A DNA stretch of 64,000 nt from Antedon mediterranea (Eukaryota > Animalia > Echinodermata): positions 8,370,001 through 8,434,000 of the forward strand of contig NC_092673.1 of NCBI RefSeq assembly GCF_964355755.1. The letters run 5' to 3'. The notes under the pieces are model-generated. The model did not search any database and had not been told where the DNA came from. It was given only the letters and a program-made list of their open reading frames with translations. Each line of letters starts with the position of its first letter. Positions within the stretch are counted from its first letter, which is position 1. Below, piece after piece: positions 1 to 64,000 of the stretch. The position numbers and the translations under genes are program-made.

Positions 1-844
1 TTTTCAATTTTCACAACCCATCCAAGTTCCCCAGCACAGATTGTAAACATTTATATAAATAACTATATTTACTATTAGGAGCTATCTGCGTTCTGAAATT
101 GCAAAGCCTTGTACCTTTTTAAAAATTGGAACAGGTTATATTAAAGATCTTTTCAGTATCGGAGTAATTTAATTTAGCTTTGTTTTGCGGATGGAATCTA
201 GTATCTCAGTCGGATCAGAGTTTCATCGGTGTTAACGACACGGAGGTAGGCCTACCAAACTAAGACTTCACAGCGAATGTAGCTCGGAAAGGTGTTTTCA
301 TAATCAATATTGTTGCAATAGTGTATATCTTTATAATAAACAATAGAAATTTGAAACACGTGATACCATATAATTCGATTTTTAAAATAAATAATTTATT
401 TTGTTTGTCCAGTTCTTCCAACTTTTGGAATCAGGTTTACAGGAAAACCTGAATACATCTTGCCATCCTCGCTTGACTTTGTTGTCAGTTTCAAAGCTGA
501 GTAAGTTGCTTAACATTACATGTTTCCGAATTATGACCGACCAAACAAGATTTTTATTTATAGTAATAGAGGAATTGATAAACAACACATTCACAATTAA
601 TTTCCTTTCTTTAGGTTTATTGTATGCTATTTTGTTATTTCTTTTCAAGTGCAACTTTAGAAAAAAAATTCGGACCGAAAACCATGTATTATGGGCAATA
701 TGACCATTGTTAAAGACATATCATCCGAATCATATAAATTACGTTACTCTTTATGTATAATCACTAACTAACTATGTTACTGATTACATTGAATCCCATT
801 AATGACTCACTCAAATCATAATGATTTACATATATTTTTAACAG

Positions 845-3800
845 ATACATATACGGTAAACCTGTAGAGGGTGTCTACAATTTTCATGTTGGATATGTAG
901 GTTCTAATGACGATCCAGTAATAATTAAAAAATTCAGGGGCGAGGTAAGATAAAGACAAAATAAAATTGAAACATTACCATGTAATGTTTAAGTCTTCTT
1001 AAATTTACTATAAAATGTAAAACCAGGGAAGAGTGATCTGGTCAGTCAGATCGTTAACTTTCGCGGTGATTATAATTGCTTTATTAACTATCAACAAACA
1101 ATAATTATTAAGTGCATAATATGAGTAGATAACAGAAATGAAATCATGGGCATGATACTACATAGTAAACATAATTATAAAATGTAACAAATAAAAAAAT
1201 TATACTTTTTGTAGCTTCAATCCAATGGAGAAATATTAATACCAGTCATGTTACAATCAACTGTTGATGATTTCGACTTTCTAGTTGGAAAGAAACTTCA
1301 CTTGGAAGCAGTTGTGAGGTCAAGTGACAGTAAAACCGAAAAGATAATTGACAATAGCATACCGTTTGCAAACAGCGCGTACATACTGGAGACCACAGAC
1401 ACAGTGCAATATTTTAAGCCAGGGCTGCCTTATGAAATAAAGGTAAACATTTATTTCTGTTTCTCTGTTTCTTCAGCGTTGACTCAGATAGCACTAAATT
1501 AATTGAAATGTTGAAATAGCGTAAGCCGTGCCTGCCTTAGGAGGTGGTGCAGGAGGAAGAGTAGGGAGGAGGAAGAAGAGGAAGGGAGAAAGAGGAGGAG
1601 GAATGGGGTTTCTTTTTATATTTATTTAATAATCGTGGTTTCTGCCTTGATTCGGTTACTTTCGAAGAGGCTTTTAACCAAATCCAATCCACTTGTTATG
1701 ATATGATGATGTCAAGCATTGGTTGATTGTATAGTTGTCCTCCGTCTGGTCTACTTTCACCGGAAGCCACTAACAATGTTTTTATAGCATGTAAGGTAAA
1801 ACAAAATAGTTACAGTTTATAACAGTATGAGTTTATTTGATAATTACGTAAATATAGTCACTTTGAATTATTCGTCGGCCTGGTTTTCCTATTTTACAGT
1901 TAGAAAGTTATTACTATAATTTAAATATACAGTTGAAAATTTATAGATATTTCTGCAATGTGTGTACTACAAAAGGTATTTATTTTGTTGTATTATTTTT
2001 CATTCCCAAGTTTAAATTACTTTTTGTCAACAATAAACCTGCACCACATACTGGGGTACACATCACGGCAAAAGTTGATGGAGAACCATTAATGTTTTCA
2101 CAAGGAGATTTTCAATTGGAACCTAATACGAACGGAATTGGAGAAGTTAAAGCGAGACTTGATATTCCGGAAAATGCAAATATTTTAACTATCACCGTAA
2201 GTAATCGAATAGAAAACCGATATTAAATATTATATAACACCTATATAAATTCCTGTCATTTGATTGGACGAATGTGGGTCACATGGCGTGCAATAGTACG
2301 CACTATTCAACGATCGTTAAATAGTACTTTTTGAAACATTTTTGTGTACGAAAAATAAACGTCTAGATGTTATATAAAACAAATAATGAATGTTTTGTAT
2401 TCGTGTAATGGTACAAATAATGGCACTTGGTGAATGATGAAAGGTTATATCAACTCGGCTTTGCCTCGTTGATATAACCTTTCATCATTCACCTCGTGCC
2501 ATTATTTATACCATTGCACTCATAAACATTCATTATTTGTATACTATGTACCTCTAGTGATTATTATGTATATGCATCTAATTATATTTTTGTCATTCTA
2601 GTTGTTGGTTGACATAATCACATGCTGTTAATAATTTTTCCTATCAACAGTGTTTACAATTAGTTAAAGAATAGAACAGTTATGAAAGTAAATCAACGAA
2701 TATTCTCGGTGATACCTTCATTATTCCATTTAACTTAGCTCCAACTCGTTGACTAAAACGGTCGATATATTTTTTTGTTCTAATAACATATTTCTTCCAT
2801 TATTAAACTCACAACATTCATTTTATCTATCCTTTGGACAGCCCACTTACTTAATCGAAACTCTCTCACTAATAAAATATCTATAACATTTACAGTATTT
2901 TTCTAATTTATATGATTTATTGATTTTTCTTTCACATTAGCCTTATTTATATTTAGACATATTTATTTTCTATTAAATTATTACGTTCACCTCAGAACAA
3001 GTTCCAGACAACTGGTGATTTTATTTTAGAATGATTTTCTAGCGAATTAACAATACAGTTTTTTTTAACTATTTCTTCCAGTAACATTATCTAGCCATGC
3101 TGTTGTGTCATTATGTCATTCAAAAACCATATTATTGAACTTGTTTCGTGCATATTATTGATTTTTTAAATATTTCAATAGCATTTCCTTATTTTTTCAT
3201 ATTTTAGTTTTACAGAAATTTTCCATATCTTCATTCTTTTTTTTGACGTAGCAATATTATCAAGTTTTAGTGCTTTAACATTAAACTGTGCTACTTCTGT
3301 AACTTGTGTAATCATTATTTCTAAACATTCGTTATTATACTGCTTTTATAGATTCGACCAACTGGGCTACCTAGTGAATCTGAAAATGGAATGTTTGAAG
3401 TGACAATAAATAAACATGTGACGTCAAGCGGAGATTACATTCTTATTAAACCTTTTACACAACACTTTTTGGTATGAGTGTTAGTTTGTAACTATGATTA
3501 TAGAATCTATTATCTTTATACGTTTTACTTAATCGTGCACTTGTGCTGAGGTTAGTTTTACCTGAAAGCTCTGCCATTTCTTATTGGCTGTTTTACTTAA
3601 TAGTTTGATTTAGGCTACCTTTATGCTTGTTATTATTTGCCATTGATACCAACAGCATTGTATTTTTTCCCAGTAATTTGCATTTTGGTATAATATTCAT
3701 ATTTAATATACGTACATGTATGTCAAAATTATTTTAACTAATTCCCACTTATGTCCAATAAGAAGAAGAAGGGGGGTTGAATTTATTCTTTGGAACAAGA

Positions 3801-6800
3801 AAACAGCCAATAAGTTTTCAACAGGCAAAAAATGAATTCTAAACCGCATAATAAGCCATCCAAACCGAGATTCGAATTCGGAACCTTTCGCTTGGTATAT
3901 ATAGGCATATGTCCTAACCATAATAATTATATATGTTACTTTTGTATTTTTAGCCAGACAATACAGTTGACTTTGATATTCTATTCTCAAATGATGCTCT
4001 TGTTGACCGGATTTACTTCATGGTAAGACTTCTATTTTATTCTAAATTTAAATCGAGGATCAGAATTTGTTTTAACAACAGAAATGAGTTTCGTCTTAAA
4101 ATTGCCAAATAAAATATCATAATCACAAAGCGTACTACAAGCGTAAGGTGTTCTATATAATGATATAGGCTAATTCAACTTTAATACACATTGCATGTAA
4201 ATATAATTTATAAAGATTCAAAAATGAAAATAATAAGCAAAATATTACTTTTGTTAGATTGTTTCCAAAGGAAAGATATTAGAGAAAGGTACAACACATG
4301 TTGGTGGTGTAAGAGTTACATTAACTGTTCCAATCACCTACGAAATGACACCAAGTGCACGAATAATTACATATTTTGTTGACAACAATAATAAAATTGT
4401 AGCTGACTCCCTTTACTTGGACGTTTTAGATGAATGTGAAAATCAGGTATTTACTTATTGTTTATATTGTGACGTTTTTCATAAAGACGCCGTTATAGCT
4501 CAATAAAATGCCGAGTCAATGTTACCGTATTGTATGTTATACACTCTAAATATAATCACCCATGCATTGGACTAATACATAAGACTAACTTGAGAGGGAC
4601 AGTATAGTTAAACATTAATGAATGACTTGAATGCATATCACAATACACATTCTTCACTATAAGTTATTTCAGGATGAATAACGCATTGATTTATACAGGT
4701 TAGGTTACGGGCAGACGATGATGAATATGTACCAGACGATGCAGTAGAATTTACGCTGTATGCTAAGCCAAAAACTAGCATTGGGTTGGTAGCTGTTGAC
4801 GAGGCTGTATTGCAACTGAGAGACACTGACAGATTGAGTTTTAAAAAGGTAAGTTTATATATATTAAAGATGTATTGTCCCTTGAAACACAAAAAATGAA
4901 AAAAAAATATTCTAAATATAAATTGGCCATATCAAAGTAATATTAAAGTTATTCACTTTAAGTCGAAAATTCGAGGCAAAAACAACAAGTTTACGTAATT
5001 AACAGGTAAATTAATTTGATTACATTTCGTCTGGAAAATCGTCACAAGCGAAAGTAAACAAAGATTTCAAACCATTAGTATGCATTATGCATGATGCTAA
5101 TTAGGATTGTTTGCAACTCGTCGCGGTTGGGAAGGTGTTTTCACACAGATCGCGAAGAAGTTTTATGATTATCCATACAGAGTAGCCAAACAAGCACGTT
5201 GCATTATGAGATATGTTTTGATCGAAAACTTTGACTGGAAGTCAAAGTTATTTTTTGAACAAAAAAACGTCTGTATTTCGGTTAAATTATTTTTTTTTCG
5301 ACTAATTTTTGGTGAAAGTTAATTAACTATTATAATACTTCAAAATGACGCACTTTTTTCGAAATATTAAAAAATGTTTTTTTGTTGAATTAGTCAAAGG
5401 GACAATACATCTTTAAGTTAAATTTATTTTATAGCCGAAAAACATCTTCTTACGTACAGTGTAGTGTTTATGTATAGGCCTATGTTAGTTTAAGTACATA
5501 AATACGGGGCGCAGTTTAGGACATTCTATTTTGTTGACAAAGATATAATTTTGTTTCAACAAAAGGCATTTAAATTAAAGAAAGGGTTTCTTTTCATTTT
5601 GTTAATAATATAAGCCTACTGTCTTGAAAATGTTTTATTTTATTTTTAAGACAAATATGTTGTTAACAAATGACTAATGACCAAAATTACCGTCCTCTTT
5701 TTCGATAGATGTTTGAAACTATGGAAAAGTTTGACTTAGGCTGCGGACCAGGTGGAGGATTAGATGCTCAGAGTGTATTTGAAGTAAGACATTTATTTAT
5801 TTATTTTGTTGTATATTGACACTAACAATACTAGAAATGTGTATATAGGCCTACATTAAAGAAAGGTCAACACTAGTAAGAACATTAAATTTTACTTTTG
5901 AGCATTGCAACTAATCTATCTATTTTCTTATAGAATGTATAGTTTAATCCTTTTATCGTGCATTTTTGTATACACAAATGAACATTTTTATATAGAGCAT
6001 TTATTAATAATAGTGACATAATACAATGTACACTTAAAATTATGAATGAGCAAAAACATTTTCCCCATTTTAAACATTATTATTGTGGATAAAATATTAT
6101 TATATGATACAATAAGTATTCAACTTTAAAACTCATATCTGTAGGATTCTGGTCTAACAACTACAAGTGATATTATTGAAACGGATCTTAAATTGGGTAA
6201 GCTAAATAATATTATTTTAATCATTCAAAAAGTTTGCTTAAAATGGGTATTTAGGATTTCCATGCAACCCAAGTTACAAAAGTATATGTAATAATACAGT
6301 TAATGCACTTCTCAACAGTTAAGTTAAGTGTATGTTATAGTGATGTTGATAAATTGTTCCGTTAAAAAGAGAAATAGTACATACCGTCTTGGTACTGTTT
6401 CTACATTTGCCCAGTATTATAATGTGGAATTTGATACACCTTCACATGTGAAACACATGGGGTGGTTGCGATGTGGTGCGGTAGTGAAGTGTGATATAGA
6501 GGTGGTGGTGAGTATTATGGTGGTATTCTAATGGAGGCGAATGTTATGGCGATGGTTGTACTGTAGGTAATTATAAATAGTGATGACAACTGATATGACA
6601 ATGCTTGTTGTATTATATAATAGTGGTGGCCAACATTCTGGTAAAACTGATGATATACTTGTTGACTGTGGTGTTTTGTATTTTCACTATGATGTTGTTG
6701 TTTTAGAAACTGTTAATGTTCAATCTATGTAAATTGAAGACATTATATAATAATAATTAATTTTAATGGTACATTCTGTAGATTTTGGTTGTAAGAGAAG

Positions 6801-9800
6801 TCAGCGAAGACGAAGAAGCGTGCCATATGTATACCGTGATGGTGGGTATATTGAATACTTTAATTTTACTTTATAATAATAGATTGGAATAATGTGACTG
6901 TTTGAAGTAAAGTGTTTAGTCTGGAAAATGTGTAGGTTAACGATTGTTTGGCCAAATTGTTAAGCGCGCAACCTGTTACACACGTTGCTTCTAAAGAGAG
7001 TAAAAATTAATTATGGTGGTAGATAAGAAATTGAGTAGCCTACAGTGCAATTTAAACAATTTCAACCTATATTATTGATAAGCAATATCGTTAAGATGTA
7101 AACAGTCAACTCAATTTGAATGATTGCAATCAACACGACCCTTTACCACTCGACCAAACATTTTGGTTGGGATAGTCACGTCAATTGACTATGATGGCAT
7201 GGTTGTTCAGTCTAGTGTGACCGTGTATTCAAATGAGGCAAATGTGACCGAGGAAGAATAACTTACCGAAAAGGACACTTGCAAATAATGAGCATATTAA
7301 TTATCTGAAACTCTTATCGAGGGCGTTCTAAGCTTGGATTGTTTCCATTTTTGTTTTGTAGATTTAATGTACTGTATCTCTCCAATTCTGGAGGCTTTTT
7401 TGAATAAATTTAATAAATTTGTACATTTTCTTTTTTTAGAAACTGATCAAAAATTAATTACAATTTGTGAAATGGGTTACCGAATAATTGATGACTGGAC
7501 TTGTGAGAGGCGAACTGAACGTATTTCAAAGGTAGAAAATCTTAAAGTGAATGATCCAATTGTGCAGAGATTTTACAATTGTTGTCGATTGAAGGTGATG
7601 GATGGAATGAATCGAGGGAGAACCTTCAGCGGCAGTGACATCGATGATGTCAATGTATTAATTGCCAAAGATGTATCTGTGAGGAGTAACTTCCTAGAAA
7701 GTTTTCTTTTTGAAAACGTTGTTATGTAAGCAACATTTTGTATTTACTTTAAAAAAAAACTTACTTAAAAATTGATGTAGCCTATCGATTAGTAGGCCCA
7801 CCAATGGTATTAACAAGTTGATACATGAACACACTTCCATCAAACAACAACAAACAATATAACTCGAGATAATTCGTAAGTTCATAGAGGTTACATGAAG
7901 TCACTGGGTAAAATCATACAAAGAATATCAGGATTTTTAAAATTTCCTGAAATATGTTGTAAATTGAACAGAAATGAATGGATGGATTGGTTTACTTTAA
8001 AATGTTGTCAAACAGGTCTATATAAACATAAGACGTTATTCTTCATTACGTATGCGGATGTTCAAATGAATGTATTGCAAGTTGCTTTTATATAAAAGTT
8101 GTTGTTTTTTTTCTAGGAAGGAAGACTCAATGAGATATGATTTTAGTCTGCCTAGTAGTATTACTAAATGGCAGATACAAGCTGTGTCTGTGTCACCTAA
8201 CTACGGAATGTGTGTGGCTGATCCACTTACGTTGACAGCGTTCTTAGATTTCTTCATCCAGTTAGATATTCCTTACTCAATTGTCCGTGGAGAACAAGTC
8301 GAAATACAGGCAACGGTGTTCAATTATCAACGGCAGGATCTACGGGTAAGTCACATAAGTTGACCATTCATGTACAATCTGTTATAAGCATGGCTGTAAT
8401 CGAATGGAATCCAATTGTGCATAACTGAGACTACATGCTGCTGGCATTCCCGAAATCACACTAGCCTATGCTGAGGATAAGAGTATTGATTTTTACATTA
8501 CATTTCGTTTTATTTTAAAAATCCTATTGTAGGTTTTCATGTACTTAGAAGGAACTGATGGAATTTGTTCAGAAGCATTGCCTGGTCAGAGGTCAAAGAA
8601 TAAGAAAGATTTTACCGTGTCATCTCAGGATTCTTACACTGTGACGTATCCCATGATTCCACTAAGAGTTGGTGAATTTAAGATCACAGTTCTTGCATTT
8701 ACATTTTCTAAACATGACGCAGTTACCAAAATACTTCGAGTAATTGTGAGTAAGAAAAAAATAAAAAATAAAACTAAATTAAAAAATATATGAAATATTG
8801 AAATTAATGTCACTAGAATAAATGAAAAGTAATTTTTCGATTGAAATTCATAATAACTAAACAATTCCTAATGAATAGGCCTATACCAAGATGTATTAAG
8901 TTTTAAGAATGAAGTCTCCTCTCTATAAAACGTACCGGTATTGACTCATTGTCCACCTGCCAACTTTTTATCGACCGAAGCGCGATCGAGATTTGCTTTT
9001 ATACTCTATCCAAGACTCTATCCAATGTTAGTGATTGATTGCGAGATATGATTTGATGTATTTTTTAAAATATTATAGCGACCTTTATAGTGTTAACACT
9101 TCCATGAAAGTCTAAATCAATAGAAGACTACTACATAGGCCTATATTTGAAAATGTATTTTTTTTTTACATCGACAGCCTGAAGGGGTTACACGTTACAT
9201 TACAATGTCACAAATTCTGGATCCAATAGGAAAGTTAAATGGCCAACCAGCAAATCACGAAGAAGATGATCATGACATGTTTCAGGCAGAGCGTAAGAAC
9301 TGTTTATTTGTGTGATATCTTCAATAAATCGATTTTTGATTTATCAGTTAATCATGATTTGCATATAATATCCATTATTATATGTATTTTTCGTTTAGAA
9401 ATTCGGAGTCTTGAGAATGAAAAGCAAACTGATATCATAGACATCAGACTACCACCAGACGCTATTGATGGTACTGCTCATTGTAAAATTAGAATCACTG
9501 GTAAACATTGTTTTATAATTATGTTTAACTAGCAGATAGATACGTATAGATTACAAACGCCTAGTTTGTTATATTATTATTATTGTTAGGCATATCAAAA
9601 AGTATATAAAATAAGATTGGTTGTAAATATAGTATACTTTTTTTGTACAACAGACGATTCATTGCTAGAGTTATTTTGTTAATTTTGATAAGTGCTCATT
9701 TTTGTTCATTAGTCATAGTAATTATTATTTATGTTTTTGAAGGAACTGTTATGGGACCTACAATCTCTGCGATTGTTGATGATTTGGATAAGATGATAAA

Positions 9801-12800
9801 GAAGCCGACTGGATGTGGCGAGCAGACTTTGATACGAATGGGACCTAACGTATTTGTGACGAAATATTTGACCCAGACCAATCAAATGACTTCAGACTTT
9901 GAGAGGAAGGCGTTTCGTTACTTAAGAATGGGATACGCTATGGAATTAACGTTCTTCAAGCCGAATGGTGCATTTTCGTTATGGGGACCATCGTCAAAAG
10001 GGGAACCTTACTTACCTGGTGATACATCTAGTACTTGGTTTGTATCCATTTTGTATTATAATAAATGGAAAGTAGTATTAAAATGTGTTGAAATGTGTTC
10101 ATGATAGAAAGTGCTTTGAAGTATGTAGTTGAAATACTTTAAAGTTGTATAATAGTGAAAACGTTGCAATATCGGAATCTATGTGGATGGAAATAAGGTC
10201 CACTAAGAATTACAGCCATTGCGATGGAGTAGAGAGGTGGTGGTAGATTGATTTTTTTAACCTAGTTAAATTTAATTAGGATGGCATGTTACAGAAAAGA
10301 TACAAAGAGAACATGGAAGGTAAGAATGTTTGTTGTACCGCGTCTTTGCTGACAATAGTAACATTATTGTTTTCGGTATGATGGAACAATGTAGCTATAA
10401 TTCTAAATTACAACATCATGGTCGAACTAAGCAATAACTTTATTATGGAGTTGATAAGTAGTTGGCTCAAAACTCATCTTGTGATTGACTTTGAATGTCA
10501 AGAAAGTATTATATTATTCTCAACAGTATTAAGGTATATGATTATTATATTTTAGGCTGACGGCATTTGGAACAAAGATACTGTGTCACGCAAAAGACCT
10601 TATTTATGTTGACCCTGACGTCATATGTCGAGCTATTGGTTGGCTTACAAATCCTGAAAAAAGTGAAGTACAACGCGATGATGGTGCTTTTAAGGAATTA
10701 TTCCGTGTACATCATCGAGAGATGACGGTAAGGATACCTTTAATTCGTTGTTGTTATTTGCCATTCCTAGAAATCTAAAACAAAAGCATAAATTAGTTGA
10801 CTTGACCTGATCGATCTTGCGTCAGAATTAACATAGTTTATTCTGGAATTGGTGAATTTAATTAAACACACAATACACGGGCGGTATATAATTTATTATT
10901 ATTTTTTTAGGGTGGTGTCCAAGGAGATGTATCGTTTACTGCATATGTACTGATCACCCTTTTGGAATGTGATATTTGCGATGAACATGTAAGTAACCTT
11001 CGACCGTTTGTAAATTCTATGATGAATAAATGGGCTGCTTGCACAGCATTTATTATCAAATATATAAAAATATTTAAAATGTGTTGTTTGTACACAGAAA
11101 AAACTCTCAATTATAAAAAGACAACATCAAAAATCACGATAATGAAAAAACACATCAAAAGATACAAAAACCAGACAGGCAAAGGGGAAATTCCAATAAC
11201 AACAAATAGTCATGGTGCCTACAATCAGATACAGTTTATAGTTATACTAGTCTTATCTAGATGTTTTGATGTTATATAGAGTTCGGAATAAATGACTTTC
11301 TATATCGAGTTCGAGTGTAAAAAGATCTAATACGGACTAATGATGGGAGAAATTCGTATTTTAAAAACAAGGGATGAGACGGTTGTGCGAGTATACGCTC
11401 TACCATTTTAAGGATCGGAACTTTAGACTTAAAGTCGCAAACGTTTAACTTAGCTATTTTATTAGATTTTTTACGAATGTCATTAGCTGTAAGGCTGTCG
11501 CCCAGACTATAAAACTAAAATAAATCACACTGGATATCATCGAATTATAGTAGGCCTACAATTCGATAATATTTGGATTCATATTAAATTTGCGTAATTG
11601 GTGCATTATGTACAATCGTTTTTCTCCTTTTTTATATAGGGGCCTAGATGTGAAACTATATAGATTATATCATCACTAATCTTAACTACGTTATGGGATT
11701 TATCTTTTCTAAAGTCAATGATCATTTCACATGTTTTTTTAGTGTTTAGAATTAAATTATTGTTTTTACACCATTCAGTAAGACAAAAAATTTCACAATA
11801 ATAATCATTAAAAGTGGCGTTATCAGAAATTATTATATTTGTTTTATTTATTGACAATAAAATTAAAAATATACTGTGTTGGATATGAAAGATAGTACTC
11901 ACTCGATTTTTCTATGATATATTAAATATTATTACATATTCACATCAAAATACAGAACATTTGTAATCAATTATCCACCGAATGATTCTATTCTAGACTC
12001 AACAAGCTAAAACCGCTATTGATAAGGCAGTAATGTTCCTTGAAACAGAGTTTGAGAAAGGTGCGATTGTACGACCTTACGCTGTTGCTATTACAGCATA
12101 TGCTCTCACACTTGCCAACAGTCGCGTCAAACAGACAATAAATGAAAAGCTTCGGGATATTTCAACTTATAAAGCAGGTAATAAAACAACTTCGATAGTA
12201 TTAATTGTTTACATTGTTTAATTCAATGTATATCAAAAAAATGTCAAATTGTATAATATGCAAAAGTAACATGTAGCGGATGTAAGCTATGTCTACACTA
12301 TCAAAATACTTTAGCAAAAATATACCTAAATGTGGTAGTAATATGACGTCATCTGAAAAATAAAAAATTGTATTGTGTATGATATACAAACTAACATTTA
12401 TTTGCTTTTCTATAGGTAGTCCGAAACAAATTGAAAACAAATTTCAATCATCAATTCCAATAAGGTATTGGGGTGTAGACGACAGTACCTTAGCTGGAAC
12501 AAAGAAACCGTTTTGGTACGTCAGAAGACCCTCGGCTATTTCTGTGGAGACAACAAGTTATGCACTCCTCACACAAGTTCTAAACAATGATATAGAATAT
12601 TCTAATCCAATCGTGAGTTGGCTAACAGAACAGAGAAACTATGACGGTGGTTTTGTTTCTACACAGGTATGTAACTTCTATTATAACATGGGTTCAAGGA
12701 TGTAGCCAATCAGACGCGCTGAAATGAGTCACGTGTGTGCGCTCTTTCTTTTTTTAAACTATCATGCATGCACTGGGAGTGCAAAAAGTGCGCATCAAAA

Positions 12801-15800
12801 AGCATAACGCACACTCTGCGCGTGTAAATCGTATTGCAGAATATCGATCGAAAAACAAACACAGATGCTATATCTGAACATGGAGCTCCCAATTATACAA
12901 TCGTGTCTAAAAGGTTATATCATCTAATGATACAGCCACAGCTTATATGTTCGTTGGTTGATCGAAGGTTATTAGGACTGGCAGATAAGCAGCTAGATTT
13001 ACATTTGTGCATAAATTGCAGACCATTTAGGGTGAATAGTGCTGATCTCCCAGTGTATTACTATGTATTCATAAGATCTGTTACTTGCTTTATCCATAAG
13101 TTGTACTTTAAACTGCAAGTTGACCATGCTTCTCTTTACATGTCTATGTAACTTCTTTAGAATATCTTGTTTGTTAGTTTCTTTTGTTACAGTACATCTC
13201 TTGTATCTTCTTGTGTACCTCCTTGGTCATAATCAGTATGGAACTTGATCTTGTGTGATTAACTCACGACGTCGACATAGTAATAATGAGGATTGTGATA
13301 GCGATAAATCTCGGAGACTAGACAAAGGGGATTGTACATAAATGTTATTATTGTGCCAGTTTGATTGGGATTTTTTTAAAGTTTGGTCCTAAATGATAAG
13401 AAGAACTAATCACTTTCTGACTCTGTATTTTAGAATGCTGATTTTTTATTCTGTAACCATCAAAACATAGACTTAGTTATCAAAATCATGTCTTTATTAT
13501 GTATATGAGCTAAGAAATTAGCAAAACCTGACAACAAAACAAAATGGTGGCCATTGAGTGAATTACGAAAATGCTGTTTTTCGAGTTCTTGACACTCACA
13601 ACAACACTTTGCCACTAAAATCACGTTCATTTAGAAGTTGAGATAAGTAGCCTACAATATCTGTATTCATTTTTATGGCGGCCATTTTGAAAAACAAGAT
13701 AGTGGACATTCAGTAAACTTCAAAATGCTGTATTTGGATTCATTGATCCTCAAAACATATACTTTGCCACCAAAATCATATGCATACATAATGTAGACGC
13801 TGATATATGAGCAAAAATATGTATTTATGGCGGCCATTTTAAAAATCCGAAATGGTGGCATTCTCCAGGCCAGATGAGCTGGAACTTTGGTGGAAATATA
13901 GAACCTTTATAACTCAAATCAGTTGAGAAACACTTGTTTCTAAATTTTTTCCCAGATTGGCCCTTTTTAGACTTAAATAGGGATACCTTACTGTAGTAAA
14001 TAAAAGATTGTTTTCTTTGTGAAAATGTTGATTAATTACACTTTTACGGAAAATATGCTTGAAAGAATCATGATTATAGGTTTATGTTGTAATGCTGCGG
14101 GAACTATTATTAAACCCACGACATGTTGTATCCTTTCCATTTGTTACGGTTAATTTTGTATCACGTGCAGTTTAGTATTAGGTTCCATTACACGGTAAAA
14201 GTTCTATGGAATCGCTCTATTACACGGCAGAATTTTATGCAAGATTGGTGTGACCGCGCGTTCGAAAACTGTTTTGAGTATTTCCTCCTCGAAAATAGTA
14301 TATCTTCCGCAGGTTAATTGAATATTGAATATGAGTATTGTTATGGAATTATAATAATATGATAATAATTATTACTTTGAAACCTTTGTCTCTTGCGCTT
14401 TATAAATGTTATTTATTATTATTATTATTATTATTCGTCTAATGGAGATATATACTATGTTGATTGGAAAAGCTTATTTACCTCCTCAGCAGTCCGTACA
14501 ACAGTCAATCGTTTAAATCATTAAAATATCTCTCCATTCAACACGGACACTCATTCACATTATATTCATCAAGTAAACAGAAATGTATATAATGTATTCA
14601 ATTTATTTATTTTCTAGGACACTGTTATAGCCTTACAGGCTTTGAACGCTTATTCAGATATTATTGAAGCAGACGAACTTAATCTGCAATGTACAATTAC
14701 AACGACGACAAAGGACGACGAAGATTATAAGGAAACGATATCGGTTCAAGCAACCAATGCACTGCATCATCAAGAAAAGACGGTGAGTTACGTAAAGGGT
14801 CTATAATTTTGATACACCTTATTTTCAGACAATTAAATATATTATAAAATAAATCAGTAAAATTTACAAAAACATTTGTGTTTATATTATGTACTTAATA
14901 GTGACTATTCATTTCAATATATTTAATCAAGTATTTTACTGGCGAATATAAAATTACATGATGAACTGCTTAGCTTACATTACATAAACACATATGAAAC
15001 TCTCAAACAATATCAAAATAATTAATAAGAGGCCACCTTTTTCGATGTTTTTTTAGTAAACTAATTGGCAAAGAAACTAACAACTAATCAATATCTTTCC
15101 ATTGTTTTCTTAGCCACCAGTGAATGGATTCATAGTTATTGACACGACTGGTAGCGGTATTGGCCAAGCCCAGGTATGTCATGTTACTTTACAGTTTTAA
15201 TAATAATCTCTATGAAGTTTATGAATTTGAAAAAAATAACATAAAGTGTAATAGTGTAGACAGAGCTTAAGATCCGCTACTTGTTACCTTCGCATATTAC
15301 TCTTTCATTGGTCTACAACGTTTCTTTGTATAGTAATACACATCAACACTGACATTGAAATTCTTCCACCAATTAAAGCTTCTGGATAAGAATTTTAAAA
15401 AAACAAAGGAAGATAGAGTTAAGAAAAATTCAGAAAACGCAATTTTATACACTTTCATTGGATTTGTGTTGGTATAATCTTAGGGACGTCGCGATTACGT
15501 CAGACCGTTTTATTGACCGGTCAGTAGGCCTATAACATGTTTTGGATCCTTGTAGTTAGTCATGTGCGCTGCTGCCTTTCAAACAAACACGTTCTTGTAT
15601 ATACATAATGCTGTATAAAATATTTTTCAGGTTGAAGTACGCTATAATTCAGATGCCAAAACACCATCAGAACACTGCTCGTTTGATGTAGAGGCAAGTG
15701 CTTCTACATTAGATGATAGGGAGTGGGTAGCGGTTAATGGACGCATAGCCGCACCAACTGAAGTGCCAGAAAAAGTTGGTATCGACATGGACTGCAGTAG

Positions 15801-18800
15801 GGATAAAATAGGGGGTAACTGCCCAGATGAAGAAGACGTCACGAATAGTCCTGATAATTCAAGATCACGTGTTGGCCGTTCAACAAGTAGTAGTTACATG
15901 CTAAACATTAGAGCGTGTGCAAGGTATCATTCATTCTCATACACTTTTTTTGTTATATGAATTTTTCAATAAAATGCTTAAGATCATGATTTTTTTCACG
16001 ACTGATATGAAGTTGTTGTTGTTCTATATTAAACAAACTGTAGACTAGCAGTCTATAAAATTGTTGAATTTTAAATTTAAATTTCAGAATGATCCTTTTG
16101 TGACCATAATTTTTCTTAAAATTAACTTACAATCTTAAATACGAACATACAACGAAAATAAAATAAACATTATAATACATTTAGATACCATGGCCACGAA
16201 AAGACCGGAATGTCTATTATTGAAGTTGGAATCTATTCTGGATTCAGAGCTAAAGAAGAAGACTTAGAATTAGTAAGTATCGGAGAAAAACATGATTCGT
16301 TTATTTTTATATGCATTTGAATTGCATAATGATATGCTTGACTTCATTTGCATATATGGATGTATGATAATGATGTGAGTTTTTTCATTTTAAAGATATT
16401 AAAGGAAATTGACCTTGTGAAAAAGTACGAATTTCAAGATAGATCCGTTGTGTTCTATTTAGACAGCGTAAGTACCGTAAATATCGTAAATATATCTACC
16501 CCTTGGTCCCCACTAGGACGCAACGCACGAACTCAGTAATTAACCAATCACGACGCGATGGATCATTCCATGTGGCTTGTGATTGATCAACACACTTGCG
16601 TGCGTCCAAGTGGAAACCAAGCTTGAGATTACTAGATGTCAATACTATAAAGAGGTTTTTATATCTGAACCAATTATGTAGATAACTTATTATTCATGTT
16701 TTTCTTTTCAACATGTTTCACTATTTCCCATCAGGATTAACCAAACGCTGCGAAAACTGGTGCAAGTCCGCCCTCTATAGCAATAATAAGTCAAACACCC
16801 GTGGAAGTTTCTCTCATAATATGGCATTAACTTTAAAAATAGCAGCATAATTATTTCTTCAGATCTTCACTGATAATGATCTACTGCGATGGCGGTGTAG
16901 GTTTAACTATTTTTTAAAGGTATACAAGATGTATGCCATTTCATCCAATAGGTTACTTTTCATGTAACTACAATCAAATGTTGTATTTTTTTTTATTTCT
17001 GTAAGCAGATTCCTCGCGATGAGCGTGTTTGTGTGAATTTCCGAGCTGAACGAGTGATCGTTGTAAGCGCTATTCAACCCGTCGCTGTTCACGTGTACGA
17101 TTATTATGAACCAGGTAGTGTAAGAAATGTTACCACCATGAATCAATTTCCAGCCCCTATATGTTATAATAATTTAATCCTTAGTTTGAAATACTAAAGA
17201 GCACTCGATTAATATTGTTTGCGGTACAAAATTAACAATGCAATAATAATACATATATGAAGTAAGTTTGATCATTGTTATTTCATGTTTTATTTTAACA
17301 AATTCTTCAAAATTAACTCTTATCGATATTAAGTGGAGTCATAAATTCAATTCGTGATTGCTTAGAGTAATATAGGCATTATTTTCGTTGCCTTTCACGA
17401 TTCGATTTACTACAACTGTAGCATATTAACATGCACAGAATAACGTAGTGTCGAGTGTGGGCGTCGAGAAGTAATCAAAAGAGAGCTTACGATTTGCAAC
17501 GACCAAGTCATGTTAATCCATCGTGCGCACGCGGAGATATTGAGACGTGTGTCCTCGCGCTTTTCACCTAGGCGACGAACGGTCTGCGTCGTTGCAAACC
17601 AAAAGCTCCCTTATACAATATAAACCCATAGCATCTGTCACAACATTATGCATATTAAATAAAAACAATATTAATAAACATATATGGGATAATTTAAATC
17701 CACAGAGGAGAAATGTACTGACTTTTACCATCCAGAACCTGGTAGTGATCTGCTCAATCTACTGTGTACAGACGCTGATATGTGTATCTGTGCTGCAGGT
17801 ACGAGAAACTAAGTGGTCATGGATTAAGCCTGCTTTTCATTAGTCGACTTTTAATCGAAAGCGCTAAATAATGCGTATTCGTATTCATATTTCCATCTAC
17901 TTTTTTGTGATTTGAAAATTGCGCAACCAGAACTCATGAATTGTTCGATCGGCGCGAATAATATTCATCTTCCAAATTTCCAAATCCCTTTCTGCGACGA
18001 ATTCTAGTTTCTAGGAGATCGCTTCACATCAGCGAAGTTGGTATTGTTCGAATTTGTATGCGAAGCAAAACAATTCGCAACCAATCAGAGCTTGGAAAAA
18101 TTAGTTTCTATGCCTTCATGAGCACTCAACATGCAACAAACAACAATTGAAAAAGAGAGATTTTTTTTTCTCTGAAAAAAAAGTTGGATTCGTGCGAATA
18201 AATTCGCCTGGTGGAATTCCGGGTTTATAGCTTGGCATATTTCGTGAAAGTTCTTATCAATTTTATATATAATGCAATTTATAGTGCAAAGTATAAGTTC
18301 TGTTACTTGGTAGCAATCAAATCAGTTGTTATTTAAAAGTTTTATATAACATTAATGATTGAGTCACAGACGTTTATAAACAAATCTCTTTACTGCCAAA
18401 CAAGTTTGGTGTGTCGTTCTACAGTTGGTGCATCTATCAAAAAACAAATGAATGAGACGAAAACAACTTTCACTACTAATAATCTAAAGATTAATTGTAT
18501 TTGCTTTATTGTTCCAATGACGTTTTACCTTTTCTATTGTTTAAATGTACTTAAATAATACAATTATGTTTTTGTTTTTCGAAAGGTAATTGCGCTCTTT
18601 GTAATTCAAAGAAGACCAAATCTCAATTGATAGATGAAGCATGCAGTCAAAATAGAGATTATGGTAAGTGTCTCTAGAAAGAACATGGCATTTTGGTTAC
18701 ATTACAATGTTTTCTGTAGTGTAATGTATGCATATTTAAATGTAAATACATTGGATTACATGGATTGATATTATAGGCTACTGTTGATGACGTCAGTAAT

Positions 18801-21083
18801 GCTTGTAAAGATACTGTTGATGTTGGAAGTCAATATTGTATGCAAGAATGGTAATAAAATAGTTGAGTCAATATCGCTTGTGCAGATAGTAATGAATAAG
18901 AAAGTTCAAATGAAAGAATTGCATATATATAATATGAATGGTGTTTATAATGAATAACTTGGCATATTTTATAACATCAATTTTTATTGAAAAGAGAATC
19001 ATTAAAAACTTTAAAACCCAATCCCCTTCCCGGTTATAGAGAGAAATCGGATTGCTGTCGTACAGCATTATCAATACAGGCAACAGACGTAGCAAATAAT
19101 ATGGAACTATGGTCATGATCTACATTCCTAATTTCATTCCTGAATATAATAATTTAAAAAATAAACAAGACAAGCAAAGTCAGAGTGAACACAAAACACT
19201 GAATAAAAATTGCGTATGTGACTATGTATTAATTGTGCCTGTTGGGTAATAATATGTGACCCAACAGGTCACGTGTGAACAGAACCTTAATTTTGGCAGT
19301 CTTCTACACAATGTTTGATATACTTGGCATGTCTAGAAAGAGATATTTGACTTATTATAATATATCATCATCATATCAAATAGAGATGATGATTATACAA
19401 TCAATTATGATTTGATTTAGGAAAACGATTATGATGACGACGAAGGTAAGAGTATTGGATATAATGAACAGTTATACTGTAATTAATTAAAAAAGGAAAT
19501 TAACTAAATCCAATGTCAGTTCAATATCCTCTTCAACTGTGACATTATTTTTAAAGATCAAAGGACGTCAATCTGATTATCTACACAACAATATATTTGT
19601 ATCATACTAAACGAATCAAGGACATATTATAATATGTTTTAACAAGATAATATGTCTAACCATTTTACAATAGCTTTTGAAATCACCGTCAATAATGTTA
19701 GGGAGACGGAATCCTTTGATGTGTATAATTGCACCGTGCAAGTTATTAAGAATGGTAAGTAACAGTTACTTAGTAACACTATCGACTCTTTGTCCGAAAA
19801 CAGTATTGATCATTTTTGGAAACTCCGTTATTTTCGCTTGAAAAATAAATTTTTAATGCTTTTAGTTTTTACCACAAAAATAAGACTTATAGCAATGCAA
19901 AAAGTAAGGACATACTTGTATCCATAGAATCATAATTGAATTTACTGCATTAAACTTTATTTATATTGCGTCTATATCATGGATTCAGGCATTAACACAA
20001 TATTATGAACTTTGTCATATCATTTTGTATTTGACTTAATTTTAATATGATAATGATTTAGCTTTAATGGAATTTTAAGCCTACTCTATATAAACATGTA
20101 GAGACGGAGAGATGTTTCTTTATTTACGTGATGATCATTGGGCGTCCTCTCACACATTTTTATAAATCCTAAATTCACCCCTGTTTATAACACCTTCTTA
20201 CATTAGTATTATAAACCGTTTCTGAAGAAAATGCATTACAAAATTGTCCATTTAATTTGGAAACTTTCCATTGTTATTATAATTATTAATAAGCATAAAT
20301 AAAGTAGAACATTAAACACAATCTTTATGCATTAACCTTTCTGCTAACAACGTGTAGTTCCAAATTACACTAAGGCCTCCTGGAAACATTTTGCCCGATT
20401 TCAAATACAATACAATTTACCTTCGTCCCGGCTAAATTCGTAACAATAATCATTGTGATATAACTGTTATATAGGCGTAGATGATATCGAATCAACTGCT
20501 GATGAAAATGGGATAGCTTACAGGGAGTTCTGGAAATCTAGGAAATGTAGATGTCCTGAGATTCAAGCTAACAAGAAGTACCTTATAATTGGAGTTGACG
20601 GATTAAAGACAACTGATAAAGACGGATTGACAGTGTAAGTTTTACTTGACCATCACTATAATTATACTTGATACGGGTTAATGACCGCTTCAATTTGAAC
20701 AATGTTTTATACAGTACAGTTTGTTCAATACCGGTATACTTTTAAATTGACCGTAAATGAAAATTGAGTCCGAAATTACAATTTATTGAGTCCAAAATTG
20801 ACAATTAAGTCGAAATTTAATTTTGGCTATAATATAACAGATATTGTTTAAAAGGTTGATGTCGTCAAAATTATTACATTATACATACAAGTGAAAATTA
20901 AATAATAACTACAAATTAATGTATATATTTACTATCTCCTGCAGATATAAGTATTTAATTGATGATCAGACATATGTAGAGTATTGGCCTGGAGTTGGGC
21001 GGAACGGGAAACAAGCAAAGAAAAGATTAAAGAAATTAAACGGTCTGAAAGCTGAAATGCAAGAAAATGGCTGTGGAATATAA
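845..21083 (+). CDS. C3: Complement C3-like thioester-containing protein (C3/C4/C5 family). 5' part lies outside the window; 31 coding exons visible.
   Basis: GT-AG exons with consistent phases: 845-944, 1215-1442, 2011-2196, 3352-3471, 3954-4022, 4258-4446, 4699-4848, 5709-5783, 6145-6196, 6782-6841, 7440-7725, 8117-8345, 8533-8745, 9178-9292, 9399-9500, 9743-10037, 10556-10727, 10911-10988, 11997-12177, 12416-12666, 14618-14782, 15114-15173, 15631-15923, 16185-16272, 16396-16467, 17009-17114, 17706-17798, 18586-18663, 19674-19754, 20475-20634, 20945-21083 (TAA). Motifs: YIYGKPVEG, YFKPGLPY, IVADSLYLDV, VAVDEAV, DLGCGPGGG, RRRR (6805-6816), LPSSITKWQIQAVS, FFIQLDIPYSIVRGEQ, GCGEQ (9811-9825), WLTAF, VHHREMTGG, GGFVSTQDTVIALQAL, VYDYYEP, and a C345C end (YVEYWP...GC). 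Confidence 0.95.
1541..1605. repeat. Purine-rich (GA/GGA) low-complexity tract in a C3 intron
   Basis: gaggtggtgcaggaggaagagtagggaggaggaagaagaggaagggagaaagaggaggag. Confidence 0.7.
2231..2543. mobile_element. Non-autonomous palindromic (hairpin) DNA element
   Basis: Imperfect inverted arms of about 75 bp (2379-2454 / 2468-2540), including a perfect 26-bp stem around the loop tcggctttgcctc. The left boundary is approximate. Confidence 0.6.
3856..3925 (-). mobile_element. tRNA-derived SINE head (degenerate)
   Basis: Minus strand reads tggttaggacatat...caagcgaaaggttccgaattcgaatctcggtt (B-box-like). Clearly related to the copy at 22981-23046. Confidence 0.55.
4868..5412. mobile_element. Kolobok-like MITE with TTAA target-site duplication
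   Basis: TTAA|AGATGTATTGTCCCTT...AAGGGACAATACATCT|TTAA, TSDs at 4864-4867 and 5413-5416. TTAA TSD with purine-purine termini fits Kolobok rather than piggyBac (CCY). Confidence 0.8.
6455..6715. repeat. Degenerate (GGT/GAT/GTT)n low-complexity tract
   Basis: Decayed trinucleotide periodicity in the intron upstream of the RRRR exon. Confidence 0.55.
7440..7725 (+). CDS. C3: C3 exon encoding the anaphylatoxin (C3a-like) domain and the start of alpha'
   Basis: ICEMG...WTCERR...FYNCC...NRGR-TF...RSNFLESFLF. Follows the RRRR-containing exon in phase. Confidence 0.85.
9743..10037 (+). CDS. C3: C3 thioester exon
   Basis: KKPTGCGEQTLIRMGPNVFV...GAFSLWG...SSTW. AG acceptor at 9741-9742, GT donor at 10038. 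Confidence 0.95.
10556..10727 (+). CDS. C3: C3 TED exon with catalytic His and Glu
   Basis: (W)LTAFGTKILCHAK...QRDDGAFKELFRVHHREMT. His codon 10713-10715 and Glu codon 10719-10721 align with vertebrate C3 PVIHQEM. Confidence 0.9.
11640..11800 (-). mobile_element. Non-LTR retrotransposon ORF2 remnant (Rex1/L2/CR1-group, post-RT region)
   Basis: Minus frame gives LTEWCKNNNLILNTKKTCEMIIDFRK, matching the WCxxNxLxLNxxKTKEMxxDFR motif of these LINEs. Confidence 0.75.
13345..13990. mobile_element. Interspersed repeat fragment with repeated ATGGCGGCCATTTT motifs
   Basis: Motif or variant at 13541-13554, 13675-13688 and 13827-13840. Boundaries approximate. Confidence 0.4.
16502..16621. mobile_element. 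Short MITE, PIF/Harbinger-like TIRs
   Basis: cttggtccccactaggacgca ... tgcgtccaagtggaaaccaag: a 21-bp TIR with 3 mismatches. Confidence 0.55.
17825..18227. mobile_element. Degenerate TIR element, possibly Harbinger-like
   Basis: Left end taagcctgcttttcattagtcgacttt versus reverse complement of right end taaacccggaattccaccaggcgaattt. CG-richer interior. Confidence 0.35.
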
Positions 21084-21131
21084 GACACAATATTATTATT
21101 ATTAATTAGTAATAGTTTTTGTGGAAAAACA

Positions 21132-21137
21132 AATAAA
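21132..21137 (+). terminator. Candidate polyadenylation signal of the C3 gene
   Basis: AATAAA about 50 nt after the TAA stop. Further AATAAA hexamers lie downstream in AT-rich DNA, so the site used is uncertain. Confidence 0.4.
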
Positions 21138-22980
21138 CATAAATATAACTTGCTGATAAAATACTGCGCTCAAATATAATTTTGAGAACATTATAATAAT
21201 TTCTTACAGATGAATCAATCATTAATACTACAAACCGTCGTCTAAAGTTTTCAATGCATGGCAATAATCACGTACTTTGTCACCAATGTTTTTTATTAGC
21301 ATGTTGCCAAATAAATTACTTGCTTTGCCCGGTCTGTATCTAGATAATATACATTATCACATGTGATAGTACTATTGACCATAACCTACAGTAATCCTTA
21401 ACTTCACTTTACATGATTTCTGCAAATAGTTATATGCCAATAGACTATTATATCTATAGATTTTCAGAGAAACTTACAAAAGCTGGATATCTTCAATCTG
21501 GGGCAAATATTAAATAGCACGCACCTCTATGATTATATTATACACAAACATAATTATGTCTCAAAATAAAACAAGTATTGTACTAAAAAGAAGTAGTGCC
21601 TACGAATGTGAACGGCTGTAAACTTTAGGTGAACATTAATCATTATTTTCTTCTAAATTGTAAAGATGCTTGTTATTGGTTTAATATTTTTGCATATTAA
21701 ATAGAATAAACGTTTGTTTATTGCTGCTAAAAGTTTAGTACTTAAGAGTATCACTTAGTATCACTTAAGAAGGTTACCGTAACCATGAAAATGTCTTTAT
21801 TAAGATTCCGGGTAGAAGGGAAATTTAATATTGGAATAGAATTTACATTAATATACTTCAATAAAACCATTAACAGCAACCAATTTTCGGAATCATTTTA
21901 ACTCATGTGCATCTGTTTTTAGCAGGCATGAACATTAATAACGTGGGTGTAGTTCAGTGATAAATCTTAAATAAATGAAGCTTAGCAAAACTTTATTGGT
22001 AACGGAAGTATGACATGTCTATAGTTTGGTTCACATAGATGGATATTTGTTTAACTTTAAAGTGAAGACGATTTAGTACAAAATTGAATATCCTGTCGGA
22101 TACAGATGGGTTTTTATTGATTGAAAATCGCCGACAATTTATTGTCACTGCCAGTCGTATGGGAGGAGTGTACAGTGATCAGCAATCTTCTGATCTCGTT
22201 TAAACCGTTAATAACTCTTTTGAAAACATGTGCATGTGCATACGGTAGGTAAAAAGATGAATAAAATTATTCTTATATTGTTCAGTTTCAAAAACATTTT
22301 AAAATTGATAATTGAGTAGGTTGTGTGTAACGTTGGGTATGTTACATCCTCCGTACACCTTTAATTGATATTTGTATTATGGAACAAATTCAATGTAAAT
22401 GTTCTAAATAGACGAGCTTAATGTTTTTGGTAAAAGGAACACCATTTTCCACAACTGACATAGACAGATAGGTATAATATGAAATTAATGTGTAAACTGA
22501 ACTGTTGAACTGAACACTGGTTACAATCTTTTCAATTATAGTTGGGCTAACGCGATTCATAAGTTCAATTTTGATACCTATTGGATTTGAAGTGCGAGGC
22601 CTTTACCAATTAACGAAATACATTTTTACAGAGAAACTGAACATTATTGCACGAATTAAATGTCATAATATAGTTCAACTATGTCTTTTTTAATTTACGT
22701 TCACAAGATCCAAGGATATCAAAAGAAACACAGTGAGACAGTTATACTGGCAACATATTGCGTGTCATAGTTAAATTATAGGCTACGTAGTTCTAATAAT
22801 GTTAATTAGAAATGGGAAAGTCCTAAATGAAAATGCGTCTGGGTCTTTTCTTTTAAAGATAAATTTGGGGTACACTGGAAAATGTTTGGATAAATACGGC
22901 ATGTGTGTTCCAATTGAAGTTATTCGATCTGTGTTAAATTATTTTAATTAAATCCATTAAACCCAAAATAAGACATAAGA

Positions 22981-23046
22981 GAGGGTGGCCCAATGGTTAG
23001 AACATATCAAGCGGAAGGATCCGAGTTCGAATTCTGGTTGAGACTA
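22981..23046 (+). mobile_element. tRNA-derived SINE head
   Basis: A-box-like TGGCCCAATGG and B-box-like GAGTTCGAATTC. Does not fold into a full cloverleaf. Related copy at 3856-3925 (minus). Confidence 0.6.
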
Positions 23047-24031
23047 TTTCAATCAATTTATTTCCAATATTACCGGGCGGTTTGAATTTGTTTAATTTCA
23101 GTACATGTTTAAATTTATATAATATAATCAACACGCAAACAAATAATTAATAATAATAATAATAAATAATCTAAAAAGTTAGTTAATTTGTATTGGTTGA
23201 CGTTTAATATTTATTCTATATTACTGTTTGGACATATGTTTGTTTGTATTTAAACTCTCCTCTTTCAGGATTCGTGCTTCTTGTCCTCTCTCTTAATGAA
23301 AGTTATTTTTATATTTAGATGTATTGTATTTCATTATTGTGTTATGCGATTCTAAATAAGGAAACAAATGTTATTTTTTAATTGAATTGAATTACTTTGA
23401 CTACTCTGGGCGTTAACCTTTAAGGTGACGCTATAGAATAAGGAATGCTAGCTCTTATGAATCCGATACTTCAACGATTAAGATATTTAAAAATATCTAC
23501 TTTTAATTAATTCAAAAATAGCTGTGTTGTGTCCTTAAATGGCATATTTCTTCAGGCTTTGAAATAGCATGATACATGCCTGAAGAAATGTAATTTTTTA
23601 CATTTTTCAATTGACATTAACGGCACTGTTATGGATACTTTATAATCCAACTATCAAACGAAATTAAATCCTCACAGAAAGTTTTGATTTCGAACTACAT
23701 CTATACCCCAGGTAATGACCATGTCCTCTAATTCACATTACTGTATACTTAAACATACAGCACGTATCCCGTGGCTTTATAATTGTAAATTGAAATACCA
23801 CAAACTGTTGGAAACACAAAGGCCCTATTGGAAAAATATGTACGGTAGTTTAAGTAGTAGTAAATAATATAAAGTAAGTCAAGTATAGAAATAAAGTTAA
23901 ATATATTAATATTATAGGTAGGTAGGTTTTTAATATATATCCAAAGGAAAATCAGTGGCTTTATCTCAATGGAGATACAAAAAAAAAGCAAAAAGCTAAA
24001 TCAAAACGATAAAGTAAAACAGCCAGAAAAG

Positions 24032-24073
24032 TTAGCAGAGCTTTCGGGCAACACTAGCCCTTCATCAGTGCAA
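24032..24073 (-). ncRNA. Minimal type I hammerhead ribozyme motif (Penelope-like element type)
   Basis: Minus strand: uugca CUGAUGA A GGGC-uaguguu-GCCC GAAA GC UC^ ugc(u)aa. Intact catalytic core, 4-bp stem II, palindromic AGCU stem III and short stem I. Confidence 0.7.
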
Positions 24074-25842
24074 GTATTTTTTAATATAGTTATAGTTTCA
24101 ATATATTATGAAATAACTTTTTGATAATTAATGAATATAATAAAACTGAATGGCCAACTGGTAATGGCAAAAAATGCGAAATATAAGATAGGCTGGGATT
24201 CAATTAACGACACCCACCTAAACACAATGGTTAACGATGCAAAAACTTAATTAAAAAAAATTAGGATTACAAATATTCCCACAGTTTATTATTTCTACTT
24301 GCTATCAGTATGCTAATTGAATATTAGTTGCAAATCAAACTCAACCTAAGATGACATTGTGAAAAAAAGTGTCAGCAGGCAATGTTTGCCCCAAATTTCT
24401 AATCAATTAAAATCGTGACAACGGTTAAACGGTTTTTAATTTATTCACACGATAAATGCAAACATTCTCTTCAGAATGTATTTGACGACTTAATTTTGCT
24501 CATTCATGTCATATTTAGGTAATGGGAAAATATGCAAATACGATGCTGGAGACTCTGTTATAGTAAGTCGTCAATATTATTATTTCATAATCATTATTAT
24601 ATGCGCAAGCCATCGGGCGCGCTCTCAGCGGTCAAGGTTGACCGCGAAAATTGGTAACAGTCATTAATAGGAAAGTGGTGGACAACGTTTTTCATGAAAC
24701 ATCCCAGCATTCTTCTATATATTCACATGACCTCTCTAGCTTAGTGCTGGTCTTTACTCAGTAGGGATACCCACCACTGGATTACAAAGCATTATTTGAG
24801 AGTAGAAAATAGTAAATTTTAACTTTCCATTTTTATATATATATATATTATTTTTTTTATTAACAACCACATTTCAAACAGCTACCAACTGAAATTAGAA
24901 CCGAAAAGAAACATCAGTATCTAAATCATTATACAAAATGAACCGTGTAGGTATAGGCTTACTTTCCAAAGCGCAGTTTGCGTTGCACAAACGTCTGCAA
25001 ATACTGGTATGTATATTAGAACCCGGCATGTATGCTAGGAATATATTTGGCCAACGTTTTGTTTCTAATTGTGCTGCACACTCAACCACTATTTACGAGT
25101 AAAAAAAACATTGGCTGTAATTTTGGTTTTGTTATCCGGTAGGCCTACCTGTGTTTAGCCTACATAAATGCAGAAGTATAATTATGTTGATCATCAACTT
25201 ACGTTAAGCTATGGTTGTTGCTTTTGTTTTAAAGTCTGTCTCCTTCCAAAGTGAATCTATTGAAAATGACGTCATAGCATACATTATTCGGAAAGTTATA
25301 AACTTCTTTGTTCGGAACTTGACTCTTTAATTAATTAAAAAAATAATCTCAATTATCACCTCAGGTGAATAATACTTCGGTTTCAATATCTTTAAAAACA
25401 TTGGCATGGCATTCCATATAATACACAATGCTATACAATTGCATTTTGTTTAAACAAACAGCGCTTGTGGCTACGGTATGTTTTTCTTTAAAAATGCTAA
25501 AATATAAGAATGTCTATATGATAGCCTACAAAAGGCAACAGCTGAATGAATGGTCGGCCCTGTTAGCTGGCAATGAAAGAAGTAACATACTTATACAATC
25601 ATTATCTTAATTAACATTGTAAATTATATTCTGCCTTCTCTATTAAAAAATCTGTTCAAATCGTCTTATGGAAAAATAAAAACAACAACATTTCTCACCA
25701 ACAACAACATTTAAAACTACTTATATTAATGCAGACGTAGACGGCGATAAAAAAAAACACGATCTTGAATAACAAAATGAATGAAATGATCGAATTCAAT
25801 TTGATTTACTTTAATTATAAAAATTAAAAATAAAAACCAAGA

Positions 25843-26020
25843 ATGACGTTAAAATGTTTACCATGATTCCTAATCAAACCATGTTCCGGTCAAGCTCAAG
25901 TAGGTTATTCTGTATGTATTATTATGACGTTAGAATGTTTACCATGATTCCTAATCAAACCATGTTCCAGTCAAGCTCAAGTAGGTTATTCTGTATTTAT
26001 TATTATGATGTTAGAAATGT
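25843..26020. repeat. 81-bp tandem duplication (about 2.2 copies)
   Basis: Unit atgacgtta(a/g)aatgtttaccatgattcctaatcaaaccatgttcc... starts at 25843, 25924 and (partially) 26005. Confidence 0.9.
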
Positions 26021-28054
26021 ATCTAGTAGGCCTATACTAAAACCAACTCTTAGTGGCCGCCAAAAAATGTACATCAATTAAAACATTTCATGGTGATTAA
26101 ATGTCCGAATTCTGGTATTCAAGTCTTAATAGTGAAATAAAAAGTGGAAATGATTGAGTCAAAAATATAACATAAGCTAAGCATCTATCGGCAAGTAATC
26201 TTGACAAGTTTGAAGTAAACACATTATCGGTTGGCATTGAAGAAATACTGTTTAAAAATTGGCGTTTCCTGTTATATCTTTAAAAAGCCTGTCCCAGAAA
26301 GCACTACCGCTTCAAGGTTATTCAATTGACAAATATATCCGATTTATTATAAAAGAAAGTCCTTCTATAGATTAAAGGATATTTTTTTATTGTATTGTAC
26401 AATGAGTGTGTACTGGTGTTACTTATGATAGTTATGTGCAACTATAGAGACTGTTTTTACTCCCTTTTTACTACATTATTTAGGCCTATTTTAAATCAAC
26501 TGCGCTGAATGCAGTTCTACAATGCATATTGACAGAAATAAAGAGATTTGTTTTTAGTTTTTCACTAGGCGATACATGTGAAACACGTGTGATGCTGTAC
26601 CACCGAATAATCCTAAGGTATTTCTAGTGGAGACATATATATATATATATATTTTACAGTACCGGAATCGGGTGAAGTAGGGCCTATTATAACTTTCCTA
26701 CCGACGATTTGTTTGAATGGGGATTGCAATCAAGTATTTGATAATGTTTAATTGTTCTTATTTTAATCATTATAGTATAAATAATTCACAATCGTATAAT
26801 CGTTCAAATTGTGTGATGTGTTTATTTCGGAGATGACAATGTTCCTCATCCCGACGGACGGTGTTTCCCGCAATAAAAACCAGTCCTATGCCACCTACGG
26901 ATTCGGAGAATGAAGTGTCAGTAACTATAGGTGGCGCTTTTACCCATGGCATTACGACCGGGATTACAATCAAGCACTGCTATTTTAACTTGTTTTTACA
27001 AAAATAATTAGTCTCTATGAACTTGATGGGTTATTCTCAACAATCCATAACTCATACATGATCCAGAGAAGATTTTTATTCTTTCTTTTTATTTAATTAT
27101 TAGACTTGTTGGTGTTGATAATCAATCCGAACCAGATGTATATCGTTTTCCACTAGTCAAATCGAAAAATGTGTCGACTAATGCACATGCGTATTTATAT
27201 TTTCAACAAATGCGACAAAACTCAGGAATGTGTTCGATTCACGAGAATATATTCGCCCATTAAAACACAGACTTCAGGTCCGTTCTGAAAGTGAAACGAG
27301 GTGCATATGTTTCATTAAAAAGTGGAACAAAATTAACTGCTCTTAAAACAAATTCTAGTTATCAAATTAGTAAATGACATAAACACAATACTGTCGGAAT
27401 TTGTATTACAAAACAATATAAATGAGTTATGTTGAAAATAACTATATTTTGAGCCCGGGGCATATTCATGCATCAAATGTGTGTAGTGTTTTTTTTATGG
27501 TAACTTAAACTTGAACCTGTCTGCGGTACGGTGTAGGGGCATATTTCCTTTCAGCAAACGGAAATCAAAGATAATCTATATCATGTCTCAAAACAGTAGG
27601 TTTGGACAAACAAATATACAACCAGCTTGGGTTGCTTATTTATGCCTACATAGATCGTTATAATCGATAGTCATCTGTCCAACTAGTTGCTGATGTGCAC
27701 ATGTAGGCCTATTGTGAATGGTGATCATTTACACGGCCTTCTATAGTCTTATCCGCACCAAATTGATAAGCTTAGTTATTTCCTTATCTTTGTATGACTG
27801 TCACCAAATACGTACATTATATATTCATACATATTTTCTATGAAGTAATAAAAACCACAAAATATTATTTTGTAAATCTTTACAATTTTAATAGAACCCA
27901 ACATTTAAATCAAGTTGTTTTTTTAGAACGACACGGCCGTATGGGAACGATAGAAAATAATTCAACTAAATTAAAAACAAAGTAAAACTTATCATTATTG
28001 GTATTGAGAGAATCAAATATAAGTGATCAATAAACTGAATGCCACCTTTTAGTT

Positions 28055-28630
28055 GAAGACGTGACGTTTTGTCTGCGTAGCTTTTGATTGGCTATCAAGT
28101 TGGTTACAGGAACGTTCTGATTATGTAGATCACTTCCTTTGTCGATTGCATCCATCCACTCCTGGGGATTCGCAACCGCTCCCCGGGTCCTTGCCTCTAC
28201 GAATATCAACTCACGCTGGGTTTTCAGTTCAGTTTGAACCAAACTTTCGTCCACCCGGGTGCAAACTTTCTCTCAGAGTATTCTTTATTTTTTTATGTTT
28301 ACTTCTACATTTTGCTGTTTCAGACAGCCAACCAACAGTTATTTGGATTATCATATTATTTTATTCCCTAAACTGGTCGACGTGGTTACTTTGGTTCCTG
28401 TAGGAAATAACTTGTAGTGTGATGGAAAACAATATCGAAATTTCTATCGGAAGCGTATGATATCATCAAGCAATCAACACAGACAGGTTATCGGCGAGTG
28501 AATTTGATTTCATCTACTAGTATTAAACACAATAATGTGGTGGTATTGAGTGATCAACGGTGTTTATTTTAAATGATGGAATATACAGCCAAGTGTCATA
28601 CAGAATGAACGTCTTTTTCACAGGAATAAG
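28055..28630 (+). promoter_or_regulatory. Candidate promoter and distal first exon of the collagen gene
   Basis: CRE-like GTGACGT (28061), reverse CCAAT (28087-28091), GC-elevated leader and donor AAG|GTAGG at 28630/28631. ATG at 28605 would splice in frame to exon 44983. Confidence 0.4.
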
Positions 28631-31600
28631 GTAGGAACTTATACTTATATTAAAAAAAAAATTATATTATGCACTGTGAGTGTGAAAAGAAAACAAAATA
28701 ATAAACATTCATAAAAATATTAATGGTTTGATGATTTATGAGTTCTTCTCCTTCATCTGCTCTTAAACGACTGGTTTTACTCAATGAATCAATGCACTTC
28801 AACAGTATATCTGTCAAGAAAGAGTCACGGATTATTTATTATAAGTAAAGGGCCGACCCACAAAGCAACCCTTTTCACCTTCCATGAACCTCAGCATAAA
28901 TACCTGTGTATAGAAAATGGAGGAACGAAAGCCAGACTCAACAATATTTGGCGAAAACAACGTGTATGTTGTTTTAACTAACAGCGATGGTGTTTAATAA
29001 CCGAAACTAGTGGTACTATTTGAGAATTAAAAATACACAACACACGCTGCCGCTGTGTTTAGTCCTACATGGCGCACGATGTCAAACCGTTCCGGTTTTT
29101 AGGAATTCTCCATCTTATAAATAGTTGTTTTTATACGTCATCTTTTGTTTAACCATTAGTGATATAGTAGACCTGACCTGGTGGTGGTATATAGATACAG
29201 TATTATCTTTTCAAGTGTCATGAGGGGCAAATATTATCTCGGCTTGCTTACATACATAGCATGACCGATTTTTTGAATAATAACATTATGTACATGTATT
29301 AATTAAAATAAAATGTACTTTTAGGAATTAAAGTGGACACCACGTGGAAAGTTATGTCTTGGAATGTTGCCCAGATAAAGTTTCAAATTCAGACACAACC
29401 TGGGCAAGTCCCAATCGCCAAATGACACTGGTGTATTAAAGGCTAATGGACATCAAGGGTTGTCTTACTTACTAGCCTTAGGAAATGTATGTAATCAATG
29501 ATGAGTCTCATCCTTTTGTACTTGATACGATCTATCAGAGTTCGAAAGTACAACAAGTGATACAAAAATGTACTCAATTCTTTGTATTGAATTTAGAATT
29601 TTAGCACCGTGATATAGGCCTAGAGTAGGTATAAATATGAGCATAACTAAACATAACGCTAATAATTACGAAGTATGGTGTTTATTTTGTCATAATCATT
29701 GACAATTTTTTAGGCTTTGTGAATCATGAATAAGTCGGAATTGAACGACGGACTATGTAATTGTATTGTAATGTCGGCCATGATTATTTCATTGATATTT
29801 TGCTTGTTCGATTTAAAATGACTTTCTGGATCAACATAGAAAATAAGAAGTTATGTCTGTGGCGCACACAACAAAATAGAGATACGTGTATCTCTATTTA
29901 GTTTTAAATAAGAATATCAGAATAAATTACAGCTCAGAACGCAACGGGCTAGGTTAGCATATTTTTCAAGAAACATTTTTCTCTCCACACGCATGTATGT
30001 TTAAAGGTGTCATAATGGCCCCATCAATTTAATTTCCGACCTAGACAAATCTGTCAGCTGATACTCGGTTGATTTTCATTTATATATGGTGTGAACATTT
30101 TGTTAGCAATAAAAGTAGATTATCTTGGAAATATACGTACTGTATGTGAATATTGTCTTAAATTAGATCATAATGTGAAGGAAGAAGAGCAGGGTAACAT
30201 ATTATGTTAGATGAATTGTTATTACAAGAGTATGCCTATCTGTGCCCACATGATTCAATTAGCTTATGGCTTTTGAACTTGGCGAGCCAACGAACGCAAA
30301 CTTGTTATTTCTTATACCGAGCTGCACCCACCTACCTCAGTAGTTTGAAGACCGTGCGCGACCCTAGTCTCTTAATAAAGCCGGACAGACACGAATATTA
30401 AAACCAATAAACTGACAGTTTTCAATTCAATTTCCAAATTCCAGTGTTAACTTTAATTTAATTAGCACGTTTCAGTGTGTTGTAAACTAGAACAGAATTT
30501 CTAACGAAACGGAATATTGTAGAAGGCCTACACCAAACCAATATACTATAGTATATTGTATAAACAATTCTCAGTATAGCTAACTGAAAGAAGTCAAACC
30601 AAGTATTATGACGTGAACACACCTGAGCCACTATTTCACCTGGTAGGTCACCGAATTTGAACCTGAAGCAACCGGCTAGAACGCTGAACTCTATTATTGT
30701 CAAAAGGAAAATACGAGTCTAAAAAACGCGTCTACGAGGGATCAAAGTACTGTGTTGATGATGTAACATTACCATCGATTTTAGACCCAGCATACAATTT
30801 GTGTACACAGAAATAATAGCTGTATCCACTATACTAATCACATTCAAAGTTGGGTTTTTTATAGACCTATTACAACATTAGATACAATTTTAAAAAATCC
30901 TTCTTTAAAGTCAGGGAATCAAGGTTAGGTTAGCAGTTAAAGTTTTGATGATTATTCTCCCAAATGGGAACAATTCATTGAGGAACCCTTATTAGTTTTG
31001 ACCTTGTTGTTTACACCTATATATTATATACAACGTATACACACATAAAGTCTATGGTCATACCCAAAGGATCTGAATGAATGATTTAATAATTTTGTTT
31101 TAAAATCTTTAACTGATGCATGACACTGATAATATCGTTTGAAACAGTTTATCTCTCAAAACAGAAGTCTATAACCAATATTAAGGAAGAACGCATCCTG
31201 CTGACATGTCTATTTTACAGACTGAATTACATGGTCTTGAGGTAGTATGGTAATATATACTGACTTAGCTGTCAGTTGCCATCCACCACTTTCAGTGGTT
31301 CATCCCTTAAACTGTCATCATACGTGTCTCCGGGGAGTCAGAGCTAGATTATTACGACTGAGAGACTAAAATGTCTAAAATAATTTCTTCCAAACGCAAT
31401 TATTTTTTACAAGAGTAATCTTTAAAAAATAACTTTCATTTCATTTATTGATTAATCAGTAAACAACTCTTTTAAATACAGTCATAAACAATAACAGGGT
31501 GTTTCGATGTGTATTAAGGCTACGTTTTCAAAAGAATGATCAAATTCTAATAAATATCAAGTATATAAATTAACACGATACTATTTATATACTTTAATTA

Positions 31601-33748
31601 AAATATAACAGAATATTACTAGAATTTTGCCAACTTCTTATAAATTAGGTTTGTGTCATCACTTTTTACACGCTGTCTATGTTTTGGGCCCAAAGGTTAT
31701 TGGCCAGAGCAATATAGGTGTGGTAATTAATGTTGTTGCTTGTCTACTGTAGGCGTATCGAAAACGACAGGTAGGCCGCATTCACCTTGCGTGGTACATT
31801 TCTCAAGCACGATCAAATTCCTTGGTTACATTTTCCTGACTGATTTTAAAATGCCAGTCGGGCCTCTACTGTTTGGCGGTCAAATCATTTAGCTCCACGC
31901 CACGTTTATAAGTGGTTATTAACCTAGACGGTAGAGTAATGTAAGTAAGATTTATGGTCTCATAGAGAGGTTACAAAATTAATATATTATTGTATTTCTG
32001 CAGTAATTCTATCATCGGTAAATTACTAGATTTCGCCGTAAATCAAACTTCGTTTATAGAATCAAATAACTTTTCCGGGTCAAAGTCAGTAGTAAATTCG
32101 CTTAGCACATGAATGACATATTGGTAGTAAAATCACACCAGCGTATTTTATCTGATTCTAAGTGCTGTATCTCCACATAAGACATTTTACCAAATGCTCA
32201 GATTTTACTGGGCAAATATTGCAGTTTCAGAGCGACTAGATCGATACTGACGTCCCAACAGGAACAAGGGCCTTTACTGGAGGACAGTCTTATCTCATGC
32301 ACTCACTAGATTGTTGAGATGTTGATACGCTCAAACCATCTTTGAATATCGGTATGCTTGCCCAGTAAAATCTGAGCATTTGGTAAAATGTCGTTATCAT
32401 GTAAAGGTTAGGATGGTACATGGTACAAGAGATGCATGTGAAACACAAACTGGGGAAACCTAGATTCAGCACCGAACTGATATGGTGCGTATTCTTATTG
32501 TATTGTTCTTACAATCAAGGAAAGCAATTCGATGTATTGAAAACAATTAAATAACAATCTCTTTTTGTAACTTCCTTGACAAATATCGAATAACGACGAC
32601 TGTAACATTTGTTAGAGTATCCGTTACTTTAAAACTGTTGTAAAATTATTTTAAAAAATGAAGCATTCGATGCAGTGTTCTAAATACTAATTTTGATAAA
32701 TTTATGTAACTAAAAAGGTTTGCTAGCATATATTATGAAATCACTATGAAATATGCCGTAAATGCAACCCTGGATGAAAAAATTGGTATCGAGTATTGCT
32801 TTCACTTCCTTCAATTTTATAATATTATTAGTATTTTATTGGGCTAAAAATTGACCTGGCCTTGCTGCGTATTTGATTGATTGAAGTTTTGGCGTCGATT
32901 GTATCTGATATGGCTATTAGTTTGATCATCTTTTGTTTTAATGGAAATGCCATTTCCATCTTTTCTATTTAGTAGATAAATCTGACCATGTGCTAGTAGG
33001 GTTATCTGACATCTTTTCAATAATTCTTTATTATATAACAAATTAATATAAGACCATTAAGGTAAATATCTAAGGTTCAAATTATTAAAAATGAAGTCAC
33101 CTTAGTTTACCTCGTATTGTTTTAAATATTGTATTGAGCTCTACCTCCACTCTACCCATTTACGCAAATTTTATAACATTTTTGTTTTTACGAATATATC
33201 AATATAAACAGAATCCGAGAGAACCATAAAATGCAGTTTTAGAAATAGGCCTAAGCATATAATAATAATATTGTAATTTGTGCTGTACGAACACATTGTT
33301 GAAACTGAATTCCCAAGAAAGTGAACACGTCTGAACACTTTTCTCACTTATATAAACTATTAAAAAAATGATATATGTATGTATTTTAACCGGTCCGAAT
33401 CACTAAAAGGAATTTGTGTGTAGATTGTGTCGAGTTGTTCAATTTGTAAATTGATGCCCGCTTTTGATATATATTGTATATTGGCAAATAAAAAAAATCA
33501 AGAGTGTGGTAAATAGAATTGCACATTTTATCGTTGCCATGAATAAGCATTAAAGTTTTCTCACCCACGCTTTCACATTAAATTCCTAACCCCACTTTTA
33601 AATGGGAAGAACAATGCAAAAATAAATTCGACTGATCACATTTTAATAATATTCCACAAGTGTCCAATAATTGATACACGTGAATTGTGTCTGTATAATA
33701 AACACCTGACCTTAATATGTCAAATAAATGAATTACGGTAAAGCTTAA

Positions 33749-33793
33749 GGGAAACCCCTTTTTTCTAATACTAATCTCACAGAGGGAATCCCC
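33749..33793. promoter_or_regulatory. Pair of NF-kB consensus sites
   Basis: GGGAAACCCC (33749-33758) and GGGAATCCCC (33784-33793), both matching GGGRNNYYCC. Confidence 0.45.
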
Positions 33794-35087
33794 TTAGTAT
33801 AATGCAGCAGCTGGCTAAAATTTAAAAGAGTTTTAATAACCTTGCTTGCTTTTCTTTTTTTACAATTAATATCTACAGTATTTATACGAGTAAATGCCCC
33901 GGGATGTTATTGTCCAGGAGCCTTTTAGGGAGCGCTATTCGGATGAGGCGTTTTTTAAGTATAATATGGTAACATGTATAATCAAATGAATTTTCCCTAG
34001 ATATAAACAAATACTAACCCAATTAATATCAAGAAGTGATAAAATATACTAAAAAGTGTACATATCAATATGGCAGTCAAACAACAAATAGAAAATAAAA
34101 TATTTCCAGGACCATATCCGATCATATTGACCCCATGATGATGGATACAATCGCATAATGTACGTACAATACAAACGCTCTCTCATAGGCCTAGATATAT
34201 AATTTATACAAACATAAAATGTATATATATATATAAATTAGATGTTCGGACTGTTTGCGATTGGTTTTAGAATACTACTATGTTAGTCATTATAAGCGGA
34301 TACTTCTAATTTCCTCGAAGAGTGGCACTTCTAAGTGTTATCAATCGGAAAAATCTTTCAGTCGCTCTTATACACACGCTATTAATATCTAACTTGAAGT
34401 AAGCGGATTTTCCTTCACCTCAGCAAATGTATATTGATTCAAAAATATAATCGTAATAATTATGTATTTCTAATATTTAAGCAAGTAATATAAGTTGAAT
34501 CAAAGCTATGAGTCACCTTGCCAATTGCACTATATGATGGCCTATACGAATTAATTAGAACACGGTTAGCTGAATAGCTGAACATGTTCTTTGATCTTTA
34601 AACAGGTGAAAACGCTTCCCATTACTGCATATTATTGTTTTCAAATATTATGTCAATAGCTCAGTCCTCTATTTGAGAATCAATATACACATACTTTCCT
34701 ATTGCATTGTGCTTCTACATCTGCTAACCAGTAGTAACTGACCTCAGTACAAAAGTACACGTATGTCAAGTATAGAAATTGTTGCACAAGTCAAGGTTTT
34801 AAGGGGGTTTGACAGGACGTTGGACGTAGGTAATTCCCATGGGCGCAAACAGCTGCATCCGAACCCCAAAGAACGGGAAATTTAAAATTACTTTCCCGAA
34901 GTAAATAAAAAAAGTGAACAAAAGTATTCACTGTACAATGTGCGTCCCTCTTGTAGTACCTAATAATATAATAAATTTGTTGGATTCCATTATTTCGGTT
35001 AAACATTATTATTAATAACTCAAAGATATAAACATTCTATATAATATATAGCCTATTATAAACATAGTACACTCTATACTTTATAAT

Positions 35088-35215
35088 CTTCATCAACAAC
35101 AACAACATCATGTTTATCCTCCTCATCACCAACAACATAATCATCTTTATCATCCTCATCATTGACATCAACATCATAATCTTTATTATCACCATCTTCA
35201 TAACATCATCTCATC
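35088..35215. repeat. Degenerate (CAT/CAA)n microsatellite
   Basis: cttcatcaacaacaacaacatcat...catcctcatc. Explains the spurious Ile-rich ORF 35110-35301. Confidence 0.8.
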
Positions 35216-36859
35216 TGAATTCTGATAACAAATGTCTACTAACTACTACAGTACTATTATTGATTGAGCCAACCAAAGCTCCAGCGGAAAACAAAACCTA
35301 AACGTTCCGTACCCTCAATATTCCGTCACTTTATCTTTAAGACGCTTTCACGAACATTTTGTGATATAAATTATAAAAGGTGTTTTTTCATTGATTTTTT
35401 TAGTTGATGTAAGATGGTAAGATATATAGGAACATTCATGGTTGGTGGTTAACACATTGTTGTTACATGCATAATTTATATTATTCAGATTAGATTATTG
35501 TTAACGAATTAATAGACGCTTACTATATAACTTTATTGTTGGTAATTCTAATAAAGAGAAAGGGTGTTATGTAGTGTGTTATAGGTTTTGCTAAGCTTTT
35601 CGTCGCCTTAATTTACTTCAGGGATGCCAATTAGTTCATCGATTGCTAAGACTTTGAAAACAAATGAATGAGATGATGTTAGCTTTACAATTACAGTAGT
35701 ATGATCAGGTTAACAACATTAGCATGCTCATTCTACACAAAATTGCGTTTCTGTTGAAAAATTCCATAATATTCAGTTGTTTAGGTCTAGTACAATGAAA
35801 CCCGAAGGGTATTTAGGCCTATCTGAAAAGGATATAGAGTAGGCCTATGTAACACTAAAGCATAACTTGACTCTCATAGGTAAAATTAAATAACTTTAGG
35901 ATGTAATAACTGATATAATTTTGCCGCACCTGTCTCGTAGTCAGTTGTGCCACGATGACACATGTGGATTAAACGTTTTCCGACTCCATATTTTAGTTGA
36001 CAATATCTAACTTATTTAGACTATAAAGAACTGTATGTGAAATGTGAATAGAGTTATCATGCTCATTTCGTCTTAGAAAACCTACAGAATTGGACTTGTT
36101 TTTAAGAAATACTAAATGTGTGCTAGTTTCAAAAGCAATTGTGTCTAACAATGAATACATTGGTATGTTGTATTGCTTTAGAGACTGTTAGTTTCTTTAA
36201 ACTTAGCTATTCTAGCCTGATTGTACACAAACAGTGTTGTCTCAGCTTATTATAGTCTACACCTAACCCAAGTTCTTGTCTAGTAAAATTAGAATGATAG
36301 AGGCATTACTAATCGACTGGGGATTACAGTAGAATGACCTTGTACAGTCAATATAGTACTATTGGATTGAAGCCGAGGTGAATTCCTTCATGTAATAATG
36401 AATATTGTATCTGACTATGACACCCATGTGACCTCAAAAAGATTGCCAGGGAATACCCTCTACTAGACTTCCTTCCAGTTTATATAAATAAGTCTATTTC
36501 AAATAAACTGGTGTTGATTTTGAGTTTCAATTATTTGTGAGTGACCGTATTATAAACATGAACATAGTGTTATAGTATTACACTCCTCACATTCAGTTCA
36601 GTAACAATCAGAATGCTCATTATCGAAAATAGATAGGCCTACAATGTTAAATAAATAAATAGATAAATTGTATTTTTAAAATTATCTTGAGACCGAACAC
36701 ATCATCGTCTTTCTGGAACACCTTCTCCTTTTTAAACACAGTTCCCAAACATTTCCGAGTGGAGTAGATGAGTGGAGAGTGAGGGGAGGAAGGGATAGAG
36801 AATATTTTAAGTGCGAGAGGTAACAATTACCTGTCTATAGTATTTAAATACGGTACAGA

Positions 36860-36973
36860 ATTATAATTAATCATTTTTATACCCCATATGTAAGGTCACG
36901 TGCAGTAACAAAAATGTGTATAACGAACAAACAAACAAACAGACGTACAAACTCTCTCACTTATAATATAGAT
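36860..36973 (-). mobile_element. Helitron-like non-autonomous 5' fragment
   Basis: Minus strand begins A|TCTATATTATAAGTGAGAGAGTTTG followed by (GTTT)n. A TC start plus a proximal microsatellite resembles short non-autonomous Helitrons. Confidence 0.35.
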
Positions 36974-39900
36974 AATATTATTAATAAAGCATTAATAATT
37001 AATTCCGATGGTAAAAAATATGATTTGAAAATGTATGATGTAAGTATCTATTCATGACAAACAGGATAGATTTTTTAATGGCAATTTTGATTTAATAGAA
37101 ATATATATAATGTAAATGCAATTGAATGTTCTGGCGACTTGTCGACTTTGCCGAAGGGCGTTAATTCACATGCGTTTCCTAATAGTCATGGATTGTCTAC
37201 TGTCATTTACGCTGTTCATCCTTAATTTATCCGATTCGGTCCTATAATCTATGCACTGGCACTTATACTTTATACTGTTGTATTATTAATCTTCAATACC
37301 GAATTACCTTTGGGAATCGATTGCTTTGTCATCTAGATTTTTATAGTATTTGTATAAAAAAGACCTGAAAATATTACTTGCATCAACAACTTTGCATCTG
37401 CACAGAAATGATATGCTAAAATTGATAAAAGTACAGAATTACAAAACCAGGTACGCGCAGACGTCATAGACAGACATGGGTAACTGCTAATTTTAAAAAT
37501 AATACCTTACACATAGGACAAATAAATGAATTAGCTGGTTAGATTACAAATATCAATACAGTTAGTACGCAGGGCAGCTAATAATTATGTACATTATACC
37601 AATTACTATCAGGGGAGTCATTTCGACCTTAATAGACACAACACGGAAATTTCATGATTGTAATACGGCTGTCTTCCTCCCGATTATTATCTGACAATGT
37701 ATTGTTTAAAAAATCCAACGTTTATTTTTAATAATAATATATTATATAATAAAACGAGTATAACAAAAAAGAAGGCGTTGTCAATAGTATAGGATGATGC
37801 GTAGTTGTAGAAGGTTACAAATACAGAGAGTGTAAGACATGTCTATATAGAATTAATGTTACTATAACTAAGTAAATAAATTAATAAGTAAAAATATATT
37901 CCTAAAATGTTCGCCTTTTGTACATTTTGAGTATTATATGAATACCTTTTGCTCAAAGGCTCAGAATGTTGTGAAAATAATAATAAATAATATGATTATA
38001 GGCCAACATATTAGTGTTATGCCATATATTCCACAACATTATAATTTCGGTCATTATTGCCACGTGTACTGGAGCCATTTTGTACCTAAACCTGGTGATT
38101 CACGTTGGTGGTAGCGGCAACTTTGCTCAATATAGACAGCTGTGATATTTAATTGTACATGGTGCCCATTTGTCGCACAAGTAAAATAAGAACCTCCTGT
38201 TTAAATTCGTGTTTTACATACGGCACACTGAGAACGTTAAATTTTCTGAAGAATTTACAGTTGAAAAAAACGTATCAATAGATTTATTATATAAAACTTA
38301 ATAACTTAATTTCCATTTTGCTGAAAGTGTTGCATCCTGTAATAACTAATTAACAAACACAATTTACATGGCGAAACTTGATTGAATTAGGGCAGCGAAT
38401 AAATGCAACTTTCTGTTATACAACACCATATAAAAAAAAATCACAAAAGCAGAGTGTTGGCTAATAGAAGTTAATTTTAAGGTATGGATCGTGGAATTTG
38501 AAAAGATAATCACTATTGCTGTTTTTTTACTTATGAAGTTGCTGTATAGTTTTCTGTTTATCTAATTAATGAAGACAACTATAATTGGCAACGTAACTAC
38601 TTAATTACCTTTGGGATTCAAGGCCGTGTGGTAGTTTTTGCTAAGTTCTGTAATTATATCGCAAATAAACTCCATTTTAGATGAATCGACACAAATTGCT
38701 GAGTAGCAAGATATCTTCTCAGAACTTCCTAGCTGGCGGAACCTGTTAATTCAGGAAAAACACAGACAGAGATATTTATATAAAGTATTCTCGAAAATGC
38801 AATAATTCAACTATTTTTTTATATATATTTTGTGCATCCAGTGTTTCTCAATTGCCGTTAATTACGATGCAATTATAATAGCAACATTACGTCCACATTA
38901 TTGTAGTTATTTTGTTTAACGGTTTAACAGGTTAGATCATTGACATTGTACAAATATTGTTTTAACTGTAGTATTTAAAGGTCTTAATGGCGAATAAACA
39001 CAAAATGATGCTTTGGAGACCAAACGAAAATGTTGCAACCATCTTCTGCGGGAGTAAAAAAATGATGAAAATCTTACTTTGAGCAAACAGTTTTTTGTAA
39101 TGTTTAACTGAATGAATCATAAAGCCATAATAATTAAATGTCTGCAGTAGGTAGCATAATTTAACTGACAGTCAATGTAAATTAATAATTAAATAAATGG
39201 TTAGGACAGCAGTGTATCTCTGGATACCTGTGTTGTTTTGGTAAATATTTGTGTTTTCCGGCTATGGTAAATTGTATTATTTACTGACGAATCATTATAC
39301 TTGCTACAGATTACCGTCTGCGTTGCAGATGTACAGTGTCAACCCCCCATCATGCATCTGCCAGATCCCCGCGTGGGTTTAGACCCCCTTTCATCAAAGT
39401 TATGCTATCCTTAATCAGCACACCAGCTCGCCTATTATTGCAATCAATCAGGATACTCGGTCATACTTTATATATGATAGTTTGTCTATTTTACATTACC
39501 CAAAAATAAATACGAATTCAGGTGCAACGTATATAAATAAATATAAGTTCTAGTTTGTATTGTGTTTTATAACTTTCTATGTTCGTGCCGTCCTCAACTG
39601 TATACCGTCAAATTACAGATATACCGGTAACCTCAAGGTTTTTTAGTAGACAATCAGACAGAATTCACAATAAAGTACTATAACGGATGGTGTCATTCCT
39701 GTCAACAACATCGTAAAATGGTCATGACTGAAACGGAAGTCTAAAATATTCGTTTACCAATCGAATAGTTCACCGTCGCCAAAAATAAAATAAAATAACG
39801 TATTTTTTCAGTATGAATTTGTTTGTGCAAGTGAAATGCAATTCTATAATTTATTTAATTTCATTGTTATTTAAAACATAAGAATTAAGTTCCTAAAATT

Positions 39901-42296
39901 TTAAAATGTTATTTAATTTTATTGAAGGTGTTGTTCCAAATTTCAAAGATAACATTTTGAAACATAAATTTTGGAACAGAAATCAATTCTTTCTTTGCTA
40001 GGAAAATTCAAGAAATAATTTAAGCAAATTGCTGATAACCTTTGAGAAAATAATACAAAATTATATAATTTTCTTACAAGCGAATAATTGGCAACATCAC
40101 CTTATTTGTTTTAATGATTAGTTGATGATACAACACAGACGAGAAATATGTATTCGAATTATTAGGTTACAAGTGTCAGTCACGGTGTAAAGTAATAATC
40201 TATTTAACTATAACATTGTCAATATTCAGCATGTTCGAAAACATTTTATTGCAAGGAATTTTATATATTTTAACTAAATTATTTTAATCCAATATATTGT
40301 TATTATTATTTAATTATACATTCCATTGGCAATGCGTACGGATATTTTATTTATGGTAATGTTCGGTAGAAAATTCAAACGTTGATTCTGTTTACGATAT
40401 TGTACTTGCAACAAGTTGTTGATATTGATATAAATTATTTTGGCCTACATTCACCTTACCGGGTCTATTTAAGGCTAATATTATACAGAAATACCGTACC
40501 TTGATATTTAAAAAAATCTTAATTTTACTGGTTTTTGTTAAAAGTATTATAAGCTCTTTTTCTGTTTCTAATGTTACTTTTAATTTGACTTCGAACGATG
40601 TGTATAGTTTCAGCTAACATAACATGATATTAGCTTGCTTACCCGTATCCCTCATTTGGATTTACTCGTAGTCGTACAATCTTAAAATAGTACGATAATC
40701 TTTATCTTACATAACACAAGGGATGACATTTTATTATGCCACAAGCGATAGACGAATGGTTTGTCTGCAGTGAATACGAAGTTTATAAATAGATTTTAAA
40801 AGTTCAACAACATTTATAGGTTTATTCGATATGGGTCAATTAATATTACCCATTTCTGCGAATTTTCACAAAATAACAAAATAACTATTGAATATGTTGT
40901 CGTAAAATTATTACAATTATTGATAATTTGCAATTTAAATATACTTCTTGTAAAAATGCGTTTGCTTATTATCAAACAATACAATCGAAAATTTATTTAT
41001 GTTTATACTTACACAGTCAGTAATTTTGTTTCTGTATAATGTACAGTACTGTGAAATGGACATACGAGACATAGTAGACATTAATGCCATTACAGTATAC
41101 GAATCGTCGTCCGAACAATGAATAAAACAACAATAATTTTGTGTCAGAAATGGGCAACAAAATAGGCAGTGAGTCTGGAAAAATCTGACTGTCGTAAGGT
41201 ATATTTGCTGTAATCACTTTCTTGCAATTGAAATTCGTTTGTCCTTCAAAGTCCACCTGTTATTAGTGTAATATTCTTTAACTTTCCGTTTCAAAAACAT
41301 CTGGCAAATTGTAGTACGCTTTTAATTAGTGACCTAACATACAAGTAATTGGGGTCTTCGGTATGACGTATAGGCAGGGTATCCAAATAATTCGTGCTTG
41401 ATCCTGGAACGAAACGGGCAATGCTGCTGTGCTATTTAAATAAAACCACCTACTAATTAATTATGGAATTCCAAATTTGGATTTTTTCCCATATGTGGGT
41501 GTCTTGATGTATTTTACCCTATAACACAATCCAATCCCACTGTGATCGGCAATCAAAATAAAGCATAATAACAAATAAAACTTTACTTGAACTTTAAAAT
41601 GACTAGGGAAACATAACACCAAACTATTTTCATAATTCCAGTATTATAATACAAATTATATATAAATGAATTTATTAAAAAAACAAATATTATATTATCG
41701 ATTCGGGGAATTCGTTCCCTACATTGACGCAACGGTAAGGACAGCATGCGTGAAGCATTGGATCGGTACCCATTTCAGTGCCTTGTTGCTTGTATTAAGT
41801 AAAATGCTTTGTTTCCATTGCCATGCCCTTCAGATGGAACGTAATGATGTAGGTCCAGAGTACGTAAAATGATTGAGAACTTGGCACAATATTCGAAAAG
41901 GATAGAGTATCGTCTCCCTGTGTGTTGATTATGAAGCCTATAGACACCATCCACAATAAAGTAGCATGCAGTACCATCAAAAGGCCTTAACTTACAAAGT
42001 GCAATGCCATGACGTTTATTACACAGTAAGAACATATTTCATGTCATCCGACACATCAGGTAGTCTGTTCGGTAACATTACAATAGTGAGACAGAATGGT
42101 CCACGCTCGAGGACATAATCATTTCAAGTGCCAAGTGGAAATTAACTTATGACATTTTTGTCACGATTATGAAGTATGTGTTAAAACAATCCATTTAACT
42201 TGGTACCGATTCGGATTGCAGTCGTTATAATTATTACCGCTGTTTTATTTGTACTGTACATAGGCCTATTATAATATCAGAGTTTATAATAACGCT

Positions 42297-43641
42297 TGTA
42301 ACACTTGTTACAACCGTTAATGTAGAAAACGCCAGCTTATGTCGAAACAACCGTTAATGTAGAACAACCAACCGCTTATGTAGTAAAACCTCCAGCTTAT
42401 GTAGAAACACCAACAGCTTATGTAGTAAATACAAATCAACGCCAGCTAATGTAGAAACAGTTAACAGCTTATGTAGTAACGAAAATTGCCTCCCAGCTTA
42501 TGTAGTTACTATCGCCAGCTAATGTAGAAAATGTTATACATTTTACAAAAATGTCTCATTTATGTGCCAGTGCATCGATCTTTACTTAGCTATCAGTCTT
42601 TTCACCTCTCGTAAGCAACCAACTTTCTAAAACGACCACACATCGTAAGCAACCATCTCTGTTAAGGGACCGCTTCTCATAATCGACCACCTCTCGTAAG
42701 GGATTACCTCCTCTCATAAGGGACCACTTCTCATAACCGACCACCTCTCGTAAGCGACCACCTCTCTTAAGGACCACGCCTTTCGTAAATGACCACCTCT
42801 TTTAAGGGACCACGACCTCTTTCTCTCTATTAAAGGACCGCTTCTCATAATCGTCAGTGACGACTCTTTTAAAGGACCACCTCTCTTAACGACCCCACCT
42901 CTTGTAAGTGACGACCTCTTATAAAGGACCACCACCTCTATTAAGGGACTGCTTCTCATAATCGACCATCTTCCATCACAATGACCTCTCGAAAGTGACC
43001 ACCTCTATTGCGACGACCAGTGTCTCTGTTAAGGGACCGCTTCTTATCATTGACCACTTCCGAGAGGTGGTCGATTATGATAAATGGTCCCTTAAAAGAG
43101 ACGGTGGTCGTTCAATAGAGGTGATCACTTACGAGAGGTGGTCTATTATAAGCAGTGGTCCCTTAATAATAGAAACGGTGGACGTTCAACAGAGGTGGTC
43201 ACTTACCAGAGGTCGTTGTGACGGGAGATAGTCGATTATGAGAAGCGGTCCTTTAATAGAGAGAAAGAGATCGTGGTCCCTTAAAAGAGGTGGTCATTTA
43301 CGAGAGGTGTGGTCGTTAAAAGAGGTGGTCACTTACGAGAGGTGGAAAGACTGATAGCTAAGTAAAGATCGATGCTTGCACATGAATTATAGACATTTTT
43401 GTAAAATATATAACATTTTCTACATTAGCTGGCGATAGTAACTACATAAGCTGGGAGGCAATTTTCGTTACTACATAAGCTGTTGACTGTTTCTACATTA
43501 GCTGGTGTTGATTTTTATTTACTACATAAGCTGTTGGTGTTTCTACATAAGCTGGAGGTTTTACTACATAAGCGGTGGATTATTCTACATTAACGGTTGT
43601 TTCGACATTAGCTGGCGTTTTCTACATTAGCGGTTGTAACA
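42297..43641. mobile_element. Foldback element with two classes of internal tandem subrepeats and TGT...ACA termini
   Basis: TGTTACAACCGTTAATGTAGAAAACGCCAGC (42306) mirrors GCTGGCGTTTTCTACATTAGCGGTTGTAACA (ends 43641). Outer subrepeats are CAGCTTATGTAG, inner are GACCACCTCT. Centre near 43058. ACGCT flanks both sides (42292-42296, 43642-43646). Confidence 0.85.
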
Positions 43642-44164
43642 ACGCTACTCATTTTGTTAACATCAATTTGAAGGTCATTTTGAAGACCAGCTTCTCCTGT
43701 CTTTCATGCATGAAAAGAGCAAATGTTATATCAAATACTGTACTGTGATATATTTGGTTTTTAATTTCGCGTACCAATTACCTTTTTAATTTAAACAAAC
43801 AGAACACAGTACTAGTCTAGGCTCTAGCATTTTGCCTTAATGATGGTAAAAAAGTATGTTTGCACATAATGGCGTTTCGCACGCATAATACTTTAACTAA
43901 AATATAAAATTCTATCCGAATACGTACGGTATCTTTAATATTGTTTAAAACATTATATCTACTAATGTATAATGATTTATTCCACTCCCACCTGTCTCTT
44001 TATTCAGTTGTAGATAGGTATCGTTTTCAATTATAGCTACCAGGCATTTTGACATATGATCGCCTTTAAATATACCGATACTCGGTACTGAACTCTGAGC
44101 GATTGGATTCAGTTTGTACCATGGGTAGGCCTATATTCCTTATTGTGTTTAAAAGTACATTACG

Positions 44165-44208
44165 TTTAATGTTAATGGAGTAATTTTAATTACTCCATTA
44201 ACATTAAA
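44165..44208. repeat. Perfect 21-bp inverted repeat with a 2-nt spacer
   Basis: tttaatgttaatggagtaatt-tt-aattactccattaacattaaa. Confidence 0.9.
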
Positions 44209-44995
44209 AGTATTATTAAAATACTGTATGATGTTTGTGTTACTTATGAGTTTTTTTAACTTTATGTTTCGTTTTAAATTTTAAATAATTTTGTTTTACT
44301 TTTAGTTTTTCAATGAATTCCTGTTTTGAATAAATTTCAAATAAATAAATTGTTGGTTGTACTGTTTTGTAAAACAACAATTGTAGATCCCACACAGTCA
44401 TGACTTCTGACCTGTAATTCTGAATTTTTAAGCAGGTACTTTATTCAAGGACAACTCGTTGCTTTATTCGCCTCCACGACGATTAGATAGTGTAGTTGTT
44501 ATTTTTCTCGAATTTCTGTAGGCCTATTGTCGACACACTCGATTTTATTCTCGCCATTTCCGTATCTGTTATGCCTTCCAATACATAGTTATATTACATT
44601 GTTGTAAAAGTTACACAGTATTATTATGGTTCTATCCCACGGAAACCTTTTGATTGTATAATTGTGTGATACGCTAGGCTTATAAATATTACCATACTCC
44701 CCGGCCAACTTTGGAGACCTTCATTTGTGATTGTCCCAGCCTCCCGCTTAGGTTTTGGATTAATTTATTAGATATTGATTAAAGATGGAAGCATTGATTA
44801 TTGAATAAATGAATGTTTGTTAATAAAACCTGACTACCTTGTGTATAACTCGGATCCGGCTCGTTTCATAGATAGAACACTTATGTTCTCCATTCAGCTC
44901 ATGCATATGCATTGTGTACATTAATTTCGTGCTGTAAATGTATTGTTCAAATCTGGTTAATGTTAATGCATTTTTCTTTTAGGTGGACCGAGAAT

Positions 44996-47900
44996 ATGAT
45001 GAAATTAAGCGTGATTATTGTCATCATCGGATTAAATTCTAACTTGGTAGCGCCTGTTCTTCAGCGAAAAGGTATGAATACAGTTATCTATCCAAGCCAA
45101 ATAATGATACAATCGGGGATACAATACCGGTAACGTACGATATATAATATTGTTCATAGACTTTACTAATGATCATTGTCGTGTCGAGTGGCCAAGTGGT
45201 AAAACAACATCACACTGAAACTCCTCGAACATTGTTCGTGGTAGACAAGTATTCTCGGATAAGTCAAAGTCAGGTGTTACAAATCCGCATGTGTATTTTG
45301 AACACAGTGCATCTTTCAGAAAAGTTGGGATATACTTAAGCCACTGTCTTTATGCTGATACAAAACTGAAACGAAATAAAACAAATCTTAGACAATTGTA
45401 ACAATATCTATTATTATATAAATACAACTTATAGTATTATATTTGGAATGAGACATACAATATACAGTGTATATATAAGTGTAATATTAAGTTGACACAC
45501 ATTAATTTTTAGTGATTTACCGTCTTTCTTCTATTTGTTCTTATCCAACAGATGGACGATTTGGAGGTCTTGGAAGAGACGAACTGAGCTCAGGGAAGAC
45601 AACAAATATACCTCTATCAACCTATAACCCCTCCACTATAGACCCACCTTTACAAAGTACAACTTATAATTTTGTCACAAAGGAACCACTTAAAATACCT
45701 GCAACGTCATCAGCATCTTCAGAAAATATTAATTCTTTATTTACAAATCAACAAAAAAACAATATTTCTGATGGAATACTGGACACAAAATCAGAAAGTT
45801 CTGTCGGGGAACCGCCTCCTGGAAATCGAACAAAAGAATTACATTCTGTAACTAATAATACCTTTTATAAAAGTTTTAACGAAAAATCTATTTATACTAC
45901 TGTTACACATAAAGATGCGACTAAACATCAAGAAAATGAGACAGACAATAGTCATACTTTATCAATGGACCAAAATCAGTATTCGAATATAAACGGTTTA
46001 GAGGATAATAATAAAACAATATCTTACAATACAGAGACTTATAATCCGCAAAATGTCACGAATACGTCAAATTCAAAGTTATTTAAAGACCCATCGTTAG
46101 TGGATCAAGAATTTCAGGACGACGCAGAACGTGGTTCCGGGGCAGAAGATTTCCCAAGATCTGCTTCGAATCGGATGTCTGTCAGATATGGTCAGAAAGG
46201 TGAAAAGGGTTTTAAGGGACCAAGGGTAATTATTGTCAATTTTTACGATATTTTTCTATAATATTAGATTGAGTTATGCCGTCATTGTTTGTAGACCCAG
46301 CCTGTCATGCCTTTTACAGACCGAAGCTATTAAAATCATTAAATTCCTAATACAACTCTTATCTCAACATAAAAAGTTACCATTTAGAGGTATAGGTATT
46401 TTAATTATATTGATATTCACAAAACACGGAGCGGATGTGCGGTTAAGCGGAAACCCGCTCCGGGATAGATACAGATTTTACGCGGGACAAACACGCGGTA
46501 TTATCCGCTCTTTTGTGTATATTGGCCTATACACGAAGTACAGTACCGTAATGTACAACATAGAAACCACGGTCCCCGTAGGGATCTGGTTTGTTTATTA
46601 AGCGTATTATTGAATTAGACCTATTATTGTTGATACTAAACATAATTCTCATTGGTTCCTGAGAGTTTTGAAATTGAACGTGATTAACCTGGTTTTCATT
46701 GTATTATTAACTGAATTCAAAAAGCACATTTCTATCAATGTATATGTTACTCATGTAAAACATGTTCTTAATTTCAGGGCATAATTGGAGTACCTGGGCT
46801 CCCGGGTGTTCGTGGACCAAGAGGTGAACCGGTAATGATTCTACAGTAATTTAAATTTAAATATTACCAGATGTGTTGTTAGGCAATTAATGCTGCAATT
46901 ATTAGATGTAATTCACAGAGCCTATAGTATTAGGTTAGATAACCACGGATGTAATTGAGGAAGCATTGTGATTAATTAGTGTATGCTACTGATACGAGCG
47001 TTTGAACGCAGTTTTACCATACATTCTCAATTTCTTTGTGACTACACTCAGACTTGAATAACTATAAGAGACCTACGAAGTGTTATACTAAGCGTTAATA
47101 CTAGAAGAACATGAACAGTTTTACTAAGCTGTATAAATAAGACGGGTTTGTTGTTAGTAAATAATGCTGTTGTTTTTAATTACATGGTGAAACGTGAGTT
47201 TAATGTTAAAAGGAGAGTTGTACAACAAATTCCAAACTCCTTTAATCAAACGAATAGCTTCACGTTACTGAATTTAATCCAATTTCATATTGATAGAAAT
47301 ACAAAACAACACAGCGAATCACTACAAAGCTAATTATTTTTGTAATTTACCCAATATAATTCTACACTCATTTTATATTTGATTATAGGGAAAGCGCGGG
47401 CGCAAAGGTCAACCTGGTCCAATTGGACCCATCGGACAAACGGTAGGTTTTCACTGCACAATCTAAACGAATCAGGATAACTTTTATGTAAATAGTGATA
47501 TTCATAAAGCATAACTCATTGAATCTTAATCTTTCAAAACGAGGAAATAAATGTGTGTATAATGTTAACTGTTTTTTGGATCTAATCATGTATCAATCAG
47601 TACAAGCGTGACTTTGGTAGGTAAATTGTAGGCCTATGTAGTGGATTTATTTATCTCGAATATATGTATGTCTGAAATAAAATGGAAATTAAATTATAGG
47701 AAGTCATCATTGTAGGTTATTAATAGTTACCGGTAGCACATTACATATGATGCAACTAGTCATTTCATGTAAGCTGTATGTCATCGCCAATTTTTTAAGC
47801 TTTTATGCAGAAATAAAGTTTGGCACAAAATCAGTAAGGACTCTAGAAACAACGTAGCATAACAATTAGTGTAGATATTTGTGTAGGCCTACAGTCAGAC

Positions 47901-50900
47901 CAAACCCAGGCACTTCTACAAATCTAACATTTTGATTTTGGTATTATACTTACACTTTAGTGGGTATTCCCATATTCAAAGAGGTAAAATGGTCACAACT
48001 TACAGAAATAGAACTTCGTTTTCCATCATAAAAAAAAAAATTGTTATATTCATTGATTTATACTCTGAAATGCATAGAGTTGCTGTAAGATTGAACAATA
48101 ATAATAATTTATTATCAAAAGTAGTTCAGAATGGTAATGTTGTTTAGTAAAAATAGATAAAAATAGCATTAGTACAGAAAGAGATTGGTATTAATTAAAT
48201 TTGTATTAGCCTTCTTTAAACAGGGAAGTCAAGATCAGTGATATCACTGCAATATTGGTATTATAAATAATTAATAATACAAAAATAAAAACTGGACTAA
48301 TTGATTTGTTTGTTAGGGGTTACGAGGTCACCCAGGACTGAAGGGGTATTTTGCACCACAAGGATTACCGGTAAGTTCAATATACTCTACCTGTGTTTCA
48401 AATTGAAGGTATGGTGGTTCATGGTGACTCAACCACTAAATACATTTAGGCCAACACTCGATTCTTCTTTTGCTAGACTATTATATTCAGTATTTTTTAG
48501 TATGTACATCATTTTGATTCTGTTTTGATCGTATTGCGCAACATGCTCGACTATTCACAGACTTGATAATTATTCCTCATTGATGAGGTATTATTATTAT
48601 TATTATTAAAATGTATTCTATTTACGGTTATTATAGACAAAAGTTAAACAGAAAACACCATACCATCTGTAAAACAACTTTCTATTTTGTTCACACCCTC
48701 CATCATACATTTTAAATAAGTTGTATTACACAAAAAAATACAATCAGTTTTTTATGTTAGGTCAGACATTTCAATTCATCATTATTTATTTGACAGAATT
48801 GAAGATGTGAAAACTCAACCTTGAGCGACAGGATATTGAAATTCATAAATTTCCTTCCTAGAAATCATTATATATAGAATGGTTCGTGAGTCACATGGGT
48901 TTCTGGATATCTCAGTGAACCGCGTCCATGGCGACGAATTGCTAAACAACAAGCACTTAAAACGATTAGCCGTCATAATAAATATAAGTTTGCTTATTGA
49001 GAGCAATAATGTTATGATTCATTACACATTTGGTTACTAATTTGTTCTATTTGTTTTAAGAACAATTAATTTGAAAATGTAAATAATTGTGTAGCTATCG
49101 TTATTTTTCAGGGTGATTCGGGAATTGATGGAACGGTTGGTGAAAGAGGTTTAAATGGCATAAAGGTAAGACAATCAGTTTATCTATATTTACATCGTAA
49201 AGAACGACATGAAGAAACAGTATAAAAATAAAATATAGTCATGCTTTCGGTGACAATTTGTGAATAATTTGTAAATACTGCACAGGCATATCATTATGGG
49301 AACAATTCAAGCTGATCAACTTCTTTAAATATGATTGGAGTTACTTTTGTTTTGTTATGGGATTAATTAATTTTTTTACAGTACTTTATAAAGTATTTTT
49401 TTGTAAAAAGTTGATCAAGATAGAGGGCGTCATAATAGTTACCTTGTCGACATACAGTGATTTCAATTGATTTAATGAGTTTATTATGTGTTATAAATTC
49501 TCTTCATTTATGATTTTACTTTATTTTAATCAGGGTGAGCGTGGATTACCTGGGCCAAAGGGAAACAAAGGAATTAAGGTATAATATTAATTAATTAATG
49601 TCCACAATAACATTGACTACGTCATATTTTACCCACTGAGAAAACGGTATCAAATAAACGACGTGTCGGTTATAACATGTTTATAGGTTTTAGTGTGGCG
49701 CTTTATATTACTAATACTAATAGCCTAGTGGCTAAAGAATAACGGTAACAAGATTCGTGTCTGACATTTATTTAAAGCCAAAAAAATATAACACTTTTAA
49801 TTCCGTTGACTTGCCCATAACTTGGCAACGTTCTATTAAATATCATTACTTACTGTTAATATGACCTAATTGTGACTGTCAATGTGATATTGACATGTCT
49901 GTGAATACAGATTGAGGTGGTTTACTTCCCTTGATGTTTTATTTATCACGGTCGAAATCATTCGTTTCGCTTAACAGTATCAGACTTGGATACCTATGCG
50001 TAGACGGTCGAGAAAGTGTTTTTCTCCTTCACACTTCCTTCCTTATCAAACAGTTTTTATCTTCAATTTATTAATTTTAATTTTATGTCCACAATTTAGG
50101 GAATTATCGGAGAAACGGGAATTAAAGGCGAAAAGGGGTTCAATGGACGAAGGGTAATTTACTGTTTTAATTTTGTATTTTAGTTAAATTGAAAATACCA
50201 AAACAGTTTGGGTTATCTGTGTTATATTTTGTTTTGTTTTTGCAGGGACCAAGTGGGAAAACAGGACAGCAAGGGCCGGTCGGTATTGAGGTACTAATTT
50301 TGCTCTGTAATGCCTACTCTACGAAATAAAATAAAATGCTTTAGTAGACTTACATAGTTGTAAACCTGGTTGTAATATCTAATCTAAGATATTGTATAGC
50401 ACTCTTGTTCCTAACCTAATATCAACGTATGTTGTATTAAAACATACATTTTAACATTAACGCATGCGAATCTTTTCGCATTTACATTGAAAATGTGAAG
50501 TATCTATTTATAGGCTATACATTACCGTAGTAAGCATTAATAAAGGAATTGATACACATATTGTAATTGACCTTGTGATTAATTTTAATTAAAATGGAAT
50601 ATAGTGTACGTTCTCAAATTGTCTATTAGTACTTGTTTTATTGTTATAGTACGTTTTGTAAAAAAAATAATGGGTTTGAATTATTATTTTATTACTATAG
50701 ACATTATCTATTAACCAAATACATTGTTAAACTTACACTTTGATATTTCATAGGGAAGAAACGGTTTTCCTGGTGTTCGTGGATTCCCAGGACCAAGCGG
50801 CGAAATTGTAAATATACAATATTTTTCGTTATACATTCAATGAATCCATATAAATTCGAATTGCTTTTATGTCGCTTTCATTAAAACGCATGCCACTTAG

Positions 50901-53900
50901 TCCTACATTTGTTTCTTTCCTTCAGGGTGTTCCAGGACCACAAGGCCCCCGAGGTAGAATTGGACCTGAGGTAAGTAAAGGCAATTGTGCACTTGGAAGA
51001 GTAAATTACTTATCTAACTGCCGTATTTCTTTGTCATGAGAATCTTGCATTTTCTTTCGTTTGATGATGTTGGATAAAGATAATAACAATTAGCGACAAT
51101 GTTGTGAAGTAAATTGTATTAATTAATTAATTAACTAATTTAATTTCTAAACTATTTATATCATATACTGTATTATATTGTATACAGGGACACATTGGGC
51201 AACCTGGTCTCCCTGGTGAACTTGGAAGTGAAGGAAAACCAGTAAGATAAACTTATTATTAATACATTATTTTCCTTTTCCTTTTAACGCGATTAGTAAT
51301 AATGATGACTTCATTAATGATACACTTCTATTTCAATAGGGTCTTCCGGGCAATCCGGGAAGAGATGGAGAAACAGGAAAGCCGGTAAAAACTTGTTATT
51401 AAACTTCATAAAAGTGTTATATTGGCAATTATTGTAGGCTACTTGTTTTTTTACCGTAAACGTCTATATAACATTTCATGCTCAGTGTGTACAATAATTC
51501 ATATATCTGTATAAATAAATAAAAATAATAATACATTAACTATTGTAACATACTTGTTTATTACATATGTTTTTTTTTTAAGGGTGAACTAGGACCCCAG
51601 GGACCACAAGGTCCACCTGGACCAAAAGGTCAAAGTGTAAGTTATCTTATCTATTCATTAACAACTTGATAAAGAACCCAGTTTATTTTATATCGGAAGA
51701 GAAGTGGGTTACCCTGGAGTAATACTGGTCCATCTCAGCCCTGTTGTTCACGCTAGGCGCTGCATTATTGTTTCCATAGGTCCGTAGATGACGAACTGTC
51801 GCAATGAATATTATCACTTATTGATGAATGTTTAACTACTACGAATTAGCTTTGCGTCGGGGAGCCATGTTGATTGGTAAATGTTTTGCCAAAACCTAAT
51901 TGTACTTTACAATTAATACATTGAGAACAAAATATATTGTCCGCTATTCTGATTGATGAATTAACCGAGAGTGAACCTGTCCGGACCGGGACATTTAAAC
52001 TGTGTTTACTCAACGTGTTCACTTGTAGCCTAATGTACGTTTAGGTCAACTGCCACGAGAGCTCTAGGTTGATGACACGACAGTGAGTACACTAGTTTAC
52101 ATAGAAGTTACATAATATATAAGTTGGCATTGTCTTTCAACACAAGACAGATTTAAGTTATGTTGGTTACGCTACTGAATTACAGTATAATAGTTATGTT
52201 TATGTTAATCTTAATACATTTAATAGATGTGTTAGTTGGCAGTGATACTCGTTTCAGTATTGTAATCATTTTAGGTTGCAAAATGTGTGTGTGCCTTTGC
52301 TGACATATATTGGCACATTGTATTACATTCGTCAGTTAATCTTGTTTATTTTTGTTTTATTCAATGAAGGGAGGACAAGGAGACAAAGGTGTACCCGGAT
52401 TGAAAGGCCATAAGGTGAAACTGCTTTTTATATATCTTTTATTATTATTCTTTATTTGGTCAAATATAAAAAACATATATCAGAAATTCCTCTTATATGC
52501 ACTGCAGAGATAGTAACAAATATACATACAAAATACAAGTCATTATAAAATCACATATAAAATAGCAAAAAGTCAAAAAGTCTACGATCCAGGTGTTCTC
52601 TCCATGAGTTAGCGCTGGACAAAATTGTTATAGGTGACAATAGATTGTGGGACAAATGATTTATTGTAGCATTTAGTACGGCTTCGAGGCAGACGGATAC
52701 GAATATTAGATGGAAGAAAAATGTATTCCTTATGGAGCGGGTGGTCTGTTTGGGAGAGTATACGTTTTACCAAGGAGAGAACACCTGCATCATAGTTGAA
52801 ATTAAGTACGTATACATCAACTCCAATAACCCGCCCAGTCCTTCTGGTAATTTTATTTAGTAGTTCCTTATCCTTTTTATATAAACAAGCCTACCAGATA
52901 ATTCTACAAAAAGATATAACACTAAGTATGGTCGACTGGTAGAACAGAATAAGAATTTGTTTTCTAACATTAAATTTCCTAAGTTGTCTTAACAGATATA
53001 GCCGTTGTTGTCCTTTTTTATTAGTTATCCGCTTGGTATACCAAGCGGATAACTCCTTGTTATTGTATGAGATCAACATTTTTGGTTATCCGCAACGAAG
53101 TTGCAGGATAACCTCTTGTGATTGTACGAAATCATCAACATCAACTTTTTATTAGTTATCCGCACTTGGCGGATAACTCCTTGTTATTGTATGGGATCAA
53201 TATTTTTTTCTGTATTATTCTTCTTTCTTTCTCGCTATTTTTGTGTAGAGCGTTTCTCTAAAATGTGTAAACATAACATTTTATAACTTTGACAACATGT
53301 GGGCATTTACGTGAAGTTGTGCACCTCCTATTTTTGAATTACGTCAGAGTTGCGCAACGTGACTTACGCGCGATTTTATGATTTTTTATGATTGATCATA
53401 GATTAAAAACTAAAAGTGATTTTTAATTGACACTTTGTGAAAGTTTAATTTATATCATGCGCTAACTTTCTGTTTGAAAAAAATTGCGTGTTTTACACAA
53501 AGTTACGCGCGCACGCGCATTTAAAATTTCAAAATGGGCAAAAATAATTTCTAATCAACTTTCTACGCGTTTCATGTCATTTTAAGCATGTACAAAATTA
53601 CCGCGCGCGCGAAAAATATTACGCGCACGGTGCGTATAGAGCATGAAAATCATGTTTTTTTCTCTTGAATTGTGATTTTCCAGCCTTTCCTAGTCATTTT
53701 CAAAAAGATTGACATCATTTCAAATTAAAATTACGTCATACGAACACGTTGATTTAGCCCATTTGCGCGCGTTTTAGTTGAAAAAGTTACAAAATGTTGT
53801 CAAAATTATGCCTATTTTGAATGTTTTATAGCTTCTCAGGATCAACGATTACCCCTAATTTTTTTAACTTAATATGTAAGCAGATATGTTGTAGATATGA

Positions 53901-56900
53901 ATTCATGCAGAATTTTTACCTCACGGATGTTGTGACGTCATCATATGGCCACACGAATGTAAAATATAGAATTTTTTTGTCTTTCGTTATTGCTCATCAC
54001 ATTCAATGGAGCGCATCACGCTTATACGTATTTCTTTTTCTCCGAGATTTTAATATTGTCTAGGTCAATCAACTATCTTTCGCATGAGATAAAAATATTT
54101 TAATTTTTATGACGTCATCATGCCTAAAAATTTTAATTACGTGGGTCATTAATTTCATCTTTACAGTAAATTTTAATCTGTAATAGCCCGTCAAAATAAA
54201 ATGTGATAATCACGATTAAAACATTTTCTGGAAGCTCTTGGATTGTAGATATGAAATCATGTGAACATTTTGCCAATCAGATGCTGTGACGTCATCATAT
54301 TGCAAGTTAAATAAAAAAAGTCGTATTTTCATCTTTTGCATCATAGTTCATTATATTTAAAAGAGCGCGCATCAATATTAAACGTATTCAAATTTCTTCT
54401 ACACGTTAATATGTTGTTGCTGAGATAATTTGCTTCCGAAATTGCTATCTTAGTGTTTCATCTTGATACCGTCGCCATGTTACAAATTTGAATAAATGGC
54501 GGGTCCCGTGATTTCACCTATTCTACACTGTATGTAACATGTATACAGATTATACTGTTTGCATGTATATACTATATGACACAAAATTGACAGAATTCAG
54601 CACTAACAACATATCATATTCTTCAGATCAAGTCATAATGCCATAATTTTTTCTCTGTGCAATATTCTAACGTATGACGTGCACGTGGCGTTTGTCGTGC
54701 GGATAACTAACTCGTCAAAGTGACGAGTTACATGTCTAGTTTCTCTTCTTTCTTTCTGTATGATTTTTGTGGATCGCTTTTCTCTAAAACTTGCAAACAT
54801 AACATTTTGTAACTTTCTCAACATATCGTCATGCACATGAAGATGTGCAGCGAAGCTTTTCATGATGTTTACAATTGCGCAACGTGACTTACGCGCGATT
54901 TAACGATTTTGTCGTATTTAACATAGCTCGACAACCAAATAACATTTCAACTTGAAACTTTGCAAAAGTTTAATTTATATCATGCGCTAACTTTCTGTTG
55001 AAAAAAAATTGCGAGTTTTACACAAAGTTACGCGCGCACGCGCATTTAAAATTTCAAAATGCGCAAAATTAATTTATAATCAACTTTCTACGCGTTTCAT
55101 GTCGTTTTAAGCATGTCAAAAAATCCCACGCGTGCGCACATTTTTACGTGTGCGGTGCGCACGTAGCATTGAAAACGTATTTTTTTCGCGTGATTTATGT
55201 TTTTCCAGCCTTTTCTAGTAATTTTACCAAATTTTAAACAATTTCCACTTAAAGATACGTCATACGAGCACGTCGAATTGGACAATTTGCGCGCGTTTTT
55301 TATGAAAAGGTTAAAAAATTCGTTTAAAATATGCCTTTTTTTAAACAGTCGTAATTTCTAAACTAGACGGTCAAATTTTTGTGGATGACATATTCTAGAA
55401 GTAGATGAGTTGTAGATATCGGATCAGGTATTAATATGGCTAACCGGACATTGTGACGTCATCGTATGGCCACGCGAATATAAAATTTAGGATTTTTGTA
55501 TCTTTCGTCATAGCTCATCACATTGAATAGAGCGCATCTCCACTTATCCGTTTTCCATTTTTACCCCGATTTTGATATTTTCTAGGTCAATCAACTATCT
55601 TTCGTATGAGTTAAAAATATTTTAATTTTTTTGACGTCATCATGCCTAAAAATTTAAATCACGTGTGGCATCAATTTCATCTTTACAGTAAATTTTAATC
55701 TGTTATAGCTCGTAAGAATAAAATGTGATAATCACGATTAAAACTTTTTCTGGAAGCTATTGGATTGTAGATACGAAATTATGTAAAAATATTGCCAATC
55801 GGATGTTGTGACGTCATCATATGGCCAGTTAAATAAAAAAGGTCGTATTTTCATCTTTTGCGTCATAATTCATTACATTTAAAAGAGCGCGCATCAATAT
55901 TTCACGTATTCAAATTTCTTCTACACGTTAATACGTTGTTGCTGAGATAATTTCCTTTCGGAATTGCTACCTTCGCGTTTCATTTTAAAACCGTCAACAT
56001 GTTAAAAATTGCAATAAATAGCGGGTCCCGTAATTTCACCTATTCTACACTGTATGTGATATGGATACAGATTATACTGTGTATACTACATATGAATTTA
56101 AATAATAACATTCAGCAATAACAACATATCATATTCTTCAGTTCAGGTCATAATGGCAACGTGAACACTTCCTTTTGTCCTCAACCTATCCCCTTAATGT
56201 TAATGTTGCACCACTTGCGCGGCGGATAACCAAACTCGTCAAAGTGACGAGTTACATGTCTAGTTTTTCTGTATTATTAGTTATCCGCATTTAGCGGATA
56301 ACTCCTTGGAACTGTCCTGTGTCTTTTTTTTTTTTTTCATTATTCTTCAGTCTTTCTCCCTCACTTTTTGTGCAGAGCGTATCTCTAAAATGGGTAAACA
56401 TAACATTTCATAACTTTGTCAACATATGGGCATTTACGTGAAGTTGTGCACCTCCTATTTTTGAATGACGTCATAGTTACGCAACGTGACTTACGCGTGA
56501 TTTTATGATTTTTTTAAATTGATCATAGATTTAAAACCAAGCGTAATTTTGTTTTTACATTTTGTGAAAATTTAAGTCATATCAAGGGCAAACTGTTTGT
56601 GCATAAAAAATGGCATGTTTTACAAGAAGTTACGCGCGCACGCGCGTTCGAAATTTTAAAATGCGAAAAATTAATTTCTAATCAACTTTCTACGCGTTTC
56701 ATGTCATTTTAAGCATGTAAAAAATTCCCACGCATGCGCAAATTTTTACGTGTGCGGTGCGCACGTAGCATTAAAAACATATATTTTTCGCGTGATTTAT
56801 GTTTTTCCAGCCTTTTCTAGTAATTTTACCAACTTTTAAACAATTTCGACTTAAAGTTACGTCATACGAGCACGTCGAATTGGACAATTTGCGCACGTTT

Positions 56901-59900
56901 TTGATGAAGAAGTACAACAATTTGTCAAAATTATGCCTTTTTTTAAACAATCGTAATTTCTAAACTACACGGTCAACTTTTTGTGGATGACATATTCTGG
57001 AAGTTGATGAGTTGTAGATATCGGATCATGTATTAATATGGCTAACCGGACATTTTAACGTCATCGTATGGCCACACGAATATAAAATTGAGGATTTTTG
57101 TATCTTTCGTCATAGCTCATCACATTTAATAGAGAGCATCTCCACTTATACATTTTCCATTTTCACCCCGATTTTGATATTGTCTAGGTCAATCAACTAT
57201 CTTTCGCATGAGTTAAAAATATTTTAATTGTTATGACGTCATCGTGCCTAAAAATTTAAATTACATGTGGCATTAATTTCATCTTTACAGTAAATTTTAA
57301 TCTGTTATAGCTCGTAAGAATAAAATGTGATAATCACGATTAAAACGTTTTCTGGAAGCGATTGGATTGTAGATACGAAATCATGTAAAAAATTTTCCAA
57401 TCGGATGTTGTGACGTCATCATATGGCCAGTTAAATAAAAAAAGTCGTATTTTAATATTTTGCGTCATAGTTCATCACATTTAAAAGGGTGCGCATCTAT
57501 ATTTTACGTATTCAAATTTCTTCTACACGTTAATATGTTGTTCCTAAGATAATTTCCTTCTGAAATTGCTATCGAAGTGTTTCATTTTGATACCGTCGCC
57601 ATGTTAAAAATTTGAATAAATGGCGGGTCCCATAATTTCACCTATTCTACACTGTATGTAATATGTATACAGATTATACTGTTTGCATGTATACTATATG
57701 ACACAAAATTGACAGAATTCAGCACTAACAGCATATCATATTCTTCAGTTCTTGTCATAATGCCATAATCTTTATCTGTGTGTAAAATATTCCAACGTAT
57801 GACGTGCACGTGGCGTTTGTCGTTGTGCGGATAACTAACTCGTCAAAGTGACGAGTTTCATGTCTAGTTCTTCTTTCCTTCCTTCCTTTTTGTGAGTCGC
57901 GTTTCTCTAAAATGTGTAAACATAACATTTCATAACTTTGACAACATATGGGCATTTACGTGAAGTTGTGCACCTCCTATTTTTGAATGACGTCATAGTT
58001 GCGCAACGTGACTTACGCGCAATTTTATGAATTTCAATGATTGATCATAGATTAAAAACCAAAAGTCATTTAGTATTGACACTTTGACAAAATTTAAGTC
58101 ATATCAGGGGCAAACTTTCTACGGATTAAAAATGGCATGTTTCACAAGAAGTTACGCGCGCACGCGCATTTAAAATTTCAAAATGCGCAAAATTAATTTC
58201 TAATCAACTTTTTACGCGTTTCATGTCATTTTGAGCATGTCAAAAATTCCCACGGGCGCGCAATTTTTTACGCACGCGGTGCGCACGTAGCGAAAAAACA
58301 TATTTTTTTCTCTTGAATTATATTTTTCAAGCCTTTCCTAGTAATTTTGAAAACAATTTAGAACTTTTCCAGTTTAAATAACGCCATACGAACACGTTGA
58401 ATTAGACAATTTGTGCGCGTTTTTTATGAAAAAGCTTAAAAAATCATCAAAATAATGTCTTTTTTTAAACAGTCATAGTTTCTAAAGTAAACCGTGAACC
58501 GTTTATTTTTATTACAAAATCTAGAAGTTGATGAGTTGCAGATGTCGGATCATGCATCAATAAGGCTAAAAAAACATTGTGACGTAATCGTATGGCCACA
58601 CGAATGTAAAATATAGGATTTTTGTCTGTTTCGTTATTGCTCATCACATTCAATGGAGCGCATCACGCTTATCTGTATTCCTTTTTCTCCTATATTTATA
58701 TATTGTCTAGGTCAATCAACTTTCTTTAGCATGAGATAAAAATATTTAAATTTTTATAACGTCATCATGCCTAAAAATTTTAATTACGTGGGTCATTAAT
58801 TTCATCTTTACAGTAAATTTTAATCTGTAATAGCTCGTAAGAATAAAATGTGATAATCACGATTAAAACATTTTCTGGAAGCTATAGGATTGTAGATACG
58901 AATTCATGTAAACATTTTGCCAATCGGATGTTGTGACGTCATCATATTGCCAGTTGAATAAAAAAAGTTGTATTTTCATATTTTGCGTAATAGTTCATCA
59001 CATTTAAATGTGCGCGCACCAACATTTTACGTATTCAAATTTCTTCTACACGTTAATATGTTGTTGCTAAGATAATTTTCTTCAGAAATTGCTATCGTTG
59101 TGTTGTTTTTTTTATGACGTCGTCATGTTAAATATTTGAATTAAAGGCAGGTTCCATAATTCAGTTAATATGTCATATAATATACAGTAGTACAATGTAC
59201 ACCAGCATAGTCTCTGATGTGAGCAAATTGTTGTTTGCCGCCCTCTGTATCATGTAGAATTAATGTCTCCTTTTATACACAGTGTACTGTATAATTATAA
59301 TACGTTAAAAACTATAATAAGAGGTGGTCCTGTATTTTCGTGCACGTGGCATCTGTCGTGCGGATAACTAACTCGTCAAAGTGACGAGTTTCATGTCTAG
59401 TTTATTATTATCATTTTACGAATGAGGGTACTGTCTAAATGTAAAAGCTAAACTTTTCATTTGACAGGATGTTAGACAATAGATCTTTTGTTATTTAAAC
59501 TTTGACCCTTGGCTTGTGTTATTTAATTAGTTGTTTTTTTTTTTTAATTTCATTCATTGGACTTGATAATGACCCCATGATCCAAATTAAATGTACTTAC
59601 TACACATTTATTTTCGAGAAAATGTAAATCGACTTCGGTAGCTAAATTGTATTTACTACAAGCAACGATACATTGTTTTAAATTAAAATGTTTTTGTATT
59701 CCCACATTTTAACATATGTATTTACATTTTCATGGTTATTGTCAGGGTAGCAGTGGCAGGGAAGGGGAGAAGGGATTTTCGGGTGAAACAGGAGATAGGG
59801 TAAGTTAAGTTTGTAAATATAACAATATAACCTTATACTATATTGCAATAAAAGAATGTTTTACATTTTATATCGTTTCGACATTTCGTTAGAAAGTTGT

Positions 59901-62900
59901 GATTACCTTATGTTGTATGTTTATTTTGTAATGCTTTTGAAATCTTCTTTTACAGGGAGCTATTGGACAAATAGGACCACGAGGTCAAAAAGGAGATCGT
60001 GGATATAGTGGTGAAGAAGGTATTAAGGGTATCAGAGGTGAAACGGGATTTCCCGGACCACGTGTAAGAAATTATTCTTTTGTTCTGGGATGTATAGAAT
60101 ACCTATACATATTCGTTATTATATAGCTTTTTTGTTTTGGCGTTTAGCACAATTCCGTGTTTAAGATTAAGAATACGAATAATGTGAATGAATGAAGGTG
60201 GTAGCTTCCACAAAAAAAAAAATAAACATTTATCTCTATTGAGAACGTTGTGACGATTAGTTAATAATACCCATTATGTTTTTCATATCCTTGACAATAA
60301 TGTGATGTAAATGTTCACATGTTTTTTTTCTTTCGTATTTGTGTCTTTGTAGGGGGAAGTTGGACATACTGGCGTAAAGGGTACCATGGGTATTCCGGGA
60401 AAAACTGTAAGTACGATTAATTGTTTTAGATAAATGAGGATTTATCTAGCGAATAGAAACCATTATTCGTTTTATAACACATCACCTGTCCTATTAGTTT
60501 AAATAAATTAAAATACACTTATTTTCATAATTAATATACATATATGCAAAAAAGAAGGCTACTGGAGTTTGAACGCTGACATTAGACGTCATACTCTATA
60601 TTTTAGATTAATTTGATAATAATTAAAATATAACTTTCACCGTTGAAAAAAAAACACGAAAATACCGATTGCTCGTGATTATGAATTATTTTATTGCGTA
60701 CGTTTACTTTTAAGGGTCATAAAGGTGATACGGGTGGTGTTGGTCGAGCAGGATTACGAGGATCAAAGGTATGTAATAGATGTGAATTTATATACATATT
60801 TAATCAATATTGTATTATTGCCGAAGTACATGAGATTTTAATCTCCTACTTCTCCTGAGCGACAAACACACAAATTAAGCATGTTCTACACTATTAATCA
60901 CACAAAACAAGTATGAGCACAAAATAACGTTAAGAGAGAGCGAACTTCATCCATTTTAATAACACAATGATGGCCTGCTACCAAGTATGACAACGTAAGT
61001 TGATCCTGTCTGTGCCAACAGTGAACTGCGTATTTTAACAGAGTAAACGTGATTGTGCTTAGTTTTCTACTCTCGTTAACAAAAAAAAACTGTATTTTCG
61101 TATAGGGCAACAACGGATTTAAAGGACAAAAGGGCAGTGAAGGTAGACAGGTATGTTTTCCTGTTCATTTTTTCTTAAATTGTGATTTAAAAAAAAAGGG
61201 TACTTTTAAAGTTGTATTGTTGTTGTTAATACAAACATAATAATACTTTAGATTTATGATAAGCGAAATATTATGTAAGAGACAAGGTAATTTTTGACAG
61301 TAAACCTATTTATGTTTATTTATTCTGACAGGGAAAAAAGGGACGTTATGGCCCTAAAGGCAGAAGTGGCAGACACGGATCTCAGGTAAATTCTAAATTC
61401 TGTATGTAGGACTAAATATAATTCTCTTAATCAGAATTTAACGAATAAATGTCTTGAATCTTGAGAAGTTCGGGTAGTATAAATGTATCCTAAGATTTAA
61501 TTAGCCGTGCTTTTCTATGTATTTTAATTATTATTTGATAAATTTATACCATAAATAGATAAGCTTTTTTAAGTTATAATTCATTTAATTACAGGGTGAC
61601 ACCGGAGCACCTGGTAAAGAGGGTGGAATTGGTCCTGTGGTAAGTCTTATCAGACGAACACTGTAGATAGCAAAGATCATGTGTATGTGTTAAGACTTTA
61701 CTAAACACTATAACACACCTGATTGTATTCTGGCAATTTGGTGTTTGGATTAGTCAATTACGCATCACGTTTCATTTTGAATTAGTCCTATGTAACGAAA
61801 AAGTGAAATTTAATGGTGATACTAAGGCCCTGTTCAGACCCATGGCGTTAGACCGTTTTAGCGTACAACGTTACTATCAAGGTCACGTTACAAACCGCAG
61901 AGAAAAAAACGAGGTGTTCAGACCCATAGCGTACGATTATCGTTACAACGGAAGTACGTCATCCAAGTTGTTTCTAGTTGCATATTCATGTGCTCTTACC
62001 CACGTGTTTTCATCATTATTTCCACTGTATACAGGCCTAGATCTCAGCCCTACAATTATGACAAAATTTGCCGTAGATAAAACATACCTCAGCATTTATT
62101 TAAGAAAAATATAGTAAAGCCAAATTTCTGTTTCTATTGTTTTTATTTTGTAGTAAAAAACATTTTCCCCAGGCTCTTGTGTTACGAAAATAAAGCAGGC
62201 CTCGTAATGATGAAGAAAAAAATGATTGTGATTAGTCTATCCAGTCCAGTCAAAGATTATATATTCTTTGGTCCAGTCGGTTGAAAATAACCCTTAACTT
62301 GCTAATAAAAGGGAAACAGCTCCCCTTGTTTGTTTACTGATTTTTTTAGGAGTTAGGGGGTTTTCAGCATTAAACTTGTCCAGTCTAGTCTGCCTTGTAT
62401 GAATGAGTGACTTGATGTCCCAGGCTAGTTTTTAGCTTGAATGAAATGCGTGAATGGCTCTAGGCCTAGCTAGGCCTAAAAGCGGATGGGATCGTAGTCC
62501 CTATGTTTAAATACAAGGTGCATGTATTTATGTCATTTGTTAGAAAATATAATGGTAATCAGTTGATAATAGTTTGTAGCCTTTGTAACAGTTGTATTTG
62601 TAGTGTAGTTAGGCCTTATTTATTCTGGCCTTTTTGTTATTGAAATCCATCTCACACATTGACGATACAAGATGTCAGTCTAGGTCAAACCTTGTTTCGC
62701 GTCATAACAGGAAACGTTCTGATTGGATACAACGTTGACTTACAGTAGCGTCGTACGCTAAAACGGTACTATCAACCGTTTTCCACTACAACGCTACAAC
62801 CGTTTTGTACAACGCGTTGTACGCTAATCCCCAACTGTTCAGACACACATTCTTTTAGCGTCGTACGCTAAAACGGTCTAACGCCATGGGTCTGAACAGG

Positions 62901-63853
62901 GCCTTAATGTGCGGAATTAAACTTGATGTGCGCGCTGTCATAATTGTTCTATTCTGCGTCCGCTCTTTTTAATAGCCAAGCTTCCCGGTCGCGAAAACTT
63001 GTGTCAATTTACGATGTATACAGTATCTTGAATAAAAACAAATTAAGGTTTTGTATTCGCTGAATGGAAAGGATACTCCATTCGATGAAAAACTGACTGC
63101 TCTCTTTTCTACTTATGAAATACTCTCACCATCCAACTTATCAACATTCATTGTGTGTATAATATTTTATACTTATTAGTAAATGTCGTTTTTTAAAGGG
63201 TTTACCGGGACAGAATGGCCCACTCGGAGAACGAGGCAGAAAAGGACCCGAAGGAGATTCTGGGAGAAGCGGTGGCCACGGACCCACAGGAGATTCTGGG
63301 CAGCCAGTTAGTGTATAATTTGTATTTCTTTTAAACACCAAAAATAACTTCAATTGAATAGTGCTTCTATATAAATCCATCCAATCTAAATAATATGCAT
63401 TCAATTATGTGATCAAAAGTGACGTAAGTCGCCCTCTTGACGTTTTAAGAACCAATTCTAGAGCAAGTGATTAATATTATAAATAATATGTTACGCTTTA
63501 ATTCCTAAATTCCGTGGTCCGTTAAAAAAATCCATCTTCGCATTTAAATATTATGTTCTACCAACACTGGTGTTATTTTTTGTAGGGTCTAAGGGGGGTT
63601 GCTGGTGCACCTGGGCCTGACGGAGTGCAAGGTCAACAGGTAGGTTCTTATTATTAAAACGTATAGAATGAATAATAAGTAATAAGAACGAAAACACCAT
63701 GGTTGAATTAAGGTATATGAGAACAATGTATTTTAAAGTCATAGTACCATTGGGAAAAAATTCTATTTATAAATTATAATTATTTGTTTTATTTTTTAGG
63801 GTCCCCCTGGTCCACCTGGTCCACCTGGAACTACTGGTTTACCTGGTTACACA
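44996..63853 (+). CDS. Fibrillar collagen alpha chain (clade B/C-like). 3' part lies outside the window; 25 exons visible.
   Basis: Signal-peptide exon 44983-45071 (ATG 44996, MMKLSVIIVIIGLNSNLVAPV) and N-terminal exon 45552-46225 ending GQKGEKGFKGPR. Then phase-0 Gly-X-Y exons: 46778-46831, 47389-47442, 48317-48370, 49112-49165, 49534-49578, 50100-50153, 50246-50290, 50754-50807, 50926-50970, 51188-51241, 51340-51384, 51583-51636, 52370-52414, 59746-59799, 59956-60063, 60353-60406, 60715-60768, 61106-61150, 61332-61385, 61595-61639, 63199-63306, 63586-63639, 63800-63853. All are 45, 54 or 108 bp and start with a Gly codon. Confidence 0.95.
45178..45335 (+). mobile_element. Degenerate tRNA-derived SINE fragment
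   Basis: A-box-like GTGGCCAAGTGGTAA at the start. The rest is decayed. Confidence 0.35.
45552..46225 (+). CDS. Collagen N-terminal Ser/Thr/Asn-rich region plus start of the triple helix
   Basis: 674-nt exon inside ORF 45512-46261. Several N-x-S/T sequons, DDAERGSGAED, no Cys. Confidence 0.9.
52440..53019 (-). mobile_element. 5'-truncated Rex1/L2-group LINE (ORF2 C-terminus and 3' tail)
   Basis: Minus frames give KKGQQRLYLLRQLRKFNVRKQILILFYQSTILSVISF and RILSQTDHPLHKEYIFLPSNIRIRLPRSRTKCYNKSFVPQSI, typical ORF2 C-terminal motifs. AAT-rich tail near 52440. Confidence 0.8.
53082..56263 (+). mobile_element. Helentron/HINE-like element B (inside A, interrupted by C)
   Basis: Variant head TTGGTTATCCGC (53082) pairs with variant tail GCGGATAACCAA (56222-56233). 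CTAG at 56260-56263. Confidence 0.8.
53152..54739 (+). mobile_element. Helentron/HINE-like element C (intact, inside B)
   Basis: Head TTAGTTATCCGC (53152), body of about 1.55 kb, tail with hairpin and CTAG at 54736-54739. Confidence 0.85.
56277..57867 (+). mobile_element. Helentron/HINE-like element D (intact, inside A)
   Basis: Head TTAGTTATCCGC-attta-GCGGATAACT (56277), tail with hairpin and CTAG at 57864-57867. Confidence 0.85.
61823..62906. mobile_element. PIF/Harbinger-like non-autonomous element (about 1.08 kb)
   Basis: Perfect 44-bp inverted ends TAAGGCCCTGTTCAGACCCATGGCGTTAGACCGTTTTAGCGTAC, TWA-type flanks and subterminal TGTTCAGAC / AGCGTAC repeats. Confidence 0.85.
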
Positions 63854-64000
63854 GTAAGTACCTTGGCAATTGCCATTACGTTACAATTGTGCGTTATAAA
63901 CAAGTAGGCCTAACTTGCACCCTTAACAAAAATGAGTGTTAATGTTGTTACCACATCAGATTATAGTTCCGTATTACTTACGACTGAAGAAGCTATAACA

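What the first reader, a model, noticed from the sequence alone, without database searches (positions are those of the whole stretch)
53021..59400. Matryoshka of four Helentron/HINE-like elements that insert into their own 5' region, with co-varying head/tail repeats
Seen: what looks like a 4 x 1.55-kb tandem array has heads at 53021, 53082, 53152 and 56277 and tails ending 54739, 56263, 57867 and 59400, all in one orientation. It parses as A[B[C]B'][D]A'. First check: removing B and D rejoins A as gatcaacatttt-tttctgtatta-ttcttcttt, matching intact C (gatcaatatttttttctgtattattcttcttt). Second check: only head B reads TTGGTTATCC and only the 56263 tail reads GGATAACCAA, a compensatory pair, while the others are TTAG/CTAA. 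Established: Helentron/DINE-1-like elements have a 5' subTIR with a nearby inverted copy, a 3' subTIR plus stem-loop, and insert in T-rich sites without TSD. Inference: three independent, same-orientation insertions about 60-75 nt into a sister element point to self-targeting, a route to satellite-like arrays other than rolling-circle read-through.
Basis: partly seen in the sequence, partly recalled or inferred. Interest (0 to 1): 0.82.

Follow-up and report, generated by a model that had tools for sequence, protein, structure and literature searches.

The report
Four-copy self-nesting Helitron2-type transposon
What looks like a four-unit tandem repeat in a collagen intron of a feather star is four copies of a 1.6-kb non-coding transposon sitting inside one another, each 61-74 bases behind another copy's front hairpin, likely because new copies of this rolling-circle-type family are drawn to a T-rich stretch carried there, a habit already inferred for fungal relatives.

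Summary
Observation confirmed. 53021-59400 parses base-exactly as A[B[C]B'][D]A': four full-length copies (1588-1607 nt, 76-84% identical) with Helitron2/HLE2 ends (12-14 nt asymmetric inverted repeats, 5' and 3' hairpins, T^T sites, no target duplication). Head B pairs only with tail 56263. Public contigs hold B-type head joined directly to B-type body at tens of copies' depth, so B[C]B' is a true nest. The family is highly repeated; the host is a collagen-like intron of an Antedon-like crinoid. Insertions lie after +61, +70 and +74, in the element's T-richest tract. Orientation follows from that tract and is not separate evidence. T-richness partly explains the position within an element, but in my rough model (assumed genome size and copy number) not a triple nest, so homing to sister copies is likely but unproven: no genome, long reads or autonomous partner were available. 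Self-insertion into 5' ends is already proposed for Fusarium Helitron2 (first 31-85 nt repeated). The scan's own unchecked notes report the same pattern on other DNA, including 13- and 14-copy nests in this genome. A clean small example of a known kind; not a satellite.

The parts
53021..53081 (+). Copy A, +1..+61: 5' ATIR (53021-53032) and 5' hairpin (53023-53054), cut off by insertion of B
53082..53151 (+). Copy B, +1..+70: variant 5' ATIR (53082-53093) and hairpin (53084-53113), cut off by insertion of C
   Evidence: head B joined to body B' in public contigs
53152..54739 (+). Copy C, intact, 1588 nt: 5' ATIR 53152-53165, 5' hairpin 53154-53178, 3' ATIR 54697-54710, 3' hairpin 54708-54730, ends CTAG
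53201..53232 (+). T/pyrimidine tract of copy C (+50..+81), the unfilled equivalent of the site used three times; 22 T and 27 pyrimidines in the best 30 nt
53816..54519 (+). Internal degenerate duplication of about 355 nt in copy C (53816-54160 and 54171-54519, 62.5% identical); present in all four copies
   Evidence: (family D1)
54740..56263 (+). Copy B, remainder (B'), +71 to end: variant 3' ATIR 56222-56233 that pairs only with head B, 3' hairpin 56233-56253, ends CTAG
56264..56276 (+). Copy A, +62..+74: 13-nt piece stranded between the B and D insertions
   Evidence: matches intact C at the same columns
56277..57867 (+). Copy D, intact, 1591 nt; 5' ATIR 56277-56289, 3' ATIR 57826-57838; mosaic: A/C-like front, B-like middle (88-95% over columns ~350-1200), C-like 3' part
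57868..59400 (+). Copy A, remainder (A'), +75 to end; divergent segment about 59150-59340; 3' ATIR 59360-59371, hairpin, ends CTAG
52370..52414 (+). Host gene: Gly-X-Y collagen-type exon upstream of the nest (AG/GT borders)
59746..59799 (+). Host gene: next Gly-X-Y collagen-type exon downstream of the nest; the nest fills 6380 of the 7331 nt between the two

Best explanation
The locus is a nest of four full-length copies of a high-copy, non-coding 1.6-kb element with Helitron2/HLE2 ends, likely built by three insertions into the T tract that each copy carries 50-80 nt behind its 5' hairpin, and likely helped by the transposase being drawn to sister copies. Shown: the nested order, the end structures, T^T sites with no duplication or loss, and that each guest differs from its host by about 20% while close relatives of the guest type are abundant elsewhere, so these are not copies that jumped into themselves. 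Inferred: A landed first in the intron; B went into A (after +61), C into B (after +70), D into A (after +74); the order of D against B/C is open. Inferred from the family: a Rep/helicase from an unseen autonomous partner moves single-stranded copies and joins them at T^T on the T-rich strand, which fixes the orientation. Inferred and untested: the enzyme, bound at a resident copy's 5' ATIR/hairpin, offers the adjacent T tract as a target, so each insertion brings a fresh target and stacks heads on the left and headless bodies on the right.
For: Balanced last-in-first-out order and base-exact rejoining, including the 13-nt piece 56264-56276. ATIR matrix ties head B to tail 56263 only. 6 of the 15 joints shown (of 245) link head B to body B', among them 53151->54740 (skip of exactly 1588 = copy C) at depth 14138/3282/411 in three runs of one sample against flank depths of about 290/55/22. 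Guests are 76.5%, 79.5% and 80.9% identical to their hosts while bins over B' and D reach 0.35-1.35 million summed depth at >=90% likeness. If every TT on either strand were equal, three draws land on the sense strand within any 14 nt with P about 1e-4; P reaches 0.05 only if each extra T in 20 nt multiplies the odds by about 7, yet the used sites hold only 11-14 T of 20. Host DNA has 46 sites per kb as T-rich as the poorest used site, against 9-14 per head tract; with 2000-8000 copies and 350 Mb assumed, expected triple nests are 6e-6 to 2e-3 at moderate T bias and 7e-4 to 0.16 at strong bias. In one search the four distinct joints that go back to a head all start at about +52 to +62, none in +86..+329 (12 of 16 rows of that table shown).
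Against: The head tract is the T-richest stretch of each copy. Among sites with >=11 T in the stretch laid, 13 of 24 lie in +45..+85, so 4 of 4 joints there has P about 0.09 under T preference alone, and those joints may descend from one composite. At extreme T bias (x7 per T) and 8000 copies the T-only model expects about 7 triple nests. Copy number and genome size in the model are assumptions; summed contig depth is not a copy number. The locus was picked because it is nested. No autonomous partner, no genome-wide count, no long read. A head-to-tail joint (tail B to a head, depth 2200, table 5c) shows that other routes to tandem copies operate in this family.
Confidence: 0.58

Rival explanations
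1. Same nest, but built by plain sequence preference: the transposase likes long T/pyrimidine tracts, the element happens to carry a very good one, and with thousands of copies some tracts are hit repeatedly; no recognition of the sister's hairpin.
For: Best 30-mer has 19-23 T in the head tract against 18-19 T or A elsewhere in each copy; only 4 host loci in 57.6 kb reach 22. 22-46% of an element's sites with >=12 T lie in the tract. A itself sits in a host T run. HLE2/HINE preference for T-rich DNA is established.
Against: Used sites hold 11-13 T of 20 in the three nested cases and such sites occur at 12-46 per kb in host DNA; the T-only model needs an extreme bias to expect one triple nest. 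A more specific motif than T count was not modelled (3 of the 4 sites read TTAT^T, found at 11 per kb in host DNA).
Confidence: 0.27
2. Fewer independent events: composites such as B[C] or stacked heads were formed once elsewhere, moved as units by end bypass or start at the outer head, and recombination between family members finished the structure.
For: One head-to-B-head joint has about 5-6 times single-copy depth (1825 and 259), as a mobilised two-headed composite would. Copies are mosaics: 91 informative sites switch partner 27 times against 53 in shuffles, 0 of 10000 as low; mosaic joints exist at multi-copy depth. Mobile multi-head composites are described in Fusarium.
Against: The composites in that model lose the outer tails; here all four tails and all four bodies are present and balanced. 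Even a pre-formed B[C] needs a C-into-B insertion at +70, so the count of self-insertions stays three.
Confidence: 0.08
3. Tandem array from rolling-circle read-through, integration of a circle by homologous recombination, unequal crossing-over, or an assembly error.
For: Bodies lie head to tail at 1522-1602 nt spacing. A direct tail-to-head joint exists in the family. No listed contig spans the nest, and the laid runs differ from the window at several sites, so they do not confirm this haplotype.
Against: Units are 76-84% identical; two junctions are tail-to-+71/+75, not tail-to-head; the missing heads are stacked at the left in the matching order; head B covaries with the second tail; a misassembly of copies this different would not give base-exact balance.
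Confidence: 0.04

Closest known systems
Helitron2 / HLE2 non-autonomous elements (Bao and Jurka 2013, PMC3627910, passages; HELIANO paper PMC11417382, passages)
   Same: [quoted passage not shown]
   Different: Ends in CTAG (then T), the Helitron1/proto-Helentron motif; no Rep/helicase partner seen; those passages describe no positional self-nesting.
FoHeli1 (Fusarium oxysporum Helitron2) with multiple 5' termini (Chellapan et al. 2016, PMC5148889, passages; PMC13342296, passages)
   Same: First 31, 65, 73 or 85 nt repeated, up to five 5' termini, explained by self-insertion; TNAT^T target, matched by 3 of the 4 sites here.
   Different: There the stacked heads have one 3' end and the nest is inferred; here the nest is intact with all four tails, in an animal, and across subfamilies with different ATIRs. 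Their supplementary tables of multiple termini were not read and may hold fuller nests.
HINE / DINE-1 and oyster Cg_HINE (PMC4067079; PMC7492417; PMC2374699; passages)
   Same: 5' subTIR plus nearby inverted copy, low-complexity tract behind it, central repeats, 3' subTIR plus stem-loop, T-rich targets, variable T count at ends, subTIRs that change with subfamily.
   Different: The tract here is a T/pyrimidine run, not a tetranucleotide microsatellite; the central repeat is two 355-nt units at 62% identity; a link to an endonuclease-bearing Helentron is untested.
Nested maize Helitrons with multiple termini (PMC3288121, passages) and tandem formation by double insertion (McGurk and Barbash 2018, PMC5932611, passages)
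   Same: Helitrons insert near or inside other Helitrons; site preference makes dimers that can seed arrays.
   Different: Helitron1 ends in maize; no fixed position behind the 5' hairpin in the passages read; double insertion gives head-to-tail dimers, not nests.

Membership tests
Helitron2 / HLE2 | [quoted passage not shown] | tested here: met
   12, 12, 14, 13 nt perfect, starting at +1; definition
Helitron2 / HLE2 | 3' arm about 20-30 bp from the 3' end, just upstream of a hairpin | tested here: met
   ends 29-30 nt from the end; hairpin follows
Helitron2 / HLE2 | 5' hairpin that includes the 5' arm | tested here: met
   4 of 4 heads, z -6.2 to -10.4
Helitron2 / HLE2 | Insertion at T^T without target duplication | tested here: met
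   3 nested sites rejoin without gain or loss apart from one extra T in a run; empty B site seen in contigs. The cut can be read A^T, T^T or T^C because TT fits either side; T^T fits all four. Empty site for A in the host not seen.
Helitron2 / HLE2 | Rep/helicase partner in the HLE2 clade with the same ends | not testable with these tools
   no genome held; no stop-free frame of 100 aa in 53021-59400; tail patterns found no relative in viral or metagenome contigs
Helentron / HINE (strict) | Autonomous partner with an apurinic endonuclease domain | not testable with these tools
   as above; definition
Helentron / HINE (strict) | 5' subTIR + inverted copy, 3' subTIR + stem-loop, central repeats, T-rich target | tested here: met
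Helitron1 | 5' TC end, no 5' hairpin or inverted repeats | tested here: not met
   starts TT[A/G]G with hairpin and ATIRs; only the 3' hairpin + CTAG is shared
Satellite / rolling-circle tandem array | Similar head-to-tail units, homogenised | tested here: not met
   76-84% identity, nested junctions, longest identical run 47-76 nt
Cut-and-paste MITE | Terminal inverted repeats at both very ends and a target duplication | tested here: not met
   3' arm is subterminal; no duplication beyond the ambiguous TT

The most novel reading that the evidence does not exclude
Helitron2-type transposase homes in trans on the 5' hairpin of resident family members, across subfamilies with different terminal repeats, and integrates into the T tract just behind it: an element-carried landing pad that builds ordered nests, records insertion order, and feeds the multi-headed and mosaic copies of the family.
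Probability: 0.4. Interest if true: 0.68.

Novelty: new member of a known kind. Interest (0 to 1): 0.36.

Why it matters
It preserves, with all ends intact, the intermediate that was only inferred for multi-headed Fusarium Helitron2 elements, and warns that such nests are misread as tandem or satellite arrays. If hairpin-dependent homing holds, target choice by a eukaryotic rolling-circle transposase becomes testable with a simple statistic (hits in head tracts against matched T tracts) and nests give the relative ages of subfamilies. As a single four-copy locus it adds little beyond the larger nests that the scan's unchecked notes already report.

Tried and rejected
Whole-genome test: no genome is held for this window, so family-wide insertion mapping and the partner search could not be run. 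Tail patterns: 0 matches in viral contigs; 1 match in metagenome contigs, which shares only the 21-26 nt hairpin and is a chance hit. Rfam at gathering thresholds: 0 matches in 52400-59800. Coding capacity: none of the 15 stop-free frames of 100 aa or more lies in the nest. Independent confirmation of the junctions: no listed piece spans them (32 of about 50000 and 16 of about 5000 pieces shown); the three deep runs are one sample and show other letters than the window at full depth at several places (52624, 57574, 58363, 59153, 59813, 60177, 60719), so they are likely another individual or haplotype. Alleles lacking C or D at this locus cannot be told from intact family copies elsewhere; an empty-site joint for A was not among the 15 of 245 joints shown. 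Self-reinsertion of a donor into itself was rejected because guests differ from hosts by about 20% as subfamilies. Recent gene conversion between neighbours B' and D was considered for their shared middle: no tract near 100% (best 100-column windows 95%, longest run 72 nt), so older or inherited mosaicism is preferred. No tree was built: with four mosaic copies the site patterns (51 AC|BD, 24 AD|BC, 16 AB|CD) say more. Look-up of earlier findings by this sequence returned nothing, so I could not test whether the other nests noted in this genome are this family.
Full report
Observation. The region was read directly and searched for terminal motifs. Four heads begin at 53021, 53082, 53152 and 56277 and four tails end at 54739, 56263, 57867 and 59400, all on +, exactly as reported; blastn of copy C against the window finds no fifth copy. 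Cutting out B and D rejoins A (61 + 13 + 1533 = 1607 nt); cutting out C rejoins B (70 + 1524 = 1594 nt); both align end to end with intact C (1588) and D (1591), at 76.5-84.2% pairwise identity. Insertions fall after +61 (B in A), +70 (C in B) and +74 (D in A).

Ends. Each head starts with a 12-14 nt arm whose reverse complement ends 29-30 nt before the 3' end; head B matches only tail 56263, and the other heads match only the other three tails. All four heads fold into hairpins that include this arm (0 of 200 shuffles as stable, each), and each tail has a 9-10 bp stem after the 3' arm (0-7 of 200) before CTAG. Because TT stands on both sides, the cut can be read in several registers; T^T fits all four sites, three of which read TTAT^T. 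This is the Helitron2 definition of Bao and Jurka (PMC3627910, passages) and the HLE2/HINE pattern (PMC11417382; PMC4067079; PMC7492417; passages). No stop-free frame of 100 aa lies in the nest and no Rfam family matches. Each copy has two internal units of about 355 nt, 62.5% alike in C.

Setting. Twenty-two Gly-X-Y exons with AG/GT borders run from 46778 to 63853 on +, and the nest lies between those at 52370-52414 and 59746-59799. An exon of a thioester-protein gene elsewhere in the window is 97% identical to an Antedon mediterranea protein and 74% to one of Anneissia japonica (2 hits of 25 candidates), so the host is a feather star. No genome is held.

Evidence from public contigs. Thirteen runs hold part of the stretch, four of them over half. 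Laying three of those four (one sample) and X1 gave about 290-fold depth on unique flanks and 0.13-1.35 million summed depth on the nest in X10; the tool warns that this is no copy number, but it shows a highly repeated family. Six of the 15 joints shown (of 245) join head B to body B'; one skips exactly copy C (53151->54740, 1588 nt) at depth 14138, 3282 and 411, i.e. tens of intact B-type copies elsewhere. This supports B[C]B' without using the ATIR argument. Against a single route, one joint runs from tail B directly into a head (depth 2200; 12 of 319 rows of that table shown). A second lay on 52985-53480 gave 10 joints in the main table, all forward skips, and in the second table (12 of 16 rows shown) four distinct joints going back to a head, from about +52, +58, +60 and +62 (depth 199, 421, 1825, 407; the third also in X11 at 259), none from +86..+329. 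These are short joints in a T run, from one sample, may share an origin, and exclude junctions identical to the window's own. Since 13 of the 24 T-rich sites in that stretch lie in +45..+85, 4 of 4 has P near 0.09 under T preference alone. No listed piece spans the nest.

Is it more than T availability? The tract at +50..+85 is the T-richest 30-mer of all four copies. With every TT equal, three sense-strand hits within any 14 nt have P about 1e-4; weighting by local T content raises this to 0.012 at e-fold per T and 0.046 at e-squared per T. With a threshold instead, the tract holds 13-23% of an element's sites with at least 11 T in 20 nt and 22-46% at 12, so position alone is only moderately unlikely, and orientation follows from the strand of the tract. 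The stronger point is frequency: host DNA in this window has 46 such sites per kb against 9-14 per head tract, and a rough model with 2000-8000 copies and 350 Mb (both assumed, the size from recall) expects 1e-8 to 3e-6 triple nests with no T bias, 6e-6 to 2e-3 at moderate, 7e-4 to 0.16 at strong and 0.04 to 7 at extreme bias. The used nested sites hold only 11-13 T, which fits extreme bias poorly. The model is crude, uses one window as the host sample and ignores a more specific motif.

Relations among copies. Guests are not sisters of their hosts. The copies are mosaics: 91 informative sites change partner 27 times against a shuffled mean of 53 (0 of 10000 as low); D resembles A and C at the front, B in the middle and C at the end. 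No tract is near-identical, and mosaic joints occur at multi-copy depth in contigs, so shuffling among family members is likely older than or independent of this nest.

Mechanism. Shown: nesting, ends, sites, subfamily differences. Inferred: mobilisation by a Rep/helicase of an unseen partner; T-strand joining that fixes orientation; each insertion supplies a new tract. Inferred and untested: attraction to the resident 5' hairpin. I put the nested-insertion parse at about 0.93, split 0.58 for tract plus homing, 0.27 for tract alone and 0.08 for composites.

What is known. Chellapan et al. describe Fusarium Helitron2 copies whose first 31, 65, 73 or 85 nt are repeated, explain them by self-insertion, and give a TNAT^T target (PMC5148889, passages); a 2026 paper finds up to five 5' termini (PMC13342296, passages). 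Maize Helitrons insert near or inside others (PMC3288121, passages, citing work that I did not see). A review covers rolling-circle arrays and nesting (PMC12628747, passages); double insertion as a source of tandems is in PMC5932611 (passages); PMC2374699 and PMC13085455 (passages) add TT preference and telomere-targeted Helitrons. Seven searches of the open library (listings only, apart from the papers named) showed no quantified test of insertion behind the 5' hairpin and no description of this crinoid family; subscription papers, Repbase and Dfam were not searched, and no supplements were read. The scan's own notes, unchecked, report the same pattern at three other places in this genome, two with 13-14 copies of a 1.6-kb element, and in six findings from other genomes; a look-up by sequence found none. 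I treat them as leads, not support.

Verdict. Real, well parsed, a new member of a known kind. The open and testable part is whether the tract alone or the hairpin beside it draws the insertions. Interest 0.36.

Noticed in passing
window 53201-53247 and 56326-56374 (+): The element's pyrimidine tract is followed by TAG (C) or CAG (D), which looks like a 3' splice site in the sense direction of the collagen intron; no RNA data were seen, so use is unknown.
   Followed up: no
window 52472-53020 and 59401-59559: Both flanks of the nest are themselves repeated (depth well above single copy, between unique contigs ending at 52471 and starting at 59560); 52582-52795 has 25-nt inverted arms like a small MITE. 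A may have landed in another repeat.
   Followed up: partly
window about 1900-16000 (+): Exons of a thioester-containing (complement C3 / alpha-2-macroglobulin family) gene with a GCGEQ motif, 97% identical over 105 aa to an Antedon mediterranea protein.
   Followed up: partly
window 45506-63853 (+): Collagen-type gene with at least 22 Gly-X-Y exons of 45, 54 or 108 nt and a long low-complexity exon near 45506-46230.
   Followed up: partly
window 42310-43634: Short tandem arrays (17-21 nt units) that appear mirrored: 42311-42933 and 43051-43634 carry reverse-complement units, as in a foldback element.
   Followed up: no
window 56263-56265 joined to a head (contig joint): A direct tail-to-head joint of B type at about 7-8 times single-copy depth: head-to-tail tandems or circle joints also exist in this family.
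   Followed up: no
window about 59150-59340: Copy A has a non-homologous segment in place of the family's pre-terminal region, and B has a shorter one at 56150-56220; possibly captured DNA; neither has a second match in the window.
   Followed up: partly
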